DNA of 14,469 nucleotides, taken from IMG/VR virus record IMGVR_UViG_2740892028_000014, one strand, 5' to 3'. The translations under genes and the position numbers were made by a program. Of this stretch, positions 1 to 14,469 are shown one piece after another. The notes below the pieces were generated by a model. That model had not been told where the DNA came from, searched no databases, and saw only the letters and a list, made by a program, of their open reading frames with translations. The DNA comes from a virus. Its lineage: Duplodnaviria > Heunggongvirae > Uroviricota > Caudoviricetes. How positions within the stretch are numbered: position 1 is the first letter of the stretch; every line of letters begins with the position of its first letter.

Positions 1-204
1 ATGAACACCGACACTATTCCTACAAAAGGCTATATCAGACGCTTCCGCCTGGCTGAATTGCTGGGCGTTAGTGTATCCACCATCGACCGTAAAGTAAGAA
101 ACGGTTCACTACCACGTCCGGTAAAGCTGGGAGAAAAAATAACTGCGTTTGATGCGGTTGAGATTCACAACTGGCTGGCAGAACGCCGCGGGAAGGTGGC
201 CTGA
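1..204 (+). CDS. alpA: AlpA-family winged-HTH regulator (excisionase-like transcriptional activator)
   Basis: ORF track 1..204, 67 aa. Sequence pattern LAELLGVSVSTIDRKVRNGSLPRPVKLG...EIHNWL matches the AlpA/Xis-type HTH as I remember it. Stop TGA overlaps the next ATG (TGATG). Family call is from memory, not a search. Confidence 0.7.
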   Translation: MNTDTIPTKGYIRRFRLAELLGVSVSTIDRKVRNGSLPRPVKLGEKITAFDAVEIHNWLAERRGKVA

Positions 205-635
205 TGGAAAAGAAAAACCGCCCATTACAGGCGGCTAATTCAGATATTCGCGTATCTGATGTTACGCCCCTTACAAAATCCCTTCAAGAACCAAAGCGCA
301 CACCGAAAAAGCATCGTGCCAGAGTCTATATGCTGCGTACTGGTATAGAGGGATGGACAGAAAATGACATTCTTCGCTACTGCCGTCTGTCTTCTGGTCG
401 TAACTATGCAACAGAGTTAGAACGCCAGCTTGGAATCACTCTGGAGCGTATCGACGAAAAGAATCCTGATGGTATCGGAACACACCTTCGCTACCGTTTC
501 TCCTGCCGCGGTGATGTTCTGAAAGTGATCACTCATATTAACCATCTTGCGAACATAAATGATCACAACGGACTTTCTCAGCAGGAAATTGCCGACATTC
601 TGAAACTCTACCCGGACGCGTTTAACGCCGCCTAA
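204..635 (+). CDS. hypothetical protein, 143 aa
   Basis: ORF track 204..635; start overlaps the alpA stop (translational coupling). Codon usage looks ordinary. No recognisable motif. Confidence 0.6.
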   Translation: MEKKNRPLQAANSDIRVSDVTPLTKSLQEPKRTPKKHRARVYMLRTGIEGWTENDILRYCRLSSGRNYATELERQLGITLERIDEKNPDGIGTHLRYRFSCRGDVLKVITHINHLANINDHNGLSQQEIADILKLYPDAFNAA

Positions 636-647
636 CGGAGACTGAAA

Positions 648-1481
648 ATGAACATCGAAAAAAGCAGATTAATTTCTGAGGCCGCCCCTCATCTGAACGC
701 CTCTCTGGGCACAATTAACGGTAATGAATTTGCCGCAATTGTCCCGGTTATTCCTGGTCATATCGGTGGGCGTGAAACCAATATTGTTAGCGCAAAAGCG
801 TTGCACAAAGCGTTGGGCGTGGGAAAAGACTTCTCTACATGGATCACTGATCGCATCTCTGAATATGACTTCACCATTGGGCACGATTACTCAGTCCATA
901 AAACAATTTCCCCAAATTTGGGGAAAAGCCCGAATGGCGCGGCTTACAGCAAGATTAAGCAGTCTGGCAGACCCGGCAAAGACTATCTGTTAAGTGTCGG
1001 AATGGCGAAAGAACTGGCAATGATCGAACGCAATGATCAGGGTCGCGCTATCCGTCGTTATTTCATCCAGTGCGAGGAAGAATTACAGCGTAGCGTGCCT
1101 GAAATCGCCGCCCGCTATCGTCGCCAGCTAAAAGCCCGTATCAGTGCCGCAAACAACTTTAAGCCAATGTGCGATGCGCTGAATATGGCCCGTGCCGAGA
1201 CGGGGAAAACGACGCAGCAACACCACTACACAAACGAGAGCAATATGATTTCTCGTATCGTTCTTGGTGGGCTAACTGCTAAGCAGTGGGCGCGGATAAA
1301 TGGCTATTCTGGCGAACCTCGCGACCATATGAACGCAGAACAGCTTGAGCACCTCTCATATCTCGAAAGCACCAATATCACGTTAATTGATATGGGCATG
1401 GAATATGAGCAGCGCAAAGGAGAACTCACCCGCCTGTCGCAACGCTGGCTCGCCAAGCGTCTGGAGGCGGTCCATGTTTAA
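648..1481 (+). CDS. phage antirepressor-like regulatory protein (Rha/Ant/Bro-N-type N-terminal domain), 277 aa
   Basis: ORF track 648..1481. GGAG about 9 nt upstream of the ATG. N-terminal region (IVSAKALHKALGVGKDFSTWITDRI...DYLLSVGMAKELAMIERNDQGRAIRRYFIQ) resembles phage antirepressor DNA-binding domains. Domain family recalled, not searched. Confidence 0.6.
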   Translation: MNIEKSRLISEAAPHLNASLGTINGNEFAAIVPVIPGHIGGRETNIVSAKALHKALGVGKDFSTWITDRISEYDFTIGHDYSVHKTISPNLGKSPNGAAYSKIKQSGRPGKDYLLSVGMAKELAMIERNDQGRAIRRYFIQCEEELQRSVPEIAARYRRQLKARISAANNFKPMCDALNMARAETGKTTQQHHYTNESNMISRIVLGGLTAKQWARINGYSGEPRDHMNAEQLEHLSYLESTNITLIDMGMEYEQRKGELTRLSQRWLAKRLEAVHV

Positions 1482-1656
1482 GCCGACAGGAACACCACAA
1501 CCTCAAAAACGCTACAAAGATGCCCACGGAGCACTCGTTACTGTCGAAAGCGTGTCTCACAACCGAGTGACGTTTTATCGCGACGGGTATCAATCGCCAT
1601 GCGTACAACCGCTGGCGCGCTTCATGAAGGAGTTCGCGGAGGTTAACAAATGCTAA
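1474..1656 (+). CDS. small hypothetical protein, 60 aa (internal ATG of track ORF 1387..1656)
   Basis: ATG at 1474 overlaps the stop of the preceding gene (ATGTTTAA); its own stop overlaps the next ATG at 1650. Fits the coupled-gene pattern of the operon. Confidence 0.45.
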   Translation: MFKPTGTPQPQKRYKDAHGALVTVESVSHNRVTFYRDGYQSPCVQPLARFMKEFAEVNKC

Positions 1657-2717
1657 CCGTCCAGAAGAAGATATTTTCACTGGCTGGTATGTCGCCAAAA
1701 TCCAGCAATATGACGGCAAAATCAGTTATTAATACAGCAGATACAAGCAAAGTTTATCATTTGCTGGTGGTCGGAACGGATGCCTTAACCATACCAGAAA
1801 TCTCGGGCGATGATATTAGCATTGAGAAGGTCAGCGGCTGCGCCAGAAAATTTCTGGTCGTAGATGATGTCTTCCGCTCGTGTAGTGACTCCACAAAAAC
1901 ATTCGTCCACGCGCGTGACGTTAACGAAATGAGCGCGATGTACTGTGCTTCTGGTTCTTCCAATAGTGAGTTTTCGGAGTCCATAAAAAAGAGCTTGCCG
2001 TTATGCGGCAACACGGTTTATGGTTATAAGGCACCTCATAAAACGGGTGCCGGGATTGGCGTCCTGAAAATTCTGAAGGCGACATATGACGCGCCGAGCG
2101 TCTTTTTTTATGTCGTAGGTCTGACTCACCCATTTTTTGGGCGTTGGTGTATAATCCAGCGCCTTTGTCAATCAATGGTGGCTCAGGCGGGGGCTTCTTC
2201 GGAAGCGCCGGTATCCTTCAGAGCCGGTTACGCCAACCCTGTCTGGGCTACCACCAGCGAAATTGGCGTTTCCGGTGGTAGCGTAACCTGCTATCTGAAG
2301 GAGGCTGCCACATGCTGGCTACTACCCCTACCCAAAAACCGCAATTTATCTGGATTATCGCCGCAGTTCGCCGCGATTGCCCGACAATTACCGCCAAAAT
2401 TCATCATATTGCTGCCGAGTCTGAACGCGATGCTCGCCGTTCTCTGGTGCGCGATCACGTCTGCTTTTTTGCTGGTCGTATCCGCATGGAGGTGGCACAT
2501 GATTAAAACCTACGATGTGCATATGGATCCCCTCGAACGCACAAGCCAGATCATCACACTGACAGAAGTGATTAACGACATTCTGGTGAGCAACTCTCCC
2601 TCACGAGACGAAAGACTGAAGGCGTTACTCGCGATATTGGATCTCGCCGTTCGTGACGTTCATTTCCTGCTGGAAGGTGGACAAATGCCATGCAAAACGG
2701 GGGCAACCAATGAATAA
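1650..2717 (+). CDS. hypothetical protein; open frame of 355 aa, probably composite (see 2312..2506 and 2499..2717)
   Basis: ORF track 1650..2717. The 5' two thirds have ordinary codon usage. Between about 2300 and 2500 this frame is rich in rare codons (CTA, TTA, ATA, AGG) while another frame looks coding. True 3' end is uncertain. Confidence 0.35.
2312..2506 (+). CDS. small hypothetical protein, 64 aa (alternative frame inside 1650..2717)
   Basis: ORF track 2312..2506. Strong Shine-Dalgarno AAGGAGG 7 nt upstream of the ATG. Good codon usage. Stop overlaps the ATG at 2499 (ATGATTAA). Confidence 0.45.
   Translation: MLATTPTQKPQFIWIIAAVRRDCPTITAKIHHIAAESERDARRSLVRDHVCFFAGRIRMEVAHD
2499..2717 (+). 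CDS. small hypothetical protein, 72 aa ([17 protein letters not shown]...)
   Basis: ATG at 2499 preceded by GGAGGTGG. Same frame as the 3' end of track ORF 1650..2717. Stop at 2715-2717 overlaps the next ATG. Confidence 0.45.
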   Translation: MIKTYDVHMDPLERTSQIITLTEVINDILVSNSPSRDERLKALLAILDLAVRDVHFLLEGGQMPCKTGATNE

Positions 2718-2904
2718 CTCAATTAATACCCCTCGCCTTACGTCCGCACTTCAATTAATCGAGCAAGCAGCGGCTGTCCTGGTTGCTGTCAGTCTTTCGG
2801 CTGAAGAAATGGACGCTGCTGATGTCGTGGATGCGATTAAAGCGTGCTCATCTTTGGTTAACGATGCCCGTGCAGAGCTGGTAATTCTTGGTGGTGAAAA
2901 ATGA
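2710..2904 (+). CDS. small hypothetical protein, 64 aa ([10 protein letters not shown]...)
   Basis: Internal ATG of track ORF 2653..2904, chosen because it overlaps the upstream stop (ATGAATAA). Stop overlaps the next start (ATGA). Confidence 0.5.
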   Translation: MNNSINTPRLTSALQLIEQAAAVLVAVSLSAEEMDAADVVDAIKACSSLVNDARAELVILGGEK

Positions 2905-3164
2905 ATATCAACTTAATTTATCGTCATCCGTGTGAGCTGGAAATTGAATCATTGCTGGGGCGCGAAGAGCCATATCCAGACACATTCACTCCCGCAGATT
3001 GCGCGACTGAACGGCTTACCAGAGCGCGCACAGGTCTGGTTCATGTGATGAATGAGATTATTCCCTCGGTGGGAGGGGAACAGGCGACAGTAATCAATAG
3101 CTGGCTACAAAAAGTTACCTCCCTGATAGATATCAGTTTAATCGATGTGGAGAGTGCGAAATGA
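2901..3164 (+). CDS. small hypothetical protein, 87 aa
   Basis: ORF track 2901..3164. ATGA overlaps at both ends; GGTGGTGA upstream of the start. Confidence 0.55.
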   Translation: MNINLIYRHPCELEIESLLGREEPYPDTFTPADCATERLTRARTGLVHVMNEIIPSVGGEQATVINSWLQKVTSLIDISLIDVESAK

Positions 3165-3382
3165 CCAACATCCAGCTCATTGAAGCGCAATGTCGCATCG
3201 AACAGGTTCAGACTGTTTTAGGGTTCTGGCTTGAAGGGGCCAGCCCCAGCAACAGAGACAAGTTAATGATTGGCGCGGTTATGTCACTGCTCAATGGCGT
3301 ACCAGAAGCTATTCAGGAAGCAGACGAATTGTTGGGCAAATATGAGTTACAGAATCATTCAGGCGAGGCGAAACATGAATAA
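3161..3382 (+). CDS. small hypothetical protein, 73 aa
   Basis: ORF track 3161..3382. ATGA overlap with the upstream gene; stop overlaps the ATG at 3375. Confidence 0.55.
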   Translation: MTNIQLIEAQCRIEQVQTVLGFWLEGASPSNRDKLMIGAVMSLLNGVPEAIQEADELLGKYELQNHSGEAKHE

Positions 3383-3977
3383 TTTCTTAACCTTCCATGC
3401 AGAAGCAACGCCTGACGGCGTAAACATCATGCACCGCAGCAACGATGGCATGACAGAACGCGTTGAGACCGTCTCATATATTGATGCCGTAAATCGTCTG
3501 GATGCCGGGGATTATGACGATAAACCAGATGAAGGCATGTTTATACATCTCGCTATTGCCAGTGGCGGCAACCAGGGATATTTCGATTACACATCACAGC
3601 ATCACGTGATTATGTGGCGCTGGCTGATAGCAACAGCATTCATCAATGAAATGAGAAAGGAAAACGGCACCGTCAGCATTATTGATGACAGTGGCAATCA
3701 TTCCGTGGTTTCTGTTTATTCCAATGGCATCGTCGCCATGCCGCTGTATCCAGTAGCAGAGCGCCTCGCTATGGCAAACAACATTGAGGGCGCAATGATC
3801 GAGAAATATGGTGTTGATGTCGGAACAAAGAATGCCATCATTTTTTACAGCAACATGTTCGATGTCGAACAGGGAACACTCACTTCGTTTGGGCGAGAAG
3901 TGCTTGCCGATCTTCACAACAGCTTTATTGCCGAACTAAACGAAAACGGCATCCCAGAAGCACCAGTGACGCACTAA
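3375..3977 (+). CDS. hypothetical protein, 200 aa (MNNFLTFHAEATPDG...)
   Basis: Same frame as track ORF 3270..3977, but the ATG at 3375 overlaps the upstream stop (ATGAATAA) and has AGGCGAGG upstream. The 3270 start would overlap the previous gene by about 110 nt. Confidence 0.6.
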   Translation: MNNFLTFHAEATPDGVNIMHRSNDGMTERVETVSYIDAVNRLDAGDYDDKPDEGMFIHLAIASGGNQGYFDYTSQHHVIMWRWLIATAFINEMRKENGTVSIIDDSGNHSVVSVYSNGIVAMPLYPVAERLAMANNIEGAMIEKYGVDVGTKNAIIFYSNMFDVEQGTLTSFGREVLADLHNSFIAELNENGIPEAPVTH

Positions 3978-3989
3978 ACGGGGGCCAGA

Positions 3990-6341
3990 ATGCGAAACAT
4001 TGATCTTATCCGTCAGGTTATCAGTGCGTCTGAAAACAACTGGCCTCATGTGCTGGGCTGCCTGAACATAAATGTCCCTGACTCTCCGCGCCGTCATGCT
4101 CCCTGCCCTGCATGTGGGGGCAAAGATCGATTCCGGTTCGACGACAACGGGCGCGGTAGCTTCATCTGTAATCAGTGCGGCGCTGGTGATGGGCTGGATT
4201 TAATTAAACGCGTAAATAACTGCGACACAACAGAGGCGGCGCTGCTTGCCGCTGATGTTCTGGGTATTGATTACCGGACAACGGAAACACCAGAAGCCAC
4301 CAGCCAGAAACGGGAACAACTGGAAACCGAGCGCCAGCGACGCGAACAGGAGCGCCTGAAAAGGGCAGAGAAGGACGAACAACAAAGACGGGATACGTTT
4401 TCCCGTCAGTTTGATGACATGCGCAGAAAGGCTGTAAACGGCAAATCTGATTATCTGGTTGCGAAAGGGGTAGGTGATTTTACATTCCCCGTGTTGCCCG
4501 ATGGATCTCTGTTGCTGGCGCTGGTGGATAAATCCGGCGCAGTCACAGCAGCACAGACTATTACCTCACATGGTGAAAAAAGACTCCTGACAGGTTCGGC
4601 AAAGCAGGGGGCATATCACGCCATAAACGCACAGAAACGACCTCACAGCATCATAATTGCTGAGGGGGTGGCTACCGCCCTGTCGTGCCATTTAATTCGC
4701 CCTGACGCAATGACAGTGGCAGCAATCGACGCTGGCAACCTGTTGCCAGTAGCGGAAGTCATGTGCAGAACATATCCACAGGCACAAATCATCATTGCCG
4801 CAGATAACGATCACCAGCAAGGAAACTCCGAAAGTGGAGGGATCAACACGGGGAAAGATGCCGCAGAGAGGGCCGCTATTTCCGTAGCTGGCTGGGTGTC
4901 TCTGCCACCGACTGACTATAAAGCCGACTGGAACGACTATCACCAACAACACGGGCTGGCGGCAGCCACAGCAGCATTTAAAGATTCGATGTACCAGCCA
5001 CGGGGGAAAGGGGCGCAGGTGAAAAATCACAAACAGCCAGTCGGGGCGCTGAATGAGATCAGTTCTGGCGAGGTGTTAAGCGATGATGAAATTGCTGTCC
5101 TCGAAGAAATCAACCGGACGTTTACGCATGTCACCATTGGCGGGAAACACAAGGTGGTGTCGCTAAAGCCTTCTCAAACCGGCGGTGTATCGCACGTTTT
5201 CGAGGATTTATCACAATTTCAGCATTATTTTCATCATAAACCGAGAGTCGCCAGAAAGCTGGCGGGATCGGCGTGGCTGTCATGGAGTGGGAAGAACTAC
5301 AAGCCAGGAGGCGTAGGATTTTATCCAGTACCAGACAAATGCCCTGACGATGTTTTTAATCTGTATGAGGGGCTGGCACTGGAACCAATTGAAGGAGATT
5401 GCACGGTATACCTTAATCACCTGTTGCAGGTTGTCTGTGCCGGTAATGAAGAGGCATACCAATATCTTATCCAGTGGATGGCGCACATTATCCAAAAGCC
5501 TGATGAAAAACCGTCCGTGGCAATCGTGATGAAATCTGTCCCGGGCACAGGGAAAGGCACAACGGTTAAACCGCTGCTGCAAATACTGGGGCAGTACGCC
5601 GCCCACATTAACGGGGCGGGACATATTTCAGGGCGCTTCAATTCAATACTTGCTAACAAGCTACTGGTATTTGCTGACGAAGTGACGATCCACAAGCCGT
5701 CTGAAGCTGACAGACTTAAAGCGATTATTAGCGAACCGACGTTTAACCTTGAGCGCAAGGGAATTGATGCTGAACCAATGCCGAATTTTGCCCGGTTGAT
5801 ATTTGCCAGTAACAGCACACAGGTATTACAGGCAGGGATAAGAGAGCGCCGCTATCTCGTGCTTGAGCCATCTCCTGAAAAAGCACAGAGCCGGGAGTAT
5901 TTTGATCGGCTGTACAGTTGGCTTAATGATGGCGGTGCCGCAAAGTTGCTTTGGCATCTTAAAGGGGTGGATCTCTCAGGTTTTGACCCTCAACGAGCGC
6001 CACAGACCGATGCCTTACGTGAAGAAATCTTGCTGGGGCTGTCTGGCGTTGAATTGTTTCTTTATGGCGAGCTAATCAATGAACCTCCGTTTAATGGCGA
6101 AGTCCGTTTGTTTGCAAAGGATATGGTTAGTCGATTTGTAGCGTGGTCGCTTGAGCGTGGGGAAAAGCTTAAAGAGCCAGCAGCCAGATCACTACTGGGT
6201 AAATCACTTGCACAAATGGGGCTGGTGAAGCATGGAAGACCAGACCGAGGGAATGGCGTGTTCTACGAACTACCAGAGGTCGGAGTTCTACAGGCTGCGT
6301 TTGCCCGTCTGATCGGTATGGGGGGTTATGATGTTTTTTAA
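3990..6341 (+). CDS. DNA primase-helicase, P4 alpha / D5-like: zinc ribbon + Toprim primase + P-loop NTPase
   Basis: ORF track 3990..6341, 783 aa. Zinc-ribbon motif CPACGGKDRFRF...FICNQCG near the N-terminus. Toprim-like acidic motifs IIIAEGVATA and IIIAADNDHQQ. Walker A VMKSVPGTGKGT and Walker B LLVFADEV in the C-terminal half. ACGGGGG upstream of the ATG. Confidence 0.9.
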   Translation: MRNIDLIRQVISASENNWPHVLGCLNINVPDSPRRHAPCPACGGKDRFRFDDNGRGSFICNQCGAGDGLDLIKRVNNCDTTEAALLAADVLGIDYRTTETPEATSQKREQLETERQRREQERLKRAEKDEQQRRDTFSRQFDDMRRKAVNGKSDYLVAKGVGDFTFPVLPDGSLLLALVDKSGAVTAAQTITSHGEKRLLTGSAKQGAYHAINAQKRPHSIIIAEGVATALSCHLIRPDAMTVAAIDAGNLLPVAEVMCRTYPQAQIIIAADNDHQQGNSESGGINTGKDAAERAAISVAGWVSLPPTDYKADWNDYHQQHGLAAATAAFKDSMYQPRGKGAQVKNHKQPVGALNEISSGEVLSDDEIAVLEEINRTFTHVTIGGKHKVVSLKPSQTGGVSHVFEDLSQFQHYFHHKPRVARKLAGSAWLSWSGKNYKPGGVGFYPVPDKCPDDVFNLYEGLALEPIEGDCTVYLNHLLQVVCAGNEEAYQYLIQWMAHIIQKPDEKPSVAIVMKSVPGTGKGTTVKPLLQILGQYAAHINGAGHISGRFNSILANKLLVFADEVTIHKPSEADRLKAIISEPTFNLERKGIDAEPMPNFARLIFASNSTQVLQAGIRERRYLVLEPSPEKAQSREYFDRLYSWLNDGGAAKLLWHLKGVDLSGFDPQRAPQTDALREEILLGLSGVELFLYGELINEPPFNGEVRLFAKDMVSRFVAWSLERGEKLKEPAARSLLGKSLAQMGLVKHGRPDRGNGVFYELPEVGVLQAAFARLIGMGGYDVF

Positions 6342-6370
6342 TATAGTCTTTTTACAAGAAGATCGTTTTT

Positions 6371-6476
6371 ACCTGTACCACCTATACCACTTTGCTAATT
6401 CAGTATTAAAAACAGTGCGTTATAGTGGTACAGGTCAATATCTTACCTATACCAGACCTGTACCACCTATACCATT
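6371..6476. repeat. iteron array I (putative replication origin): ACCTGTACCACCTATACCA units, both orientations
   Basis: Near-identical 19-20 bp units at 6371-6390 and 6457-6475, inverted copy TGGTACAGGTC at 6426-6436, AT-rich spacer between. Lies just downstream of the primase gene. Confidence 0.6.
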
Positions 6477-6517
6477 AACAAACGCATTTCTTCTGGCTGG
6501 CTGAGAGGAAACAACCA

Positions 6518-6748
6518 ATGATGAGCACACCATTTTACAAAGTGCGCCAGTTAGCTTCTTCCTCTGGCTGGCAGCTACGGTTTGAGGGGCGTTCAGACTG
6601 GCTACCCATTGCGGCATGGGCGAATGTTGAAATGTGTATTGACGGCGATACCGTTGAAATCATTATTCCCTGCGTGGCAAGTCGGGACGGCTGTATAGAG
6701 CCAACAGATATGGCAGCAGAAATCAGAGAGGTAAAACATGAACAATAA
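6518..6748 (+). CDS. hypothetical protein, 76 aa
   Basis: ORF track 6518..6748. GAGGAAA upstream of the ATG. 11-nt overlap with the next gene. Confidence 0.5.
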   Translation: MMSTPFYKVRQLASSSGWQLRFEGRSDWLPIAAWANVEMCIDGDTVEIIIPCVASRDGCIEPTDMAAEIREVKHEQ

Positions 6749-7475
6749 CTATTGCATACCGCAGGGAATGACCAGAACGGAGCGCGAAGAATTAAAAAGT
6801 TTCGCTACACAGTGCGGGAATGCTGGCGACATCCAAAGTCTGGAACGCACTTTAATTATGATTGCGCACTGGATGCGCCAGGGGCAAAGGGTTTCATTTA
6901 CTGAATATGCCAGCCAGTGGACAGAGGCACAGCGCGAACGGAGCGACGGTAATCACTCAACACCCGAAATGGCGAAGCAATGGCCTTTCAGTGGTAAAAG
7001 CTGTATCAGTCCCGGTGGTTCAGATTATTACCCTGCAGGTGTGGGAGATAAGCCATGTTGTGACGAGACTGAAATCCGCCACGCAGTGACAGTAATTACC
7101 GCTGAATACCCACAATTTAACCTTGACGGACTGGCGCTCCACAACCGGAATGCGGACTGGGAAAACCCGCTTGATAACCCGTCATTTATCGTATCGGCGA
7201 AAAGCTGCCTGAGATGGATCAGAGACAACGGGATGAGTAATGCCCAGATTGAGAGCTTCCCGCAGGATAACCCCACATCTGACATGTTGAAGCATGAAGT
7301 GGAGCGATATAACCAGATAAACCACCAGCACAGTGATCACCCGCACTATATCCCCAACGGAGCATTTATTGCGGCGATGGTGGCAAGCGGCTACAAGGTT
7401 AAGCCAGCGGGAAGAATGAACGCATTTTTCAATATTTCAAAAAAGGGATTATGTGCTGCTATGGGTAAAAATTAA
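6738..7475 (+). CDS. hypothetical protein, 245 aa, Cys/His-containing (CCDE, HQHSDHPHY)
   Basis: ORF track 6738..7475. AGAGAGG upstream of the ATG. No recognisable catalytic motif. Confidence 0.55.
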   Translation: MNNNYCIPQGMTRTEREELKSFATQCGNAGDIQSLERTLIMIAHWMRQGQRVSFTEYASQWTEAQRERSDGNHSTPEMAKQWPFSGKSCISPGGSDYYPAGVGDKPCCDETEIRHAVTVITAEYPQFNLDGLALHNRNADWENPLDNPSFIVSAKSCLRWIRDNGMSNAQIESFPQDNPTSDMLKHEVERYNQINHQHSDHPHYIPNGAFIAAMVASGYKVKPAGRMNAFFNISKKGLCAAMGKN

Positions 7476-7480
7476 ATAAA

Positions 7481-7585
7481 TGGTACAGGTCTGTACAGGT
7501 GGGGAGAGGTCATTTTTACCCACCTGTACCACCTGCAGGCCTCGCCACACAAGGGTTTGTGACATGGTGGTACAGGTGGTACAGC
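7481..7585. repeat. iteron array II: GGTACAGGT/ACCTGTACC units related to array I
   Basis: GGTACAGGT at 7482-7490, CTGTACAGGTGG at 7491-7502, inverted CACCTGTACCACCTG at 7521-7535, GGTGGTACAGGTGGTACAG at 7567-7584. Same core as 6371-6476. Confidence 0.6.
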
Positions 7586-7738
7586 AAAAACAGCGATTTT
7601 CTTTATAAGGTATGTTTTGCTCATCTGGCAGACGGAGGTATTCGCTGCGGTTTGGCACATAGCCCAGAACAGCAAAGAGTTTTACGAGACTTTTGTAAAA
7701 TCCAGTGTACAAGGGGCGTGACGTTTTTGAAGGTGAGC

Positions 7739-7757
7739 ACTACGAAATTTTCGTAGT
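7739..7757. promoter_or_regulatory. 19-bp palindrome ACTACGAAA-T-TTTCGTAGT, operator-like
   Basis: Perfect 9-bp inverted arms with a 1-nt spacer inside the untranslated region upstream of the 8079 operon. Binding protein unknown. Confidence 0.3.
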
Positions 7758-7950
7758 TCAAAAAATAGCCTCTGAGATGTTGTTATGCCTGTTCAGCAAA
7801 CCATCCGCATAGATGATCGCGAATCAAATTACCAATGGAGCAAGAAGCAAGGGCAGAACTGAAAAGCGCCTGCCGTGAAGAGTAATGCGACACCATAAAT
7901 ATAGTTTTTAGAGTCCATAAAAAACCTGTCAAAACCTGACACACAGAACG

Positions 7951-7984
7951 ATGCCACCAGCTACTGAGCGGTGGCATTTTCTTG
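7951..7984 (+). terminator. rho-independent terminator-like hairpin
   Basis: ATGCCACC (7951-7958) pairs with GGTGGCAT (7970-7977); loop of about 11 nt; followed by TTTTCTT. Loop is long for a canonical terminator. Confidence 0.45.
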
Positions 7985-8045
7985 TGCTATTCGTTTCACA
8001 TTTTGCAATGAACATGATGAATATTGCGATTTGTGAAACTATAAT
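7983..8045 (+). promoter_or_regulatory. promoter of the 8079 operon: consensus -10 TATAAT (8040-8045), poor -35, upstream TGT-N12-ACA dyad (7983-8000)
   Basis: Perfect TATAAT. The hexamer 17 bp upstream is ATGAAT. Dyad TGT GCTATTCGTTTC ACA lies about 50 bp upstream of the -10 centre. Interpretation as activator-dependent is inference. Confidence 0.4.
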
Positions 8046-8078
8046 GACTGTTGTTTTATACAGTTCTAAGGGGGCGTT

Positions 8079-8252
8079 ATGGCTATTTCAGTAAAGCCAG
8101 TATTGATAAGTGAGAAGCAAATGGAAGCGATAAAGAAAATTCAGGAGGAGCAGCGTAAAAAATCAGAGGTAGGAGTTGCGCCAACGATCCACGAAATTGC
8201 TCGGGGATTAATGGATAAGGCGCTGGCTTACACTTTAACTGGACGTGGGTAA
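8079..8252 (+). CDS. small protein, 57 aa, possible ribbon-helix-helix-like regulator
   Basis: Below the track length cut-off; read directly: ATG at 8079, AAGGGGG 5-11 nt upstream, stop TAA 8250-8252. Protein MAISVKPVLISEKQMEAIKKIQEEQRKKSEVGVAPTIHEIARGLMDKALAYTLTGRG has a strand-helix-helix layout. Fold call is inference. Confidence 0.5.
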   Translation: MAISVKPVLISEKQMEAIKKIQEEQRKKSEVGVAPTIHEIARGLMDKALAYTLTGRG

Positions 8253-8256
8253 ATCA

Positions 8257-9600
8257 ATGGCTACGTGGCAACAGGGTATTAATTCTGGTGGTTTTCTGGC
8301 TGGCATCGGTACGCAAAATGAGAATGCGCCAAAGGCAAGCGACATTAACGCAACGCTTGGTCTGATCCGCGAAAACAATGAACTGGCTCGATCAGGTGCA
8401 AATAACGTTGCTCTGACAGGTCTTCGAGGTCTGGCTGGAGTTGCTGATATTTATAAGCAGCAGCAACAGCAGGAGCGTAAAGCGGCATTCCAGAAAGGCT
8501 ATGCGGATGCTTATGCGTCCGGCGACAGAGAGAAGATGCGTAATCTGGTTACTGAATTTCCTGATGAGTTTGAGGAAGTCAGAAAGGGAATGGGGTATAT
8601 CGATGATGCCCAGAGGGATGATTTTGGCAATCTGGCGCTTAAAGCACAGGTGGCCTCATCGCTGGGCGCTGGCGCATTTGGTCGATTCATGATGGACAAT
8701 GAGAAGGAAATGCGCCGCCTTGGCGTTCCGCCAGAAGTCATCGCTGACATGCATTTTAACGACCCGCAGGGCTTCCAGCACTTTGCAGGTAATCTGGCAC
8801 TATTTTCTCTCGGTCATGAGAAGTACTTCGATATCAAAGATCGAATGGAAGGTCGTCGACTTGAGCAAGGGCGACTGGATGAAAGTATGCGTCAGGCTGA
8901 CATGGAGAACGCGAGAGGATGGGCAAATATCCAGAACGCTCAACTAGACAGGGCTCAGCGAGCACAAATTCACTCAGATGAGATGGGATTGAAGCTAATG
9001 GAGCTGGGGCAAAAAGGTAAGCCGTCAGCAGACTTAATTAAGGGATTAAATTCTGATATTACCAATTTTGGCAAAAATTATAACTCTGTCAGAGCGGCAG
9101 CAAACTCTCTGCAAGCCCTTAGCAAGGTAAATACTGGCGCTGCCCAACTTGGGATTATCTTCAACTACATGAAATCTCTTGACCCGCAGTCAGTCGTTCG
9201 TGAAGGCGAACAGGTTCAGGTAATGCGGTCTGATGGCATATGGGGACAAATCAAAGGATACATAGACCAGCTTAATGCTGGAAACGGCCTGTCGCAGGAG
9301 GCAAAGGATAACATTGTTAACGCCGCAAAAATCAACGCCAATGCTATGGGGCAGCAGTTTAACCAGCAGGTTGACGAATATCTCGATACATATGGAGAAA
9401 CCATTCCTCAGGGGCTAAGAAAAAGCCTTGAAAGAAGGAAAGCGAAGCTATTTGACGATGTTTCCGGGCAGCCTACATCACAGGCTGGCACTGGGCAGGC
9501 AAAAGCGGCAACCGGAGGAATATCAGAAGGCGCAACGGCAACCAACCCTAAAACTGGTCAGAAAATTATTTACAGGAACGGAAAATGGCAGCAAATGTAA
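8257..9600 (+). CDS. hypothetical Ala/Gln/Gly-rich protein, about 447 aa; no enzymatic motif seen
   Basis: ORF track 8245..9600 uses a GTG; the first ATG is at 8257 (MATWQQ...). The upstream small-gene stop overlaps this start region. Poly-Q run and predicted helical, low-complexity sequence. Last 16 nt overlap the next gene. Confidence 0.7.
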   Translation: MATWQQGINSGGFLAGIGTQNENAPKASDINATLGLIRENNELARSGANNVALTGLRGLAGVADIYKQQQQQERKAAFQKGYADAYASGDREKMRNLVTEFPDEFEEVRKGMGYIDDAQRDDFGNLALKAQVASSLGAGAFGRFMMDNEKEMRRLGVPPEVIADMHFNDPQGFQHFAGNLALFSLGHEKYFDIKDRMEGRRLEQGRLDESMRQADMENARGWANIQNAQLDRAQRAQIHSDEMGLKLMELGQKGKPSADLIKGLNSDITNFGKNYNSVRAAANSLQALSKVNTGAAQLGIIFNYMKSLDPQSVVREGEQVQVMRSDGIWGQIKGYIDQLNAGNGLSQEAKDNIVNAAKINANAMGQQFNQQVDEYLDTYGETIPQGLRKSLERRKAKLFDDVSGQPTSQAGTGQAKAATGGISEGATATNPKTGQKIIYRNGKWQQM

Positions 9601-11702
9601 TCTTACCGGAAGGTTTTGTGCTCGATGAACAACCTGATAACTCACAGTTTCCTGATAGTTCACAGCTTCCTGATGGTTTTGTGCTTGATGCCCAACCAGA
9701 ACAGCAGCAATCACCTTTGGTTTCACCATGGGAAAATTCCAGACAGGAAAATGTTGTTAATAATGCTAACGGTTTCGACCGTTTTATGTATGGCGTTCTC
9801 AGTGGATTGATGGATGTTGGTAAAGGTGTTGGCCTGTTTCAGGATATGACACCAGAAGAGCAAGCCGCAATTCAGTCTCTACAGCAGAAGTTAGCGGCAA
9901 AACCATCAACCGCACAAGATGTTGGTGAGTTTGTTGGACAAGCAGCGCCATTTGTTAGTGGTGGTGGGATTATTTCTCAGGTTCCGAAAGGTGCGGCAAG
10001 GCTGGCTGCCGCCGCAGGGCTTGGTGCTGGAGAAGGGGCTATTGTAGCCAATGGAACAAATAGCGATGTTGCTTCCGGCGCTGCTATTGGCGCTGTGGCT
10101 GGCCCTGTAGCCGAACTTGCTGGCCCTGCAATTAATAAAATAGCTGGGAAATTAACCAAGAAGAATGTTTCTTCGATTCCAGATATTGAGGGGATTACTC
10201 CTGCCGAAGAGAAAATTCGTAAGTTATCTGCACAAGGCAACCCAAATCTTGCCTCTTCGCTTGAAGGGCTAGATCTAAAACCTCAGAAAGAAATTGTTGA
10301 GGCTGCAAATAGGCTTCATGTTGATTCAGTTCTTCCTTCTCATTTTTCAGGAAATGAGCAATACCAAGCTGTAGAGCAAGCCCTAAAGTCACGGACAGGA
10401 TCAGCGTTAAAAGCTCAAGAAGATAAAGCAATAAGCGAATTAGCCTCTAGTGCTGGCAAGATAATCGATGATGTTGCTGGTGCGCCAGATGCGTTAGCTA
10501 TGAGCGAAAAATATATTTATCAGATAAATAGTAGAATGGAAGCACTAAAAAACCGTAGTGATCAGTTATATAAACGTGTTGATTCCGCTCTATCACCAAG
10601 AACAAAAGTCGAAGCAAATAACACAAGCACTATGCTGGAAAAAATCGCTGATGATTTAGGTGGGTGGGATAATCTTGACCCAATAGAAAAGCGAGTTTTT
10701 ACAGCAATAAACCCCGGCCCAGATAGCATCCTAACGTATGCAAATTTAAACAGGCAAAGGCGTTTAGTTGGTGATGCCCTAAATAAAAAGCAGGGGCCAT
10801 ACAAAGATGCTGATAAAGAAGCGCTATCAAGACTATATGGAGCTTTAGCTGAAGACCAAAAATCTGTCTTATCCAATACTGGATACTTGCGAGATTTCGA
10901 AGTCGCACAACGCCTTGTAGCTATGAGAAAAAACTTAGAAAGGCAAATGGTAAATCTTCGCGGGAAAACACTTAATGGGGATATAGCGTATAAAGTAACG
11001 AATTCTCTTCAATCTATGGCAAAAGGTGATGCGAGAGGGTTTCGTGAGATTATGCAAAATACTCCATCAAGAACATTGCGAAGGGAGCTAGTAGGAACAG
11101 CATTAAGAGATATGCTTTCCTCTGGGAAGCGCGGGGCCGACTTTAATCCATCTGGCTTTGCAGATTGGTGGCAAAACTTGCAACACAGTGGACAGCTAAA
11201 GACTTTGGCTGAACATTTGCCAAAAGAAACAATGAGCGGACTATATGATGTATACAAAGTTGCCAGAGCAATAAAAAATGCTAAAGCGCATGAAATATCT
11301 ACTGGTAAGCTGAATGAGTTTGTAAACAGATTTAATCGGGTAACAGCTCCATACGAACTAGCAGCAAAACACATTCAAAAAATAGGCACGATGATAGGCG
11401 CTCATTTTGGATCGCTTGGAGCCATTGCTGGGGCTGATATTGGAGCAAGATTGGCGAGTAAAGCTCGATTAGCTGGTGGAGCAGGGGCGGCTGATGCTGC
11501 GGATAAATTAATTGCCTCGCCAGCCTTCCAGAGCGCAGTAAAAAATCTACACGGAAAAGCGCCTGGGCACATTGTTGATTCACGTATCAGGCGCTCCCCT
11601 CAATGGAAGAGTTTTTTTAACTCTCTTCCTGAACAGGAAAAACGGACCATCGCCCGACTGGGCATCATTACTTGGCTATCTAATGATCCAGATAATGACT
11701 AG
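9585..11702 (+). CDS. hypothetical 705-aa protein with N-terminal tandem repeat and Gly/Ala-rich zipper-like segments
   Basis: ORF track 9585..11702. Tandem peptide repeat LPEGFVLDEQP / LPDGFVLDAQP, mirrored in the DNA at about 9600-9700. Gly/Ala stretches such as GAARLAAAAGLGAGEGAIV and GSLGAIAGADIGARLA. No Walker or nuclease motifs seen. Confidence 0.75.
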   Translation: MAANVILPEGFVLDEQPDNSQFPDSSQLPDGFVLDAQPEQQQSPLVSPWENSRQENVVNNANGFDRFMYGVLSGLMDVGKGVGLFQDMTPEEQAAIQSLQQKLAAKPSTAQDVGEFVGQAAPFVSGGGIISQVPKGAARLAAAAGLGAGEGAIVANGTNSDVASGAAIGAVAGPVAELAGPAINKIAGKLTKKNVSSIPDIEGITPAEEKIRKLSAQGNPNLASSLEGLDLKPQKEIVEAANRLHVDSVLPSHFSGNEQYQAVEQALKSRTGSALKAQEDKAISELASSAGKIIDDVAGAPDALAMSEKYIYQINSRMEALKNRSDQLYKRVDSALSPRTKVEANNTSTMLEKIADDLGGWDNLDPIEKRVFTAINPGPDSILTYANLNRQRRLVGDALNKKQGPYKDADKEALSRLYGALAEDQKSVLSNTGYLRDFEVAQRLVAMRKNLERQMVNLRGKTLNGDIAYKVTNSLQSMAKGDARGFREIMQNTPSRTLRRELVGTALRDMLSSGKRGADFNPSGFADWWQNLQHSGQLKTLAEHLPKETMSGLYDVYKVARAIKNAKAHEISTGKLNEFVNRFNRVTAPYELAAKHIQKIGTMIGAHFGSLGAIAGADIGARLASKARLAGGAGAADAADKLIASPAFQSAVKNLHGKAPGHIVDSRIRRSPQWKSFFNSLPEQEKRTIARLGIITWLSNDPDND

Positions 11703-11705
11703 TGA

Positions 11706-11721
11706 ATGGCCACGGATGGCC
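11706..11721. terminator. short GC hairpin between convergent genes (weak terminator candidate)
   Basis: ATGGCC ACGG ATGGCC: the self-complementary GGCC arms can pair; T-rich tract follows on the + strand. Sits exactly between the stops of 9585..11702 and 11722..12078. Stem is only 4 bp. Confidence 0.25.
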
Positions 11722-12078
11722 TCAATCTTTATTCTTTGAAATAGAGTCATTGATCTTTTCGAAACACCAATGAAATCCACAAAAGAGAGCTACACCAATA
11801 TAACAATACAAAACTATCAACCACCTTTCAGTGTCCGAAGGGTAAAAAACATCAATTACATAAGCAACACCAATTGGTATTAATGCTAGTAATAACATCG
11901 ACATAGGACGTACAAACTTCTGAACTATATCAATTTTATAGAACCACAAGGCGGTATGTTTAATGATATAAGTAAAGATGGCTGCGCCAATAATGGCAAA
12001 AAACACCATCGATAAGGTCGGGTATAACTTTGCGACAATTAAACCCAACAAAATAATTATAACTGCCTGCCCCCTCAC
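11722..12078 (-). CDS. small integral membrane protein, 118 aa, about 3 predicted TM helices
   Basis: ORF track 11722..12078 (-). GTG start with AAGGGGG 5 nt upstream on the minus strand. Hydrophobic segments IIILLGLIVAKL, VFFAIIGAAIFTYII, LLLALIPIGVAYVI. AT-rich codon usage. Confidence 0.55.
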   Translation of the reverse strand: MRGQAVIIILLGLIVAKLYPTLSMVFFAIIGAAIFTYIIKHTALWFYKIDIVQKFVRPMSMLLLALIPIGVAYVIDVFYPSDTERWLIVLYCYIGVALFCGFHWCFEKINDSISKNKD

Positions 12079-12191
12079 ACCAACCCCCTTTAGCGTTGTT
12101 TAGAATGGCAATCATCATATATCCAAGACATGGCATTTGGTACATAGCTTGGGTCGGGATTTCAAATCCGATCCCCGTTGATGGGGCCGTT

Positions 12192-12573
12192 ACAGTACGC
12201 GCATATCCGCTTTATGTGAAACAGGAAGATTTTTCTGATATCACTGCCACAGCAAAACACCAATTTCGTGACCAGTACGCGCGCGAGGGGTATCAGTTGC
12301 AAAATTTTTTGCAACTGCGTCCGACCAGTACGCGCACGATGGAGGGGAGTGCCATAAAACTGTTCTCTACATAAGACAGAGTGGTGGTGATGTGTTGATT
12401 ATCGGCGTATATGCGCACAGGACGCGCTATGACGATGTTTTATGCGGGTACACCAATCACATGTATCTGATGTGATAAATCGTGTTACATGACATATCAT
12501 GTTGTGCTGGTGGTTATCACGACTTTCTGAATCTGGCCTTTGCCTGATATTTTGCGACAAGTACGCGCGCGTA
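12192..12573. repeat. family of short repeats with an alternating CG core (consensus roughly ACCAGTACGCGCGCG)
   Basis: Copies at 12192-12203, 12271-12287, 12324-12339 and 12557-12573, with a fifth at 14232-14247. Longer shared context CAATTTC..GA.CA.TACGCGCGCG at 12261-12287 and 14219-14246. Confidence 0.5.
12294..12317. promoter_or_regulatory. 24-bp palindrome CAGTTGCAAAA-TT-TTTTGCAACTG
   Basis: Perfect 11-bp inverted arms with a 2-bp spacer, between two copies of the CG-core repeat. Confidence 0.4.
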
Positions 12574-12599
12574 GCATCGACAGCATACACATTGGATAT

Positions 12600-12821
12600 T
12601 CATTTTGTGACCAATGCGATAAGTAGCGGGATAAGAATTGATAAAATCAACAGGCCGATGATCCACTTTTGATTTTCACTGGCCTTATCTCTATTTTCAT
12701 CAATCTTATCAATAATTCGACGCTCCAAGCCGTGCATATCACCGCGAATGGCAATCATCTCATTGCGAACATCCGAGAAGTGGTTGGCTTGATGTTCAAT
12801 GTGTGGCGTTCTGCCTTTCAT
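12600..12821 (-). CDS. small membrane protein, 73 aa: soluble N-terminal helix plus single C-terminal TM (XhlA/holin-like architecture)
   Basis: ORF track 12600..12821 (-). ATG start with GTGAGGA upstream on the minus strand. C-terminal WIIGLLILSILIPLLIALVTK is a clear TM segment. Family resemblance recalled, not searched. Confidence 0.55.
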   Translation of the reverse strand: MKGRTPHIEHQANHFSDVRNEMIAIRGDMHGLERRIIDKIDENRDKASENQKWIIGLLILSILIPLLIALVTK

Positions 12822-12900
12822 GCCTGATCCTCACCTATCGTCACCACCTGCTGGTGTATAAAGGTATTGGCCCAAGCAGCTTTCCAATGGGCACTCATGT

Positions 12901-13356
12901 TTATACGCTGACCTTACAATCAATCACCGCTTTTAACTTTTCAGCATTGCTTCCCTGGCGCTTCCACGCGCTGTAAATGTCTTTATCCCATGCTTTACCA
13001 GCTTTTGTTTGATAGCCTGCTTCATTGAGCCGTTCCGCTATCACACGCCCATTATCAAATCCCTGTCGGATGGTATCGGCAATGATCTTTATAACTGCCG
13101 TTTCGTTATATGGCTTTGGTGGGATGTTCGGCTTTCCGGCAATAAGCGACGCAGCGGCTTTTTCCATGCGCTCCACCAGCCCAAGCATTCGTGAATCAAT
13201 AGACTTTTCCGGCTGTCCCAGCTTCATGCGAATCGCATCAACAAGCCAGGAGGTTTTATCCCCTCCAGAAGCGAGAACAGACCGATTAAACTCATCCTGC
13301 AATTCAGATGGGATGCGGAACGCGACCAGATTAGATTTGCTCATTGCAAAGACCAT
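12901..13356 (-). CDS. DNA-binding protein, 151 aa: N-terminal ribbon-helix-helix-like segment plus C-terminal recombinase-type HTH-like segment
   Basis: ORF track 12901..13356 (-). N-terminus SKSNLVAFRIPSELQDEFNRSVLASGGDKTSWLVDAIRMKLG looks RHH-like. C-terminus IAERLNEAGYQTKAGKAWDKDIYSAWKRQ resembles the DNA-binding segment of serine-recombinase accessory domains. Both are motif-level calls. Confidence 0.55.
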   Translation of the reverse strand: MVFAMSKSNLVAFRIPSELQDEFNRSVLASGGDKTSWLVDAIRMKLGQPEKSIDSRMLGLVERMEKAAASLIAGKPNIPPKPYNETAVIKIIADTIRQGFDNGRVIAERLNEAGYQTKAGKAWDKDIYSAWKRQGSNAEKLKAVIDCKVSV

Positions 13357-13374
13357 ATCAGTGAGTAATATCCA

Positions 13375-13404
13375 TACAGTATACCACTGTATAACACTGT
13401 TATA
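13375..13404. promoter_or_regulatory. overlapping operator-like inverted repeats: TACAGT-N5-ACTGTA and TATAAC-N3-GTTATA
   Basis: Read directly at 13375-13391 and 13390-13404, about 20-50 bp upstream of the 12901..13356 start on the minus strand. Confidence 0.35.
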
Positions 13405-13458
13405 CGCTCAAATATCAGCCAGAAAATAACGGGCCAATCACAAAGCTATCGCTGTGTT

Positions 13459-13579
13459 GTTGGTTCAGAGCTGGGCTGTGTTGGTTCAAAATGAGTTGAT
13501 GTTGGTTCAATATTTCAGAAAAAACACAATAAAAACAACGATCTTTACAAATTGAACCAACTGAACCAACTGAACCAAC
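13459..13579. repeat. iteron array: three GTTGGTTCA copies phased 21 bp apart plus a perfect tandem triple of the inverse TGAACCAAC
   Basis: GTTGGTTCA at 13459-13467, 13480-13488, 13501-13509. TGAACCAAC x3 contiguous at 13553-13579. Lies in the divergent region between 12901..13356 (-) and 13616..13903 (+). Confidence 0.65.
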
Positions 13580-13615
13580 ACCTTTTTGCTTATCTATATA
13601 ATCTGAGAGGCAGAA

Positions 13616-13903
13616 ATGATAAGGGACAGGAAAGCTGAAGAGCTGGAGTCAAAAGGGCTATACCGGAGAGCTGCCGCACGATGGGCAGAAGTCATGATGC
13701 TGGCAGATGGCGATAAAGAACGTGAACATGCAGCAAACAGACGCTCTGAATGTATCCGTAAGGCGGCACGCCCACCAGCAACTACAGACAGATTCGGAGA
13801 TTTAAGACAGGCAGTTAAGCGGACTCATTCGGCTCTTGGTATGGATGAGGAAGCGAGAGGGTACTTCAGGCGTTATCGCGATAAAGATTGCCAGAGACAG
13901 TAA
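13616..13903 (+). CDS. PerC-family transcriptional regulator-like protein, 95 aa
   Basis: ORF track 13616..13903. N-terminus AEELESKGLYRRAAARWAEVM matches the PerC-type signature as I recall it. TATAAT at 13597-13602 just upstream; GAGAGG before the ATG. Confidence 0.65.
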   Translation: MIRDRKAEELESKGLYRRAAARWAEVMMLADGDKEREHAANRRSECIRKAARPPATTDRFGDLRQAVKRTHSALGMDEEARGYFRRYRDKDCQRQ

Positions 13904-14019
13904 TGCTCTCTCTGTTTTGGCAAATTACCCCTCACTTTGAAGGGATCGGAGCTATAAAAATGGTTTTAGGTACATTCCTCAAATTGAGGATTGTGGGAAA
14001 ACCAATGAGTTAGGCTTTT

Positions 14020-14037
14020 CCCCCAATGGGGGTTTTC
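14020..14037 (+). terminator. rho-independent terminator-like hairpin CCCCC-AAT-GGGGG + TTTT
   Basis: GC stem followed by a T-run about 120 bp downstream of the 13616..13903 stop. An alternative pairing with upstream GGGAAAA is possible. Confidence 0.4.
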
Positions 14038-14148
14038 GAAAGAATCAATGGGTTAGTCCATCGTGCAAATTTGCACCCTGCCAGCCAACGCAATTTCTCG
14101 TTGGCGAAAATATCAGGTATTTACTGAACGAACGGTCTACCAGTCTGT

Positions 14149-14469
14149 TCAGTTACCAGTTGCATATGGCTGTTTCATGTGAGAACGGAGGTTTTTTCGG
14201 ACATCACTATTGGGTACAGCAATTTCACGAGCAATACGCGCGCGCAGGACAACAAGCCTGAACATGGTTACACACCTCGATCGTGAGGGATGTAGGCAAT
14301 GGCTTCTGACCAAAGCACCCGAAAAAACCGTGTACATAAGGGTGTACATAATCAAAAATCGCATTAGGAAGAAACCAGCTACAATGCGGCATTGAAGCCA
14401 ATACTCTACAAACAGATTCAAAGCGACATATCTCCGTAGGCCGTTGTTAATTACAGCGGCGCTACGCAT
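14149..14469 (-). CDS. hypothetical protein, 106 aa, hydrophobic core; gene status doubtful
   Basis: ORF track 14149..14469 (-). Its ATG is the last three bases of the window, just as the window begins on the alpA ATG, so it may be annotated in the source. Sequence is Arg/Cys-rich and looks atypical. Confidence 0.3.
   Translation of the reverse strand: MRSAAVINNGLRRYVALNLFVEYWLQCRIVAGFFLMRFLIMYTLMYTVFSGALVRSHCLHPSRSRCVTMFRLVVLRARIAREIAVPNSDVRKNLRSHMKQPYATGN

Follow-up and report, generated by a model that had tools for sequence, protein, structure and literature searches.

A probable P4-like immunity region within a 355-codon open reading frame of a satellite prophage

The region spanning positions 1650 to 2717 of the window, i.e. 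of the whole stretch of 14,469 nucleotides analysed (IMG/VR record IMGVR_UViG_2740892028_000014), quite probably houses the immunity and early control of a P4-like (PICI-like) satellite prophage, with a long frame resembling P4 eta that would shield transcripts. Sequence comparison shows homology with the PLE-seqA-cI-seqC-kil/eta region of P4 and a relationship with the c4-icd module of P1. The locus is a known system, and only a minor variation, a frame offset of one base, is new. The evidence consists of the elements themselves and their homology, of covariation within the RNA and between its loops and their targets, of the avoidance of stop codons and of the geometry of the frames among relatives. 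The same DNA had been described in an earlier note as a frame conflict, to be explained by three genes, by one frameshifted gene or by a sequencing indel; the long frame is indeed no single ordinary gene, and separate kil and orf72 genes and a one-base offset are present, while a sequencing indel is very improbable.

Results

The long open reading frame and the genes nested within it

The long open reading frame (ORF) starts with the ATG at 1650, preceded by a Shine-Dalgarno sequence (SD), GGAGG, at 1638-1642, and runs on the plus strand free of stops until the TAA at 2715-2717, as had been claimed, for a total of 1068 nt. Its 355-aa product corresponds to the RefSeq 'ash family protein' WP_061092430.1. 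The frame is tightly packed between its neighbors: the stop of the upstream DUF4222 gene overlaps its ATG (ATGCTAA, 1650-1656) and the start of the next gene overlaps its stop (ATGAATAA, 2710-2717). When 1650-2714 was shuffled with preservation of composition, none of 20,000 sequences was stop-free; taken by segment, the probability of a stop-free shuffle was 0.0006 for 1650-2018, 0.014 for 2019-2309 and 0.10 for 2310-2498.

A kil/icd-like gene of 64 aa (2312-2506, plus strand) is offset by +1 from the frame of the long ORF and would be the first gene to be translated on transcripts of the putative internal promoter described below. The strong AAGGAGG which the earlier note had assigned to this second frame is located at 2298-2304, 7 nt before the ATG at 2312. 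The product matches the NCBIfam model phage_ICD_like with 71.7 bits and shares 43% identity, with 22 invariant columns, with P4 Kil, which corresponds to the last 65 aa of P4 eta. The contrast in codon usage pointed out previously also holds: over 2312-2498 the kil frame is the best of the three, at +0.45 log2-odds per codon with one rare codon out of 62, while the 1650 frame reaches -0.03 with 9 rare codons out of 62, all of these scores, based on an E. coli codon table, being approximate. The 5' end of kil contains a C-rich, G-poor stretch on the plus strand (2320-2397; C 36%, G 15%), whose excess of C over G falls at the 99.7th percentile of all 78-nt windows in the stretch analysed. It is a candidate Rho-loading (rut) region and, as such, a candidate counterpart of timm, the Rho-dependent terminator of P4.

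The terminal part of the long ORF contains, nested in frame, a further small gene, orf72 (2499-2717, plus strand). Start of orf72 and stop of kil overlap (ATGATTAA, 2499-2506), and the ATG at 2499, for which a GGAGG of its own had been correctly noted, follows this motif (2488-2492) by 6 nt. On the same approximate scale, its codon score is +0.22, against -0.55 and -0.59 for the other two frames, and its pN/pS is 0.29. No family match was found for orf72 in Pfam, NCBIfam or PHROG, and its possible identification as a homolog of P4 epsilon was discarded, since no similarity is present. A homolog with 41% identity (E=3e-15) is found in the Leclercia locus L021, at the same position after kil. 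The exact sequence of kil was found on at least 1000 contigs, and so was that of orf72. The two are real, separate genes.

Internal promoter and regulatory RNAs

Two structured RNAs and an internal promoter, absent from the earlier note, explain the locus. The putative sigma-70 promoter, homologous to P4 PLE (1995-2024, plus strand), consists of a -35 element TTGCCG (1995-2000), an 18-nt spacer and a -10 element TATGGT (2019-2024), with a predicted start near 2031. In an alignment of 80 loci, P4 included, GGCTTGCC followed by TA(T/G)AGT or TATGGT is kept upstream of the isrK element. A generic promoter scan did not report 1995-2024, which was recognised because of its conservation with P4.

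The first RNA is a leader similar to isrK and to P4 seqA (2031-2109, plus strand), matching Rfam RF01394 over 2031-2108 with 67.8 bits (E=5e-13, gathering score 50). It contains the target sites b1, TTGGCGT at 2056-2062, and a1, TCTGAAGG at 2072-2079, and ends with an intrinsic terminator identified by both terminator scan and folding, in which a stem-loop (2088-2102) is followed by seven T residues (2103-2109). This T run is conserved in 79 of the 85 loci compared; variants with six, seven or eight T occur among relatives and database alleles.

The second RNA belongs to the C4 family of antisense immunity RNAs, to which P4 CI also belongs (2171-2258, plus strand). It matches Rfam RF01695 with 79.9 bits (E=1e-14, gathering score 45) and scores 104 bits with a covariance model built in the present analysis. 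In 82 distinct sequences, 99.2% of the cells of the conserved three-helix fold are paired, and compensatory changes are observed in 17 of the 28 pairs. Its loop a' (AUCCUUCAGA, 2213-2222) and its single-stranded b' segment (UACGCCAA, 2229-2236) are complementary to the b1 and a1 sites upstream (2056-2079) and to a downstream target region corresponding to P4 seqC and to P1 b2-a2 (2263-2304, plus strand), where b2 is TTGGCGT at 2263-2269 and a2 is TCTGAAGGA at 2294-2302. Part of the kil SD falls within a2, which ends 9 nt before the kil ATG. The Rfam c4-a1b1 model scores only 19.1 bits in the window (gathering score 46.7), but 44-48 bits in P4 and in the loci L009 and L010.

Loop and target sequences were compared in 85 usable loci, in which kil was located by the coordinates of tblastn matches; C4 lies upstream of kil in all of them. 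There are 31 different a' loops and 12 different b' sequences, which in almost every case fit the a1/a2 and b1/b2 sites of their own locus, the few apparent mismatches stemming from the automatic choice of the kil start. For the 31 distinct a' loops, complementarity to a2 of the same locus averages 8.1 nt, against 4.3 nt for cross-locus pairs; the corresponding values for a1 are 7.2 and 4.5 nt. In close relatives, the C4 loop and its targets change together. Among near-identical relatives, about 50% of the columns are variable in C4 and in the a2/b2 spacer, and only one site in kil.

Geometry of the frames among relatives

A long ORF spanning both RNAs is present in 83 of the 85 loci, from many genera, the two without it being L075 and L048. 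It is in frame with kil in 75 loci. The window and seven other loci, from Escherichia and Leclercia, have it in the kil +1 frame, because in this lineage the spacer between SD and kil ATG is 1 nt shorter than in the in-frame relatives. Kil is therefore not, in the window, the in-frame terminal part of the eta-like frame, which ends 211 nt past the kil stop. In L021, the long ORF likewise remains in frame through the orf72 homolog.

Among the loci where long ORF and kil share a frame, and which make no use of the +1 frame of kil, more than half have this +1 frame free of stops. A dedicated selection to keep it open across kil is therefore not supported: the frame is often open anyway, and its openness needs no such explanation.

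Constraint on the long frame

The eta frame is stop-free in 63 of 63 and in 68 of 71 distinct sequences, while column shuffles yielded on average 29 and 44 stop-free sequences, and at most 40 and 55, a comparison whose significance is overstated, because the shuffled null ignores phylogeny. As an internal control, the other two frames showed no excess of stop-free sequences over the column shuffles. In L007, two indels, of 1 and 38 nt, jointly restore the long frame, and in 54 of 78 loci the start of the long ORF overlaps the stop of the ORF upstream. The open frame is not indispensable, since L075 and L048 lack a spanning ORF and truncated alleles are found: in protein clusters of 152-179 aa the product stops shortly after the terminator, where, for example, six T instead of seven produce ...VFFMS and a stop at codon 155.

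Constraint on the encoded peptide is a different matter. Over 2019-2309, the long frame has a pN/pS of 0.89 among close relatives, based on four non-independent pairs, against 0.08 for DUF4222, and protein-level purifying selection on the Phage_ASH domain was not detected in this comparison. Selection appears to keep the long frame open and not to preserve its peptide. For the first 49 codons (1650-1797) the pN/pS is 0.39, and some protein-level constraint may act on the N-terminus.

Protein similarities and annotation

The long ORF matches Pfam PF10554 (Phage_ASH) with 117.5 bits (gathering score 26) over aa 124-232, i.e. nt 2019-2345. The match coincides with the promoter, the isrK element, C4 and the target DNA, and with a pN/pS of about 0.9 in this region the 'family' mostly tracks a conserved RNA together with an open frame. 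The name itself traces to the 'ash/cI' ORF of P4, whose records label the matching DNA 'put. ash gene' and 'cI gene product (aa 1-137)', and the ORF of the window bears it in RefSeq. The N-terminal third (aa 1-123) has no match in Pfam, NCBIfam or PHROG; a search of 5.8 billion proteins, from whose listing the 355-aa forms are absent and which is unsuitable for frequencies, returned for the N-terminal 115 aa only close relatives, with at least 57% identity, among the matches listed. The exact 355-aa product belongs to a 90% protein cluster of 1393 sequences, and its length is shared by 13 of the 15 members listed (40 read).

Parts of the long ORF are alternative readings of other sequences. 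Residues 221-283 are the +1 reading of kil, and residues 50-85 are read antisense through what remains of a small-terminase gene of P22 type, terS (1770-1928, minus strand). The nucleotide core of this remnant (1798-1904) is 91% identical to coliphage terS genes, and the position homologous to the P22 pac site, taken for this comparison from PMC5261728, is the reverse complement of 1883-1904. Near-identical DNA is variously annotated as a 355-aa 'ash family protein', as a 300-aa 'Icd-like protein', or, by PGAP in one genome, as a partial 'ash' pseudogene plus an Icd-like gene.

Discussion

Alternative explanations

The simplest reading of the annotation, that the 355-aa ORF encodes one functional protein, of the 'Ash family' or a regulator of the Bro network, and that the RNA motifs merely happen to lie inside its coding sequence, is improbable. 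In its favor are the strong SD and ATG, a frame open over 1068 nt, the score of the Phage_ASH match, the size of the protein cluster, in which 13 of the 15 members listed are 355 aa long, and the pN/pS of 0.39 in codons 1-49. The domain, however, coincides exactly with promoter, isrK, C4 and targets and evolves with a pN/pS of 0.89; the remaining parts include an antisense terS fragment at aa 50-85, a +1 reading of kil rich in rare codons (9 of 62) at aa 221-283, and an N-terminus of 115 aa with close relatives only and no domain match; moreover, in 75 of the 85 relatives the frame joins kil and not orf72. The opposite possibility is that the long ORF has no function at all, the locus being made up of a promoter, two RNAs, kil and orf72, and that its openness is a chance by-product of descent. 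The kil +1 frame is often open regardless, composition alone leaves 2310-2498 stop-free with a probability of 0.10, truncated alleles occur, and PGAP sometimes reports only a partial 'ash' pseudogene and an Icd-like gene. Even so, this explanation is considered unlikely: the frame is open in 83 of 85 loci of many genera despite a hypervariable RNA cassette, the excess over the shuffle maxima concerns this frame only, the two indels of L007 together restore it, its start is coupled to the upstream gene in most of the loci evaluated (54 of 78), and a function has been published for P4 eta (PMC10111431).

Two further explanations had been raised with the description of the frame conflict. A frameshift mutation or an assembly error might have broken an ancestral in-frame eta-kil gene, leaving a pseudogene or a sequencing indel. 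Alignment to homologous loci did reveal the one-base offset relative to most relatives, exactly at the kil start, where the SD-ATG spacer is shortened, and the partial pseudogene flagged by PGAP in one genome would fit. Yet the same short spacing recurs in two Leclercia loci, in an Escherichia sp. and in complete E. coli genomes that are independent of one another. In addition, kil has retained an SD and an ATG of its own and shows hardly any variation, and the shifted frame remains open up to a stop placed exactly on the start codon of the next gene, running through the orf72 homolog in L021 as well; a broken gene is thus very improbable. Programmed slippage, ribosomal or transcriptional, from the upstream frame into that of kil at the seven T residues has hardly any likelihood. 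The homopolymer within the ORF exists (at 2103-2109, not at about 2102-2108 as first reported), and its length varies from six to eight T among relatives and database alleles, but it is the U-tract following a conserved G+C hairpin, and the 1650-frame codons GTC TTT TTT TAT do not form an X XXY YYZ heptamer. A shift to the -1 frame would run into a stop codon at 2279, short of kil, and one to the +1 frame into a stop codon at 2116; furthermore, the seven T are kept in 79 of 85 loci, irrespective of the relative frame of eta and kil.

Proposed mechanism

In P4, whose immunity region includes eta, kil, CI and seqA, translation of eta prevents termination (PMC10111431); Rho-dependent termination (timm) is under kil/eta translation and CI derives from processing by RNase P and PNPase (PMC10111431, PMC4825925, PMC3632133). 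The isrK RNA corresponds to seqA and C4 to CI (PMC3632133, PMC4825925), and in PICIs the C4 and isrK matches fall inside Bro-zone genes (PMC10111431). Transcription, RNA processing, Rho dependence and the shielding role are carried over from these P4 experiments in the following model.

The promoter at 1995-2024, inside the long ORF, would be constitutive and start transcripts near 2031. The leader of repressed transcripts would end at the terminator, with the seven T residues giving its U-tail, and transcripts reading through would be processed into a stable C4/CI RNA (2171-2258). The a' and b' segments of the latter are expected to bind two sets of targets, b1/a1 within the leader and b2/a2 shortly before kil, where pairing at a2 would mask the ribosome-binding site. 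With kil untranslated, its C-rich 5' end would be free for Rho, and transcription would halt before orf72, the small genes and the primase. The 355-aa frame, as the counterpart of P4 eta, would be translated only on transcripts coming from an upstream promoter; ribosomes crossing leader, C4, targets and kil would block both RNA pairing and Rho loading, and these transcripts would thereby be insensitive to immunity. In the lineage of the window, the eta-like frame would pass kil in a +1 frame which happens to be open, join orf72 and end at 2717. A further step would be that the out-of-frame layout was itself selected, keeping toxic Kil off the immunity-insensitive read-through polypeptide while ribosomes are kept through kil and orf72 is nested, with the length of the T run as a heritable on/off switch of read-through; this extension is doubtful and itself rather unlikely.

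Comparison with known systems

The order of elements is the same as in the P4 immunity region, with a DNA similarity of 75% over the C4 region. P4 shares with the window and its relatives the pair of Rfam matches, isrK/seqA and C4/CI, and with the window the conserved promoter, the Kil homolog and the downstream primase operon; in P4 too, the start of a long ORF precedes the internal promoter, and the ORF extends across the RNAs. This P4 ORF, of 214 aa, ends with the 65-aa Kil sequence, whereas that of the window crosses kil in the +1 frame and has orf72 nested in it. The N-terminal part of the window ORF also far exceeds that of P4 in length: it begins 521 nt before C4 and holds the antisense terS remnant; the upstream partners are DUF4222 and AntA/B, not Vis alone, the latter represented by a gene with an AntA domain at 648-1481, upstream of the long ORF; and the small genes further downstream show no relationship to P4 epsilon. 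Loops and targets do not have the sequences found in P4, and a different immunity specificity is therefore implied.

The ImmI module of P1 and P7 comprises the c4 antisense RNA, the a1/b1 and a2/b2 targets, icd and ant. The window has in common with it the C4 RNA family and two loop-target pairs, the downstream one lying over the ribosome-binding site of the icd-like gene. It differs in that icd is followed by orf72 and not by an antirepressor gene, and in that the cargo under control consists of replication genes, as in P4. The isrK-orf45-anrP region of Salmonella Gifsy-1 (PMC4825925) also resembles the window: its isrK-type leader has an intrinsic terminator that is leaky, and beyond it come a C4-like RNA produced by processing and a translationally coupled gene. 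In Gifsy-1, however, an antirepressor is controlled through a small upstream ORF, orf45, and neither a kil/icd homolog nor a long spanning ORF is reported there (PMC4825925).

Implications

The DNA of this locus is carried by at least 1300 E. coli genomes, with labels that are inconsistent across pipelines, and its defining features, the two regulatory RNAs and the promoter, go unannotated. Among complete E. coli genomes, roughly 480 have the region in full. The Phage_ASH signal is largely an RNA read in an open frame, which calls for caution in inferring protein function from families of this kind. Current understanding is not overturned by the locus. Loop and target sequences offer a simple way of sorting satellites into immunity types, 31 a' loops being present in the sample, and the frame variant provides a natural test of whether it is the translation of eta, and not its product, that matters.

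Overlapping reading frames in the 1650-2717 region

The frame starting at ATG 1650 runs without a stop to the TAA at 2715-2717, encoding 355 aa, as the earlier note had read it; none of 20,000 composition-preserving shuffles was stop-free over 1650-2714. Within it, a 64-aa ORF lies in a second frame at 2312-2506, behind an AAGGAGG at 2298-2304. Over 2312-2498 the second frame scores +0.45 log2-odds per codon with one rare codon in 62, while the 1650 frame scores -0.03 with nine, values which are approximate. The conflict in codon usage described in the note is confirmed, as is a further ATG at 2499, in the original frame, preceded by GGAGG at 2488-2492.

The 64-aa ORF matches the NCBIfam model "host cell division inhibitor Icd-like" (71.7 bits), and its product is 43% identical to the Kil protein of phage P4, with 22 invariant columns; it is referred to as kil. 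A blastn search of 1990-2530 against phage records also matched P4, in a region labelled "put. ash gene (aa 1-137)" and "cI gene product (aa 1-137)" in old records; the PHROGs name of the Kil family, 'transcriptional repressor', is a legacy of that cI annotation. The P4 region is crossed by a 214-aa ORF, ending MATTLTPSHPEF...SLVRDY..., which is eta; its terminal part is Kil, a truncated form of Eta, and a constitutive promoter lies inside eta (PMC10111431). Bro-zone (Phage_ASH) genes of Gram-negative PICIs have likewise been found to contain C4 and isrK matches (PMC10111431).

Leader RNA, promoter and terminator

An Rfam scan of the whole window gave two strong matches, both on the + strand inside the long ORF: isrK (RF01394) at 2031-2108 (67.8 bits) and the C4 antisense RNA (RF01695) at 2171-2258 (79.9 bits). 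Both are detected in P4 in the same order, and correspond to P4 seqA and to the P4 CI RNA, respectively (PMC3632133; PMC4825925); CI pairs with seqA and seqC, leading to premature termination (PMC4825925). Just upstream of the isrK-like leader, a predicted internal promoter (-35 TTGCCG at 1995-2000, -10 TATGGT at 2019-2024) is conserved with P4, the shared consensus being GGCTTGCC, 17-18 nt, TATAGT. The order of the two RNAs, the promoter, the Kil homolog and the spanning ORF are thus common to the window and the P4 immunity region; eta, however, is in frame with kil in P4, whereas the long ORF of the window reads kil in the +1 frame.

The isrK alignment is closed by a G+C hairpin (2088-2102), also returned by a terminator scan, and by a run of seven T residues. 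The run, proposed earlier as a slippery site, is indeed present, at 2103-2109, but since the hairpin directly precedes it, it is the U-tract of an intrinsic terminator. Its length varies in public sequences: among 85 related loci it is T7 in 79, T8 in three and T6 in two. In T6 alleles the long ORF ends at codon 155 (...VFFMS*), as T6 in place of T7 would yield; one T6 locus (L075) lacks a spanning ORF. Truncated alleles are also known as protein clusters of 152-179 aa, several of which end in ...VFFMS*. The polymorphism may be genuine variation in homopolymer length or may come from assembly error.

Between the leader terminator and C4 a further hairpin (2139-2164) was noticed, whose stem co-varies in relatives. 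In the lineage of the window its loop, TGTATAAT (2148-2155), is a perfect extended -10 located about 15 nt upstream of C4, and could serve as a promoter for C4 alone. A 38-nt deletion has removed the hairpin from the related locus L007, and conservation of the loop sequence does not extend to other genera.

The C4 RNA and its targets

Two sites are complementary to a', the loop of the second C4 hairpin (AUCCUUCAGA, 2213-2222): TCTGAAGG in the leader (a1, 2072-2079) and TCTGAAGGA (a2, 2294-2302), the latter overlapping the kil Shine-Dalgarno. For the unpaired segment b' (UACGCCAA, 2229-2236) the complementary sequence is TTGGCGT, present at 2056-2062 (b1) and 2263-2269 (b2).

Related loci were collected, 78 of them from other Enterobacterales by Kil alignment, and searched with a covariance model trained on seven C4 copies. 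C4 was found upstream of kil in all 85 usable loci; one further locus has its upstream DNA cut off. In the alignment 99.2% of cells pair, with compensatory changes in 17 of 28 pairs. The loci contain 31 distinct a' loops and 12 distinct b' segments, and a' fits the targets of its own locus (mean complementarity 8.1 nt for a2 and 7.2 nt for a1) better than those of other loci (4.3 and 4.5 nt).

In the satellites L005-L008, 88-99% identical overall, about 50% of the columns are variable in C4 and the a2/b2 spacer (2171-2311), with loop and targets varying jointly; the window, for instance, has TCTGAAGG(A) where L005 has TCGAATGG(A). The pattern resembles exchange or diversification of an immunity cassette. 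Over 2312-2498, kil shows one variable site in 187 nt and zero synonymous differences in the same satellites, against a pS of about 0.03-0.07 in neighbouring genes; such near-invariance might come from dual-frame use, from a rut/terminator function or from a recombination anchor.

Frame offset at kil and orf72

In 75 loci, including P4, the spanning ORF and kil share a frame; in eight the ORF runs in the kil +1 frame, namely in the window, in five relatives from E. coli, in an Escherichia sp. and in two Leclercia. The offset maps to the spacer between Shine-Dalgarno and ATG, one base shorter in the window (GCC AC ATG CTG) than elsewhere (GCC GCT ATG CTG or GCC A(C/T)C ATG GCT). More than half of all loci have no stop in the kil +1 frame, so the run through kil needs no special explanation.

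Downstream, the long frame joins orf72 (2499-2717) in frame, and its stop at 2715-2717 overlies the start codon of the next gene (ATGAATAA). Several features mark orf72 as a real gene: a GGAGG and an ATG overlapping the kil stop (ATGATTAA), the best codon score among the three frames and a pN/pS of 0.29. A homolog with 41% identity occupies the same position in Leclercia (L021), where it too is crossed by the long frame.

Nature of the long frame

Three genes, one frameshifted gene or a sequencing indel had been offered in the earlier note. Sequencing error is contradicted by databases: RefSeq WP_061092430.1, named "ash family protein", is identical to the 355-aa product, and the 90% cluster to which it belongs holds 1393 sequences; of 15 listed members, out of 40 read, 13 have this length. 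Nor is the long frame an ordinary protein gene. The only Pfam match of its product, Phage_ASH at aa 124-232, corresponds to nt 2019-2345, exactly the RNA-bearing stretch; aa 50-85 are an antisense reading of a P22-type terS fragment and aa 221-283 are kil read in the +1 frame. For the N-terminal 115 aa there is no family match in Pfam, NCBIfam or PHROG, and only close relatives are among the matches listed. Over 2019-2309 the pN/pS of the 1650 frame is 0.89 among close relatives (a small sample of four non-independent pairs), compared with 0.08 for DUF4222 and 0.27-0.29 for orf72 and orf64.

Nor is the open frame simply a matter of chance. An ORF running from 140 nt or more before C4 to beyond its end is present in 83 of the 85 loci. 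Over the 141 nt that separate the C4 start from the kil start, all 63 distinct sequences are free of stops in the eta-like frame, whereas column shuffles leave 29 stop-free on average and 40 at most, and the other two frames are stop-free in one and three sequences; the isrK block is stop-free in 68 of 71 (shuffle mean 44, maximum 55). The contrast between frames is the more reliable part of the test, because the shuffle null ignores shared ancestry. In L007 a 1-nt deletion and the 38-nt one jointly restore the long frame. Of 78 distinct loci, 54 have its start overlapping the stop of an upstream ORF; the window shares ATGCTAA in this way with DUF4222, with GGAGG before it. Taken together, these findings fit the role published for P4 eta, where translating the region matters and the peptide does not. 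The open frame is not indispensable, as truncated alleles occur.

Annotation of the locus

On near-identical DNA (four mismatches, no indels) PGAP reports either an ash protein of 355 aa or an Icd-like protein of 64 aa alongside a partial ash pseudogene, while in-frame long ORFs of relatives, 241 or 303 aa long, are named "Icd-like protein". RefSeq also has an ash protein of 417 aa, in which a 1-nt deletion at 2691 has created a fusion with the next gene. The inconsistency was seen across L001, L002, L005, L009 and L010; in L009, a neighbouring 87-aa gene is named 'nicotinic acetylcholine receptor subunit beta'.

Island context and terS remnant

The window is a satellite-type island, carrying genes for AlpA (1-204), an AntA-domain protein (648-1481), DUF4222 (1474-1656), a primase with zinc ribbon, Toprim and DUF5906 domains (3990-6341) and a PerC regulator (13616-13903). 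Downstream of the primase lie a P22 injectosome translocase-like gene (8245-9600; Pfam Inj_translocase, E=3.5e-73) and the second gene of an ejection/injection pair (9585-11702), named by PGAP 'phage DNA ejection protein' and 'injection protein'; such P22-type genes are unusual cargo in a small satellite.

The P22-type small terminase (terS) fragment lies at 1770-1928 on the - strand, antisense inside the long ORF. Its nucleotide core (1798-1904) is 91% identical to terS of coliphages EC.P3, IME10 and others, with a 27-aa stretch identical. The homology starts at the position corresponding to the P22 pac site, and the reverse complement of 1883-1904 (GAATGTTTTTGTGGAGTCACTA) matches P22 pac (GAAGATTTATCTGAAGTCGTTA; PMC5261728) at 15 of 22 positions. 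Taken with the island's P22-like ejection genes, this sequence resemblance suggests that the fragment mimics pac for a helper phage of P22 type.

In a 99.8% identical locus (L089, NZ_CP097724.1 3612000-3641000) the satellite lies at tRNA-Thr beside proA, adjoining an integrase, with an integrase fragment, the gene for the vat autotransporter toxin (vat toxin island) and an IS1 remnant coming after the satellite; from these flanks, the island appears to be composite.

Proposed regulation

The mechanism proposed is modelled throughout on P4. In the prophage, the internal promoter would yield the leader, and read-through and processing would yield C4 RNA. Pairing of C4 with b1/a1 and b2/a2 would mask the kil ribosome-binding site, and the untranslated, C-rich 5' part of kil (36% C and 15% G over 2320-2397, the 99.7th percentile of the window) would allow Rho termination before orf72, other small genes and the primase. 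Transcripts from an upstream promoter would be translated without a break, through the chain of overlapping genes and the 355-aa frame, and would therefore escape this control.

The observations of the earlier note hold, and its interpretation was right in part: the locus is a known regulatory system of P4 type, related to P1 c4-icd, in a minor frame variant. Its main value lies in a lesson for annotation and in a natural test of the "translation, not product" idea.

What the first reader, a model, noticed from the sequence alone, without database searches (positions are those of the whole stretch)
6371..7585. Two unknown genes bracketed by paired iteron arrays (ori plus second cis-site architecture)
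Seen: the same GGTACAGGT/ACCTGTACC core occurs in two arrays, one just after the primase gene and one about 1 kb downstream. Between them lie exactly two overlapping genes (76 and 245 aa). Established: P4 replication needs two alpha-binding iteron sites, ori and crr, so a bipartite origin is a reasonable reading. Inference: the enclosed pair could be an origin-embedded accessory cassette (replication, packaging redirection or defence); the 245-aa protein has Cys/His clusters suggesting metal binding.
Basis: partly seen in the sequence, partly recalled or inferred. Interest (0 to 1): 0.7.

Follow-up and report, generated by a model that had tools for sequence, protein, structure and literature searches.

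The report
Paired origin arrays in phage satellite
A phage-parasitic island of E. coli carries two mirror-image clusters of binding repeats for its own replication enzyme, a two-part replication origin like that of satellite phage P4, and the two unknown genes between them look like passengers in a gap that tolerates insertions.

Summary
GGTACAGGT occurs 6 times exactly (0.04 expected), only in 6371-6474 (array A) and 7482-7586 (array B). Exactly two real genes lie between them.

The window is a variant of the published satellite EcCIMP1, which integrates at tRNA-Thr. A 2.7-kb cassette (about 5012-7675) has been swapped in. It holds the helicase/C-terminal half of the primase, array A, ORF76, ORF245 and array B.

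- B is an inverted, in-register copy of A. A's long spacer is 29% GC and B's is 60% GC.
- The repeat type follows the C-terminal half of the primase across relatives, not the N-terminal primase domain.
- Paired arrays recur with three other initiator types and different repeats. The gap ranges from about 15 bp to 8.5 kb. EcCIMP1 itself has a pair, and P4 ori/crr has the same unit layout.

So the "ori plus second cis-site" reading is well supported by comparison, though not by experiment.

The "special embedded cassette" reading is weak. ORF245 lies outside the arrays in Xenorhabdus and also occurs in prophages. It fuses two widespread phage domains of unknown function. Only 2 Cys and 2 His are invariant. 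ORF76 travels only with this replicon type.

Verdict: a new variant of a known kind, of moderate interest.

The parts
3990..5011 (+). Primase gene, N-terminal part (zinc ribbon and Toprim primase domain, residues 1-340). This part lies outside the swapped cassette.
   Evidence: Pfam Zn_Ribbon_Prim and Toprim_3. 32% identical to P4 alpha residues 5-314, E 6e-39. 87% nucleotide identity to the N-terminal part of the otherwise unrelated DUF927 primase of EcCIMP1 and L002.
5012..6341 (+). Primase gene, C-terminal half (DUF5906 SF3 helicase plus the C-terminal ~120 residues, inferred to bind the origin). This is the left part of the swapped cassette.
   Evidence: Pfam DUF5906. PDB primase-helicase hit at residues 475-654. 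No similarity to EcCIMP1 from base 5012 onward. Iteron type follows this half: L005 is 87-93% identical with the same iteron, while L017 is 15-19% identical with a different iteron although its N-terminus is 82/68% identical.
6371..6474 (.). Array A, the proposed origin proper. Units at 6371 and 6380 (-), 6427 (+), 6445, 6456 and 6465 (-). The AT-rich long spacer 6390-6424 (29% GC) is the likely melting site.
   Evidence: Same position and organisation as published PICI origins: 3' of the rep gene, with two iteron sets flanking an AT-rich region (PMC6092414). Iteron columns invariant 42/54 against spacer columns 20/51 across three genera, p=7e-5.
6518..6748 (+). ORF76, a small predicted all-beta protein of unknown function. 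It is specific to this replicon type and always lies between arrays A and B.
   Evidence: Only 12 homologue clusters, all in Enterobacterales. Found between the two arrays in the window, L005, L009, L007 and L016. dN/dS 0.07-0.28. AF2 pLDDT is only 57. No Pfam, PHROG, NCBIfam or PADLOC hit.
6738..7475 (+). ORF245, a two-domain accessory protein of unknown function. The N-domain spans about residues 5-100. The C-domain spans about 110-244 and possibly ends in a winged helix.
7482..7586 (.). Array B, an inverted in-register copy of A with a GC-rich (60%) long spacer. Proposed second, crr-like initiator-binding site. Units at 7482 and 7492 (+), 7522 (-), 7569 (+), 7578 (+, degenerate).
   Evidence: Conserved in Raoultella and Buttiauxella-type islands, with iteron columns 28/45 against spacers 20/60, p=0.005. 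Homology with the Raoultella island ends at 7607, just past B.
5012..7675 (+). Exchangeable replication-specificity cassette: helicase/origin-binding half of the primase, array A, ORF76, ORF245 and array B.
   Evidence: The window is 94-96% identical to EcCIMP1/L002 over 194-3975, 87% over 3990-5011 and 93-94% over 7676-8227. There is no similarity in between.
13459..13579 (.). Orphan distal array of the other (EcCIMP1/DUF927) replicon type: GTTGGTTCA x3, about 43 bp AT-rich, TGAACCAAC x3. It lies just upstream of perC.
   Evidence: 6 exact copies against 0.10 expected. Aligns in register with both arrays of EcCIMP1. Cut down to 2 units in strain D72, which carries the same DUF5906 cassette.

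Best explanation
Arrays A and B are the two halves of a bipartite replication origin for the island's own primase-helicase.

Inferred mechanism:
- The C-terminal part of the primase recognises the 9-bp iteron GGTA(C/T)AGGT.
- Array A lies 30 bp after the primase gene and has iterons on both sides of an AT-rich 35-bp spacer. It is the site where hexamers assemble and DNA melts, as at a PICI-type ori.
- Array B is the same iteron scaffold inverted, about 1 kb away, with a GC-rich spacer. It is a second cis site, like P4's crr, that the same protein binds. It would act by looping to A, either to stimulate initiation or to limit copy number.

Shown by comparison: the distance between the two arrays is free, and the gap accepts genes. 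ORF76 and ORF245 sit in that gap. ORF76 is co-inherited with this replicon type, so it is the better candidate for a replication accessory. ORF245 is a promiscuous two-domain phage/satellite gene that simply tends to lie next to satellite origins.

The initiator's specificity half, both arrays and the two genes move between islands as one 2.7-kb cassette.
For: Shown:
- The iteron is far over-represented and confined to the two arrays in the whole island.
- A and the reverse complement of B align in register. A's spacer is 29% GC and B's is 60% GC.
- Iteron columns are conserved above spacers in both arrays across Escherichia, Raoultella and Buttiauxella-type islands.
- Iteron type tracks the C-terminal half of the primase, not the N-terminal primase domain.
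- The cassette boundaries are 5012 and 7675 against EcCIMP1. Homology with Raoultella ends at 7607, right after B.

Paired arrays recur:
- L019, a P4-like satellite with the same iteron, has A and B contiguous.
- Xenorhabdus L007 and L016 have arrays around ORF73 only.
- L010 has a DUF927 primase and CCGACAA arrays on each side of the ORF245 homologue.
- L014 has a true P4-alpha-type primase with two adjacent AGTGTTCAT arrays.
- EcCIMP1 and L002 have GTTGGTTCA arrays 7.7-8.5 kb apart, inverted and in register.
- The P4 record annotates ori and crr with type-1 repeats in the same layout: a doublet, a 35-bp spacer, then an inverted unit. crr lies directly 3' of alpha.

Array A matches the published PICI ori organisation, which was shown functional for EcCICFT073 (PMC6092414).
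Against: - There is no experimental evidence here that the primase binds either array, or that B is needed.
- The C-terminal half is not alignable with P4 alpha (14-18% identity), so an origin-binding domain is inferred and not demonstrated.
- For EcCICFT073, a pri-ori fragment with what the authors describe as a single ori supported replication. A second site may therefore be dispensable in PICI-type replicons.
- Orphan arrays persist without their cognate primase (window 13459-13579; L016). An intact array alone is therefore not proof of current function.
- Array B is partly degenerate in Raoultella.
- L004 (RepA-type helicase) shows no second array.
Confidence: 0.6

Rival explanations
1. 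Array B, and distal arrays in general, act mainly as regulators. Primase bound at A and B loops out or occludes the promoters of ORF76-ORF245 and of the downstream module, or pairs origins (handcuffing) to cap copy number. On this view B acts as an operator or incompatibility site and is not needed for initiation.
For: B lacks the AT-rich spacer expected of a melting site (60% GC). A sits directly upstream of ORF76, and B sits upstream of the conserved 7676-8227 leader of the ejection-protein module. In EcCIMP1 the distal array lies immediately upstream of perC. Established plasmid biology offers precedent in iteron handcuffing in P1, F and R6K (from my own knowledge).
Against: The promoter scan found no enrichment of sigma-70-like sites in 6200-8300: 1 found against 3.2 expected. 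In L019 and L014 the arrays are contiguous with no gene between them. In EcCIMP1 both copies keep AT-rich spacers. This rival is not exclusive of the best explanation.
Confidence: 0.2
2. Array B is a functionless by-product: a duplicated origin left by the recombination that inserted ORF76/ORF245 or swapped replication modules, and it is slowly decaying.
For: Orphan arrays demonstrably persist after module swaps (window 13459-13579; L016 CCGACAA array). One such orphan is truncated in D72. B is partly degenerate in Raoultella. The sequence of B's long spacer has diverged completely from A's.
Against: Iteron positions in B are conserved above spacer positions across genera (p=0.005). A second array is kept in at least four initiator types and in P4, where the record annotates crr as cis-required. 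B marks the cassette boundary in two independent comparisons. L009 has more B units, not fewer.
Confidence: 0.15
3. The two arrays are the terminal inverted repeats of a mobile or invertible gene cassette that carries ORF76 and ORF245.
For: The outermost 24 nt of A and B are inverted repeats, 88% complementary (I1).
Against: - The cassette holds no transposase or recombinase.
- The ORF orientation relative to the primase is the same in every locus seen.
- The same arrays are contiguous in L019 and flank only ORF73 in Xenorhabdus.
- ORF245 occurs with unrelated iterons.
- The unit that actually moves includes half of the primase gene.
Confidence: 0.03

Closest known systems
Bacteriophage P4 ori / crr with alpha primase-helicase
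   Same: - Two separate clusters of one short iteron.
- Unit layout of a 9-10-bp-spaced doublet, a 35-38-bp spacer and then an inverted unit.
- One cluster lies directly 3' of the initiator gene.
- The partner clusters are inverted relative to each other (one search compared).
- The initiator has a homologous zinc-ribbon and Toprim primase domain (32% identity, E 6e-39).
- C4/CI-type antisense RNA lies upstream in the island.
   Different: - The helicase/C-terminal half is not alignable with alpha (14-18% identity). It is DUF5906 only, without D5_N or Pox_D5.
- The iteron is GGTACAGGT, not TGTTCACC.
- In P4 the primase-proximal site is crr, made of two direct 120-bp repeats, and the ori is 4.7 kb away. 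Here the proximal array carries the AT-rich spacer and the partner is 1 kb away.
- The island has no sid, delta or psu. Its helper is presumably P22-like, not P2.
PICI replication origin (SaPI and EcCICFT073 type; Fillol-Salom et al. 2018, PMC6092414)
   Same: Array A lies immediately 3' of the initiator gene and has two iteron sets flanking an AT-rich region.
   Different: That description has a single origin. Here, and in EcCIMP1 itself, there is a second inverted copy 1 to 8.5 kb away. This second copy is not mentioned in either paper.
EcCIMP1 (Pick et al. 2025, PMC11773190), a P22-like-phage-dependent PICI at tRNA-Thr
   Same: Same integration site in the closest genome. 94-96% identical left arm. 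Same antirepressor, 'ash' region and PerC, and related ejection-protein genes.
   Different: EcCIMP1 has a DUF927 primase-helicase with GTTGGTTCA arrays and lacks ORF76 and ORF245. The window carries a different C-terminal primase half, different arrays and the two extra genes. It keeps only an orphan GTTGGTTCA array.

Membership tests
PICI-type origin (array A) | Lies immediately 3' of the replication initiator gene | tested here: met
   The primase stop codon ends at 6341 and the first iteron starts at 6371. The definition comes from PMC6092414.
PICI-type origin (array A) | [quoted passage not shown] | tested here: met
   Layout is - - [35-bp spacer, 29% GC] + ... - - -. Array B fails this test, with a 60% GC spacer.
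PICI-type origin (array A) | Supports autonomous replication together with the cognate pri/rep | not testable with these tools
   Needs a plasmid-maintenance assay like the one.
P4 ori/crr bipartite system | Two separate clusters of the same iteron in one replicon | tested here: met
   Layout compared with the P4 annotation.
P4 ori/crr bipartite system | Initiator is an alpha-family protein (primase, D5-type helicase and C-terminal origin-binding domain) | tested here: inconclusive
   The N-terminal primase domain is homologous. The C-terminal half shows 14-18% identity, has no D5_N or Pox_D5 hit, and scores far below the cut-off for TIGR01613 (20 against 108.7 bits).
P4 ori/crr bipartite system | Initiator binds both clusters | not testable with these tools
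   Indirect support only: iteron type covaries with the C-terminal half of the primase, and the two are co-inherited.
P4 ori/crr bipartite system | The second site is required in cis for replication | not testable with these tools
   Needs mini-replicon deletions.
EcCIMP1-like PICI (island as a whole) | Integrated at tRNA-Thr next to proA, with int, AlpA-type HTH, antirepressor, primase, ejection ('DNA transfer') genes and PerC | tested here: met
   The integrase and att site were seen in L001, outside the window.
EcCIMP1-like PICI (island as a whole) | Helper-phage-dependent excision and transduction | not testable with these tools
   Shown only for EcCIMP1 itself.
Known anti-phage defence system (ORF76/ORF245) | Match to a defence-system protein model | tested here: not met
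   No PADLOC hit at E<=0.1. No Pfam or NCBIfam hit.
Metal-binding (Cys/His) protein (ORF245) | Conserved Cys/His cluster or a known zinc-binding domain | tested here: not met
   Only H44, C89, C157 and H186 are invariant, and they are dispersed in sequence. CC105-106 and the His-rich 193-201 stretch are not conserved. No domain hit. Whether the four invariant residues are close in 3D was not examined.
Transposon or invertible cassette | Terminal inverted repeats plus a recombinase, with variable orientation or location | tested here: not met
   No recombinase between the arrays. Orientation and location are constant in all loci seen.

The most novel reading that the evidence does not exclude
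Paired, mutually inverted copies of the origin may be a general and so far undescribed rule of Gram-negative PICI and P4-like satellites, including the experimentally validated EcCIMP1. On this reading both copies are needed in cis, as with P4 ori and crr, and the segment between them is a free cargo slot ranging from 15 bp to 8.5 kb. Replicon specificity would then evolve by swapping one cassette, made of the helicase/origin-binding half plus both arrays, at the primase/helicase domain boundary. The orphan arrays left behind could titrate the initiators of co-resident satellites or create incompatibility with them. ORF76 would be a new replicon-specific initiation or copy-control factor.
Probability: 0.3. 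Interest if true: 0.6.

Novelty: new variant of a known kind. Interest (0 to 1): 0.45.

Why it matters
Origins of Gram-negative phage-inducible islands are described as a single iteron/AT-rich unit after the rep gene. The only classic bipartite case is P4 (ori plus crr).

Paired inverted arrays turn up across several initiator types, and the specificity half of the initiator travels with both arrays. If that holds, it gives:
- a simple rule for annotating satellite origins;
- an explanation of how these islands change replicon specificity, and so avoid incompatibility;
- a way to spot orphan arrays as footprints of past swaps.

It also defines a clean, testable mini-replicon (5012-7675), and it singles out ORF76 as a candidate new replication accessory. 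ORF245 represents two large phage domain families with no known function. The families are worth characterising, but nothing here ties them to the origin mechanism.

Tried and rejected
- ORF76 structure. pLDDT was 57, too poor for a fold search.
- Rfam found no RNA family in 6300-8300.
- The promoter/terminator scan of 6200-8300 showed no enrichment.
- The phage collection holds nothing similar to 6300-7800.
- An IMG/VR scan with the iteron doublet returned more than 120 loci. Almost all were single chance matches. Only 3 had real arrays (L051, L054, L108), and these added nothing new beyond another contiguous-array example.
- The literature search for P4 crr returned mostly CRISPR crRNA hits. 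The P4 facts used here come from the annotated record X51522 and from my own knowledge of Flensburg & Calendar 1987 and Ziegelin et al. 1993, which I did not re-read.
- The transposon/invertible-cassette idea was rejected (see the rival explanations).
- The Cnr analogy for ORF76 was rejected. As I recall, P4 cnr corresponds to ORF106, which the P4 record places upstream of alpha rather than after it.

Full report
**1. What the window is**

The window is part of an E. coli chromosomal island. In the closest complete genome (strain D72, L001) the island sits at tRNA-Thr next to proA. It starts with a tyrosine integrase.

The gene order in the window is as follows:
- an AlpA-type HTH gene and a 143-aa ORF;
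- an AntA antirepressor and a DUF4222 gene;
- a region annotated 'ash' that in fact holds isrK and a C4-type antisense RNA (2031-2258);
- several small ORFs;
- a 783-aa primase-helicase (zinc ribbon, Toprim and DUF5906; 3990-6341);
- the two unknown genes;
- homologues of P22 ejection proteins gp16 and gp20 (8245-11702);
- perC (13616-13903).

This is the make-up of EcCIMP1. That satellite was shown experimentally to be excised and transduced only with the P22-like helper Kapi1 (PMC11773190). The EcCIMP1 paper never mentions an origin or iterons.

About 130 of 5,426 complete E. coli genomes carry 6300-7800 at 98-100% identity.

**2.

GGTACAGGT occurs 6 times exactly, against 0.04 expected, and only in 6371-6464 and 7482-7577. 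With one mismatch, 10 of 12 hits are in the arrays. The full island plus flanks has no further site.

The layouts are (minus and plus give the strand of each unit; brackets give spacer length in bp):
- Array A (6371-6474): - - [38] + [9] - - -
- Array B (7482-7586): + + [21] - [38] + +

A and the reverse complement of B align in register from end to end. The long spacer is 29% GC in A and 60% GC in B.

The two genes between them are the only annotated ones. They overlap by 11 nt. Both are under purifying selection: dN/dS is 0.07-0.28 for ORF76 and 0.06-0.17 for ORF245, although dS is partly saturated.

**3. The arrays belong to the primase's C-terminal half**

EcCIMP1 itself (L021) and sister islands (L002, L003) have a different initiator, a DUF927 primase-helicase. 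They lack ORF76 and ORF245.

A BLAST comparison of the window against them gives these figures:

| Window region | Identity to EcCIMP1/L002 |
|---|---|
| 194-3975 | 94-96% |
| 3990-5011 (zinc-ribbon/Toprim primase domain) | 87% |
| 5012-7675 | none |
| 7676-8227 | 93-94% |

So one 2.7-kb cassette has been exchanged. It comprises the helicase/C-terminal half of the primase, array A, ORF76, ORF245 and array B. Its left breakpoint falls at the primase/helicase domain boundary.

Homology with a Raoultella island (L005) runs from 4653 to 7607 and stops just past array B.

Across eight primases, iteron type follows the C-terminal half:

| Locus | Identity of C-terminal half to window | Iteron |
|---|---|---|
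| L005 | 87-93% | same iteron |
| L009, L007, L016, L019 | 46-75% | same GGTACAG core |
| L017 | 15-19% (N-terminus 82/68%) | ATCCCTAC |
| L014 (true P4-alpha architecture) | not related | AGTGTTCAT (P4 has TGTTCACC) |

This is the covariation expected if the C-terminal part reads the iteron, as in P4 alpha (my own knowledge). Binding itself was not tested.

**4. Paired arrays are the rule, and the gap between them is free**

| Element | Initiator and iteron | Arrangement |
|---|---|---|
| L019, a P4-like satellite with epsilon and delta homologues | same iteron as the window | A (AT-rich spacer) and B (GC-rich spacer) contiguous |
| Xenorhabdus L007, L016 | same GGTACAG core | the two arrays flank only the ORF76 homologue; the ORF245 homologue lies after B |
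| Window, Raoultella L005, Buttiauxella-type L009/L011 | GGTACAGGT | arrays flank both genes |
| L010 | DUF927 primase, CCGACAA | one full array on each side of the ORF245 homologue |
| L014 | P4-alpha type, AGTGTTCAT | two adjacent arrays |
| EcCIMP1, L002, L003 | DUF927, GTTGGTTCA | 6+6 perfect copies: one array right after the primase, one just upstream of perC, 7.7-8.5 kb apart and inverted in register |

The P4 record annotates crr ('cis required region for replication') directly 3' of alpha, and ori 4.7 kb away. Both are built of type-1 repeats in the same layout: a doublet, a 35-bp spacer, then an inverted unit. Their orientations are mutually inverted.

In both window arrays, iteron columns are more conserved than spacer columns across three genera. 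For A the counts are 42/54 against 20/51 (p=7e-5). For B they are 28/45 against 20/60 (p=0.005).

Array A on its own fits the published PICI origin: 3' of rep, with two iteron sets around an AT-rich region. That organisation was shown functional for EcCICFT073 (PMC6092414).

**5. Most likely mechanism**

Steps a to c are inferred. Step d is shown by comparison.

a. The primase-helicase binds the 9-bp iterons through its C-terminal region.
b. At A, iterons in both orientations around the AT-rich spacer let helicase hexamers assemble and open the DNA.
c. B offers the same scaffold without a meltable spacer, and it pairs with A by protein-mediated looping. This would either help initiation (crr-like) or restrain it (handcuffing).
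d. The inter-array gap tolerates insertions.

I put 0.6 on the bipartite-origin reading. I put 0.2 on B being mainly regulatory, which is not exclusive of the first. I put 0.15 on B being a decaying duplicate and 0.03 on a mobile or invertible cassette.

The main caveats are three. Orphan arrays show that an intact array need not be in use. Array B is partly degenerate in Raoultella. A single ori sufficed in the EcCICFT073 plasmid test.

**6. The two genes**

ORF76 has only 12 homologue clusters. In all five contexts examined it sits between arrays A and B of GGTACAG-type replicons. It is predicted to be all-beta, but with low confidence. That linkage makes it the better candidate for a replicon-specific accessory. 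Its function is unknown.

ORF245 has 29 full-length clusters, all in Enterobacterales. A profile search finds 831 relatives. Most are stand-alone proteins that match either residues 5-100 or residues 110-244. They fall in PHROG families of unknown function.

Full-length or partial ORF245 homologues occur in these settings:
- after DUF5906, DUF927 and P4-alpha-type primases, and after a RepA-type helicase;
- in a Mu-like prophage after gam, and next to a phage lysozyme gene.

The model is confident (pLDDT 88) but has no significant structural neighbour. There is no defence-system match. The Cys/His 'clusters' are not conserved.

ORF245 is therefore a promiscuous accessory gene that tends to lie beside satellite origins. 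It is not an origin component.

**7. Comparison and novelty**

The element works like P4 ori/crr, and array A looks like a PICI origin. It is not a member of the alpha family by its C-terminal half, and it differs from the published single-origin PICI picture.

The following are, as far as the papers I could read show, undescribed:
- the paired-inverted-array pattern, including in EcCIMP1;
- the cassette swap at the domain boundary;
- the orphan arrays.

All of them extend known principles. The verdict is a new variant of a known kind, with interest 0.45.

Noticed in passing
window 13459-13579: This is a third iteron array of a different type: GTTGGTTCA x3 at 21-bp spacing, about 43 bp of AT-rich DNA, then TGAACCAAC x3 at 9-bp spacing. 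It lies just upstream of perC. It is the distal array of the EcCIMP1/DUF927 replicon and is orphaned here because the cognate primase half was swapped out. In strain D72, which has the same DUF5906 cassette, it is cut down to 2 units.
   Followed up: yes
window 3990-5011 versus 5012-6341: The primase gene is chimeric. Its zinc-ribbon/Toprim part is 87% identical at the DNA level to that of the DUF927 primase of EcCIMP1, while the rest is unrelated. N- and C-terminal halves also recombine independently among other relatives (L005, L017).
   Followed up: yes
window 2031-2258: isrK (67.8 bits) and a C4-type antisense RNA (79.9 bits) lie inside the long ORF that RefSeq annotates as an 'ash family protein' (1650-2717). 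This is a P4/P1-like RNA immunity module. The EcCIMP1 paper does not mention it, and the ORF may be spurious.
   Followed up: no
window 7676-8227: A conserved non-coding leader is shared at 92-95% identity with about 330 further E. coli genomes that lack the cassette. It includes a terminator-like hairpin at 7960-7975 and a 57-aa ORF (8079-8252) just before the ejection-protein genes. It may be a regulatory leader or a small RNA for the late module.
   Followed up: partly
window 8245-11702: Homologues of P22 injection proteins lie in a satellite that has no capsid, tail or terminase genes: a gp16-like protein (Inj_translocase, 246 bits) and a gp20-like protein (phrog_6704). The window variant lacks the DUF2824 and 225-aa genes that precede them in EcCIMP1.
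   Followed up: no
window 6488-6501, 6559-6572 and 7620-7634; also L002 8983-9000, L007 about 7505 and 7965, L010 about 5960: A TTCTGGC(N)GGC-like motif, often able to form a short hairpin with the following AGAGG, recurs 20-40 nt upstream of the first gene after an iteron array in several unrelated replicon types. It could be a shared promoter, operator or RNA element.
   Followed up: no
L016 5786-5950; L007 2826-2918: The X. innexi island has an orphan CCGACAA array (the L010 type) right after its ORF245 homologue, although its primase uses CTGTACC arrays. The X. ehlersii island has an extra CTGTACCA array 4.9 kb upstream of the primase-proximal ones, in a P4-ori-like position.
   Followed up: partly
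L012 3963-5747; L019 1-125: An ORF245 homologue lies directly after a Mu gam gene in a Salmonella diarizonae Mu-like prophage. The P4-like contig L019 begins with a P2-type major capsid gene fragment close to its epsilon and primase genes.
   Followed up: no

Follow-up and report, generated by a model that had tools for sequence, protein, structure and literature searches.

The three-gene operon at positions 7951–11702 of a 14,469-nt stretch of DNA (the window, by which we mean the whole stretch analysed) is a swappable P22-type DNA-ejection protein set belonging to a known kind of E. coli phage satellite. Two large genes, of the gp20 and gp16 families, follow a small gene that heads a conserved slot. 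The features are listed here by position and strand.

7676..8227, plus strand: conserved left flank of the slot; spans terminator, operator and promoter and runs ~49 codons into the small ORF
7950..7986, plus strand: rho-independent terminator-like hairpin and T-run, closing the primase-side transcription unit
7993..8039, no strand: operator-like inverted repeat, GTTTCACATTTTGCAAT / ATTGCGATTTGTGAAAC, adjoining the -10
8040..8045, plus strand: -10 hexamer TATAAT with a poor -35, read from the sequence
8048..8063, no strand: candidate SOS operator, a LexA-box-like CTGT-N8-ACAG located between -10 and SD
8079..8252, plus strand: conserved 57-aa small protein heading the slot, a putative regulator; SD AAGGGGG
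8257..9600, plus strand: gp20-type ejection protein (periplasmic conduit), 447 aa; Pfam PF16928, phrog_917
9585..11702, plus strand: gp16-position ejection protein, 705 aa; phrog_6704, phrog_770
11722..12078, minus strand: convergent 118-aa membrane protein with four TM segments, part of the swapped cassette, in the position of P22 sieA
12151..12580, no strand: conserved right flank of the slot, nearly invariant over its ~430 nt and without an annotated gene

Homology of the encoded proteins

By its sequence, the 447-aa protein is a clear homologue of P22 gp20. It matched the Pfam family PF16928 (Inj_translocase) over residues 16–223 (E 3.5e-73; score 246.4 bits, cutoff 29.7) and phrog_917 (3e-133), and it was 74.5% identical to gp20 of the P22-like phage Kapi1 (Kapi1_057), collinear over 447/447 residues, and 53% identical to P22 gp20 over residues 1–212. 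The 705-aa protein matched phrog_6704 over residues 1–701 (1.1e-173), a family that Kapi1_058 matches at 6e-230, and phrog_770 over residues 113–654 (4.8e-51), which P22 gp16 matches at 2.3e-266. It was 41% identical to Kapi1_058 over its full length and 59% identical to the gene-16-position protein of Sf101 over residues 153–701; BLASTP gave no direct match to P22 gp16 at E ≤ 1e-3, and no Pfam family, including Phage_P22_gp16, was found at E ≤ 0.01. Judged on these alignments, the protein is of a Kapi1/Sf101-like gp16 sequence type that is distinct from P22 gp16.

The initial annotation had described the operon as three coupled genes, and the reading frames agree. The 447-aa ORF starts 4 nt past the stop of the 57-aa ORF (an alternative GTG at 8245 would overlap that ORF), and the gp20-type gene lies directly upstream of the gene-16 homologue and is coupled to it by the 16-nt overlap that Kapi1 also has; an SD-like AGGAACGGA precedes the 705-aa ORF. 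The large proteins had also been called low-complexity, rich in Ala, Gly and Gln, and devoid of any catalytic signature. They are indeed Ala/Gly-rich (A+G+Q 30.9% in the 447-aa and 26.8% in the 705-aa protein) and Cys is absent from both, but they are not truly low-complexity; searches of Pfam, NCBIfam and PADLOC found no enzyme domain, but strong family matches exist for both. The suggestion that they are virion-associated proteins rather than enzymes, acting at the envelope and not on nucleic acid, was borne out by their homology to the gp20 and gp16 ejection proteins. Neither has a signal peptide. The 705-aa protein has Gly/Ala-rich hydrophobic 19-mers at residues 67–85, 137–180 and 603–621 (Kyte-Doolittle 1.1–1.4), which are not classic TM helices.

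A ribbon-helix-helix-like layout had been ascribed to the 57-aa protein. Its AlphaFold2 monomer (pLDDT 78, pTM 0.31), with an extended segment at residues 1–11 and helices at 12–28 and 37–53, is compatible with this putative fold, the strand of which would form only in a dimer; but sequence, profile and fold searches lent no support, finding no similarity to known RHH proteins (Arc/MetJ/CopG). The small ORF is satellite-specific and occurs in no sequenced phage.

The host satellite and its exchangeable slot

The host element is an EcCIMP1-type phage satellite with no ordinary prophage structural module. The PICI EcCIMP1 resides in E. coli MP1 and is mobilised by the P22-like phage vB_EcoP_Kapi1 (Pick, Stadel, Raivio, ISME J 2025, PMC11773190); its excision and transduction occur only with this helper (PMC11773190). 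In the window, the operon is accompanied by genes for AlpA, AntA, Ash and primase. Pfam searches, PHROG profile searches and annotation turned up no gene for capsid, portal, terminase, tail or lysis, either in the window or across the full island, which in strain ACN001 is flanked by yicC and dinD (tRNA-Thr is the insertion site of other islands). The element has integrase, AlpA and primase in this order and no capsid, terminase, tail or lysis genes, as expected of PICIs and EcCIMP1-like satellites, and an int-AlpA-AntA-Ash-primase island that matches the window at 97% identity across 12.5 kb also lacks capsid, terminase, tail and lysis genes. Nucleotide homology to the validated EcCIMP1 runs at 87–94% identity across the backbone and both slot flanks (93.8% for window positions 194–3975, 93.5% and 94.7% for the flanks).

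These results uphold the initial annotation in taking the element for a satellite and the operon for a separately regulated unit, with its own promoter and insulated by a terminator. The module is not undescribed, as had been claimed: the gp20 and gp16 protein families are known, the EcCIMP1 island family is published, and its 'DNA transfer protein'-like genes have already been remarked on (PMC11773190). Homology to phage ejection proteins within an ordinary prophage module had been named as the outcome that would speak against a satellite module; the homology is clear, but the setting is one without capsid, portal, terminase, tail and lysis genes.

The window and EcCIMP1 share their gene order (AlpA, a 143-aa protein, AntA, DUF4222, Ash, primase, the small ORF, ejection genes and a PerC/ANR-like gene), as well as the promoter and operator, whereas the C-terminal domains of their primases differ (DUF5906 in the window, DUF927 in EcCIMP1) and so do the cassettes. 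The EcCIMP1 cassette consists of gp14 (DUF2824), gp7, gp20, a 906-aa gp16 that includes a lytic transglycosylase, and a 232-aa lipoprotein; that of the window is limited to gp20 and the 705-aa gp16-type protein, which lacks the transglycosylase, plus the convergent four-TM protein. The two gp20 proteins are 25% identical, and the gp16-position proteins gave no BLASTP match (E ≤ 1e-3).

The flanks of the slot are conserved although the cassettes differ. The left flank is 93–94% identical to that of EcCIMP1 and of islands with other cassettes, and in strain D72 it is 100% identical next to a different cassette. The right flank, in which RefSeq annotates no CDS, is near-invariant in five islands with different cassettes. 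The left flank was found in 521 of 5426 complete E. coli genomes, and the slot as a whole is present in about 9% of them (455–521 genomes). The slot contains either gp20+gp16 or gp14+gp7+gp20+gp16; junction counts among these slot-bearing genomes gave 217 with gp20-first and 258 with gp14-first cassettes.

The control region in the left flank bears out the initial annotation, which had reported a terminator-like hairpin and a promoter with a perfect -10 and a poor -35. The hairpin at 7950–7978 folds at a dG of -24.6 kcal/mol (z = -4.7; 0 of 200 shuffled sequences were as stable), is followed by TTTTCTTGT and is also called by a terminator scan; in loci of Erwinia, Pantoea, Chimaeribacter, Leclercia and Serratia this position is taken by hairpins of other sequence, each with a T-run after it. 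The inverted repeat has 17-nt arms and a 13-nt gap, and its core positions are invariant in 15 loci of 11 genera. Its exact motif TTTCA-N6-GCAAT occurs nowhere else in the window and is absent from the helper phage Kapi1. TATAAT recurs at this position in 27 of 31 related loci, which span about 11 genera, far above chance; a consensus scan missed the promoter because the -35, ATGAAT 17 nt upstream, matches TTGACA at 3 of 6 positions.

The CTGT-N8-ACAG sequence is the sole such site in the 14.5-kb window (0.17 expected) and matches TACTG(TA)5CAGTA at 14 of 20 positions. It has canonical spacing in Escherichia, Serratia (loci L009-11), Erwinia persicina, two Pantoea loci (L024 and L032) and Lonsdalea; in a form shortened by one base, CTG-N9-CAG, it occurs in Klebsiella, Raoultella, Rahnella, Chimaeribacter, Serratia silvae, an Erwinia MAG (L027) and two other Pantoea loci (L029/L030), and the box is missing from the Leclercia and Pectobacterium loci. 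Canonical spacing is not conserved family-wide, and because many genera have the shorter version we treat the box only as a candidate.

Maintenance of the cassette and its envelope protein

The cassette shares protein families, gene order, overlapping coupled genes and mosaic evolution with P22-like phages (Lederbergvirus: P22, Kapi1, Sf101), as well as a small envelope-protein gene after gene 16. In those phages, however, the ejection genes lie within a long late operon, after the needle gene, 14 and 7, under Q antitermination, whereas those of the window stand by themselves in a satellite, preceded by a terminator, operator, promoter and small ORF of their own. Kapi1 is closely matched (dN 0.04–0.05) by the gp20 N-terminus (residues 1–71) and by the first ~174 residues of the 705-aa protein, and the C-terminal three quarters of the gp16-type protein are an allele differing from that of Kapi1.

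Capture by recombination of a P22-like prophage late-operon fragment, carried passively since as an inert relic, would fit two of our observations: ~89% DNA identity to Kapi1 extends over the gp20 gene and 520 nt into the gp16-type gene, and phage-derived DNA begins at most 10 nt from the gp20 start codon. By contrast, dN/dS values for gp20 (0.12 against another island, 0.08–0.09 against the segments shared with Kapi1) and for the 705-aa gene (0.17) indicate that the ejection genes are under purifying selection. The cassette ORFs are intact in 84 genomes, and essentially every E. coli family member has an ejection cassette, served by a dedicated and conserved promoter and operator. The C-terminal part of the gp16-type protein is at least 99% identical across 87 E. 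coli genomes, and no sequenced phage comes nearer to this allele than 63% amino-acid identity. There are also analogous cassettes in other genera: in satellites of other Enterobacterales, the same small ORF and operator precede an orphan tape-measure gene, a trio of large internal-virion genes or baseplate-hub-like genes, all of them envelope-penetration or DNA-conduit parts. The relic reading is thus already disfavoured, and we regard it as very improbable.

The 118-aa gene falls in the variable segment between the conserved flanks and ends 20 nt past the 705-aa gene. In P22, sieA is likewise convergent, 23 nt after gene 16, and the 118-aa protein, with four hydrophobic segments, resembles SieA in position and as a predicted multi-pass inner-membrane protein. 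It has no sequence similarity to SieA (BLASTP E 1.8), lacks the motif FxRYPxEAxxFNK (PMC10883804) and has no match among phages; it is a positional analogue of SieA only. Every cassette type has a small envelope protein at this spot, a different one each.

This constant pairing would suit a role in interference or defence, in which the satellite's gp20 and gp16 become mixed with the corresponding proteins of a helper or superinfecting P22-like phage and damage its particles or entry conduit, or act with the adjacent envelope protein in superinfection exclusion. Mismatched Sf6/P22 combinations of gp16 and gp20 do yield non-infectious particles (Leavitt et al., PMC10883804, PMC8402733), and EcCIMP1 adds to superinfection immunity against Kapi1, with no known defence system found in it (PMC11773190); PADLOC found none here either. 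However, EcCIMP1 leaves the Kapi1 titres of induced lysogens unaffected (PMC11773190), it is difficult to see how proteins without a signal peptide would work on the periplasmic face of an uninfected cell, a LexA-type operator would silence them in uninduced cells, and exclusion is more simply attributed to the lipoprotein or membrane protein than to ejection proteins. We consider this role unlikely.

Proposed role in DNA delivery

On balance, we lean towards the view that the operon is an ejection-protein cassette with which an EcCIMP1-type satellite (PICI) exploits P22-like podoviruses, bringing its own matched delivery pair to helper-built particles. The satellite probably loads its own ejection proteins into helper particles, thereby controlling the entry of its own DNA into the next cell. 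Upon helper induction the operon promoter would fire, with derepression perhaps through the LexA-like box and a satellite factor perhaps acting at the inverted repeat. The gp20 and gp16 made would be recruited by the helper scaffold into helper-built procapsids, as are foreign ejection proteins engineered into P22, which assemble into virions and function (Leavitt et al., PMC10883804, PMC8402733). At the next infection, ejected gp20 would form a periplasmic tube and gp16 an inner-membrane channel through which the packaged DNA enters, so that the satellite's own matched pair would set the entry step. The same studies found that gp16 and gp20 need to be a matched pair whereas gp7 is interchangeable, that procapsid binding is through the N-terminal part of gp20, and that SieA-escape mutations lie in the C-terminal regions of gp16 and gp20 (Leavitt et al., PMC10883804, PMC8402733). 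The minimal cassette of the window keeps exactly the two proteins that must match and omits gp7. The EcCIMP1 proteins share only 26% (gp20) and 24% (gp16) identity with their counterparts in Kapi1, the helper proven for that satellite; EcCIMP1 therefore brings a different pair and not a copy.

The likely benefit, and the least certain part of this proposal, would be access to cells in which SieA-like exclusion stops helper-type ejection proteins, or an altered recipient range. Such a benefit is not obvious, because the satellite's ejection proteins would enter helper-genome and satellite-genome capsids alike; moreover, P22 and HS1 SieA excluded four of five ejection-protein types irrespective of sequence (PMC10883804), and therefore a different allele is no guarantee of escape.

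Several observations count against the delivery reading. EcCIMP1 transduction is rare, at about 5e3 particles/ml, and Kapi1-like prophages were found in just 2 of 21 EcCIMP1 strains (Pick et al., PMC11773190). At the position of sieA, Kapi1 lacks a homologue of SieA, in roughly half of the listed island-bearing genomes there is no second gp20-like locus, and in many family members the spacing of the LexA-like box departs from the canonical one.

Rpp and Cpm are packaging-module proteins of Gram-negative and Gram-positive PICIs. SaPI operon I, which is reportedly under LexA control, and other PICI packaging modules resemble the present operon as separately promoted late modules 3' of replication genes that act on helper virion production; the possible LexA operator of the window, here a prediction from sequence, would be a parallel to SaPI operon I. 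Those modules encode terS-like proteins or proteins that redirect capsid size or packaging, whereas the window's would serve post-adsorption DNA delivery. Pick et al. proposed a packaging or head-assembly role for EcCIMP1_017-019 (PMC11773190), in which the cassette would steer these helper processes to satellite DNA as Rpp, Cpm or Sid do. The operon does lie 3' of the primase, the usual place of a PICI packaging module, Raoultella and Klebsiella relatives have terS-like genes farther downstream, and ejection proteins and DNA compete for head space (Leavitt et al., PMC10883804, PMC8402733). Yet P22 head assembly and DNA packaging do not need gp20 or gp16, which act only at injection (PMC8402733, PMC10883804), Pfam and PHROG profile searches found no terminase-like or capsid-size gene in the window, and the two-gene cassette lacks a homologue of gp14, the sole member annotated as head morphogenesis. 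We find a packaging role quite improbable, and no result supports the scaffold-like action on capsid size that the initial annotation had entertained.

Like the operon under the delivery reading, capsid-forming PICIs (cf-PICIs) and P4, through Sid/Psu, provide some virion components themselves. They differ in kind: the cf-PICI genes are for capsid, portal, protease, adaptors and terminase, those of P4 for an external scaffold and decoration proteins; literature searches found no cf-PICI or P4 with ejection proteins or a tape measure.

A broader and rather doubtful extension of the delivery reading is that the EcCIMP1 lineage has a 're-keying' slot, in which the small protein, operator and promoter drive whichever delivery proteins fit the local helper, together with an envelope protein at the sieA position. 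Here gp20/gp16 would match P22-like podoviruses and a set of three internal virion proteins would match other podoviruses, with a tape measure for siphoviruses and a hub for myoviruses. Satellite-loaded particles would evade the injection-blocking exclusion of helper lysogens, and the envelope protein would keep out rivals. If true, satellite piracy would target the entry step, besides capsid size or packaging.

Operon anatomy and protein identity

We found the features described in the initial annotation, a terminator-like hairpin, a TATAAT promoter with a poor -35 element and three coupled ORFs, at their reported positions in the window. They are listed here together with further elements of the region:

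7950-7978: terminator-like hairpin
7993-8009 / 8023-8039: operator-like inverted repeat, abutting the -10 element
8040-8045: -10 element, a perfect TATAAT
8048-8063: LexA-box frame CTGT-N8-ACAG, after the -10 element
8079-8252: small ORF, 57 aa, with Shine-Dalgarno sequence (SD) AAGGGGG
8257-9600: second ORF, 447 aa, starting 4 nt past the preceding stop
9585-11702: third ORF, 705 aa, overlapping the second by 16 nt
11708-11721: downstream hairpin

The upstream hairpin (-24.6 kcal/mol, z = -4.7) is followed by TTTTCTTGT and was also listed by a terminator scan. The candidate -35 hexamer, 17 nt upstream of TATAAT, matches TTGACA at 3/6 positions; a consensus scan omits this promoter because the hexamer fails its rule, and the promoter call was based instead on cross-genus conservation. 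The downstream hairpin is weak (z -1.4), and insulation of the operon at its 3' end therefore depends mostly on the convergent gene that follows. Rfam detected no known RNA in the operon, its matches lying only at the distant positions 2031-2258, and no tRNAs were found.

The two large proteins are rich in Ala and Gly (A+G+Q 31% and 27%) and contain no Cys. They had been said to carry no catalytic signature, in agreement with our enzyme domain searches, which came back empty for both. The 447-aa protein matched Pfam PF16928 ('DNA/protein translocase of phage P22 injectosome'; 3.5e-73) and phrog_917 (3e-133). It was 74.5% identical over its full length to Kapi1_057, the gp20 of the P22-like phage vB_EcoP_Kapi1 (Kapi1) of E. 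coli; against P22 gp20, identity was 53% across the first 212 residues. The 705-aa protein matched phrog_6704 from end to end (1e-173), the same family as Kapi1_058, whose gene comes directly after the gp20 gene in Kapi1. It also matched phrog_770 (5e-51), to which P22 gp16 belongs at 2e-266. Identity was 41% with Kapi1_058 and 59% with the Sf101 gene-16-position protein over the latter's C-terminal 550 residues; BLASTP gave no direct similarity to P22 gp16. Together, these profile matches and identities mark the two as ejection proteins of the P22-like podoviruses, one being gp20 and the other the protein of the gp16 position. Sequence searches returned no relatives of known structure for either protein.

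The gp20 gene and the initial ~520 nt of the 705-aa gene share ~89% DNA identity with Kapi1, and the pair is mosaic in the same way as its phage counterparts. Between the window and the related island of E. coli ACN001, dS was 0.16 for gp20 and 0.014 for both the neighbouring 705-aa gene and the primase, and residues 72-196 of gp20 form a swapped segment compared with Kapi1. Recombination within gp20 (window 8257-9600) is frequent.

The satellite and its conserved slot

The initial annotation had weighed its satellite proposal against the prospect of ejection-protein homology inside an ordinary prophage structural module. The homology is clear, but the surroundings are not such a module. Upstream lie genes for an AlpA-type HTH protein, a 143-aa protein, AntA, an Ash-family protein, a phrog_1515 protein, a Zn-ribbon/Toprim/DUF5906 primase and two small hypothetical proteins; 3' of the operon are the convergent membrane protein gene and then a PerC/ANR-like regulator gene. 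The window is 97% identical across 12.5 kb to the ACN001 island, which begins with an integrase gene, lies between yicC and dinD, and contains no capsid, portal, terminase, tail or lysis genes. Its backbone is 87-94% identical to that of EcCIMP1, a phage-inducible chromosomal island (PICI) of E. coli MP1 that excises and circularises and is transduced only with Kapi1 as helper (PMC11773190). PADLOC detected no known defence systems among ten window proteins.

[quoted passage not shown] They also reported a contribution of EcCIMP1 to superinfection immunity, without explanation. The module had been put forward as undescribed; however, the protein families, the island family and the DNA-transfer-like genes of EcCIMP1 are already known. 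In the literature searched, we did not find these genes described as a complete or minimal P22 ejection set, nor a fixed slot with its own regulator or its universality in this lineage, nor tape-measure, internal-virion or hub counterparts in the slot.

By comparing the window with five E. coli islands, EcCIMP1 among them, we defined a slot with two flanks conserved across islands and an exchangeable segment, the cassette, between them:

7676-8227: left flank, which carries terminator, operator and promoter as well as ~49 codons from the 5' end of the small ORF
12151-12580: right flank

In strain D72, the left flank is 100% identical to that of the window and the cassette is different. Cassettes come in two kinds: one, found in the window, consists of gp20 and gp16-type genes; the other, found in EcCIMP1, consists of gp14 (DUF2824), gp7, gp20 and gp16-type genes. 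The gp16 type and the C-terminal type of gp20 co-vary. The slot is common, as the left flank is present in 521 of 5,426 complete E. coli genomes (~9%), with a small-ORF-to-gp20 junction in 217 and a small-ORF-to-gp14 junction in 258. By these counts, essentially every E. coli member of this satellite family holds an ejection-protein cassette. The exact window cassette occurs in 84 genomes, close to the 87 in which the 705-aa gene is at least 99% identical over its C-terminal part, and no sequenced phage came nearer than 63% amino-acid identity to that part of the protein, a distribution that fits an allele resident in satellites.

Both large genes are under purifying selection, with a dN/dS against ACN001 of 0.12 for gp20 (44 synonymous and 20 non-synonymous differences) and a dN/dS of 0.17 for the 705-aa gene; against Kapi1, the value in shared segments is 0.08-0.09. 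That the operon is an inert relic is contradicted by these selection data and by its distribution.

The right flank, ~430 nt, is nearly invariant among islands with different cassettes and has no annotated gene. It holds a perfect hairpin (CAGTTGCAAAA/TTTTGCAACTG) and a GACNAGTACGCGCGCG motif that recurs, with a fold z-score of just -2.4. It may serve as a cis site (pac?), encode an ncRNA or contain a short ORF that has escaped annotation.

Regulation and slot contents across genera

The small ORF, for which we found no homologue among 50,697 phage genomes, occurs in Escherichia, Serratia, Klebsiella, Raoultella, Leclercia, Erwinia, Pantoea, Lonsdalea, Rahnella, Chimaeribacter and Pectobacterium, and most of these loci have homologues of the same satellite backbone genes upstream. 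The region 5' of it is conserved across genera in the order terminator, inverted repeat, TATAAT, CTGT... element and SD; the terminator is constant in position and varies in sequence by genus. The exact operator motif has no second copy in the window and no exact copy in Kapi1. We thus rejected a site for a helper-encoded regulator, and the motif appears to point to a satellite-encoded one, for which the 57-aa protein is a candidate. A ribbon-helix-helix-like layout had been proposed for this protein; its predicted secondary structure agrees, whereas sequence, profile and fold comparisons give no support. The LexA-box frame is the single such site in 14.5 kb (0.17 expected by chance) and is kept in several genera, but because many others have an element one base shorter, SOS control of the operon is a candidate and not a conclusion.

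In other genera, what follows the small ORF is not a set of P22 proteins, and the genes there form several groups:

Erwinia, Pantoea, Chimaeribacter and Lonsdalea (satellites of the same lineage; L015, L016, L023-L025, L027, L029, L030 and L032; about 10150-14000 each): a 108-aa protein and an orphan tape-measure protein of 584-1188 aa (phrog_1107 and relatives)
Leclercia, Klebsiella and Pectobacterium (L019, L020, L021 and L031; about 10200-18000): three consecutive proteins of 565-923 aa
Raoultella and Klebsiella: a 605-aa protein, part of it similar to injection transglycosylase
Rahnella: a baseplate-hub-like protein
Serratia: gp20 and an SLT-gp16 fusion

In most tape-measure loci, the 108-aa ORF comes directly after the conserved small ORF and precedes the tape-measure gene; other tail genes are absent from these loci. 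The trio matches phrog_992/1044, phrog_3003/1145 and phrog_684, families labelled 'head protein/endolysin', 'internal virion protein' and 'virion structural protein', with an SLT domain in one protein, and resembles an ejection set from a different group of podoviruses. No capsid or terminase-large genes were present in the loci of these genera within the 20 kb examined. The slot proteins of these genera have in common that they are parts of the virion's envelope-penetration or DNA-conduit apparatus. Orphan tape-measure and hub genes under the same regulator suggest a general principle that can be tested, and the slot may account for some 'incomplete prophage' calls by annotation pipelines. 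In Serratia silvae (L028 10153-13415), the slot has only short ORFs (109, 210 and 107 aa), followed by a ShlB/FhaC-type transporter gene; this island is probably degraded or truncated.

Proposed role in DNA entry and the sieA position

Known satellites target helper gene expression, capsid size and packaging specificity; a satellite-supplied DNA-entry conduit, if true, would add a new step to this list of pirated functions. The initial annotation had raised virion-associated or scaffold-like proteins that could act on helper capsid assembly or on the cell envelope. We ruled out a scaffold or capsid-size role, as no resemblance to the scaffold, Sid or Cpm families was seen and P22 builds its heads without needing gp20 or gp16. 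This dispensability also makes a packaging role of the cassette unlikely.

P22 ejection proteins enter procapsids via scaffold through their N-terminal parts, and P22 virions also take up the ejection sets of Sf6, L, CUS-3 and HK620, which are functional there (Leavitt et al. 2021, 2024; PMC8402733, PMC10883804). In these studies gp16 and gp20 needed a common source, mismatches giving non-infectious particles, and gp7 was swappable (PMC8402733, PMC10883804). The two-gene cassette of the window is exactly this must-match pair. Its N-terminal parts are near the Kapi1 type, with the main divergence in the C-terminal three quarters of the gp16-type protein; the EcCIMP1 pair is just 26% and 24% identical to that of its proven helper, Kapi1. 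The best-supported explanation is that the satellite pair would be loaded into particles built by the helper and would form the entry conduit at the following infection, giving the satellite control of the DNA-delivery step. It is also possible that the satellite proteins act in interference or exclusion, but this reading is disfavoured because Kapi1 titres are unaffected by EcCIMP1.

A plausible benefit of loading the satellite pair would be escape from SieA-like exclusion, or a changed recipient range. SieA, a prophage inner-membrane protein, blocks injection, and escape mutations lie in the C-terminal regions of gp16 and gp20 (PMC8402733, PMC10883804). We infer this benefit and do not conclude it. 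SieA excluded four of five ejection-protein types whatever their sequence (PMC8402733, PMC10883804), and Kapi1 has no SieA homologue.

Each cassette type closes with a different small envelope protein where P22 has sieA, just after gene 16:

Window and ACN001: four-TM protein
L003 and D72: protein with a signal peptide
L005: three-TM protein
Serratia: single-TM protein
EcCIMP1: 232-aa lipoprotein, on the same strand as the operon

None of the envelope proteins compared resembles SieA. They are the most economical candidates for EcCIMP1 superinfection immunity, with the putative 232-aa lipoprotein as the candidate source in EcCIMP1 itself. The slot offers a concrete candidate for both points left open in the EcCIMP1 paper, the role of the genes 3' of the primase and the cause of superinfection immunity. 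The 232-aa protein (L006 11749-12447, minus strand, after the gp16 gene) begins MIKNLLLILSLSLLAGC, with a lipoprotein-like signal and lipobox.

We ruled out that the convergent membrane protein of the window is SieA, as sequence similarity and motif were both absent. It had no matches in 50,697 phages and gave sub-threshold scores to NCBIfam CBO0543 (23.7 bits, cutoff 35) and Pfam Bax1-I (19.1, cutoff 34.1). Compared with the 131-aa gene of ACN001 (MIAILNKAKGRVGV...), the window gene (11722-12145, minus strand) has a 2-nt deletion near 12081 that shifts the first 13 codons out of frame and leaves a 118-aa ORF starting at GTG; it may be N-terminally truncated or inactivated as a result.

Several further features of the window lie outside the operon. 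Two hypothetical genes (76 and 245 aa; 6518-7475) adjoin the primase, are missing from EcCIMP1-type and Ec-050 islands, and had no PADLOC or Pfam matches. Their position corresponds to the pri-adjacent accessory region of PICIs, the site of Tai defence genes (He et al. 2024; PMC11364771). Just 3' of the primase-side genes, GTACAGGTGG-type repeats, some in each orientation, are clustered at 7481-7584 (for example CCACCTGTACCACC / GGTGGTACAGGTGG, 100% complementary); they are iteron-like and could be the satellite replication origin. Rfam matches above the gathering score to isrK (2031-2108, plus strand; 67.8 bits) and C4 antisense RNA (2171-2258, plus strand; 79.9 bits) lie within the 'Ash family' ORF (1650-2717) and suggest a P1/P4-type antisense-RNA immunity region; the EcCIMP1 annotation has an Icd-like gene near the corresponding region. 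The PerC-like gene (13616-13903, plus strand) matched NCBIfam ANR (AraC negative regulator) at 26.1 bits, under the cutoff of 32, in agreement with the report that its EcCIMP1 homologue represses, rather than activates, LEE (Pick et al., PMC11773190).

Follow-up and report, generated by a model that had tools for sequence, protein, structure and literature searches.

The P22 gp16 protein (609 aa, Salmonella phage) is recovered in preparations of the inner membrane and makes up the section of the DNA channel in the cytoplasmic membrane without having a strong transmembrane helix (PMC10461980; bioRxiv 10.64898/2026.09.03.749273). This channel is built on the club foot of gp20 (bioRxiv 10.64898/2026.09.03.749273), and gp16 and gp20 must match while gp7 is exchangeable (PMC10461980). 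A foreign gp16 is still packaged in P22, and escape from SieA maps to gp16 and gp20 (PMC10461980). The other described system is the E. coli island EcCIMP1, for which the P22-like phage Kapi1 was shown experimentally to cause induction and low-frequency transduction (Pick, Stadel and Raivio, ISME J 2025, PMC11773190) and which forms with Kapi1 the one proven island-helper pair. The authors of that study interpret the EcCIMP1 cassette genes as possibly acting in packaging or morphogenesis and do not treat them as an ejectosome (PMC11773190).

Here we analyzed the gene for a 705-aa protein in a stretch of DNA of 14,469 nucleotides, referred to as the window. From its gene content, the window is judged to be a phage-inducible chromosomal island (PICI) of the EcCIMP1 family, i.e. 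a satellite of E. coli phages and not a phage. We conclude that the 705-aa protein is probably the third ejection (E) protein of a P22-like podovirus and the functional equivalent of P22 gp16, carried with its cognate gp20 partner as a two-gene cassette on this island. The features of the locus, in window coordinates, are as follows.

7960..8045, + strand: terminator-like hairpin (7960-7975), dyad TTGCAAT...ATTGCGA and TATAAT (8040-8045), read from the sequence
8079..8252, + strand: small 57-aa ORF leading the cassette (WP_001018522/WP_001018524 in all sampled islands)
8257..9600, + strand: gp20-type ejection protein (predicted periplasmic tube), the cognate partner (Pfam Inj_translocase, 3.5e-73; PHROG 917, 3.3e-133)
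9585..11702, + strand: 705-aa probable ejection protein in the gene-16 slot (predicted inner-membrane channel component), ATG start
9585..10124, + strand: N-terminal module, aa 1-180, with Gly/Ala-rich stretches predicted to be disordered, co-inherited with the 3' half of gp20
9603..9698, + strand: two LP(E/D)GFVLD motifs, at aa 7-17 and at aa 28-38, that flank an 18-nt tandem duplication (9633-9674)
10260..11684, + strand: all-alpha C-terminal domain, aa 226-700 (AlphaFold2), an independently exchanged allele
11376..11519, + strand: C-terminal double glycine zipper followed by a Gly/Ala helix, aa 598-645 (conservation; AlphaFold2 helix 610-644)
11722..12078, - strand: convergent 118-aa protein with four hydrophobic segments (Kyte-Doolittle), in the sieA position

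The gene-16-slot identity and synteny, the two-module mosaic, the purifying selection and the retention of the cassette slot across the island family were each established computationally. The 705-aa ORF of the initial annotation was borne out at 9585-11702, and its start overlaps the upstream gp20-like gene (stop at 9600) by 16 nt. PHROG 6704 covers the whole protein (1.1e-173), and PHROG 770, 'DNA transfer protein', matches it over aa 113-654 (4.8e-51); P22 gp16 matches PHROG 770 at 2.3e-266. The closest full-length relative, P0002 (79% identity), comes after P22_CoatProtein, DUF2824 (gp14), P22_gp7 and Inj_translocase in the P22-like phage contig L008. Kapi1_058 and Sf101 gp13 are likewise in the gene-16 slot, and complete coat-to-gp20 P22-like virion modules surround 10 of 12 relatives (other species, species-representative genomes). 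An early suggestion had been that the product is either a membrane-active effector or a virion internal protein. The gp20 overlap, the PHROG 6704 and 770 matches and the position of the relatives support the latter by both homology and synteny, and membrane activity would follow by analogy with P22 gp16.

Pfam-A contained no family for the 705-aa protein, NCBIfam gave only noise, and PADLOC had no match for this protein, its gp20-type partner or the neighbouring ORFs. Direct homology of the helical domain to P22 gp16 was dropped, as BLASTP of the C-terminal domain against gp16 was not significant (E 0.47) and hhalign of the C-terminal profile against the gp16 C-terminal alignment gave an E of 0.38. 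For the N-terminal region hhalign returned a link to P22 gp16 at 99.4%, a value that derives largely from mosaic family members with a P22-type N-terminus. PF26808, as precomputed in the source database, is found on P22 gp16 and on neither the P0001 nor the P0002 cluster. The putative C-terminal homology to gp16 rests on PHROG clustering and a chain of intermediates.

Comparison with phage genomes revealed a mosaic of two modules. Identity to Kapi1_058 is ~93% over aa 1-180 and ~30% beyond, and blastn aligned a block of the window at 8845-10105 to Kapi1 with 88.8% identity. The gp20-type protein is itself a mosaic relative to Kapi1_057 (74% aa identity overall), with ~95% identity at aa 5-75 and 196-451 and ~30% at aa 76-195; aa 196-451 of this protein and aa 1-180 of the 705-aa protein form one high-identity block against Kapi1. 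These alignments indicate that the N-terminal 180 aa and the C-terminal half of gp20 are inherited as a single recombination block, and that the helical domain at the C-terminus is exchanged on its own, as a distinct allele. Given that the N-terminal module (aa 1-180) is always co-inherited with this part of gp20, we assign it a putative role in binding the gp20 club foot.

Window positions 8252-11681 align to the phage contig L008 at 84.6% nucleotide identity, spanning the gp20 start to ~20 nt before the stop of the 705-aa gene and nothing more, and the gp20-type protein is 96% identical to the gp20 of that contig. L008 was used for measuring selection because all 87 E. coli copies of this allele are ≥99% identical. 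Values of dS were 0.03-0.19 in the N-terminal module and >3 in the C-terminal part, while dN/dS was 0.05-0.27 for the gp20 and 705-aa pair, with both ORFs intact. These values point to purifying selection on the pair. In a few genomes IS1 or IS3 interrupts the 705-aa gene, indicating that it is dispensable for the host.

The glycine-zipper-type stretches described in the initial annotation were confirmed. Two segments are rich in Gly and Ala, aa 111-195 (A 23.5%, G 18.8%) and aa 601-645 (A 31%, G 20%). The strict GxxxGxxxG pattern occurs three times (aa 165, 601 and 612) against 0.42 expected from composition shuffles (P ~0.014), and [GAS]xxxGxxx[GAS] occurs 12 times against 5.05 expected from such shuffles (P ~0.004). 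Significance is limited to the strict glycine-zipper pattern, since the looser small-xxx-small-xxx-small count was not enriched (22 vs 16.9 +/- 4.3). The long helical region that had been foreseen was also recovered, with AlphaFold2 predicting an all-alpha aa 226-700 at pLDDT ~90 over most of aa 230-580 and lower at ~580-620; residues 1-225 were of low confidence (pLDDT <50 for most of aa 105-225). The proposed order, zippers followed by the helical region, held only in part, as the best-conserved zipper lies near the C-terminal end of that region. Its glycines G601, G605, G609 and G612, G616, G620 are conserved in 64-77 of 78 homologues, and the N-terminal zipper glycines are conserved less in the same set.

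No classical transmembrane helix was detected in the 705-aa protein (Kyte-Doolittle 19-residue maximum 1.37, threshold 1.6), and neither it nor the gp20-type protein has a predicted signal peptide or transmembrane helix. The GxxxGxxxG segments do not lie in a hydrophobic membrane-spanning helix, their mean hydropathy being below the transmembrane threshold; any membrane insertion would need to be driven by oligomer formation or by a partner. A Foldseek search of BFVD with the C-terminal domain returned phage SLT, LT_GEWL, M15B and 'injection' proteins with E values down to 3.6e-19, the PDB gave no solved-structure match for this domain, and Pfam detected no SLT or lysozyme-like catalytic domain in the protein. 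Homology to a soluble enzyme family, named at the outset as evidence against a membrane-active or virion protein, was not found, as neither a solved structure nor an enzyme family matched.

The peptide repeat noted at the N-terminus is real, with LPEGFVLDEQP at aa 7-17 (nt 9603-9635) and LPDGFVLDAQP at aa 28-38 (nt 9666-9698). Its description as a DNA tandem repeat did not hold for the motifs, whose DNA forms a 32-nt direct repeat (81% identical) with copies 63 nt apart, start to start, which is not a strict tandem arrangement. Between the motifs lies a true tandem duplication of 18 nt, at 9633-9650 and 9651-9668 (83% identical in the repeat search; TRF 9633-9674, period 18, 2.3 copies, 87% matches). 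It encodes DNSQFP/DSSQLP and is absent from Kapi1 and most homologues. The two motif copies differ by several synonymous codons, which points to conservation of the peptide and not to a recent duplication. The motif pair, always in two copies, occurs in all members of this N-terminal module type (11 of 120 homologue clusters) and in none of the other loci examined.

The assignment of the window to the PICIs was judged by the presence of an integrase, AlpA and a primase-replicase, a size of ~15-20 kb and the absence of capsid, tail and lysis genes. The window genes include AlpA, AntA (Ant), primase and PerC, and no coat, portal or tail genes were found in it. Its Ant is 98% identical to that of EcCIMP1. 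In the L001 island the integrase adjoins yicC, and yicC and dinD flank the island. The unusual part of the locus is its context, an ejection-protein gene and its partner being on a satellite island rather than on a phage.

Each of the eight sampled islands (L001, L003, L006, L007 and L023-L026) has an E cassette of two or four genes in one slot, preceded by the same small ORF. The 57-aa ORF is directly upstream of the cassette in each of them and is, from these comparisons, specific to the island family and not to phages; it had no Pfam-type, NCBIfam or PADLOC match. The leader segment (7600-8250) is present in 521 of 5426 complete E. coli genomes (~10%), and similarity of the segment 7476-8260 to phage DNA was only marginal. 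At least three allele types fill the gene-16 slot across the eight islands, and such variety in one cassette slot argues for repeated, selected replacement.

The sequence elements at 7960..8045 weakly suggest a regulated promoter upstream of the cassette, and a consensus sigma-70 scan of that region returned no promoter. A phage late-promoter origin for the region was rejected (no meaningful phage similarity, no consensus promoter, no Rfam family). Downstream, the 118-aa protein has four Kyte-Doolittle segments >1.6, like P22 SieA, with which it agrees only in position, orientation, size and these four segments. Its identification as SieA (types A/B) was rejected (BLASTP E 1.8, no PHROG 7745 match), and PADLOC gave no match for it. 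In L001, L006 and L007 the gene is found together with this gene-16-slot allele, and the window copy has an N-terminus shortened by a 2-bp deletion relative to L001. We regard the product as a candidate, unproven, exclusion protein.

Published work on P22 (PMC10461980; bioRxiv 10.64898/2026.09.03.749273) allows a series of steps to be proposed for the cassette. Induction of the island by a P22-like helper phage would lead to synthesis of the gp20-type and 705-aa proteins and to their incorporation into helper procapsids, and on infection both would exit the capsid before the DNA. The gp20-type protein would dock through its conserved N-terminus on the helper gp7/gp10 channel to form the periplasmic tube. 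The 705-aa protein would then diffuse to the inner membrane, use the N-terminal module to bind its own gp20 at the C-terminal 'club foot', and insert its Gly-zipper helices and helical domain, completing the DNA channel into the cytoplasm. In the most speculative step, the matched pair would give particles carrying island DNA an inner-membrane channel of a specificity other than that of the helper, which could, for example, evade SieA-type injection blocks in recipient lysogens. We tentatively hypothesize that the satellite family carries an exchangeable ejectosome cassette, and that helper-built capsids loaded with the matched pair re-key the entry of DNA at the inner membrane. The EcCIMP1 gp20 and gene-16-slot proteins, far more diverged from their Kapi1 counterparts than gp14 is, are in line with the proposed role of the cassette.

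Lowering helper infectivity is a classical parasitic move of satellites, and the island E proteins might instead mix with helper gp20 and gp16 in virions to give mismatched, dead channels. P22 virions are indeed non-infectious when gene 16 alone or gene 20 alone is foreign, while foreign gp16 is packaged (PMC10461980), and the gp20 and gene-16-slot proteins of EcCIMP1 are just ~26% and 23.5% identical to those of its helper Kapi1 (gp14, 81%). However, Kapi1 titres were unchanged by EcCIMP1 after induction (PMC11773190 Fig. 4B). Furthermore, one subunit would be enough as a poison, yet the islands keep at least a matched pair, often with gp14 and gp7, and gp16 acts in trans and probably in excess, which would buffer poisoning. 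We consider such interference with the helper unlikely. Protection of the resident cell, where the proteins made in an uninduced or weakly induced cell would block channel assembly by a superinfecting P22-like phage as decoys or dominant negatives, would fit the contribution that EcCIMP1 makes to superinfection immunity against Kapi1 in lysogens (PMC11773190), and gp16 does diffuse in or on the inner membrane and bind gp20 tubes in trans. This kind of superinfection exclusion is nevertheless improbable, since neither protein has a signal peptide or a transmembrane helix with which to reach the periplasmic face, the cassette lies behind a terminator-like hairpin with a negative consensus promoter scan, gp14 and gp7 homologues would be superfluous, and the separate gene for a small membrane protein or lipoprotein in the sieA position is a simpler candidate for exclusion.

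The pair could also be a functionless remnant of a decayed P22-like prophage that had recombined with the island. In favour of this, the EcCIMP1 region was initially described as an incomplete prophage, IS elements have inserted into some copies, and two copies are truncated according to their annotation. We regard this as very improbable in light of the dN/dS values and intact ORFs, the bounding of phage DNA similarity by the gp20 start codon and a point ~20 nt before the 705-aa stop, the common slot after an island-specific leader ORF in every sampled island, with the leader segment in 521 genomes, and the allelic variety that argues for repeated selected replacement.

Theft or remodelling by satellites is known for capsids, packaging specificity and tails. 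If the hypothesis of a re-keyed channel is true, it would add a new class of satellite piracy, that of genome delivery rather than capsid size, packaging or tails. The resulting particles could enter cells in which the helper's channel fails, as well as cells with SieA-type exclusion by resident P22-like prophages. That a satellite family keeps and repeatedly replaces ejection genes suggests that genome delivery is contested among satellites, helpers and resident prophages, and the published mapping of SieA escape to gp16 and gp20 makes this contest directly testable. Additionally, the map, in which the N-terminal module is linked to gp20 and the helical domain, with its conserved double glycine zipper, is swapped independently, could serve as a guide for mutating and modelling the gp20-gp16 junction. 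The context outweighs the protein in importance; the 705-aa protein itself is ordinary, a new mosaic allele of a known, structurally unsolved class.

Like the 705-aa gene, P22 gene 16 directly follows gene 20 and is followed by a convergent gene for a small membrane protein (sieA in P22), and the two products share the PHROG 770 match, Gly/Ala-rich segments and the lack of a strong transmembrane helix. Their N-terminal regions align by profile, whereas the C-terminal 500 aa show no significant similarity. The 705-aa protein is 96 aa longer, has no PF26808 assignment, and has both the LP(E/D)GFVLD motifs and the strict GxxxGxxxG pattern that gp16 lacks. Kapi1_058 (722 aa, Escherichia phage vB_EcoP_Kapi1; PHROG 6704) is a full-length collinear homologue in the same slot, with both motifs inside the shared N-terminal 180 aa and a divergence that covers the C-terminal 520 aa. 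It lacks the 6-aa (18-nt) duplication, and its gene lies in a complete phage, in contrast to the satellite location of the 705-aa gene.

Fusion of an ejection protein to a lytic transglycosylase is also seen in T7 gp16. Within the same slot, Sf101 gp13 (911 aa) and the EcCIMP1 906-aa protein are such fusions, and most BFVD structural neighbours of the 705-aa protein resemble Sf101 gp13 in this respect. The C-terminal 550 aa of Sf101 gp13 are 58.6% identical to aa 153-701 of the 705-aa protein. Both fusion proteins match PF01464 and carry a different N-terminal module, while the 705-aa protein has no SLT or lysozyme domain. EcCIMP1 belongs to the same family as the window island and shares with it the small ORF, primase types, PerC and the cassette slot. 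EcCIMP1 carries a four-gene cassette (gp14, gp7, gp20 and the LT-type gene-16-slot protein) at tRNA-Thr, whereas the window island lies between yicC and dinD and carries only gp20 and a different gene-16-slot allele.

The 705-aa protein is, judging from homology and gene order, most probably the third ejection protein of P22-like podoviruses, encoded in the gene-16 slot directly after gene 20. The two genes concerned are:

8257-9600, upstream of the target: P22 gp20 homologue (Pfam Inj_translocase, 3.5e-73)
9585-11702 (+): target ORF, ATG start, 705 aa

The stop of the gp20-like gene overlaps the start of the target. No Pfam family covers the target. Its full length matches PHROG 6704 (1.1e-173), and it also hits PHROG 770, 'DNA transfer protein' (4.8e-51), which P22 gp16 matches at 2.3e-266. 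In phage Kapi1 a collinear homologue, Kapi1_058, is placed after the gp7-like and gp20-like genes, and the gene-16 slot of phage Sf101 is occupied by a transglycosylase fusion of 911 aa, which shares 58.6% identity with the target over its C-terminal 550 aa. P0002, the closest full-length relative (79% identical), comes from a metagenomic contig of P22-like type, where it follows P22_CoatProtein, P22_Tail-4, Phage_stabilise, DUF2824, P22_gp7 and Inj_translocase, and 10 of 12 relatives from species-representative genomes have coat, gp4, gp10, needle, gp7 and gp20 homologues ahead. Together the gp20 partner, the PHROG matches and the synteny of relatives argue for this assignment, and slot homology and synteny also support the proposal of the initial annotation that this is a virion internal protein. 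The target thus adds a new mosaic protein to a class already known.

BLASTP of the target against P22 gp16 returned nothing significant. The N-terminal region of a target-family profile aligns with aa 2-196 of gp16 at a probability of 99.4%, a value boosted by members with a genuine P22-type N-terminus, and a profile of the C-terminal domain gave no significant match to the gp16 C-terminal alignment (E 0.38). Over the helical domain the relation to gp16 is indirect, through intermediates. PHROG 770 places gp16 together with the 906-aa protein of EcCIMP1, an E. coli phage-inducible chromosomal island (PICI); the latter can be aligned to Kapi1_058 over 531 aa (23.5% identity, E 9e-12), and Kapi1_058 aligns in turn with the target.

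Comparison with Kapi1_058 gave about 93% identity over target aa 1-180 and about 30% over the remainder. Relative to Kapi1 gp20, the partner gp20 has about 95% identity at aa 5-75 and 196-451, with only about 30% between. An uninterrupted block (8845-10105, 88.8% nt identity to Kapi1) takes in the second half of gene 20 and runs on through the first quarter of the target. For gp20 aa 76-447 and target aa 1-200, dS values of 0.03-0.19 were obtained against L008, the phage contig carrying P0002, whereas dS is saturated over target aa 201-705. These patterns indicate that the C-terminal half of gp20 and the N-terminal module of the target are co-inherited, while the helical domain is exchanged independently. 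Such co-inheritance fits the model in which the gp20 C-terminal 'club foot' is the proposed template for a gp16 assembly crossing the cytoplasmic membrane (bioRxiv 10.64898/2026.09.03.749273), as well as P22 genetics, where gp16 and gp20 have to match as a pair and gp7 is exchangeable (Leavitt et al., PMC10461980). Many Salmonella phages of the P22-like type share the first roughly 80 aa of gp20 (8247-8490) at about 88% nt identity, a conservation consistent with a surface on which gp7 and the tail hub universally dock.

Both peptides reported for the N-terminus, LPEGFVLDEQP and LPDGFVLDAQP, were found in the 705-aa ORF, at aa 7-17 and 28-38. They had been described as visible in the DNA as a tandem repeat; the DNA under them is a 32-nt direct repeat (81% identical, 63 nt apart), and the tandem unit is an 18-nt duplication lying between the motifs (9633-9650 and 9651-9668, coding DNSQFP/DSSQLP; TRF 9633-9674, 2.3 copies). 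The LP(E/D)GFVLD motif is under selection, because several synonymous differences separate its two copies and because it is always paired where the target-type N-terminal module is present (11 of 120 homologue clusters). The 18-nt duplication is missing from Kapi1 and from most homologues and is a recent event.

The anticipated glycine zippers and helical region were likewise recovered, although the best-conserved zipper sits near the C-terminus instead of ahead of the helices. Gly/Ala-rich stretches span aa 111-195 and 601-645, and the strict GxxxGxxxG pattern is found at three places (aa 165, 601 and 612), against an expectation of 0.42 (P about 0.014). Of 78 homologues, 64-77 keep the residues of the double zipper near the C-terminus (G601, G605, G609, G612, G616, G620). 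AlphaFold2, run with a 78-sequence alignment, predicted a confident all-alpha domain at aa 226-700 and gave low confidence for aa 1-225. No segment of the target qualifies as a classical transmembrane helix (Kyte-Doolittle maximum 1.37).

The window is a satellite, not a phage. Genes for capsid, tail and lysis are all absent; its products include AlpA, an AntA antirepressor, PerC and a primase with zinc ribbon, Toprim and DUF5906 domains. The element belongs to the EcCIMP1 family, and E. coli ACN001 carries it, together with an integrase, in the yicC-dinD interval. Kapi1, itself P22-like, has been shown by experiment to induce and transduce EcCIMP1; the same paper labels the corresponding genes 'DNA transfer' and proposes that they act in packaging or morphogenesis (PMC11773190). 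The satellite context has already been noted in the literature, but without a functional explanation; it is this context, rather than the protein itself, that is worth pursuing.

Of 5426 complete E. coli genomes, 521 contain the island-specific segment ahead of the cassette (7600-8250, including a 57-aa ORF), and an ejection-protein cassette follows this segment in all eight islands inspected, either as gp20 plus the gene-16-slot protein or as gp14 (DUF2824), gp7, gp20 and the gene-16-slot protein. At least three alleles that look unrelated occupy the slot: the type of 705 aa, a transglycosylase type of 906 aa, and one of 701 aa that is 30% identical to P22 gp16. The 705-aa allele has copies in 87 genomes; these are never less than 99% identical, and IS1 or IS3 occasionally interrupts the gene. 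Similarity to L008 runs from the gp20 start codon to within about 20 nt of the target stop, and dN/dS for the window pair against L008 is 0.05-0.27. The relatives sampled outside E. coli were in prophages, not islands. Because the slot is conserved, the alleles are several, the similarity is bounded at the cassette ends and dN/dS is low, the cassette is a selected, repeatedly replaced component of this satellite family and not debris.

Several side observations concern these islands. Window 7600-8250 matches E. coli strain D72 (NZ_CP035312.1, from a pig) at 100% identity, which makes D72 or a near-identical strain the probable source of the window. Gene-16-slot copies cut by IS1 or IS3, or annotated without a C-terminus, occur in genomic copies H82, H83 and H99 and in islands L023 (10134-11949) and L026 (9017-10832); the host tolerates functional loss of the cassette. 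Homologue clusters P0003, P0004 and P0048 (E. coli records) are fusion or deletion derivatives of the target, one joining an Arm-DNA-binding (integrase N-terminal) domain to its last 59% and another the gp20 N-terminus to its C-terminal part; they point to rearrangements inside these islands. In Xenorhabdus (L014 8367-11158; L015 16828-20752) an integrase 65-67% identical to that of EcCIMP1, an AlpA homologue and a primase adjoin a gp20 and gene-16-slot pair. An entire P22-like prophage is visible in L015, the L014 contig begins at gp20, and this is possibly a satellite-beside-helper arrangement in another genus.

Why would a satellite carry these genes? The two-gene cassette is exactly the gp20/gp16 pair that needs to match (PMC10461980), and EcCIMP1 and its helper Kapi1, the only proven island-helper pair, are about 26% identical in gp20, 23.5% in the gene-16-slot protein and 81% in gp14. 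We tentatively favour a reading, itself rather doubtful, in which the island re-keys the inner-membrane delivery step for particles with its DNA, for instance escaping SieA-type exclusion. Mismatched island subunits might instead poison helper virions, but Kapi1 titres are not lowered by EcCIMP1 (PMC11773190). Decoy proteins from the cassette might also protect the resident cell, but they lack an export signal, and the separate gene at the sieA position offers a simpler candidate for that role. Selection and the conserved slot speak against an inert remnant.

The genes that follow the slot, at or near the position of the P22 exclusion gene sieA, are:

window 11722-12078 (-): convergent gene after the gene-16 slot
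L001 (ACN001 island) 18322-18717: the same
L025 (further island) 12298-12735: the same
L026 (further island) 11141-11530: the same
L003 (EcCIMP1) 11749-12447: post-cassette gene, 232-aa protein with lipoprotein-type signal (…LLAGC)

The convergent gene is a swap site equivalent in position to sieA in P22. Three different cargo proteins have their first 14 residues in common, MIAILN(K/N)AKGRVGV: two unlike 4-TM proteins of 131 and 129 aa, and one of 145 aa without a KD-predicted TM segment that resembles the gene after gene 16 in P22-like prophage L009. In the window gene a 2-bp deletion takes away this leader. A superinfection-immunity phenotype has been published for EcCIMP1 (PMC11773190), and its 232-aa lipoprotein-type protein or the 4-TM proteins are candidates for its source.

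Elsewhere in the window, Rfam gathering-level matches to isrK Hfq-binding RNA (2031-2108 (+), 67.8 bits) and C4 antisense RNA (2171-2258 (+), 79.9 bits) both lie within ORF 1650-2717, annotated elsewhere as 'ash family protein', and suggest that the island carries an immunity module based on antisense RNA, in the style of P1/P7/P4. A non-coding stretch at 7476-7590, past the primase and two small ORFs, holds a cluster of GGTACAGG / CCTGTACC-type repeats, such as GGTGGTACA twice at 7566-7584, a candidate for iterons or the replication origin of the island. Short tandem repeats at 6371-6390, 6445-6474 and 13553-13579, with ACCTATACC right after the primase stop and three copies of TGAACCAAC (100% matches) upstream of perC, are possible regulatory or binding sites.

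For the mechanism, slot, partner, modules and selection are observed, and the other steps follow P22 by analogy. The target would be incorporated into procapsids and exit before the DNA, arrive at the inner membrane and bind its own gp20 through the N-terminal module, and its Gly-zipper helices and helical domain would then finish the DNA channel. P22 gp16 is likewise reported to be without a classical transmembrane helix (bioRxiv 10.64898/2026.09.03.749273). A review reports putative C-terminal membrane helices for every gp16-like homologue in its table (PMC8954989), and the C-terminus is also where the target has its conserved double zipper. The P22 changes that escape SieA, G532W and P546S in gp16 (PMC10461980), fall in a Gly/Ala-rich segment whose relative position is similar to that of the double zipper, a likeness of position only.

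Follow-up and report, generated by a model that had tools for sequence, protein, structure and literature searches.

What is an AT-rich block that ends in a small, convergent membrane protein gene doing at the end of a set of genes resembling those for the ejection proteins of phage P22? The question is raised by the right-hand part of a 14,469-nt stretch of DNA (hereafter, the window, meaning the whole stretch analysed), in which the initial annotation saw recently acquired cargo and guessed at a role in immunity or superinfection exclusion. Below, we consider what kind of element carries the block, how the block relates to its neighbours and to sister islands, and which function would best suit the small protein.

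Identity of the island and its ejection genes

The window appears to be part of an EcCIMP1-like phage-inducible chromosomal island (PICI), a satellite of E. coli. Pfam and PHROG assignments place within it an AlpA-like HTH protein, AntA, Ash with C4/isrK RNA, a primase and PerC, with the integrase located outside the window, and neither these assignments nor the annotation of strain KE26 yielded any capsid, tail or lysis gene in the island. The same island resides in KE26 between yicC and yicG, where the integrase is present and structural genes are absent. This is the gene content that characterizes EcCIMP1-like PICI (integrase, AlpA-type regulator, primase and PerC in ~18-20 kb), and nucleotide identity to EcCIMP1 amounts to 93.8% over positions 194-3975, 87% over 3990-5011, 93% over 7676-8227 and 95% over 12151-12580. 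EcCIMP1, a PICI of E. coli MP1, has been shown experimentally to be mobilized by the P22-like helper phage Kapi1, helper-phage-dependent excision and transfer having been demonstrated for EcCIMP1 itself only; the element adds superinfection immunity, and no known defence system was detected in it (Pick et al., 2025, PMC11773190).

Part of the ‘ejection protein’ module of the P22 virion is also present in the island. The features on which the argument turns are as follows.

8245-9600, plus strand: gene for a P22 gp20-type ejection protein (451 aa), left part of the ejection module
9585-11702, plus strand: 705-aa ORF, putative ejection protein in the gene 16 position, TAG stop at 11700-11702
9585-10130, plus strand: N-terminal module (~180 aa) of the 705-aa protein, GC 0.491, GC3 0.313
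10131-11702, plus strand: C-terminal module (~520 aa) of the 705-aa protein, divergent and AT-rich, GC 0.420, GC3 ~0.30
11703-11721, no strand: 19-bp gap separating the two convergent genes; hairpin at 11708-11721
11722-12078, minus strand: gene for a 118-aa membrane protein with four predicted helices, in the sieA slot, stop codon at 11722-11724, candidate superinfection exclusion factor
12079-12091, minus strand: ribosome-binding region, with AAAGGGGG at 12084-12091, ahead of the GTG start
12020-12580, no strand: conserved island backbone, the right-hand recombination flank of the cassette, common to islands whose slot alleles differ

The 451-aa protein matches the Pfam family Inj_translocase (E 3.5e-73) and phrog_917 (E 3e-133). 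The 705-aa ORF follows it directly, overlapping its end by 16 bp, and the segment 8257-10057, which covers the gp20 gene and the start of gene 16, is ~90% identical in nucleotide sequence to phage Kapi1. The best family of the whole 705-aa protein is phrog_6704 (1e-173), and residues 113-654 match phrog_770, ‘DNA transfer protein’, at 4.8e-51 (P22 gp16 itself matches this family at 2e-266). Furthermore, the protein is 39-61% identical to the gene-16-position proteins of P22-like prophages, although pairwise BLAST against P22 gp16 returned nothing, and a search for solved structures found no relevant relative. Position and profile matches together indicate that the 705-aa protein is a gene-16-type ejection protein and not cargo.

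The two ends of this protein appear to have different histories. Kapi1-like phages, among other P22-like ones, have the N-terminal module at high nucleotide identity, but near-identity phage matches stop at 10057-10133, with those to Salmonella prophages (L003-L006) ending at 10105. The C-terminal module (10131-11702) has no near-identity DNA match among GenBank phages; at the protein level, it is 61% identical to L010, a P22-like contig from a metagenome, and 58-63% identical to the C-terminus of the Sf101/APC_JM3.2 protein. This pattern points to a mosaic joint near 10130, whereby the C-terminal 520 codons of gene 16 would derive from a different, AT-richer phage lineage.

Base composition and the joints of the AT-rich block

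Positions 10131-12100 constitute the lowest-GC stretch of the window (0.411 versus 0.482 in the rest, z = -6.3), and in a sliding-window scan the minimum among all 1970-nt windows begins exactly at 10131. GC content is 0.491 over 1-8000, 0.420 over 10131-11702 and 0.350 over 11722-12078. The 705-aa gene has a GC3 of 0.306, compared with 0.42-0.54 in other island genes and 0.569 in the flanking host genes; GC3 is already low from 9585, whereas overall GC falls only near 10130. A CAI-like index that takes the flanking host genes as reference is 0.487 for 10131-11702, the lowest among large genes, versus 0.58-0.68 for eight other island genes; besides 10131-11702, the only values outside these limits are those of PerC (0.453) and the 118-aa gene (0.572). 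Computation thus bears out the impression, formed by eye in the initial annotation, that both the sequence and its codon usage turn AT-richer from ~10100.

Low GC does not, however, speak to the age of the block. In P22, the equivalent genes, 16 (plus strand) and sieA (minus strand), converge across a 22-bp gap, and the gene occupying this sieA slot is AT-rich in every context examined, with a GC content of 0.337 in P22 sieA itself, 0.328 in sister island L013, 0.382 in sister island L002 and 0.384 in prophage L003. AT-richness is therefore a standing property of sieA-slot genes and not evidence for recent arrival.

Comparison with related islands is more informative. Similarity to sister islands stops at ~8855 and resumes at 12020. 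The right flank that starts there takes in the slot gene’s initial 20 codons and, upstream of them, ~500 bp that bear no annotation; within it lies a perfect 11-nt inverted repeat (12294-12317). A 151-aa ribbon-helix-helix-like protein is encoded at 12901-13356. The flank is 93% identical to L002 and, from 12151, 95% identical to EcCIMP1; positions 5001-5567 of L013 are 96% identical to 20074-20643 of the near-identical sister island L001. Among 5426 E. coli genomes, 545 contain the flank, and break points fall at query positions 1, 10, 55 and 132; 87 of these 545 also have the AT-rich block. Given that ~10% of complete E. coli genomes contain the flank, the locus is widespread. Mosaic joints are located at ~10130 and ~12020.

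Accordingly, the block is variable among related islands, and its AT-richness is no sign of recency. For the 705-aa gene, the word ‘cargo’ has to be abandoned, because its C-terminal 520 codons are a component of the ejection module exchanged as an allele, not an add-on. The initial description, ‘recently acquired cargo’, is only partly right, and the block is better seen as an allelic cassette of a conserved module.

The sieA slot and its alleles

The ORF coordinates confirm that the 118-aa and 705-aa genes lie tail-to-tail, 19 bp apart, as initially described. The GC hairpin reported in this gap does exist (11708-11721; 5-bp stem GGCCA/TGGCC, loop CGGA, -7.8 kcal/mol) but is not beyond chance expectation, with a fold z-score of -0.84 and 35 of 200 shuffled sequences folding as well. 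A terminator scan found nothing there, and, considering the z-score, we do not regard the hairpin as a terminator.

A hydropathy scan predicts four hydrophobic helices in the 118-aa protein, and AlphaFold places helices at residues 2-18, 20-45, 50-78 and 82-117, albeit with low confidence (pLDDT 60). The length is 118 aa in five of the six homologs, and 25 positions are invariant at 35-48% identity. Translation from the GTG at 12078 is favoured by a Shine-Dalgarno sequence that is kept in all homologs, two of which have ATG at the same position; when six upstream regions are aligned, the AAGG(A)GG box and the start position coincide. No sigma-70 consensus promoter was found upstream of the gene on the minus strand. 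The protein appears to represent a tiny orphan family, previously unnamed: there are just 6 cluster representatives among 1.84 billion, the family is absent from the 185,579 species-representative genomes of GTDB, neither the 118-aa protein nor the 129-aa protein described below has a match among GenBank phages, and no PHROG matches the former. PADLOC, which covers known defence systems, returned nothing for either the 705-aa or the 118-aa protein, nor for the proteins encoded next to them. Two profiles gave weak scores, namely, Pfam Bax1-I (19.1 bits versus a cut-off of 34.1; not repeated in the three homologs scanned) and NCBIfam CBO0543 (23.7 bits versus a cut-off of 35; not repeated in L010, the only homolog of the 118-aa family scanned). 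Since both scores are below the curated cut-offs and were not reproduced, we treat them as noise from hydrophobic composition.

Six further P22-like contexts, phage or prophage and distinct from one another in sequence, have a homolog of the 118-aa protein (35-48% identity) in this slot; they are represented by Salmonella prophages (L003-L006), two contigs (L010 and L011) and IMG/VR prophages (L017-L019). In these, the homologs are convergent directly after gene 16 and precede mnt/arc/ant/tailspike. Proteins of two gp16 families stand next to the homologs, one of the 705-type and one of the P22-type (the latter 52% identical to P22 gp16), so that the association is with the slot. In sister islands, what follows the same upstream DNA is a 204-aa SieA homolog, a four-helix protein of 129 aa or a lipoprotein. 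The 204-aa protein, from L013, aligns with SieA at 94.5% hhalign probability (E 8e-8), matches phrog_7745 at 4e-4 and carries the motif NRYPGEARRARK. To either side of the slot, L013 and L002 have 97-98% identity, and they differ solely in the slot gene, SieA-like in the former and encoding the 129-aa protein in the latter; the 129-aa protein has its first helix in common with the 118-aa family. All slot alleles share the upstream DNA and the ribosome-binding site, and every slot occupant is a predicted envelope protein. Thus, the slot is polymorphic, and among the alleles that follow this upstream DNA is a genuine homolog of SieA.

Possible function and relation to known systems

Analysis of the slot and its occupants indicates that the 118-aa protein is probably an inner-membrane superinfection exclusion factor, this being the best-supported inference. 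The exclusion role guessed at initially gains from the occupied slot being that of sieA and from the true SieA homolog found there in a sister island, but it receives no help from homology to SieA. The moron-slot position is suggestive, not proof; unrelated genes are also found there in P22-like phages. We consider it somewhat better than an even bet that the island combines a gene-16-type ejection end with a sieA-slot protein that hinders incoming P22-like phages. Under such a mechanism, the protein would be made from the resident island, its gene being transcribed opposite to the ejection genes, like sieA, and would insert into the inner membrane, its two ends facing the cytoplasm and the conserved D-x-F-Y-P-S-x-T-E-x-W loop the periplasm. 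Incoming P22-like phages would then be hindered in building or using the gp20/gp16 DNA conduit, and the exclusion would shield the host as well as the island and, where present, a resident helper prophage.

Several other functions can be weighed against exclusion. The protein might be a toxic, abortive infection or holin-like factor that permeabilizes the membrane on infection, as is common among small multi-helix membrane proteins, and an Abi family gene is indeed present in a neighbouring hotspot of L013. We judge this unlikely: the Bax1-I match that would agree with it is sub-threshold and appears in no homolog scanned, there is no PADLOC match, the slot contains no partner antitoxin or sensor gene, and it alternates with SieA, which is non-abortive (Leavitt et al., 2024, PMC10883804). 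Alternatively, the protein could serve the ejection proteins of the island or phage itself, as a membrane chaperone or as self-protection from insertion of the gp16-type protein while late genes are expressed, in which case it should be matched to the gene 16 allele. Tight linkage to gene 16 and a swapped cassette that spans the C-terminal part of gene 16 together with the body of the small gene are compatible with this possibility, but co-variation of the small protein with the gene 16 allele was rejected: related alleles stand beside unrelated gp16 families (705-type in L003, P22-type in L017-L019), and the same 701-aa gp16 (98% identical) is accompanied by either the SieA-like or the 129-aa protein. 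Moreover, Sf101 has a related gp16 C-terminus but no such gene, and the 118-aa gene is on the strand opposite to the late-type operon, all of which renders an accessory role in ejection improbable.

Equally doubtful is a lysogenic conversion or housekeeping membrane protein, such as a GtrA-like flippase or a transporter subunit, brought in as foreign AT-rich cargo. The low GC content (0.35), the sub-threshold CBO0543 score and a size and helix count like those of GtrA-type proteins, which P22-like phages also carry, are in line with it. Conversely, no GtrA or transporter profile matches in Pfam at E <= 10, there is no partner gtrB or gtrC nor any other gtr gene nearby, the CBO0543 match was not repeated in L010, and a family whose members have all been found in the sieA slot of P22-type elements, and none in those species-representative genomes, hardly suits a housekeeping protein. 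Finally, that the ORF arose by chance in AT-rich DNA, or is what is left of a decaying gene there, is very improbable: although the start differs between RefSeq annotations (one version has 131 aa and starts further upstream, where the window has a 2-nt indel) and the near-identical genome H51 is unannotated there, the protein is conserved (E 1e-33, 45% identity) where the DNA is no longer alignable, without indels over 118 residues and with its 25 invariant residues, start and ribosome-binding site conserved, and the indel precedes the conserved GTG.

With superinfection exclusion as the preferred reading, one short polymorphic locus becomes the place to look for satellite immunity of the EcCIMP1 type; its alleles comprise the SieA-like, 129-aa, 118-aa and lipoprotein forms. 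More speculatively, the gene-16-proximal slot may be a hypervariable superinfection exclusion locus of both P22-like phages and PICI satellites, with the 118-aa and 129-aa proteins representing a new class of DNA entry blockers structurally unrelated to SieA; we regard this generalization as possible but tentative. If true, a new class of blockers carried by satellites beside their own gp20/gp16 variants would explain satellite-mediated superinfection immunity, and the slot could also form an exclusion/counter-exclusion cassette. At the level of annotation, two genes recorded as ‘hypothetical protein’ are corrected.

Among the closest known systems is EcCIMP1, which shares with the window a common backbone (AlpA-like HTH, AntA, DUF4222, Ash, small genes and PerC), gp20-type and gene-16-position genes and the flank at 12151-12580. 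The two islands differ in integration site (yicC/yicG in the window island versus tRNA-Thr near proA), in the C-terminal part of the primase (DUF5906 versus DUF927), in the gene 16 allele (705 aa versus a 906-aa lytic transglycosylase protein) and in the slot gene (a convergent four-helix protein versus a co-directional 232-aa lipoprotein), and the gp14 and gp7 homologs of EcCIMP1 are absent from the window island. EcCIMP1 is the only relative whose immunity phenotype has been measured; as it lacks the 118-aa allele, this phenotype is not transferable to the 118-aa gene. The 705-aa protein, in turn, resembles P22 gp16 in its position after gene 20, its phrog_770 profile and its glycine/alanine-rich hydrophobic stretches; unlike P22 gp16, it has its best family in phrog_6704, of unknown function, and its nearest relatives are not the same for the N-terminal 180 aa as for the C-terminal 520 aa. 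T4 Imm and similar small inner-membrane proteins stop phage DNA from crossing the inner membrane. Such blockers are proposed as functional analogues of the 118-aa protein, being unrelated in sequence, phage group and genomic context.

SieA, an inner-membrane protein, blocks DNA injection, with escape mutations falling within the C-terminal portions of both gp16 and gp20 and phage growth after entry being unaffected; sieA, of types A, B and C, was reported only from P22-like prophages (Leavitt et al., 2024, PMC10883804). The L013 allele shows that its homologs occur in satellites too. The 118-aa protein has no detectable sequence homology to SieA: BLAST gave an E-value of 1.8, profile-profile comparison of the family with hhalign a probability of 0.3%, and no match to phrog_7745 was obtained at E <= 1 (P22 SieA, the positive control, scored 9e-109), whereas the Pfam set was scanned without the SieA model PF26849 and is thus silent on membership. 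It is also shorter, with 118 aa and four predicted tightly packed helices versus 162-205 aa, and is carried by a satellite island. The cytoplasmic C-terminal motif of SieA, FxRYPxEAxxFNK, is missing from the six aligned members of the 118-aa family and present in the L013 slot protein, the nearest string in the family being FYPSxTExW, between helices 3 and 4. Nevertheless, the 118-aa protein shares with P22 SieA the slot itself, convergent ~20 bp after gene 16 and ahead of mnt/arc/ant and the tailspike, as well as AT-richness, small size and a predicted polytopic character, and sister islands with this upstream DNA can have a true SieA homolog in its place. SieA is the one characterized blocker of the P22 ejection protein conduit; a slot where it gives way to small membrane proteins not homologous to it provides natural variants to compare, which may act at the same or at different steps of DNA delivery.

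Island identity and gene content

Over its whole length, the window matches chromosomal islands of 68 complete E. coli genomes at 98% identity; in strain KE26 the copy occupies the yicC/yicG site, starts with a tyrosine integrase and contains no capsid, tail or lysis genes. The backbone is 87–95% identical to EcCIMP1, a PICI of E. coli MP1 for which excision and transfer by the P22-like phage Kapi1 have been demonstrated experimentally and which contributes to superinfection immunity against Kapi1 (PMC11773190). Kapi1 is also the top GenBank phage match of the window (8257–10057, 89.9%).

Genes of the window discussed in the text
HTH regulator (Pfam/PHROG)
AntA antirepressor (Pfam/PHROG)
1650–2717, Ash-family ORF, 355 aa (Pfam Phage_ASH domain)
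Primase-helicase with Zn ribbon, Toprim and DUF5906 (Pfam/PHROG)
6518–6748, gene of unknown function, 76 aa, extra relative to EcCIMP1 and strain 1943
6738–7475, gene of unknown function, 245 aa, extra relative to EcCIMP1 and strain 1943
P22 gp20-type Inj_translocase protein (E 3.5e-73)
9585–11702, +, 705-aa protein (Pfam/PHROG)
11722–12078, −, 118-aa membrane protein
12600–12821, −, 73-aa tail-anchored membrane protein (phrog_6324)
PerC (Pfam/PHROG)

EcCIMP1 and the sister island of strain 1943 carry gp14 (DUF2824) and gp7 homologs, whereas the window island lacks both, so that within 6341–8245 gp20 directly follows the conserved 7676–8227 segment. The primase resembles the DUF927-type enzyme of EcCIMP1 over the first 1 kb only (87%). 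Under the Phage_ASH domain of the 355-aa ORF, Rfam detects isrK (67.8 bits, 2031–2108, +) and C4 antisense RNA (79.9 bits, 2171–2258, +); judging from these matches, the region may represent a P4/P1-type RNA immunity locus, instead of or besides a protein gene. Another island, in E. coli EC12 (yicC/yicG site), is strongly decayed, with a truncated integrase and lost replication genes; its 701-aa gene-16-type gene is nonetheless intact, and the 129-aa slot gene and PerC are likewise preserved.

Mosaic ejection gene and the AT-rich stretch

The 705-aa gene, the start of which overlaps the 3′ end of the gp20-type gene, encodes a protein with a full-length match to phrog_6704 (1e-173) and a match to phrog_770 ‘DNA transfer protein’ (4.8e-51), the core of which is P22 gp16 (2e-266). 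Pairwise BLAST of P22 gp16 against the 705-aa protein gave no match, so the two proteins are only distantly related. The gene has a mosaic structure. Phage matches of high identity end at 10057–10133, and the last 520 codons have relatives at the protein level only, in a metagenomic P22-like contig (61% identity), the protein at the gene-16 position of Sf101/APC_JM3.2 (C-terminal part, 58%–63%), Kapi1 (41%) and Salmonella prophages (39%).

The AT-richer segment noted in the initial annotation is real. By direct counts and sliding profile, GC is 0.491 in 1–8000, 0.420 in 10131–11702 and 0.350 in 11722–12078, and the lowest-GC window among all 1970-nt windows begins at 10131 (0.411 versus 0.482 for the rest, z −6.3). 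Codon usage follows: third-position GC is 0.306 in the 705-aa gene, 0.42–0.54 in other island genes and 0.569 in flanking host genes, and a CAI-like index with the flanking host genes as reference set is 0.487 for 10131–11702 against 0.58–0.68 in eight other island genes, PerC (0.453) and the 118-aa gene (0.572) being the only others outside this range. Its interpretation as recently acquired cargo was not supported, however. The GC drop coincides with the mosaic joint of the 705-aa gene, indicating that the bulk of the segment is an allelic replacement within a module gene rather than an inserted cargo gene; what was exchanged here is one allele within a conserved module for ejection and, putatively, exclusion. 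Furthermore, all slot genes are AT-rich (GC 0.328–0.384 for the convergent ones, 0.425 for the EcCIMP1 lipoprotein gene and 0.337 for P22 sieA), and low GC therefore characterises the slot as such and does not point to a recent arrival.

The 118-aa family and the alleles of the sieA slot

As originally described, the 705-aa and 118-aa genes lie tail-to-tail, 19 bp apart; the GC hairpin reported in the spacer is present (GGCCA/TGGCC, 11708–11721), but is not more stable than expected from shuffled sequences (z −0.84). Four hydrophobic helices are predicted for the 118-aa product. Among 5.8 billion proteins, a word-indexed search returned just copies from E. coli and Salmonella proteins with 44% identity. 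When 1.84 billion cluster representatives were searched exhaustively with a profile, six matched; no family member was found in GenBank phages or GTDB species representatives. An alignment of six members shows no indels across 118 residues and 25 invariant positions, including those in GQxxIIILLxLIVxKLY and PxGxxYxID; all have in common an AAGG(A)GG ribosome-binding box and the position of the start, which sets the start at GTG 12078 and makes the RefSeq 131-aa version unlikely. No consensus promoter was found for the gene. Compared with most copies, the window differs by a 2-nt indel just upstream of the start (12084–12117), which disrupts the 131-aa frame and leaves the 118-aa frame and ribosome-binding box unaffected; in the near-identical genome of PK5, the gene position is unannotated.

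In P22, a 22-bp gap separates gene 16 (11484–13313, +) from the convergent sieA (13336–13830, −), beyond which lie mnt, arc, ant and the gene for the tailspike. All 118-aa homologs with readable context, namely those in Salmonella prophages L003–L006, contigs L010 and L011 and IMG/VR prophages L017–L019, occupy the same slot of P22-like elements, convergent, immediately after the gene-16-position gene and ahead of mnt/arc/ant or tailspike. Their gp16 neighbours belong to two unrelated families, the 705-type and the P22-type (52% identity to P22 gp16), and the association is thus with the slot rather than with one gp16 allele. Slot position and ejection-module identity are assigned with high confidence.

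Comparison with related islands showed the block to be variable. Similarity to the strain 1943 island ends at ~8855, restarts at 12020, codon 20 of the 118-aa gene, and runs on at 93% to 12580. Strain 1943 combines a 701-aa gp16 of P22 type with a convergent slot gene for a 129-aa four-helix protein that shares only the first helix with the 118-aa protein. In the strain 97-3250 island (L013), the 701-aa gp16 is 98% identical to that of strain 1943 and the flanks are 97.8% and 96.8% identical, yet the slot holds a 204-aa protein instead (L013:4391–5005). By profile–profile comparison with SieA (probability 94.5%, E 8e-8) and by SxEQFKNRLSD and NRYPGEARRARK, which agree with the SieA motif as published, this protein is a type-B-like SieA homolog; against phrog_7745 it scored 4e-4 (control P22 SieA, 9e-109). 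In EcCIMP1, the gene for a 906-aa lytic-transglycosylase-type protein precedes a co-directional gene for a 232-aa lipoprotein, and in Kapi1 the slot holds two small signal-peptide proteins. In all cases, the 118-aa allele co-occurs with the 705-type C-terminal part.

Slot alleles and right flank among 5426 complete E. coli genomes
Conserved right flank 12020–12580: 545/5426
129-aa allele: 227/5426
SieA-like allele: 102/5426
118-aa allele: 87/5426

The EcCIMP1 lipoprotein gene (L008:12632–13330, co-directional with the ejection genes) encodes a lipobox, LLAGC, and shows faint TraT/DUF4136 similarity only (E about 0.06–0.09); its product is a candidate source of EcCIMP1 superinfection immunity.

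Upstream of the slot gene, ~500 bp (12079–12580) are 93%–97% conserved among islands and contain no annotated gene. A perfect 11-nt inverted repeat at 12294–12317 (CAGTTGCAAAA nn TTTTGCAACTG) and a palindrome, GGATTT-G-AAATCC, near 12150 are possible operators. A second variable hotspot, 12581–12933, appears to be the actual cargo or defence slot of the island; in the window it contains the gene of the 73-aa tail-anchored membrane protein, and elsewhere an ImmA/IrrE peptidase pair (KE26), an Abi family protein (97-3250) or a second AlpA-like HTH (EcCIMP1 and strain 1943). The N-terminus of the 151-aa protein (12901–13356, −) weakly aligns with the ribbon-helix-helix of P22 Mnt (27% over 37 residues, single-comparison E 0.001).

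Possible function and relation to P22 sieA

The 118-aa protein is not SieA: BLAST, profile–profile (probability 0.3%) and PHROG comparisons were all negative, and the SieA C-terminal motif is absent from the family alignment. Matches to Bax1-I and CBO0543 were sub-threshold and not reproduced in the homologs scanned, and a PADLOC defence-system scan gave no match. Nevertheless, the protein shares with SieA the slot, orientation, upstream DNA and predicted envelope location, and its 129-aa relative exactly replaces a SieA allele. By this analogy, the chance of an alternative superinfection-exclusion function is about even, and the suggestion of an immunity or exclusion factor in the initial annotation is reasonable and supported by genomic context. 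Such a protein would oppose entering P22-like phages at the inner membrane; the positive-inside rule would place both ends and the lysine-rich helix 2–3 loop in the cytoplasm, and the conserved acidic FYPSxTExW loop in the periplasm as a plausible contact point. SieA itself is an inner-membrane protein that prevents DNA injection, and mutations escaping it map to the C-terminal regions of gp16 and gp20 (PMC10883804). EcCIMP1, the sole island with a measured immunity phenotype, carries a different slot allele from the window.

Superinfection exclusion from the P22 sieA/immI region is a known kind of system, and the right arm of the island resembles the P22 immI layout: the 151-aa gene and, downstream on that strand, the slot gene, with PerC divergent. 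In the work of Leavitt et al., sieA was reported solely from P22-like prophages (PMC10883804), whereas here a genuine homolog resides in an EcCIMP1-like satellite island. The non-homologous four-helix family in the sieA slot, the polymorphism of the slot and the presence of this family and true sieA homologs in PICI satellites appear to be undescribed in the searchable literature.

Follow-up and report, generated by a model that had tools for sequence, protein, structure and literature searches.

Repeated CG motifs in a P22-type satellite-like island match small-terminase gene segments and are candidate pac-site mimics

The alternating-CG motif of the TACGCGCGCG type that recurs in this window (the whole 14,469-nt stretch analysed) is, judged by sequence comparison, a 27-nt non-coding copy of a segment of the Sf6-type small-terminase gene (TerS, PF20901). 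These copies, here called a units, are interleaved with two further kinds of unit, b and c, both here and in related elements of other genera. Because pieces of terminase genes lie beside copies of the P22 pac site, the island is probably packaged by P22-like helper phages, and we suggest, with a probability of about two in three, that the array mimics the pac sites of several TerS types. The a-type units of the window are as follows.

12190..12205 (core 12193-12203), + strand: copy 1, a partial a-type unit with only the core CAGTACGCGCA
12261..12287, + strand: copy 2, an a-type unit, CAATTTCGTGACCAGTACGCGCGCGAG, equal to Sf6-type TerS codons F-R-D-Q-Y-A-R but non-coding; CG-motif string GACCAGTACGCGCGCGAGGG at 12270-12289; 32.7 bits
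12323..12342, + strand: copy 3, a partial a-type unit, GACCAGTACGCGCACGATGG
12547..12573, + strand: copy 4, an a-type unit, ATATTTTGCGACAAGTACGCGCGCGTA, with TTTCGCGACAAGTACGCG as the nearest Sf6 allele; CG-motif string GACAAGTACGCGCGCGTAGC at 12556-12575; 23.1 bits
14220..14246, + strand: copy 5, an a-type unit, CAATTTCACGAGCAATACGCGCGCGCA; CG-motif string GAGCAATACGCGCGCGCAGG at 14229-14248; 25.8 bits

The matrix behind these scores includes no unit of the window itself, and the 95th percentile of the window maximum under its null is 13.2 bits. Copies 1 and 3 are partial units only. All five copies reported by the initial annotation are thus present on the same (+) strand, at 12193-12575 and 14220-14246. 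The heptamer TACGCGC occurs six times in the window, always inside 12196-14241, as compared with a mean of 1.46 in dinucleotide shuffles, of which 1 in 200 reached six or more; similarly, AGTACGCGCGCG with up to two mismatches was observed 5 times against 0.81 expected, and none of 200 shuffles gave five or more. The longer context that copies 2 and 5 were said to share is also real, with 83% identity between 12257-12285 and 14216-14244, and the paralogy of the two sites reaches beyond what had been described, to about 100 nt (12188-12288 and 14151-14248, roughly 70% identity). The distant copy, noted earlier as bracketing about 2 kb, is therefore paralogous to the cluster, and the interval encloses cargo and regulatory genes.

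The segment copied in the a units encodes (E/D)-F-(R/H)-(D/E)-(Q/K)-Y-A-(R/K)-A, where the DNA-binding domain of Sf6-type TerS ends, and its alternating CG run is the codon string TAC-GCG-CGC for Tyr-Ala-Arg. Consistent with this, residues 51-62 of Sf6 gp1 (AKHEDFRDKYAK) align by tblastn to AKHQ-FRDQYAR at copy 2. When viral contigs were searched with a degenerate motif, more than 120 contigs with GC contents of 0.36-0.67 were found, varying at synonymous positions, and the matches lay mostly inside ORFs of about 100-200 aa that match the Sf6_terminase family PF20901 (E = 1e-26 to 1e-45). A matrix built from satellite a units gives 27.9 bits at nt 163-189 of Sf6 gene 1, where the next best position reaches 4.8; its best scores elsewhere are 14.3 bits in P22, at a position away from the pac site, and 8.6 bits in 14 kb of E. 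coli chromosome. One unit of a related array (a4 of L025) is identical to Sf6 gene 1 at 23 of 24 positions. Copy 5 corresponds to another allele, since it equals, at 20 of 20 nt, the F-H-E-Q-Y-A-R codons of TerS genes in three P22-like contigs (L114, L128, L147) whose portals are 79-81% identical to P22 gp1. This allele adjoins a P22-like portal in the viral-contig data, the only place where it was seen, and has no close relative among deposited phages. The island hence retains several allelic versions of the a segment. We had also tried to read the block as one colinear terS pseudogene, with the a units as parts of P22 gp3, but tblastn gave only E = 0.2-0.4 and the idea was dropped because the a units proved to be of Sf6 type.

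While the CG motif does not match the P22-type pac GAAGATTTATCTGAAGTCGTTA or its core AAGATTTATCTG, the neighbouring b units do, and a third kind of unit, c, occurs elsewhere in the island.

1798..1928, − strand: inverted gp3-type (P22 family, PF16677) terS fragment, within the 5' portion of the annotated 'ash' ORF
1968..1994, + strand: c-type unit, GAGTTTTCGGAGTCCATAAAAAAGAGC; 34.4 bits
7745-7771: weaker c-type unit; 17.6 bits
7902..7928, + strand: second c-type unit, upstream of the ejection-protein genes; 23.8 bits
12225..12253, + strand: b-type unit, GAAGATTTTTCTGATATCACTGCCACAGC, resembling P22 pac; 23.5 bits with an outside-built matrix
14188..14216, + strand: degenerate b-like unit just upstream of copy 5, reflecting the paralogy with the cluster; 11.0 bits, under the null threshold

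The b unit at 12225..12253 agrees with P22 pac at 16 of 22 nt (11 of 12 in the core), the equivalent site of phage Bas106 agreeing at 17 of 22, and it obeys the published pseudo-pac pattern save for one position. A chance match to P22 pac as good as this one is expected in about 10% of windows of this size; the similarity of a single site is not significant alone, so the case rests on the unit family and family-level matrices were used. The b matrix rests on 12 b units, all external to the window; it ranks the annotated pac site (nt 4) first among the roughly 83,000 positions of the P22 genome, with 30.7 bits against 9.5 for the runner-up, and scores 30.5 bits at the pac-equivalent site in terS of the E. 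coli phage Bas106. By these alignments and scores the b units are clearly relatives of the P22 pac site. The inverted 130-nt terS fragment carries a pac-equivalent b unit as well, at 1876-1904 (28.0 bits); it matches P22 gp3 with E = 2e-13 and Bas106 TerS with E = 5e-15 in tblastn, and is about 91% identical in nucleotides to terS of the E. coli phages Bas106 and IME10. P22-like phages have a third TerS family, of HTH type, whose E-F-(L/S)-E-S-I-K-K codons are matched by the c unit at 1968..1994 (95th percentile of the c-matrix null, 16.1 bits). All three TerS types, Sf6-type, gp3-type and the third HTH type, occur in P22-like phages. Alignment thus shows that the units are homologous to segments of TerS genes and to the pac site of P22.

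Real TerS genes point in the same direction. The relatives of Sf6 gp1 that were retrieved were all at least 91% identical and of no use for a codon-rate test, so degenerate patterns were used in a peptide-level search, which yielded 24 TerS clusters sharing less than 50% identity. In the motif codons of these clusters, which are phylogenetically non-independent, GAC outnumbers GAT by 13:1, CAA outnumbers CAG by 18:6 and TAC outnumbers TAT by 21:3, with GCG in 16 of 24, as against 48% GAC, 43% CAA, 57% TAC and 26% GCG outside the motif in the same ORFs. The c segment reads GAG-TCC-ATA-AAA in 14-15 of 15 clusters despite GC contents of 0.27-0.58. Both a and c segments are thus under strong synonymous-codon constraint in real TerS genes, which points to a site acting there at the DNA level.

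Copies 1-4 and a b unit belong to a conserved block that ends where variable cargo starts.

12146..12580, + strand: conserved non-coding block of 435 bp (copies 1-4 and the b unit), with different flanking genes in different elements
12581..12933, no strand assigned: variable cargo slot 1, with a 73-aa gene here and ImmA/IrrE, Abi or HTH genes in relatives

Of 5426 complete E. coli genomes, 545 contain the block, at 579 places and thus about once per carrier genome, so that we reject a genome-wide, REP-like repeat, an outcome that the initial annotation had named as fatal to its reading. Neither a nor b units match anything in 14 kb of flanking chromosome. No gene is annotated across the block in the RefSeq homologues examined. 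An unannotated 92-codon ORF with a TTG start (12096-12374) overlaps its first part. The block has no BLAST match among 50,697 deposited phage genomes, where a 35-nt piece and the translated peptide gave only noise. Nor is it confined to satellites, because it also occurs in a P22-like, prophage-like contig (L038) with an Sf6-type terS of its own. The motif copies sit exactly at mosaic junctions: homology with one relative (L007) begins at copy 1, and homology stops at 12580, about 7 nt past copy 4, in L008, L009, L010 and most of the 546 matching records. Variable cargo begins directly after two a units, and in strain E20 a different cargo follows copy 5, a junction seen in L539. Within the block, copy 3 is degenerate in relatives, and L011 shows a clean 53-bp deletion between copies 2 and 3; the b-like unit at 14188..14216 is partly deleted in L001. 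A genome scan with the b pattern alone found islands in Kosakonia and Atlantibacter arranged a-b-b-b-a-c, and L025 and L180 hold similar arrays. Across genera, the units within each array share one orientation.

The setting of the array fits a P22-type satellite. The island is integrated at the 3' end of yicC in E. coli, with an empty integration site seen in L003, and has P22-like ejection-protein genes; no terminase gene, satellite TerS or Rpp-like gene was detected in it. Its right-hand boundary is as follows.

14331..14421, + strand: attR region, with an arm-type repeat cGTGTACATAagGGTGTACATAAT at 14331-14355 and the core at about 14408-14421, the yicC 3' end

A scan of the whole window gave no tRNA genes, promoters and terminators showed no excess over shuffles, and an Rfam scan of 11500-14469 returned only a spurious miRNA match.

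We hypothesize that, as a P22-like helper grows, its TerS would recognize whichever island unit corresponds to the pac within the helper's terS gene, after which the terminase would cut near that unit and fill a head with island DNA. Packaging would proceed 5' to 3' along the unit, rightward for those on the + strand; its direction is that of the pac sequence as written (PMC10996546). TerS binding, the initiation of packaging and the identity of the helper are what we infer here. We lean towards the wider proposal that elements exploiting P22-like phages carry a multi-specificity cassette, in which pac mimics of at least three TerS families (Sf6-type, P22 gp3-type and the third HTH type) would let them be packaged by whichever helper arrives, and that the arrays together with the codon constraint pinpoint the pac sites of two TerS families that are widespread, roughly TTTCGCGACCAATACGCG and GAGTCCATAAAAAAGG.

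The initial annotation saw in the copies a recognition-type repeat family, an idea that our results support, although not in the forms it considered. As the copies form direct repeats in non-coding DNA, close to regulator genes and to attR, they could be operators (of the 151-aa RHH protein, PerC or AlpA), integrase or attachment-site remnants, or Z-DNA elements, which we now regard as very improbable. The gap between the 151-aa gene and perC has a separate repeat set of its own, TGTTGGTTCA at 13458-13580, with a similar repeat cluster downstream of the primase gene in L001, and a role as replication iterons or as operator of the 151-aa/PerC divergent region fits these repeats, not the CG motif. 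The same units occur in L025, L065 and L080 with neither a PerC nor an RHH gene in the inspected surroundings; the att core, at the yicC 3' end (cagattca...), and the integrase arm repeats (GTGTACATA, 14331-14355) differ in sequence from the motif, of which attL, between yicC and int, has no copy. The Z-DNA proposal finds no support, the CG run being explained as codons of a small-terminase gene. Non-functional debris, that is, scars of recombination between the island and P22-like terS regions too recent to have decayed, is suggested by the mosaic make-up of the island, with its P22-derived modules and inverted 130-nt terS fragment, and by the degeneracy of copies 1 and 3 and of the b-like unit at 14188. 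Yet random gene decay would not produce one 27-29-nt segment several times over, nor draw on three TerS families and different alleles, co-oriented in each array. The arrays, moreover, recur in at least four genera and at two different loci, and the segments kept are exactly those experimentally defined as pac (P22) or constrained at synonymous sites; we therefore consider this explanation unlikely.

It is quite unlikely, in our estimate, that the array is chiefly a decoy, misdirecting or titrating an incoming P22-like terminase to lower the burst, with transfer of the island itself secondary. The units do adjoin variable slots with Abi, ImmA/IrrE and toxin-antitoxin genes, and the block is also present in the prophage-like element that has its own terS. 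However, such a defence needs the same TerS recognition step as the pac mimics, so that sequence cannot separate the two, and packaging directly benefits an element that has ejection-protein genes and in which no terminase gene was detected. Interference at the RNA level, in which array transcripts would pair with helper terS mRNAs, has hardly any claim on us. The block of the window lies between minus-strand genes, and read-through RNA would therefore be antisense to terS, the units being sense on the + strand and lying downstream of two minus-strand genes (151 aa and 73 aa). Stretches of 20-24 nt in some units match TerS alleles, and the palindromic CG cores permit long-range pairing in predicted folds. 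Against this, L065 and L080 carry their arrays in sense orientation amid a series of + strand genes, the site that the b units match has an established role as DNA, and the fold z-scores of the block (-2.2 and -2.5) are modest relative to shuffles, with no Rfam family match; relatives are too alike for covariation.

If the units are indeed pac mimics, they would supply precise candidates for the pac sequence in two families, the large Sf6_terminase family and the third one, and would show how a satellite lacking a terminase could widen its helper range by stacking pac specificities. They would also predict packaging starts in roughly 10% of E. coli genomes, the carriers of the block, and the neighbouring yicG-ligB-spoT region might be transduced laterally from those starts. 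In any case, a satellite-like island with P22-type ejection-protein genes is brought to notice. To our knowledge, how TerS recognizes DNA is understood for only a minority of headful-packaging phages, P22 is among the few whose pac is defined to the base pair, and Sf6 pac is not known to have been defined exactly. Leavitt et al. (2013) reportedly placed Sf6 pac within the gene 1 region for the DNA-binding domain, though not to the nucleotide. The a unit matches nt 163-189 of gene 1, where that region ends, and we would equate it with the Sf6 pac on the grounds of mimicry and codon constraint. No description of such stacked pac-mimic arrays was found in the searchable library, in which the motif strings gave nothing relevant.

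In P22, gene 3 is the terS gene and contains the 22-bp pac (Wu et al. 2002); pseudo-pac sites for this phage are described in Salmonella (Maier et al. 2024, PMC10996546). Like these, the a unit is a short asymmetric sequence from within terS of a kind used or proposed elsewhere as a packaging start, but it comes from another TerS family, and the sites of the island are non-coding, repeated and mixed with those of other families. Moreover, pseudo-pac sites are chance chromosomal matches, whereas the island holds conserved arrays. Among satellites, P4 carries the cos site of P2, the E. coli PICIs carry cos together with Rpp, and SaPIs and PLE encode their own TerS with its own pac site. The closest logic is that of P4, a satellite bearing its helper's own packaging site. 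In contrast to all of these, the putative signals of the island are terS fragments of the pac (headful) type, with several specificities stacked in one array.

Our comparisons show that, at the level of sequence, the alternating-CG motif family consists of short non-coding copies of one segment of a small terminase (TerS) gene, all facing one way inside a given array and interspersed with P22 pac-site copies and with copies of a third TerS segment. They are set in an island that carries P22-type ejection-protein genes and in which no terminase gene was detected. A repeat search of the window bore out the family described in the initial annotation, with four 20-nt copies starting at 12270, 12323, 12556 and 14229 and a short fifth at 12193, all on the + strand and above shuffle expectation: a 12-mer with ≤2 mismatches has 5 occurrences where 0.81 are expected (0 of 200 shuffles reach 5), and TACGCGC occurs 6 times, always inside 12196-14241, against 1.46 expected. 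The longer context noted around two copies likewise held up, 29 nt being common to 12257-12285 and 14216-14244, and local alignment extends the paralogy of the two sites to ~100 nt (12188-12288 and 14151-14248). The copies at 12193 and 12323 are partial units. Between copies 2 and 3 lies an AT-rich near-perfect palindrome, CAGTTGCAAAAnnTTTTGCAACTG (12294-12317), whose centre varies among relatives, reading AATTTT in some and AAAATT in others.

A degenerate scan found the CG motif (a units) in over 120 viral contigs (GC 0.36-0.67), mostly inside ORFs of ~100-200 aa that read ...TVFRWL..(E/D)F(R/H)(D/E)QYARARE... and match the Sf6 small terminase family (Pfam PF20901). The motif is therefore made of TerS codons, and the "alternating CG" is TAC-GCG-CGC, coding Tyr-Ala-Arg. 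Its counterpart in Sf6 gene 1, nt 163-189 (GAT TTT CGC GAC AAG TAC GCG AAG GCA), scores 27.9 bits with the a matrix. The three full a units of the window represent three alleles, FRDQYAR, F(C)DKYAR and FHEQYAR, and TerS genes with the FHEQYAR allele adjoin portals 79-81% identical to the P22 portal. The c units match E-F-(L/S)-E-S-I-K-K-G-K of a third, HTH-type TerS; in one member of this family the C-terminus is almost that of Sf6 gp1, identifying this protein as a P22-like phage TerS whose DNA-binding domain has been swapped.

Between copies 1 and 2 we located GAAGATTTTTCTGATATCACTG, a b unit that is identical to P22 pac (GAAGATTTATCTGAAGTCGTTA, nt 4-25, inside gene 3 in the P22 record annotation) at 16 of 22 positions and at 11 of 12 in the core, a quality of match that, taken alone, is reached in ~10% of random windows. 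It agrees with the published P22 pseudo-pac pattern at all but one position (PMC10996546). With the b matrix, the genuine P22 pac site comes out on top in the whole P22 genome (30.7 bits versus 9.5 for the runner-up), and the equivalent site in terS of E. coli phage Bas106 scores 30.5 bits. Matrices built solely from units outside the window recovered the following units, with null 95th percentiles of the window maximum at 13-16 bits.

Units scored in the window
1876-1904, - strand, b unit, 28.0 bits
1968-1994, + strand, c unit, 34.4 bits
7902-7928, + strand, c unit, 23.8 bits
12225-12253, + strand, b unit, 23.5 bits
12261-12287, + strand, a unit, 32.7 bits
12547-12573, + strand, a unit, 23.1 bits
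14220-14246, + strand, a unit, 25.8 bits

A 130-nt gp3-type terS fragment (1798-1928, minus strand; tblastn with P22 gp3, E = 2e-13), sharing ~91% identity with the terS genes of phages Bas106 and IME10, lies inverted in the 5' third of an ORF annotated 'ash family protein' (1650-2717). The Ash Pfam domain of this ORF begins only at residue 124, so its true start probably lies further downstream than annotated. The c unit at 1968 shares the reading frame of this ORF and could be translated within it.

Codon usage in TerS ORFs, collected by a fully degenerate peptide-pattern search and then clustered, suggests that these segments act as DNA. Among 24 a-family clusters (<50% identity; counts without phylogenetic correction), the motif codons are GAC 13:1, CAA 18:6, TAC 21:3 and GCG 16/24, against shares of 48%, 43%, 57% and 26% outside the motif in the same ORFs; in 15 c-family clusters (GC 0.27-0.58), GAG, TCC and AAA never vary and ATA is found in 14. 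Such synonymous constraint is what a cis-acting site within the gene would give, and at the a segment it agrees with the location of Sf6 pac, which Leavitt et al. in 2013 reportedly placed in the gene 1 portion encoding the DNA-binding domain. GAG-TCC-ATA-AAA-AAG, near-invariant across third-family TerS genes from IMG/VR (L385-L422) at GC 0.27-0.58, rare Ile codon ATA included, is a strong candidate for the pac site of that family.

Similar arrays occur in distant relatives. In L025, a related element (GC 0.55) from a motif-pair scan of viral contigs, a non-coding array alternates a units, of which a4 is identical to Sf6 gene 1 at 23 of 24 positions, with six pac-like b units, one matching P22 at 25 of 31 positions, flank TACGCGAGCAG included. 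A scan with the b pattern only, in one genome per species, found the order a-b-b-b-a followed by a c unit in Kosakonia and Atlantibacter islands; since a was thereby recovered, a and b units travel together. Two further loci, L180 and L115, hold more arrays. L038 (IMGVR_UViG_3300045988_004969), a P22-like prophage-like contig encoding homologues of portal, coat, gp4, gp10, gp26, gp14, gp7, gp20 and gp16 together with an Sf6-type terS, also carries the non-coding block found at 12146-12580 in the window, so arrays are not confined to satellites. Its block is bordered by the gene-16 homologue on one side and by att-like repeats with a xis-like gene on the other; tblastn of a 14-kb part gave no P22 tailspike match. 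Past their arrays, L025 (9900-10060) and L038 (~13500-13620) both have TTAGTCAAA(C/A)TTAGTGTTGCGAGC and then repeated TGTTA(G/T)..ATTGTT motifs, probable integrase arm sites belonging to another att type.

The window is almost an entire E. coli integrative island. In NZ_OZ039045 yicC and yicG flank the same DNA, which has a tyrosine integrase at its left end, and the empty site of an island-free strain (...cagaatatcgagTAAgcgacatatctcc) together with the island flanks places the insertion in the 3' end of yicC; the right junction is at ~14408-14421, and the final 49 nt are chromosome. The inserted island gives yicC a new stop codon (loci compared: window 14331-14421, L002 1771-1960 and L003 2480-2520, the last holding the empty site), and attR of the window is without 7 nt (tcgagta) that L001, another relative, has. 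Both arms carry cGTGTACATA..GGTGTACATAAT; arm-type repeats GTGTACATA are present on each. The motif is neither att core nor arm site, and the earlier idea of attachment-site remnants is not sustained.

With an AlpA-like HTH protein, AntA, Ash, a primase-helicase, ejection-protein genes, a membrane protein, a 151-aa protein and PerC, the predicted gene content looks like that of a phage satellite. The ejection-protein genes are 90-93% identical to E. coli podophage counterparts; they are equivalents of gp7, gp20 and gp16 (window 8245-11702, L001 8698-13356; podophages Kapi1, E212 and EC.P3), and a minus-strand membrane-protein gene follows at the position of P22 sieA. The 151-aa protein has an N-terminus that is ribbon-helix-helix-like as judged by eye, one weak PHROG match and no match in a Pfam search. 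Between its gene and the divergent perC, TGTTGGTTCA occurs in three direct and three inverted copies (13458-13580). In L001 a cluster 78% similar to this one follows the primase gene (7954-8074), and the primase-downstream and TGTTGGTTCA-type clusters recall the P4 ori/crr pair; a second such cluster is absent from the window. The primase ORF measures 783 aa in the window and 918 aa in L001.

The four clustered copies lie within 435 bp devoid of annotated genes (12146-12580), a block that 545 of 5426 complete E. coli genomes contain, nearly always ending at 12580, and that has no match among 50,697 deposited phage genomes. Rightward of position 12580 relatives differ, with ImmA/IrrE, Abi or HTH genes directly adjoining; in one relative homology begins only at copy 1, another has a clean 53-bp deletion from copy 2 to 3, and in strain E20 homology stops directly past copy 5, where a Doc toxin module follows. 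The copies thus mark edges of conserved DNA beside variable cargo. Two variable slots (12581-12933 and downstream of 14246), where relatives have an Abi protein, a Doc toxin module, small HTH genes or ImmA/IrrE with a partner gene, resemble hotspots of defence or addiction. Junctions after a units may only reflect selection that preserves the units as the DNA beside them is exchanged; they could also stem from recombination, either at repeated units or at ends made by terminase.

We infer that the units are putative pac-site mimics for the terminases of different P22-like helpers, which would start packaging on island DNA at these units. Packaging from + strand units would proceed rightward, because it takes the direction in which the pac sequence is written (PMC10996546). 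Neither stacked multi-family pac mimics nor these motif strings turned up in our search of the accessible literature. Among the closest known cases are the pac and pseudo-pac sites of P22, the TerS/pac arrangement of Sf6, the satellite P4, which carries the packaging site (cos) of its helper, and SaPI and PLE, satellites with their own TerS and pac.

Follow-up and report, generated by a model that had tools for sequence, protein, structure and literature searches.

A hairpin-prone palindrome within a putative array of helper packaging-signal mimics in an EcCIMP1-like satellite of Escherichia coli

The satellite and its conserved non-coding block

The window analyzed here (the whole stretch of 14,469 nucleotides) is an EcCIMP1-like phage-inducible chromosomal island (PICI) of E. 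coli, a satellite of P22-like podophages. We assign this identity because both the gene content of the window and the insertion of the same element in E. coli STEC383 share the EcCIMP1 architecture. The window carries genes for an AlpA/Vis-like HTH protein (1-204) and AntA, the isrK and C4 RNAs (2031-2258; isrK 2031-2108, C4 RNA 2171-2258), a Zn-ribbon/Toprim/DUF5906 primase (3990-6341) and two P22-type ejection proteins, one gp20-like (8245-9600) and one gp16-like (9585-11702). A small membrane protein gene is located after gene 16, at the place that sieA takes in P22. Then follow a conserved non-coding block of about 430 bp with fixed mosaic boundaries (12151-12582, plus strand), two small minus-strand ORFs of 73 and 151 aa (within 12581-13478), PerC (13616-13903) and the attR core GTGTACATAAGGGTGTACATAAT (14329-14353). 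In STEC383, yicC and dinD flank the element, and a tyrosine integrase is encoded at its opposite end. EcCIMP1 was previously found to excise, circularise and be transduced only when the P22-like phage Kapi1 is present, and the authors of its 2025 description state that the packaging mechanism could not be determined (PMC11773190). The small terminase (TerS) of Kapi1 is 100% identical to that of Sf6 (gp1), HK620 and Sf101.

The att core consists of a direct pair, GTGTACATAA-GG-GTGTACATAAT (window 14329-14353; 787-830 and 17590-17613 in the close relative L001), and further TGTACA motifs were found on the integrase side of att. Insertion between yicC and dinD takes place without a tRNA, while EcCIMP1 instead uses tRNA-Thr. 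The isrK and C4 antisense RNAs are encoded inside a 355-aa 'Ash' ORF (1650-2717). Residues 124-232 of this ORF, which match Pfam Phage_ASH, span these RNA genes, and the Ash protein family may therefore largely represent the translation of conserved RNA genes. Relative to close relatives (L001 15380-15418) the window has a 2-bp deletion at approximately 12079-12090, which frameshifts the N-terminus of the small membrane protein at the sieA position; the protein is 131 aa in L001, and the corresponding ORF here is 118 aa.

Just upstream of PerC, an AT-rich spacer is flanked by iterons, TGTTGGTTCA, in three direct (13458, 13479, and 13500) and three inverted copies (13553-13580), with eight matches found vs. 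1.2 expected. Judged from the repeats, the region 13458-13580 looks like an origin of the P4 ori/crr type. EcCIMP1 and three other relatives (L004, L008, and L015) have a second, inverted iteron copy downstream of the primase gene, which is absent from this window. The non-coding block was also considered as a replication origin of the P4 ori/crr iteron type. Iterons of such an origin would be expected to co-vary with the replicase. The same block was found with DUF5906 and with DUF927 primases, and we rejected an origin role for it because the iterons at 13458-13580 are the better candidate.

The block was present in 545 of 5426 complete E. coli genomes (approximately 10%), 91-98% identical and with differing flanks; EcCIMP1 (L284) carries it at 94.7% identity. 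The first-pass annotation had described the surroundings as ORF-poor, and this 521-bp stretch (12079-12599) is indeed non-coding. It contains mechanical ORFs only (92, 50, and 63 aa), neither the lengths nor the frames of these are kept among relatives, and no conserved ORF was found within the block. To the left, the neighbouring ejection-gene modules are at most about 74% identical or not alignable, while the block itself stays at 91-98%. To the right, homology between elements always stops at 12580-12582, variable cargo begins at 12581, and homology resumes at 13479. The cargo slot (12581-13478) holds an Abi-family gene, a 52-aa AlpA-like HTH gene (alpA_1 of EcCIMP1) or other genes in relatives.

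Two further symmetric sequences were observed in the block. An invariant hairpin, GGGTCGGG-ATTTCAAA-TCCGATCCC (12151-12176), is located at its exact left boundary. A tRNA fragment or att remnant at this edge was considered and rejected, as ARAGORN found no tRNA and the att core lies elsewhere. A second inverted repeat, ATCACAT-N7-ATGTGAT (12456-12476), overlaps the -35 hexamer of a rightward promoter-like site, GTGATA-17-TATCAT (12472-12500), and the two could by their sequence be an operator-promoter pair.

DNA searches with the block gave no match among phages, near or distant, and the sole match among plasmids was a mislabelled chromosome. The block was absent from P22-like prophages having gp16 relatives at 41-62% identity, and a gp16-like protein scan of the genome contigs revealed no relatives. 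Approximately 55 block-bearing loci were examined, and satellite genes were found nearby in all except one. The exception is a metagenome contig, L013 (IMGVR_UViG_3300045988_004969), in which Kapi1-like head genes are joined to the block. Its TerL, portal, coat, and needle proteins are Kapi1-like at 92-100% amino acid identity (coat 67%), and its right end is EcCIMP1-like. This contig may be an assembly chimera, or a phage-satellite recombinant formed through an approximately 280-bp near-identical DUF2824 segment.

Repeat units resembling known and candidate helper packaging sequences

The block contains repeats of a CG-rich motif. The AGTACGCGC family has five plus-strand members within 12194-12568, of which four are exact and one is a near match. 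The extended motif, here termed the A unit, is TTTYGNGAC-MAG-TACGCG(CGCG). Copy 1 is represented by its 3' half, GTTACAGTACGCGCA (12189-12203), copy 2 by TTTCGTGACCAGTACGCGCGCGAGG (12264-12288), and copy 3 by a 3' half only, GCGTCCGACCAGTACGCGCACG (12318-12339). The latter is the most variable copy, with 7 of 22 columns varying, and copies 2 and 3 are the left and right CG motifs on either side of the palindrome described below. A fifth copy, AGGACGCGC (12419-12427), is doubtful, and its upstream part does not fit the motif. Copy 5, TGATATTTTGCGACAAGTACGCGCGCGTAG (12545-12574), is located at the right edge of the block. A second repeat type occurs in the same arrays. This B unit has the form GAAGATTTTTCNGAC-ATCAC-TACGCGAG and is found at 12224-12256 as a sequence resembling the P22 pac site and beginning with GGAAGATTTTTCTGATATCACTGCC. 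Outside the block, a second composite B-A unit, GAGGTTTTTTCGGACATCACTA...ATTTCACGAGCAATACGCGCGCGCAGG (14186-14248), lies about 80 bp left of the attR core. Both are on the plus strand.

The A units resemble a segment of the helper small-terminase gene. A position weight matrix (PWM) built from the satellite copies alone ranked a coding-strand site within terS first in the 39-kb Kapi1 genome, with a score of 23.0 bits vs. 13.7 for the next match and a null maximum of 17.9 (the best of 100 simulated genomes). The matching site is GGATTTTCGCGACAAGTACGCGAAGG, the segment considered as a candidate pac is GAGGATTTTCGCGACAAGTACGCG, and the 14-mer GCGACAAGTACGCG is common to A unit copy 5 and Kapi1 terS. 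A reciprocal matrix made only from phage terS genes had its top matches in the window at 12259, 12545, and 14218, and motif copies were top in EcCIMP1 too. When viral contigs were scanned without bias, 158 exact matches to the motif were obtained. Of these, 86 were located in TerS-homologous ORFs, where they encode a conserved FRD(K/Q)YA(R/K)A segment. Most of the other 72 fell within the block or within non-coding arrays carried by satellites that share the int/AntA/primase/PerC backbone. The 18-mer TTTCGTGACCAGTACGCG of copy 2 recurs in one identical 40-nt context at 21 viral-contig loci, and this context reads as a terS-like coding segment. The motif was absent from P4 itself. Comparing all 13-mers of the satellite with those of the helper added no information; about 23 matches would be expected by chance alone.

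In terS the motif occupies codons 55-64, at the edge of the DNA-binding domain, and in 2013 Leavitt reportedly placed the Sf6 pac in the part of gene 1 encoding that domain. Among Sf6-type terS alleles (L285-L364) nucleotide diversity falls approximately threefold from codon 60 or thereabouts onward, and a mosaic (recombination) boundary therefore coincides with the motif. No extra synonymous constraint was found at the motif within these alleles, which weakens the case for a packaging signal; the profile shows the mosaic boundary only.

The B units resemble the pac site of P22. A PWM made from 12 B units of five satellites had its top match in the whole P22 genome at nt 4, which is the pac site by the annotation of the record. 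The score was 33.3 bits vs. 10.9 for the next match, and the null maximum was 22.4. A regular expression for P22 pseudo-pac sites has been derived from transduction data (PMC11226127). It was found exactly in array units of two other satellites (L255 and L251) and with one mismatch (16/17) at 12226-12242 of the window, where 11 of 12 positions of the functional 12-bp P22 pac core, AAGATTTATCTG, are present. The two unit types differ mainly in the length of the spacer ahead of TACGCG (3 nt in A units, 5 nt in B units). This parallels the difference between the Sf6-type terS site (A) and the P22 pac site (B). The P22 pac region, GAAGATTTATCTGAAGTCGTTACGCGAGCAG (L433 4-35), and the Kapi1 terS segment, GAGGATTTTCGCGACAAGTACGCGAAGGCA (L176 18866-18898), have a bipartite pattern in common, GARGATTT...TACGCGA. 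They share it in different reading frames, which argues for a signal at the DNA level, and the pattern would predict where the Sf6-type pac lies. The B units of the arrays are near-copies of the P22 pac and, like it, have a single, asymmetric orientation. The P22 pac is one 22-bp site inside the coding gene 3, whereas the units here are non-coding, repeated and mixed with A units, and their function is putative.

Many satellites carry arrays of A and B units, and two locations were seen for them. Where the backbone is the same but the ejection-linked block is missing, the arrays were observed immediately upstream of the isrK/C4 immunity RNAs (L251 5560-5840, L198 1880-2100, L262, L101, L183, L202, and others). 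The array is thus a movable module, and its site upstream of isrK also fits a regulatory role, which weakens the packaging reading.

The terS-like repeats could instead be relics without function, left from a terminase gene of an ancestral satellite or phage, with the palindrome a product of chance or of neutral replication slippage. The motif does correspond to a conserved coding segment of TerS. Furthermore, the motif copies were no more conserved than the rest of the block in a shallow within-family alignment, which is as expected for debris and weakens the case for a packaging array. Repeats as good as the palindrome are also seen in 3% of random windows, and the palindrome core is found in unrelated genomes. 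However, only a segment of about 20-30 nt is kept, and it is repeated five to six times in three reading frames. When a hidden TerS-like ORF was sought in the block, only a 12-aa match was found. With three frames in use and nothing else TerS-like in the block, we therefore regard the motifs as copies made at the DNA level and not as a decayed gene. The presence of both unit types in arrays of many satellites, at either of two positions, the match of the B units to the functional pac site of P22 rather than to a random part of gene 3, and the high identity of the block next to divergent ejection genes all speak against debris as well, and we consider that explanation quite improbable.

The palindrome and its natural variants

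Between A unit copies 2 and 3 the window contains a 24-bp palindrome, CAGTTGCAAAA-TT-TTTTGCAACTG (12294-12317, no strand assigned). The first-pass annotation had pointed to this sequence and to its location between two CG motifs, and both were borne out: the arms are perfect over 11 nt around a 2-nt centre, and AGTACGCGC is found at 12274 and at 12327, 53 bp apart. An inverted repeat of comparable quality (arms ≥ 11, spacer ≤ 4) was found in 10 of 300 first-order Markov simulations of the window (3%). By itself the palindrome is mildly improbable, and thus unusual, not compelling. As single-stranded DNA it has a folding energy of -9.7 kcal/mol (z = -3.7), and a 10-bp stem is predicted on either strand. 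The 22-nt core was also found in 30 unrelated contigs, comprising 15 of 15 matches in the genome collection and 15 of 51 metagenome matches. The palindrome sequence is therefore not unique to the EcCIMP1-like element; the genome-collection scan returned unrelated taxa only and is uninformative on the distribution beyond E. coli.

The palindrome is best described as a hairpin-prone inverted duplication that forms the spacer of A unit copies 2 and 3. The right arm of the palindrome, TTTTGCAAC, looks like the 5' half of an A unit cut short, and the left arm is the inverted copy. Together with the T-run, the right arm reads TTTTTTGCAAC, close to the 5' half of the A unit in copy 5 (TTTTGCGAC) and in L251 (TTTTTGCAC). 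An A4T6 (or A6T4) tract is located between two putative terminase-binding repeats 53 bp apart.

The centre of the palindrome varies in nature. Named by the two central bases and the outermost base, the forms found were AA-A, AA-G, TT-G, AG-G, AG-A, and CT-G. The majority form, which includes EcCIMP1, is CAGTTGCAAAA-AA-TTTTGCAACTA. Among complete E. coli genomes 75 records have exactly the form of the window, 79 differ from it at one or two positions and 301 at three. In 36 metagenome copies we found AA-A (20), TT-G (9), AG-G (3), AA-G (2), AG-A (1), and CT-G (1), and flipped centres occurred only alongside perfect 11-bp arms (Fisher p = 1e-5). Two genomes whose flanks agree have CT and AG centres, respectively, and are exact reverse complements of each other in the palindrome. 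The centre thus exists as two inversion pairs, AA/TT and AG/CT, in otherwise matching haplotypes, and TT-G and AA-A were each found on both left-flank haplotypes.

The sequence of the window is obtained by joining positions 1-11 of the AA-A form to the reverse complement of its positions 1-13; likewise, the reverse complement of the CT form is the AG form. One intrastrand template switch, in which positions 12-24 are copied from the complement of positions 1-13, converts the majority form to that of the window, so that a single event accounts for all three differences between them. The inversion pairs and the template-switch pattern indicate that the hairpin forms in vivo and that its loop flips recurrently. 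Quasipalindrome template-switch hotspots are known in E. coli, and small hairpin-loop inversions are known in plastid DNA. The palindrome resembles these in its templated changes, its loop inversion pairs and the perfection of its outer base pair in one event, and both arm-from-arm copying and loop inversions on different backgrounds were found here. The known cases are mutational phenomena in genes or spacers, whereas this one lies inside a putative packaging signal. The flipping of the loop is a mutational signature, not evidence of function.

In 12 of 533 E. coli records, whose hosts vary, a 53-bp deletion has removed the palindrome and one motif copy; recombination between the direct motif repeats on either side explains this deletion. 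No AT-rich palindrome was found in distant arrays. These absences argue against an essential role, and a function specific to the palindrome is unsupported because it is missing from these 12 records and because distant arrays have no such palindrome.

Earlier, the palindrome had been put forward as an operator, an RNA hairpin or a recombination core, and none of the three proposals is supported. A dimeric protein, be it a regulator from satellite or helper or an architectural protein of the host, could use the 11-bp arms as half-sites. The symmetry is perfect, the arms were near-invariant across 30 distinct block sequences, and common variation is confined to the centre and the outermost base, which would agree with a centre that is not contacted. 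The palindrome is also placed between two putative terminase-binding repeats, and lambda cosB has an IHF site between such repeats. However, an operator for a dimeric repressor would be accompanied by a promoter and usually by extra half-sites and a linked regulator gene; no promoter-like site overlaps or adjoins the palindrome, and half-sites in the window did not exceed chance (7 vs. 6.9 expected), with none in Kapi1. The neighbouring cargo genes vary between elements while the palindrome is constant. The arms are no more conserved than the surrounding block, and the palindrome is dispensed with in the deletion records and in distant arrays. We find binding by a dimeric protein unlikely.

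Of the proposed hairpin, the part that stands is its formation in DNA, which the AA/TT and AG/CT inversion pairs support; a role in RNA is unsupported. A transcript crossing the block could in principle fold into the 10-bp stem on either strand and be stabilized, processed or terminated there, and the cargo genes to the right read toward the block on the minus strand. An intrinsic terminator has a G+C-rich stem followed by a T/U run. The stem here is A/T-rich and the bases after it are CGTCCGACC (plus strand) and ATACCCCTC (minus strand), so that neither strand has a U-run, and a terminator scan found nothing at this site. No Rfam family matched. The fold of the whole block has a z of about -2.5 on both strands, as expected of symmetry at the DNA level, and the orientation of the array relative to transcription differs between satellite types. 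The arms barely vary, and comparison of relatives, suggested in the first-pass annotation as a check for covariation, gave no covariation and no compensatory changes that could be scored, only loops that flip. An RNA hairpin is very unlikely.

A recombination core, where a site-specific recombinase crosses over or where the adjacent cargo is exchanged, would agree with a centre that occurs in inverted states, with a block that borders the variable cargo slot, and with a pair of deletion endpoints that flanks the palindrome. Against this, the inverted segment is the 2-nt loop only, unlike an invertible switch, and recombinase-type flanking sites were not found. The att core at 14329-14353 is a different sequence, the cargo breakpoint at 12580-12582 is about 265 bp away, and the deletion has the explanation given above. 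No invertase gene was present among the ORFs searched. A recombination core is the proposal to which we give hardly any weight.

The array as a candidate packaging signal

Satellites are known to copy helper packaging signals, and because of this we read the block and the attR-proximal unit as an array of helper pac mimics. Both unit types resemble known or candidate helper packaging sequences, as seen from the A-unit PWM in Kapi1 terS, the B-unit PWM at the P22 pac and the pseudo-pac expression, and the block is present in EcCIMP1, which is mobilised by a phage with the matching terminase (Kapi1). Packaging-signal mimicry by the array probably explains how the satellite is packaged. On balance, we slightly favour reading the palindrome as a hairpin-prone spacer inside this putative array and not as a separate device.

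Under the mimic reading, the small terminase of the helper would bind the A/B array on satellite concatemers during helper growth. The bound protein would then recruit the large terminase, and headful packaging of satellite DNA would begin near the array. The palindrome would extrude as a hairpin during replication, which would flip the loop and, in the lineage of the window, would have perfected the arms. Its contribution would at most be that of an A4T6 tract or a spacer separating two terminase-binding repeats; equally, it may be a by-product of mutation that is tolerated. A role for the palindrome itself, as an A-tract bend, in spacing or as a zone for the initiation cut, is speculative.

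A broader version of this reading is that the block is a multi-specificity 'super-pac' in which mimics of the P22 type are combined with mimics of the Sf6/HK620/Kapi1 type. The Sf6-type pac would then be GAGGATTTTCGCGACAAGTACGCGAAGG in terS, and the palindrome would mark the bend or initiation-cut zone. We offer this tentatively, at somewhat less than even chances. If true, various P22-like helpers would be able to package the EcCIMP1-like satellites, which have no terminase, and the satellites would compete with these helpers.

Terminase-binding repeats separated by bent or IHF-bound DNA are found in lambda cosB (R3-I1-R2-R1) and in pacL of SPP1. The array here likewise has an A/T tract between two putative terminase-binding repeats. 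It differs from cosB and pacL in that no IHF consensus was recognised by eye at the palindrome and in that distant arrays are without such an element. The cos-carrying PICIs EcCICFT073 and SaPIbov5 copy the cos site of their helper. As is proposed for the satellite described here, they are packaged through a copy of the recognition sequence of the helper. They use the cos of lambda-like or phi12-like helpers, often with the redirecting protein Rpp, whereas the system here would be a headful (pac) system with P22-like helpers.

The PLE satellites of Vibrio mimic the pac of ICP1: the two have an identical 14-bp core in common, and transduction requires it (bioRxiv 10.1101/2024.04.22.590561). As in the PLE/ICP1 pair, the satellite described here has no large terminase of its own and shares a short identical stretch with part of what would be the helper's packaging signal; the core is 14 bp in both cases. 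PLE uses a single 89-bp region and the dedicated packaging proteins Gpi, GpsA, and GpsB, whereas five to six repeats and no recognisable packaging protein were found here. The match on the helper side is inside terS in the present case and in an intergenic pac in the case of ICP1. According to a review, recognition by some small terminases depends on DNA shape. Mimicry of packaging signals is a known strategy of satellites; what would be unusual here is the multi-copy arrangement and the combination of two terminase specificities.

The palindrome alone matters less. It represents a clean natural case of hairpin-driven loop flipping and of a single template-switch mutation that changes several bases. 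Islands of the EcCIMP1 type are found in about 1 in 10 complete E. coli genomes. They encode PerC-type virulence regulators and have a variable cargo slot, occupied in one relative by an Abi-family gene. For these islands the array represents a concrete cis-acting packaging candidate with coordinates, and reading it as an array of pac mimics would also predict the pac sequence of the Sf6/HK620 terminase family.

Follow-up and report, generated by a model that had tools for sequence, protein, structure and literature searches.

The window, by which we mean the whole 14,469-nt stretch of DNA analysed, carries two co-directional minus-strand open reading frames (ORFs), 12901-13356 and 12600-12821, both present as described in the original prediction, with a PerC-like gene on the opposite strand. 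A predicted operator and promoter and an iteron module lie between the regulator and the PerC-like gene, and a possible third leftward gene follows the first two (Table 1).

Table 1. Features of the cassette end of the island in window coordinates.
Feature	Position	Strand	Basis or remark
Polytopic membrane protein gene, possible third leftward gene	11722..12078	-	118 aa from GTG; 131 aa in sister locus L001
73-aa tail-anchored membrane protein gene (predicted)	12600..12821	-	ORF and hydrophobicity; accessory cargo shared with P22-like prophages
Inter-gene spacer, 79 nt, with Shine-Dalgarno-like AGGTGAGGA	12822..12900	-	Sequence reading
147-aa two-domain DNA-binding protein gene (predicted)	12901..13344	-	ORF runs on to 13356; conserved start M5
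Putative extended -10 element TGGTATACT of the leftward transcript	13378..13386	-	Consensus match only, read from sequence
17-bp palindromic operator GTATAAC-N3-GTTATAC, predicted site of the 147-aa protein	13389..13405	.	Unique copy and covariation
Origin-like iteron module	13459..13579	.	Six exact GTTGGTTCA copies, all in this region
PerC/ANR-like small regulator gene	13616..13903	+	Transcribed away from the iteron module; TATAAT at 13597-13602

The whole window corresponds to an EcCIMP1-like phage-inducible chromosomal island (PICI) inserted between yicC and dinD. The insert of ~17 kb at yicC/dinD carries int, AlpA, AntA/B, Ash, Icd-like and primase genes, and the marks of a PICI are present, namely integrase, alpA and primase in the same orientation, a size of ~15-20 kb and site-specific insertion. 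The only virion-related genes are ejection-protein homologues, lysis and capsid genes being absent, and gene comparison identified a set of genes common to the window island and EcCIMP1 (listed below). The window island would be a phage-parasitising island of E. coli, and the cassette lies at its integrase-distal end. In an E. coli locus of 97.6% identity, the products of both minus-strand ORFs are called hypothetical proteins by RefSeq. Megablast of window positions 11700-14469 against the phage collection gave no match, Rfam on positions 11600-14469 returned a chance-level miRNA match across the iterons and nothing else, and the PADLOC screen produced only two chance-level matches, LeoB (E 0.05) and Cas11a (E 0.017).

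The longer minus-strand ORF encodes 151 aa, as had been given originally. Because 18 of 20 aligned homologues start at ORF residue 5 (MSKSNLV...), with one starting 4 residues upstream and M5 invariant, the regulator is most likely 147 aa long (12901-13344). Its N-terminus, SNLVAFRIP-SELQDEFNRSVLASGGDKTSWLVDAIRMKL, fits the ribbon-helix-helix (RHH) pattern of strand, helix A, tight turn and helix B, and F13, R14, P16, G31, D33 and W37 are invariant in the N-domain of the homologues. The profile phrog_30270 matched the regulator at E 2.7e-4, and hhalign placed it in register with Arc/Mnt (7-42 to 7-42), yet at E 0.014 and a probability of 3%. A Pfam search up to E 1 gave no RHH match and no curated RHH threshold was reached, the PDB profile search gave nothing relevant, and Foldseek found nothing at E <=0.001 in PDB or BFVD, the VapB and CopG-type RHH fold matches all being non-significant. 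AlphaFold2 modelling of the 151-aa protein from a 20-sequence alignment reached pLDDT 46.5 and was discarded, and modelling from a 106-sequence alignment was usable for the C-domain only. In the monomer model, residues 1-12 are unstructured, residues 13-25 and 30-42 are helical, and the C-terminal helix-turn-helix (HTH)-like domain is modelled at pLDDT >93; this domain is nearly invariant among homologues and gave weak matches to the Pfam HTH_62 and Recombinase families. The sequence pattern, the phrog_30270 match, the register with Arc/Mnt and the model, weak lines as far as the RHH is concerned, support a predicted DNA-binding protein in which an Arc/Mnt-like N-terminal RHH leads through a long helix into a three-helix HTH-like domain at the C-terminus.

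The predicted operator occurs once in the window with up to 3 mismatches allowed and once in the whole island with up to 2 allowed. No further copy turned up in the rest of the island, in EcCIMP1 or in the P22-like segments searched; with a single copy in the island, therefore, no second target of the regulator is visible. GTATAAC-N3-GTTATAC stands at the same place in all 23 loci whose regulator carries the strand S-N-L-[VI]-A-F-R, and GTCTTAC-N3-GTCTTAC replaces it in all 20 loci with S-[LI]-S-V-T-F-R; the partition covers 44 loci, including one with a divergent regulator copy and no operator. Both strand/operator classes are present in Buttiauxella. The partition is consistent with recognition of the site by the strand, and it may go back to a single ancestral switch between two clades rather than to many independent events. 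Given a -10 element at 13378-13386, the operator would span about -18 to -34, that is, the spacer and the -35 region. In all loci, a conserved TG-N-TAtAaT follows closely on the operator, as TGATATAAT in Providencia and TGATAAAAT in Pantoea and Erwinia; a promoter scan of the window did not list the extended -10 element. As strand type partitions perfectly with the operator over the gene's own promoter, the regulator most likely represses itself, presumably by binding the 17-bp site as paired dimers and shutting off its own leftward transcript.

The regulator family is an island-core gene in ~20 genera of Enterobacterales (65-79% identity). In every locus where island genes were within reach, it lies at the integrase-distal end, convergent with the primase operon; tblastn against the phage collection gave no match in any phage record. 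All 49 non-E. coli loci carry the regulator without the 73-aa gene, and in most of them the next convincing downstream genes are convergent with it. Among the 361 E. coli genomes that have the regulator, at least 192 (at least 53%) are likewise without the 73-aa gene. Strong conservation extends to loci in which no co-directional gene comes after the regulator, and the protein must do more than regulate itself. In two inspected sibling E. coli islands, Abi or ImmA/IrrE genes occupy the 73-aa slot, and homology between sibling islands breaks 11-15 codons ahead of the regulator stop. A second island lineage (L064) has kept the pair of regulator and membrane-protein gene at 88% nucleotide identity, followed by a different third gene. 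The slot downstream of the regulator is a cargo hotspot.

Hydrophobicity in the 73-aa product is confined to a single stretch at the very C-terminus (residues 50-73 in a Kyte-Doolittle window, KWIIGLLILSILIPLLIALVTK), in agreement with the single C-terminal transmembrane (TM) helix predicted originally. The TM segment covers about residues 53-71 (window positions 12609-12665), and the N-terminal part is charged and coiled-coil-like; the product would be tail-anchored in the inner membrane, with its coiled coil in the cytoplasm. It matched phrog_6324 at E 3.2e-11 and phrog_689 'holin' at E 0.0037, and its relatives matched phrog_689 at E 3e-5 to 4e-5 and Pfam XhlA at E 0.013-0.027. The protein itself had no Pfam and no PADLOC match, its sole NCBIfam match was SLATT_1 (14.5 bits, with a cut-off of 41), and tblastn against the phage collection gave only weak matches, in three Klebsiella phages. 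A terminator scan of the minus strand from 13356 to 11656 found none, and because no terminator-like site lies between the two genes, the regulator and the 73-aa gene are likely co-transcribed.

Window positions 12602-12859 are 80-81% identical in nucleotide sequence to a 77-aa gene plus 38 nt upstream of it in prophage loci L057-L060, and positions 12822-12859 of the spacer are homologous to the region upstream of that gene. The gene order in the prophages is Mnt, the 123-aa protein and the 77-aa protein, convergent with gene 16 (gp16/gp20/gp7). The 73-aa gene derives from, or is shared with, the mnt-to-gene-16 segment of P22-like prophages, where P22 has orf59a and its exclusion gene sieA. 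A zinc-ribbon partner of 118-123 aa (phrog_4293) precedes the membrane-protein gene in all three prophage contexts; because this partner is missing in the window, the 73-aa protein may not work alone. Of 5426 E. coli genomes, 169 carry the 73-aa gene, the 30 records sampled from these all have an ORF annotated at its place, and the gene product falls in protein clusters of 152 and 32 member sequences. Its dN/dS is 0.24-0.35, calculated on few sites (6-27 substitutions per class), and the sole length change among island alleles is an in-frame 7-residue (heptad) deletion in one of them. The gene is under purifying selection.

The polytopic protein has ~4 hydrophobic segments; its gene converges on the gene-16 analogue, as sieA is placed in P22. 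A terminator-like hairpin (11656-11643, minus strand) lies just downstream. Relative to the sister locus, the gene is frameshifted at its 5' end, and L064 has an unrelated 132-aa protein in its place. An assignment of the polytopic protein as SieA was rejected, as it has no significant similarity to P22 SieA and the motif FxRYPxEAxxFNK is absent. An assignment of the 73-aa protein as orf59a or SieA was also rejected, as it shows no homology and has one TM segment only.

The iteron module consists of three GTTGGTTCA repeats at 21-bp spacing (13459, 13480 and 13501), a 43-nt spacer of 79% A+T (13510-13552) and three head-to-tail inverted copies (13553, 13562 and 13571). Sibling islands and EcCIMP1 (L051 12276-12388) have this architecture immediately behind the stop codon of their primase gene. 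In EcCIMP1 the module also adjoins PerC, where there is no regulator gene (L051 3736-3856), and in other genera it adjoins the regulator without PerC; the three components occur independently of each other. The GTTGGTTCA repeats were rejected as operators of the regulator, since module and gene occur independently and the strand covaries with the 17-bp site. Iteron type tracks the C-terminal half of the primase in most loci. The window module lies far from the primase, and GTTGGTTCA differs from the primase-proximal ACCT[GA]TACCA iterons. Origin-like by architecture, the GTTGGTTCA module would be a second copy of the replication-origin module of the family, and because primase C-half and iterons differ, the copy in the window appears not to be cognate with the resident primase. 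Sequence comparison with the origin-binding domain of P4 alpha in the PDB gave no match.

The PerC ORF is a true member of the PerC family, as predicted (PF06069, E 2.6e-33, 114.6 bits over a cut-off of 22.6, profile positions 1-89 of 90), and its match to NCBIfam ANR (26.1 bits) is under the cut-off of 32. It is 54% identical to EcCIMP1_025, which was shown experimentally to repress LEE1 (PMC11773190). The shared control of PerC and the leftward genes proposed in the original prediction does not hold: the operator is single, lies over the regulator's own promoter and is ~190 bp from the PerC -10. Control of the regulator appears separate from PerC because the iteron module between them recurs beside either one alone, and PerC is a separate accessory regulator.

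The regulator and the membrane protein had been proposed to form a regulator-plus-membrane-effector unit, possibly with toxin-like or exclusion activity. The arrangement itself, a gene for a predicted DNA-binding regulator followed by one for a tail-anchored protein with no terminator-like site between, was supported; the pairing proved not to be dedicated. A toxin unit, in which the RHH protein is an antitoxin or dedicated repressor and the 73-aa protein a toxin or abortive-infection effector, would account for the order of the two genes across a 79-nt gap with no terminator-like site, for an autoregulated RHH of the type II antitoxin kind, for the same pair in the second island lineage and for the weak fold matches to VapB-type RHH antitoxins. 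It is nevertheless quite improbable, given that the pairing is not conserved (convergent next genes in most of the 49 other-genus loci, and no membrane-protein gene in at least 192 of the 361 regulator-bearing E. coli genomes), that the prophage gene follows another RHH protein (Mnt) and a zinc-ribbon protein, and that the RHH protein has a large, nearly invariant C-domain which is retained without a downstream partner; there was no match to any toxin or defence family, in PADLOC or otherwise, and no toxin-antitoxin signature. The likeness to small lysis proteins remarked on earlier does recur as weak holin/XhlA-type profile matches in the family, and a role as an XhlA/holin-type accessory for lysis by the island or its helper would fit these matches (phrog_689 'holin' and, for relatives, Pfam XhlA) together with the coiled coil and C-terminal TM architecture. 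We regard this role as very unlikely. The matches fall under curated thresholds (16.1 bits for the 77-aa homologue, with an XhlA cut-off of 34.7), the window protein has no Pfam match, and no inspected copy lies beside an endolysin or in a lysis cassette; copies sit in the island accessory end, the immI/mnt arm, a Klebsiella phage tail-region insert or near an antirepressor, and the island has no annotated lysis genes. Both the toxin-antitoxin and the lysis readings are therefore disfavoured.

Another possibility is that the 147-aa protein acts as a replication or partition regulator on the GTTGGTTCA iterons, like CopG, ParG and omega, RHH proteins whose sites are tandem short repeats, with the C-terminal HTH reading the invariant iterons. 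The window and ~17 of the 49 fetched loci have the gene directly beside the iteron module, the C-domain hardly varies, like the iteron, and three of the iterons are head-to-tail 9-mers, resembling the sites of omega and MetJ, which are head-to-tail short repeats. This function is nonetheless unlikely, as EcCIMP1 has the module beside PerC without the regulator gene, more than 20 loci have no nearby GTTGGTTCA (Providencia, Morganella, Photorhabdus and Xenorhabdus), some of these using other iterons by the primase, the module also occurs directly after the primase gene with a sequence that largely follows the primase C-half, and the variable strand covaries with the promoter-proximal 17-mer rather than with the iterons. 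The 73-aa gene might alternatively be a functionless remnant, dragged in with P22-like ejection-protein genes and stranded without its zinc-ribbon partner, which accompanies it in all three prophage contexts; the adjacent 520 bp without an annotated gene and the 5' frameshift of the polytopic gene relative to the sister locus would fit such decay. An ORF annotated in 30 of 30 sampled records, clusters of 152 and 32 members, the dN/dS of 0.24-0.35 (on few sites), an in-frame heptad as the sole length change in islands and a retained Shine-Dalgarno sequence make decay highly doubtful.

We lean towards the view that the cassette end consists of three independent modules: a self-repressing 147-aa regulator, an exchanged cargo gene for the 73-aa protein, and the iterons with PerC, interference with P22-like phages being the most likely role of the 73-aa protein. 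This view is built on computed anatomy, distribution, strand/operator covariation, homology to prophage DNA and purifying selection, from which we infer repression, co-transcription, membrane topology and an exclusion function. The 73-aa protein would exert a membrane function in the prophage state that interferes with incoming P22-like phages. Of the activities raised in the original prediction, an exclusion-type role is a reasonable suggestion, because a close homologue of the 73-aa gene sits behind the Mnt gene, in the sieA slot of P22; the argument is one of gene position (guilt by position). The homology searches largely place the genes as ordinary prophage regulatory genes, an outcome that the original prediction had set against its own proposal. 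The leftward layout of regulator, small gene and polytopic protein convergent with ejection-protein genes also mirrors mnt, orf59a and sieA. In the strongest form of this idea, the set would be a satellite-borne, non-homologous counterpart of mnt-orf59a-sieA and a new superinfection-exclusion module that is expressed in the integrated state and acts at the inner membrane on the gp20/gp16 conduit by which incoming P22-like phages deliver their DNA, particles loaded with the satellite escaping through the divergent island alleles of gene 20 and the gene-16 analogue; we consider that form improbable.

The regulator, unnamed and well conserved, marks the end of EcCIMP1-like satellites that lies away from the integrase, throughout Enterobacterales. 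With the hotspot that it delimits, in which Abi, ImmA/IrrE and small membrane proteins are exchanged, it offers a practical anchor for finding satellite anti-phage genes. The satellite shares, nearly intact, ejection-protein genes of the helper lineage and the gene of the adjacent sieA slot, and appears to have rebuilt a helper-like gene order behind its own repressor. EcCIMP1-type islands confer unexplained superinfection immunity against their P22-like helper (PMC11773190), and where an island has the leftward cassette, this is a concrete candidate for the source. The two strand/operator classes would represent a natural specificity swap for an RHH repressor.

Like the Arc, Mnt and CopG repressors, the regulator would have an N-terminal strand-helix-turn-helix and, at its own promoter, an operator made of two 7-bp half-sites with a 10-bp spacing, and its strand residues change together with the half-site sequence, as theirs do. 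It is ~2-3 times their size and has an additional, nearly invariant C-terminal three-helix HTH-like domain; its family is unnamed and, unlike theirs, matched no curated RHH model. XhlA, the membrane protein of the PBSX lysis cassette (PF10779), and PHROG 689 'holin' resemble the 73-aa family in small size and in joining an N-terminal coiled coil to one TM segment at the C-terminus, whereas the 73-aa family matches them below threshold, occurs in a Gram-negative prophage and satellite context, and has a zinc-ribbon protein rather than a holin or endolysin as its prophage partner. In P4, ori and crr are bound by the alpha primase, and in the SaPI ori iterons flank an AT-rich region. These two-site origins share with the origin-like island module short direct and inverted iteron arrays around an AT-rich spacer, one copy right after the primase or replicase and a second several kb away, and an iteron sequence that largely follows the replicase C-terminal half; the window departs from them in that its distal GTTGGTTCA copy mismatches the iterons beside the resident primase.

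EcCIMP1 is a PICI of E. coli MP1 that is mobilised by the P22-like phage Kapi1 (Pick, Stadel and Raivio 2025, PMC11773190), and its excision and transduction with this helper were shown experimentally (PMC11773190). It shares with the window a 143-aa hypothetical protein (98.6%), AntA/B (98.2%), the N-terminal 351 aa of the primase (84.6%), p57, a distant gene-20-like ejection-protein gene (25%) and the PerC-like gene (54%), and in both islands the GTTGGTTCA module adjoins PerC with identical flanking sequence. The integrase and attachment site differ (tRNA-Thr in EcCIMP1, yicC-dinD in the window), as does the primase C-half, which is DUF927 with matching GTTGGTTCA iterons in EcCIMP1 and DUF5906 with ACCT[GA]TACCA iterons in the window. 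EcCIMP1, the one relative with published superinfection immunity, is without the 147-aa, 73-aa and polytopic genes, which speaks against the exclusion role, and a second alpA-family gene occupies that place.

The left arm of P22 immI contains mnt, orf59a, a terminator, PsieA and sieA, convergent with the ejection-protein genes 20 and 16 (NC_002371; Leavitt et al. 2024, PMC10883804), and SieA is a polytopic inner-membrane protein with the conserved motif FxRYPxEAxxFNK (PMC10883804). The window resembles this arm in gene order and orientation: ejection-protein genes come first, convergent with them lie genes for a predicted polytopic inner-membrane protein, for a small product and for a predicted RHH repressor, and a divergent promoter region comes after the last of these. 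The homologue of the 73-aa gene in E. coli P22-like prophages, 83% identical, lies in exactly the immI left arm, and the gene-20-like gene of the window is 90-93% identical in nucleotide sequence to that of a P22-like prophage. The two differ in that the 147-aa protein shares with Mnt only the RHH pattern, that the iteron module and PerC stand opposite in place of an arc/ant pair, and that P22 is a phage whereas the window element is a satellite.

A counterpart of the window lies in E. coli STEC383, inside an insert of ~17 kb between yicC and dinD. The insert encodes an integrase, AlpA, an AntA/B antirepressor-family protein, Ash, an Icd-like protein, a primase-helicase and a 'phage DNA ejection protein', a gene content indicative of a phage-inducible chromosomal island, and its far end carries the genes for a predicted DNA-binding protein (hereafter the regulator), a tail-anchored membrane protein (tm gene) and a PerC-family protein. 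The two co-directional minus-strand reading frames of the original prediction (151 and 73 aa) are both present. As had also been predicted, the 73-aa product has one C-terminal transmembrane segment, its sole hydrophobic stretch being at the extreme C-terminus, and the plus-strand gene clearly belongs to the PerC family; its 95-aa product scored slightly below threshold against the NCBIfam ANR model. As 18 of 20 aligned regulator homologues start at residue 5 of the 151-aa frame and M5 is invariant, the 147-aa form was taken as the regulator gene. No convincing gene was found between PerC and the island end (13904-14469); a 106-aa ORF there, which begins with the final base of the window and runs on the minus strand, had no family match. 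Alignment with the STEC383 locus, 97.6% identical elsewhere, fails over the final 49 bases.

Coordinates of features in the window and in comparison loci (L-numbers)
Feature	Locus	Position	Strand	Remark
ORF, 151 aa	window	12901-13356	minus	ORF read; regulator gene taken as 12901-13344
Regulator gene, 147 aa	window	12901-13344	minus	conserved start M5
tm gene, 73 aa	window	12600-12821	minus	ORF read
PerC-family gene, 95 aa	window	13616-13903	plus	Pfam PF06069, E 2.6e-33
Polytopic membrane-protein gene	window	11722-12078		convergent with gene-16 analogue
Predicted 17-bp operator	window	13389-13405		GTATAAC-N3-GTTATAC class
-10 element TGGTATACT	window	13386-13378	minus	
Zinc-ribbon and tail-anchored pair	L058	5517-6234		
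Zinc-ribbon and tail-anchored pair	L053	5652-6339		
Zinc-ribbon and tail-anchored pair	L052	4565-5216		
Cargo slot, ejection-protein genes to regulator	L061	5100-5963		
Cargo slot, ejection-protein genes to regulator	L062	4964-5941		
Cargo slot, ejection-protein genes to regulator	L004	10484-11482		
Cargo slot, ejection-protein genes to regulator	L049	10187-11149		

The regulator has at least 360 homologues, the best 120 at 65-99% identity, in Escherichia, Salmonella, Klebsiella, Enterobacter, Serratia, Pantoea, Erwinia, Pectobacterium and others, and none among 50,697 phage records. Its context was compared in 49 loci, one genome per species. It is convergent with the primase/alpA/int block in every locus with island genes within 10 kb, and is therefore located at the integrase-distal end; dinD lies on its other side in two Photorhabdus loci, as in E. 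coli. The N-terminus reads as ribbon-helix-helix (RHH; SNLVAFRIP, helix, GGD turn, helix). No curated RHH model reached threshold, and weak matches agreed with this fold (phrog_30270, E 2.7e-4; hhalign in register with Arc/Mnt). The AlphaFold2 model, built with 106 sequences, contains helices at 13-25 and 30-42 and a long helix at 49-68, gave weak fold matches to small RHH proteins, and shows a C-terminal domain (~75-140) with pLDDT above 93 that agrees with weak Pfam HTH_62/Recombinase matches. The regulator represents an unnamed, satellite-specific family of predicted two-domain RHH proteins, which is of some interest.

In all loci but one, the regulator gene is preceded by two 7-bp half-sites at 10-bp spacing and then by an extended -10 element; the exception has a divergent regulator copy and neither operator type. 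The strand S-N-L-[VI]-A-F-R accompanies GTATAAC-N3-GTTATAC in 23/23 loci, and S-[LI]-S-V-T-F-R accompanies GTCTTAC-N3-GTCTTAC in 20/20. Residues differing between the two classes include alternate strand positions (L6 to S, A8 to T), which we infer from general knowledge of RHH proteins to face the DNA. The split does not simply follow host genus, because Buttiauxella has both classes, and it may reflect one ancestral switch. In the window, the position of the -10 element places the predicted operator at about -18 to -34; no further copy was found there at up to three mismatches, and the rest of the island has none. We conclude, on sequence evidence, that the regulator would repress its own promoter; scanning the window and the whole island for the operator revealed no second target.

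Between the divergent regulator and PerC genes are six exact copies of GTTGGTTCA, three at 21-bp spacing and, beyond a 43-nt spacer (79% A+T), three inverted, arranged head-to-tail. Our first idea, that these are operators of the regulator, was dropped; module and regulator gene occur apart in other loci. EcCIMP1, the island of E. coli MP1, and many sibling islands have the same module architecture directly 3′ of the primase stop codon, and iteron sequence largely tracks the C-terminal half of the primase in most loci. GTTGGTTCA occurs in most islands whose C-terminal half is at least 79% identical to the DUF927-type half of EcCIMP1 (L008 and L050 are exceptions), and other islands have AGTGTGTCA, ACGGGATAA or GTTGTCTCA. 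The window primase has a DUF5906-type C-terminal half, and nine copies of ACCT[GA]TACCA, direct and inverted, form two clusters downstream of it, at 6368-6474, starting 27 nt past the stop codon, and at 7481-7584, after a 245-aa gene. These two clusters probably constitute the native origin pair of the island, separate from the GTTGGTTCA module. P4 has ori plus crr. Given the primase type and the iterons beside it, the GTTGGTTCA module near PerC most plausibly represents a second, origin-like copy, comparable to that P4 arrangement; its mismatch to the resident primase is of some interest. In Pantoea coffeiphila (L010 9721-11680), iteron module, promoter and regulator gene are tandemly duplicated with a period of 1251 bp.

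In EcCIMP1, a second module copy adjoins PerC without a regulator gene, and in more than 20 loci the regulator has no such repeats nearby. PerC, repeats and regulator are three separable modules, and the control shared with PerC that had been proposed is therefore unsupported. Nor do the regulator and the tm gene form a single unit, as had been suggested: of 5426 complete E. coli genomes, 361 carry the regulator and 169 the tm region, some of the latter being prophage copies. In many regulator-bearing genomes homology ends 11-15 codons before the regulator stop codon, so that these last codons appear to bound a hotspot. Cargo in the two genomes inspected was ImmA/IrrE plus a hypothetical protein (AH25) and an Abi-family protein (FMU073332), and most loci of other genera have convergent genes as the next convincing ones. 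These patterns make the regulator a boundary marker of an accessory hotspot, not a partner of the tm gene. In sibling islands the slot between the ejection-protein genes and the regulator holds an ImmA/IrrE peptidase plus a hypothetical gene or an Abi-family gene, hence its designation as a cargo hotspot; judged on sequence alone, the slot ORFs of L004 and L049 look Abi-like. The variable region is bordered on the primase side by p57 (8079-8252, 57 aa). Among the small genes of these islands, only the regulator is more widely conserved than p57, which has matches in 22/49 loci; its product looks, by sequence, like another short RHH protein.

Close homologues of the 73-aa protein are few and all from E. 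coli where the source organism is named. Exhaustive search added only ~20 distant relatives of 70-130 aa, which share the C-terminal motif DENQKW-x3-L-x2-S-x-I-L-x-P-L-x-I-A-L-V-T-K and a coiled-coil-like stretch; a glycine-rich N-extension is also frequent among them. No match to known defence or toxin families was found. The gene looks functional: dN/dS was 0.24-0.35 in four comparisons with small counts, island alleles differ in length only by one seven-residue in-frame deletion, and a second island lineage (L064) keeps regulator and tm gene with the third gene swapped for an unrelated protein. That replacement is a 132-aa signal-peptide (secreted) protein.

Genomic context was decisive for the 73-aa protein. 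E. coli P22-like prophages carry a 77-aa protein 83% identical to it, in the order gp7, gp20, gp16 (or a 707-aa analogue), then, convergent with these, genes for a small membrane protein, the 77-aa protein, a 123-aa zinc-ribbon protein and Mnt, from which Arc, Ant and tailspike diverge. Window 12602-12859, the tm gene plus a 38-nt leader, is 80-81% identical to these prophages, and nucleotide identity reaches 90-93% over the gene-20-like gene together with the first part of the gene-16 analogue (8247-8469, 8845-10126). In the window, these two are followed by the convergent polytopic gene, a 520-bp gap, the tm gene and the regulator. In 3/3 prophage contexts the tm gene is preceded by the gene for a zinc-ribbon protein of 118-123 aa (phrog_4293), a partner absent from the window. 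This pair, zinc-ribbon (CxxC...CxxC) then tail-anchored family (phrog_6324), recurs in three prophage settings, with an 8-nt overlap in L053. In the annotation of the sister E. coli locus the polytopic gene (11722-12145) has 131 aa; in the window a frame change separates its first 13 codons (ORF 11960-12145) from the rest, which reads as 118 aa from a GTG start. The gap (12079-12599) has no annotated gene; 65 aa of a plus-strand 92-aa ORF (12096-12374) match unannotated EcCIMP1 sequence at 86% identity. The 17-nt motif CGAC[CA]AGTACGCGC[AG]CG occurs at 12322 and 12555, with a near-identical copy between iterons and regulator gene in Serratia fonticola (L005).

In the integrated state, the regulator would hold its own leftward transcript low and steady. 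This transcript would probably extend into the tm gene, as the only minus-strand terminator-like site (11656-11643) lies past the polytopic gene. The tm protein would insert via its C-terminal anchor, leaving the coiled coil cytoplasmic. Our best guess, from its prophage slot, the nature of sibling-island cargo and the superinfection immunity of EcCIMP1-type islands, published but unexplained (PMC11773190), is that it interferes with incoming P22-like phages. Overall, the observations of the original prediction (reading frames, transmembrane segment, PerC) stood and its interpretation held in part, shared control and a fixed pair falling away. The whole is an ordinary satellite end, a predicted autoregulated repressor and a captured moron beside an origin-like module.

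The arm that holds the 77-aa gene in those E. coli prophages contains, in P22, mnt, orf59a and a terminator, along with sieA under a promoter of its own. The window repeats this gene order with parts mostly non-homologous to those of P22, the polytopic protein occupying the sieA position without homology to SieA; of some interest, this end of the island is a rebuilt copy of the left arm of the helper's immI. The closest described relative of the window island is EcCIMP1, which was excised and transduced with the P22-like helper Kapi1 (PMC11773190). The regulator, the tm gene and the neighbouring membrane-protein gene, all present in the window, are missing from EcCIMP1, so they cannot explain its immunity. 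Window region 8245-11702 encodes a homologue of the P22 gene-20 product (Inj_translocase, E 3.5e-73) together with a gene-16 analogue of 705 aa; it has no gp7 or DUF2824 homologue, and EcCIMP1 differs in this. The primases (window 3990-6341; EcCIMP1, L051, 12422-15178) are modular, with N-terminal 351 aa 84.6% identical and unrelated C-terminal halves (DUF5906 versus DUF927). Common to both islands are a 143-aa hypothetical protein, AntA/B, this primase N-terminal part, p57 and the PerC-like gene.

Follow-up and report, generated by a model that had tools for sequence, protein, structure and literature searches.

The repeat array at positions 13459-13579 of the window, as we call the whole 14,469-nucleotide stretch of viral DNA analysed here, is probably an orphan origin module of the DUF927 type, of the kind found in phage-inducible chromosomal islands (PICIs), and not an operator for the RHH-like regulator encoded beside it. 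This assignment comes from comparing sequences across related islands. In this island the helicase-origin cassette was replaced by a DUF5906 type with other iterons, so that the module, built of the 9-mer GTTGGTTCA, would be left behind as an orphan second origin. Its cognate initiator was probably lost when the island swapped its replication enzyme. The original prediction had put a cooperative binding array first and named a second replicon-like origin as the fallback; it is the fallback that proved essentially right, on the comparative evidence of arrays lying immediately after DUF927-type replication genes.

The window covers most of an integrative island of ~17 kb that adjoins yicG/ligB or dinD in E. 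coli. Its genes include an integrase, an HTH regulator, AntA/B and Ash homologues, a fused primase-helicase and homologues of P22-type ejection proteins, followed by a small distal module that encodes the 147-aa regulator and PerC. This gene set and its one-directional layout match those of Gram-negative PICIs, and PerC alleles are carried by some E. coli PICIs (PMC6092414). The features discussed below are collected in Table 1.

Two further observations concern the island as a whole. The homologues of P22 ejection/injection proteins (PF16928 Inj_translocase; ORFs of 451 and 705 aa) occupy 8245-11702 in the window and 9988-14646 in the E. coli sister island L001, a part of the island that has an origin copy on either side in sister islands; our search found no paper on P22-type ejection proteins in a PICI-like island. 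Near the right end of the island, the exact direct repeat GTGTACATAA occurs twice, 12 bp apart, at 14330-14351, and might be an arm-type site for an integrase or excisionase.

Table 1. Positions of the features considered in this work, in window coordinates except for the last row, which gives coordinates in related loci.
Feature	Position	Strand	Basis
Resident primase-helicase (Zn-ribbon, Toprim, DUF5906)	3990-6341	+	domain hits
Resident candidate origin, CCTRTACCA iterons in two sets around an AT-rich stretch	6372-6474	+	immediately 3' of resident rep
Second cluster of resident CCTGTACCA iterons (CCTRTACCA)	7481-7585	.	1.1 kb from first cluster
RHH-like regulator gene, 147 aa from conserved Met	12901-13344 (ORF to 13356, 151 aa)	-	homologues, RefSeq start
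Predicted operator of the RHH-like protein, three tandem 10-mers, + strand ACAGTATACC / ACTGTATAAC / ACTGTTATAC	13376-13405	-	comparative
Left iteron set, 3x GTTGGTTCA	13459-13467, 13480-13488, 13501-13509	+	exact search
AT-rich spacer, candidate DNA-unwinding region	13510-13552	.	composition; conserved AAAACAA...TCTTTACAAAT in 47 copies
Right iteron set, TGAACCAAC x3 read on + strand	13553-13561, 13562-13570, 13571-13579	-	exact search
Putative -10 hexamer TATAAT of outward promoter into perC	13597-13602	+	sequence reading; conserved -10-like TATA element
perC-family gene, 95 aa	13616-13903	+	PF06069, E = 2.6e-33
GGTACGCA/TGCGTACC motif sites	L011 9389-9416, L012 14134-14174, L019 12388-12428, L025 9625-9666, L032 10877-10904, L049 9781-9916, L050 2017-2083, L023 ~9887-9930		

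Anatomy and conservation of the array

The published layout of a PICI origin consists of two iteron sets that flank an AT-rich region immediately 3' of rep, and the function of such a rep-ori unit has been shown with EcCICFT073 (PMC6092414). The window array has the first part of this layout, with three spaced and three contiguous inverted 9-mers around 43 bp of 79% AT. As had been described before, three copies phased at 21 bp are followed by an inverted contiguous triple, and the exact search placed both sets where they had been seen. The left copies of GTTGGTTCA start 21 bp apart, which is about two helical turns, and the right copies abut one another with a 9-bp period in the opposite orientation. 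These six are the only exact GTTGGTTCA/TGAACCAAC 9-mers in the 14,469-bp window. Because one given 9-mer is expected by chance ~0.11 times on both strands (2 x 14,461 / 4^9), six exact copies within 121 bp are far beyond chance. Matches to GTTGGTTCA with one mismatch occur five times outside the array, which is a background level (11 in total in the window search vs 3.7 expected).

The spacer between the two sets is markedly richer in AT than the window as a whole (79% vs 53%), and it ends in the motif TCTTTACAAAT. In what follows, the rep-proximal copy of this module in related islands is called unit A, and the window-type, inverted copy is called unit B. The TCTTTACAAAT end of the spacer is conserved among 47 distinct unit B copies that we compared. 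By analogy with the published PICI origin layout (PMC6092414), the spacer would be the site at which the DNA melts. Across these 47 homologous copies, drawn from many genera, both the 9-mers and the 21-bp phasing persist whereas the sequence of the intervening 12-bp spacers varies freely, so the repeats are under selection. The number of right-set copies ranges from two to four in relatives, with four in L087.

In two respects the window copy departs from the PICI layout. It lies between the RHH-like gene and perC, 7.1 kb from the rep stop codon (6341), instead of immediately 3' of an initiator gene, and its iteron does not match the initiator of its own island, a DUF5906 protein accompanied by CCTRTACCA iterons.

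On the perC side, the putative promoter points outward from the array. Its TATAAT starts 17 nt past the last iteron, close to the roughly 20 bp estimated originally. A good -35 hexamer is absent, and the -35 position coincides with the last iteron. Among the 47 unit B copies, a -10-like TATA element ~17 nt beyond the last iteron is retained regardless of the gene that comes next, which may be perC, a 111-aa gene heading the capsid operon of a Klebsiella element, or another gene. A consensus promoter and terminator scan of 13250-13700 returned no full sigma-70 match and no terminator, so promoter assignments here rest on the -10 elements and their conservation; that of perC is a candidate promoter read from its -10 hexamer. 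Since the last iteron fills the -35 position, the presence of a foreign DUF927 initiator would presumably alter perC transcription and also start replication at this site.

DUF927-type initiators and the exchanged replication cassette

Homologues of the array lie directly beside replication genes in other islands. The E. coli sister island L001 matches the window at 94-98% identity except in the replicon cassette and in the ejection-protein genes, which have diverged, and the C-terminal half of its primase is DUF927 where the window has DUF5906. A six-iteron module is located 26 nt past the stop codon of this DUF927 rep (L001 9251-9361). It is an inverted homologue of the window array, with 77.7% identity over 121 bp, and runs in the order of three contiguous GTTGGTTCA, an AT-rich stretch and three spaced TGAACCAAC. 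L001 also holds a window-type copy between its RHH gene and perC. In the Klebsiella element L002, whose DUF927 helicase part is 71% identical to that of L001, 11 exact iterons follow the DUF927 gene directly and a capsid/protease operon comes next.

The association between iteron and initiator extends to a set of loci that is unbiased for the iteron, being chosen through the RHH protein. Among these RHH-selected loci, all full DUF927 helicase homologues at least 61% identical to that of L001 have arrays within 330 bp downstream, and the iterons in those arrays are GTTGGTTCA or variants that differ by 1-2 nt (TGAACCGAC in L009 and L049, TGAGACAAC in L050). Loci with DUF927-linked GTTGGTTCA-type arrays are L006, L007, L008, L027, L028, L029, L032 and L033, as well as Salmonella L172-176 and Klebsiella L179, islands that were retrieved via other RHH homologues and show the same behaviour. 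DUF927 homologues at 54% identity have AGTGTGTCA iterons (L025/L039), and those at 45% identity have TGGGATAAC iterons (L020/L038/L043). Sliding-window identity among the DUF927 proteins whose iterons differ by 1-2 nt (L009, L049, L050) revealed no discrete specificity segment. The iteron is also found at the 3' end of a DUF927 gene in ~60 IMG/VR loci, a set selected by the iteron itself and hence ascertainment-biased. Modules directly 3' of DUF927-type genes occur in E. coli, Salmonella, Klebsiella, Serratia, Pantoea and others, and the copies that sit immediately 3' of their initiator gene include L001 9251-9361 and those of L002, L006-8, L027-33 and L172. By sequence, the DUF927 protein matches a solved 'Pathogenicity island protein' (8TCH) and a helicase (5DGK).

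Related islands commonly hold two copies of the module. Units A and B are adjacent and form one large composite in L002, L008, L027, L032, L033, L179 and many IMG/VR contigs. A separation of 2-11 kb in inverted orientation, with unit B just upstream of the RHH gene, is seen in L001, L004, L006, L007, L019, L028, L029, L031, L034 and Salmonella L172-176, and this separated layout recurs in E. coli, Salmonella, Serratia, Cedecea, Rosenbergiella, Pantoea and Chimaeribacter. The same iteron appears in two separated clusters both in DUF927-type islands (GTTGGTTCA in L001, L006, L007, L028, L029, L031 and L172) and in the window, where that iteron is CCTRTACCA; GTTGGTTCA forms one cluster only in the window. 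Because the iterons, their phasing, TCTTTACAAAT and the TATA element are all kept in 47 copies, unit B is a conserved and selected part of the DUF927 replicon with an outward promoter.

The exchange that separated the window from this arrangement can be mapped. The resident and L001 primase-helicases are 85% identical over their N-terminal 345 aa, while their C-terminal halves are unrelated. Window positions 5012-7675 stand in place of L001 7476-9407, and homology resumes on both sides. The boundaries of the cassette are sharp and lie inside the primase-helicase gene. The swapped segment of the window holds the DUF5906 helicase half, the origin that follows it, two small genes and the second iteron cluster. 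A DUF5906 homologue from Xenorhabdus (L024) has CTGTACCA arrays alongside it, related to the resident array, and no GTTGGTTCA. As a separate observation, the two resident CCTRTACCA clusters bracket ORFs of 76 and 245 aa and together resemble an ori/crr pair.

Several loci carry the module, or arrays like it, in other settings. Pantoea L011 (9721-12223) has a tandem duplication of unit B plus the RHH gene, with a five-iteron unit B ahead of each of the two identical RHH genes, and no rep gene within 10 kb of it on the chromosome. In L010, L016, L018, L022 and L030, all that is left, as a remnant among housekeeping genes, is unit B together with the RHH gene. A partly decayed unit B with degenerate contiguous iterons is present in L179 (9341-9443; also L004, L005 and L177; Klebsiella and Raoultella), where it lies just ahead of an alpA-type gene and beside an apparent integrase gene fragment, with the RHH gene ~550 bp away, an arrangement that suggests tandem island remnants. 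Between the RHH gene and rep of L027 (10543-12500), GGTTCGCA, GTCCCATA and GTTGGTTCA arrays stand in a row. L020 (4955-5050) has a CTGTACCA array, the DUF5906-rep type, despite a DUF927-like rep with GGGATAAC iterons, and in L015 (9646-9745) an origin-like GGGATAAC module lies 250 bp upstream of the RHH gene. In L021, a stretch of 5.7 kb contains four arrays. It may be common for such islands to have orphan or heterologous origins. A different motif, GGTACGCA...TGCGTACC-N4-TGCGTACC, is found in many islands with any rep type (Table 1); it is probably the site of another regulator because it has no AT-rich core.

The Klebsiella element L002 is part of the record PQ569648.1, Klebsiella phage P12620-1, at ~96.9-105 kb of 106.5 kb. 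This region contains the DUF927 rep, a composite 11-iteron origin and an HK97-type capsid and protease, and it looks like a capsid-forming island; its proteins share 99-100% identity with those of numerous 17-28 kb IMG/VR contigs. Either a chimeric assembly or an integrated satellite may account for the record. A search of a phage collection with the array gave this 'phage' as its sole hit. We had considered the array as a mimic of a helper-phage operator, an idea that we dropped given that the P12620-1 region resembles a capsid-forming island rather than helper-phage DNA.

The RHH-like regulator and its predicted operator

On the other side of the array, the divergent 151-aa ORF that had been noted is indeed present (12901-13356, - strand). 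Translation most likely starts at its second Met (13344), as in homologues and in the RefSeq annotation, which gives 147 aa. The N-terminus of the protein has a strand-helix-helix pattern, and its C-terminal helical domain is very conserved. One database source labels a homologue 'Arc-like DNA binding domain protein', and hhalign against Arc gave a weak match (E = 0.008, probability 5%), though in the expected register. An AF2 monomer has helices at residues 17-29 and 34-45 after an unstructured strand region, and a pLDDT of ~90 at residues 80-147. The 147-aa protein had no Pfam hit, with only a sub-threshold recombinase-like HTH in its C-terminal part; profile and sequence searches of the PDB returned nothing relevant, and Foldseek with the AF2 model returned no hit with E < 2. 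Given the weak hhalign match and the empty Pfam and PDB searches, we speak of a putative RHH fold. The C-terminal domain (window 12901-13140, residues ~80-147) is near-invariant in Enterobacterales (DNGRIIAERLNEAGYQTKAGKAWDKDIYSAWKRQ), and its resemblance to PF20552 is sub-threshold (E = 0.04).

This protein has a predicted operator of its own that is separate from the GTTGGTTCA array. We gathered 48 loci via the RHH protein, one genome per species, and read the 125 bp upstream of each gene; the statistics on operator and array cover 44 loci. All intact RHH genes have tandem 10-bp repeats 35-65 bp before the ATG that enter the extended -10. In the window, these repeats at 13376-13405 overlap the extended -10 of the RHH gene (TGgTATACT on the - strand, + coordinates 13378-13386). 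The operator takes two forms. Proteins with an N-L-V/I-A-F strand motif go with the TGTATAAC/TGTTATAC type, ...TGTATAACAnTGTTATACAgTGgTATACT (23/24 loci), and those with an L-S-V-T-F strand motif go with the TGTCTTAC/TGTCTTAC type, ...TGTCTTACAcTGTCTTACAgTGgTAAAAT (20/20 loci). Operator type thus tracks the N-terminal strand motif in 43 of the 44 loci, the sole exception being a decayed gene (Fisher p = 1e-11, a value without correction for phylogeny). The switch between the NLV/IAF and LSVTF forms amounts to a clean natural specificity swap in an uncharacterised family of RHH-like regulators.

Readings of the array and comparison with known systems

In the original prediction, the 151-aa RHH-like protein, perhaps together with PerC, bound the repeats cooperatively and regulated transcription in both directions. 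Short repeats in tandem, direct or inverted, are indeed targets of RHH proteins such as omega, Arc and Mnt; the array does lie between two divergent genes; and in 14 of the 44 loci it occurs no more than 300 bp upstream of the RHH gene. However, it is absent from that position in the other 30 and is found with both strand-motif classes of the protein. What co-varies with the motif is another tandem repeat, the one over the -10 of the RHH gene itself, a pattern to be expected of a protein that recognises the 10-bp repeats instead of the array. In L008, L027, L032 and L033, moreover, the arrays adjoin rep and are 2-7 kb from the RHH gene. Control of both transcripts is also at odds with the geometry of the window, where the RHH -10 at 13378-13383 and the first iteron at 13459 put the array ~50 bp beyond the RHH promoter region and its overlap with promoters is limited to the perC -35 region. 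A role as a PerC-specific site fares no better, for the array also fronts genes other than perC, and the same iterons occur with PerC alleles only 54% identical and with unrelated downstream genes such as the Klebsiella 111-aa gene. We regard the RHH-operator model as very improbable. An RHH-like protein next to an array of short repeats also recalls type Ib and type II partition loci, in which case the array would be a plasmid-type centromere bound by an RHH protein of the ParG or ParR type. A partition NTPase gene is absent within 1.7 kb on either side, there is no ORF >151 aa in 11722-14469, and the ORFs tested have no ParA or ParM domain. The RHH operator is a different sequence, and the array is linked to rep genes and not to the RHH gene, which leaves a centromere with next to no likelihood. 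The readings as a PerC-binding site and as a partition centromere were both rejected on distribution and gene content.

Could the array instead work within the present replicon, as a crr-like second cis site for a host factor or for the resident DUF5906 initiator? Alpha proteins of the P4 type use iteron clusters at two separate places, ori and crr, and the domains of the resident protein come in the same order as those of P4 alpha. Yet two clusters of a different iteron, CCTRTACCA, already accompany the resident rep, the L024 homologue of DUF5906 type is accompanied by CTGTACCA arrays and not by GTTGGTTCA, and the C-terminal halves of the DUF5906 and DUF927 initiators are unrelated. We give this reading little probability. 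A further alternative is that the orphan copy has been selected for a function in trans, either being replicated by a co-resident or incoming DUF927 initiator or titrating that initiator against a competing satellite, as in iteron plasmid incompatibility. The mismatched combination of a DUF5906 rep with six intact GTTGGTTCA iterons is found in at least 68 complete genomes among the 5,426 of E. coli in the set, with 80% or more of the window present in 68. Comparison of window-type sequences showed intact iterons, with the few SNPs confined to the spacers or flanks of unit B. Related islands often number several per E. coli genome, in up to six places, and DUF927-type islands with GTTGGTTCA are about as frequent (367 genomes). 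Arrays that mismatch the nearby rep are also seen in L020 and L027. Against this, when island type and DUF927 rep were compared among the matches listed, at least 18 of the 40 listed window-type genomes had no second related island, and the window-type genome NZ_OZ547212.1 had no DUF927 rep detectable by megablast. Because window-type islands are ~98% identical, selection and recent common ancestry are inseparable here. The mismatched arrangement may persist because it has a role that does not depend on the cognate Rep, or only because it arose recently, and we consider selection for a trans function unlikely, if less so than the readings above.

Under the orphan-origin reading that we prefer, the GTTGGTTCA replicon would belong to DUF927-family primase-helicase initiators, relatives of the Rep of staphylococcal pathogenicity islands. 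By analogy with known origins, such an initiator would bind the iterons, melt the AT-rich stretch and load itself as a helicase. In cognate islands, unit B may serve as a second initiation or pairing site, much like P4 crr, with units A and B acting jointly. In the lineage of the window, the helicase/origin-recognition half of rep and the adjacent origin were exchanged for the DUF5906 cassette, which left unit B without its cognate initiator. The resident initiator would presumably not fire unit B, and any remaining cis role would mainly be that of an upstream region and promoter for perC. The orphan unit would then fire, or perC transcription change, only when another island supplies a DUF927-type initiator in trans. 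Within this reading, we find it about evenly balanced whether the module is inert in this island or has been retained for action in trans.

A broader proposal is that satellites keep origin modules matching the initiators of other satellites, so as to be amplified by a competitor's initiator or to titrate it, that the perC promoter reports a foreign initiator, and that the two-copy inverted origin of DUF927-type islands is the ancestral functional form. We offer it as a speculation with a small chance of being correct. If the orphan origin does respond to foreign initiators, co-resident satellites could influence or compete with one another through it, and perC, a homologue of a virulence regulator, would be linked to this cross-talk; if it does not, it would be a datable scar of module exchange. 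A conspicuous repeat array is re-assigned from gene regulation to replication, and the neighbouring regulator gains a precise predicted operator. Many widespread enterobacterial satellite islands carry two inverted origin copies that sometimes bracket the whole accessory region. These islands exchange a helicase-plus-origin cassette as one unit, and they appear able to retain the origin of a lost initiator afterwards.

Full-text literature searches for the iteron strings returned unrelated primer sequences only. In the literature searched, which included P4 crr and cf-PICI origins, we found no description of a second, displaced origin copy, and no report of this iteron, of helicase-origin exchange as one unit, of a mismatched origin with a perC promoter, or of a regular second inverted origin copy able to bracket an accessory region. 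A PICI origin is an already known kind of element, and the iteron, the second inverted copy, the one-unit exchange and the mismatched retention are what that literature did not contain.

The closest relatives of the module are PICI origins, namely the EcCICFT073 pri-rep-ori and the SaPI ori. The likeness lies in the homologous copies immediately 3' of a fused primase-initiator gene, and the window element, too, is a PICI-like island able to carry PerC (PMC6092414). In contrast, rep and the window copy are 7 kb apart, the orientation of this copy is opposite to that of the rep-proximal copy in sister islands, and its iteron mismatches the resident origin. The operators of RHH proteins (Arc, Mnt, omega, CopG) offer a likeness to the predicted operator at 13376-13405, with its tandem 10-bp repeats over the gene's own -10 and a specificity that tracks the strand, whereas the GTTGGTTCA array behaves otherwise. 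Auxiliary iteron loci of plasmids, such as P1 incA and F incC, are extra initiator sites outside the minimal origin that act in copy number or incompatibility. The window unit shares with them the presence of extra initiator-site copies outside a minimal origin, but has its own AT-rich core and an outward promoter. In the work of Flensburg and Calendar from 1987 and of Ziegelin et al. from 1993, the alpha protein of P4 is said to be a fusion of primase, helicase and origin-binding functions whose iteron forms two clusters separated by several kb and occurs in both direct and inverted orientation. The units A and B of DUF927-type islands, 2-11 kb apart, and the two CCTRTACCA clusters of the window replicon both resemble this arrangement. 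The iteron sequence is different, and the helicase family that goes with GTTGGTTCA is DUF927 and not the DUF5906 type. Furthermore, each island unit is a full module of iterons, AT-rich stretch and iterons, and the second site in the window is orphaned. With these differences, P4 ori and crr offer the closest functional analogy for unit B.
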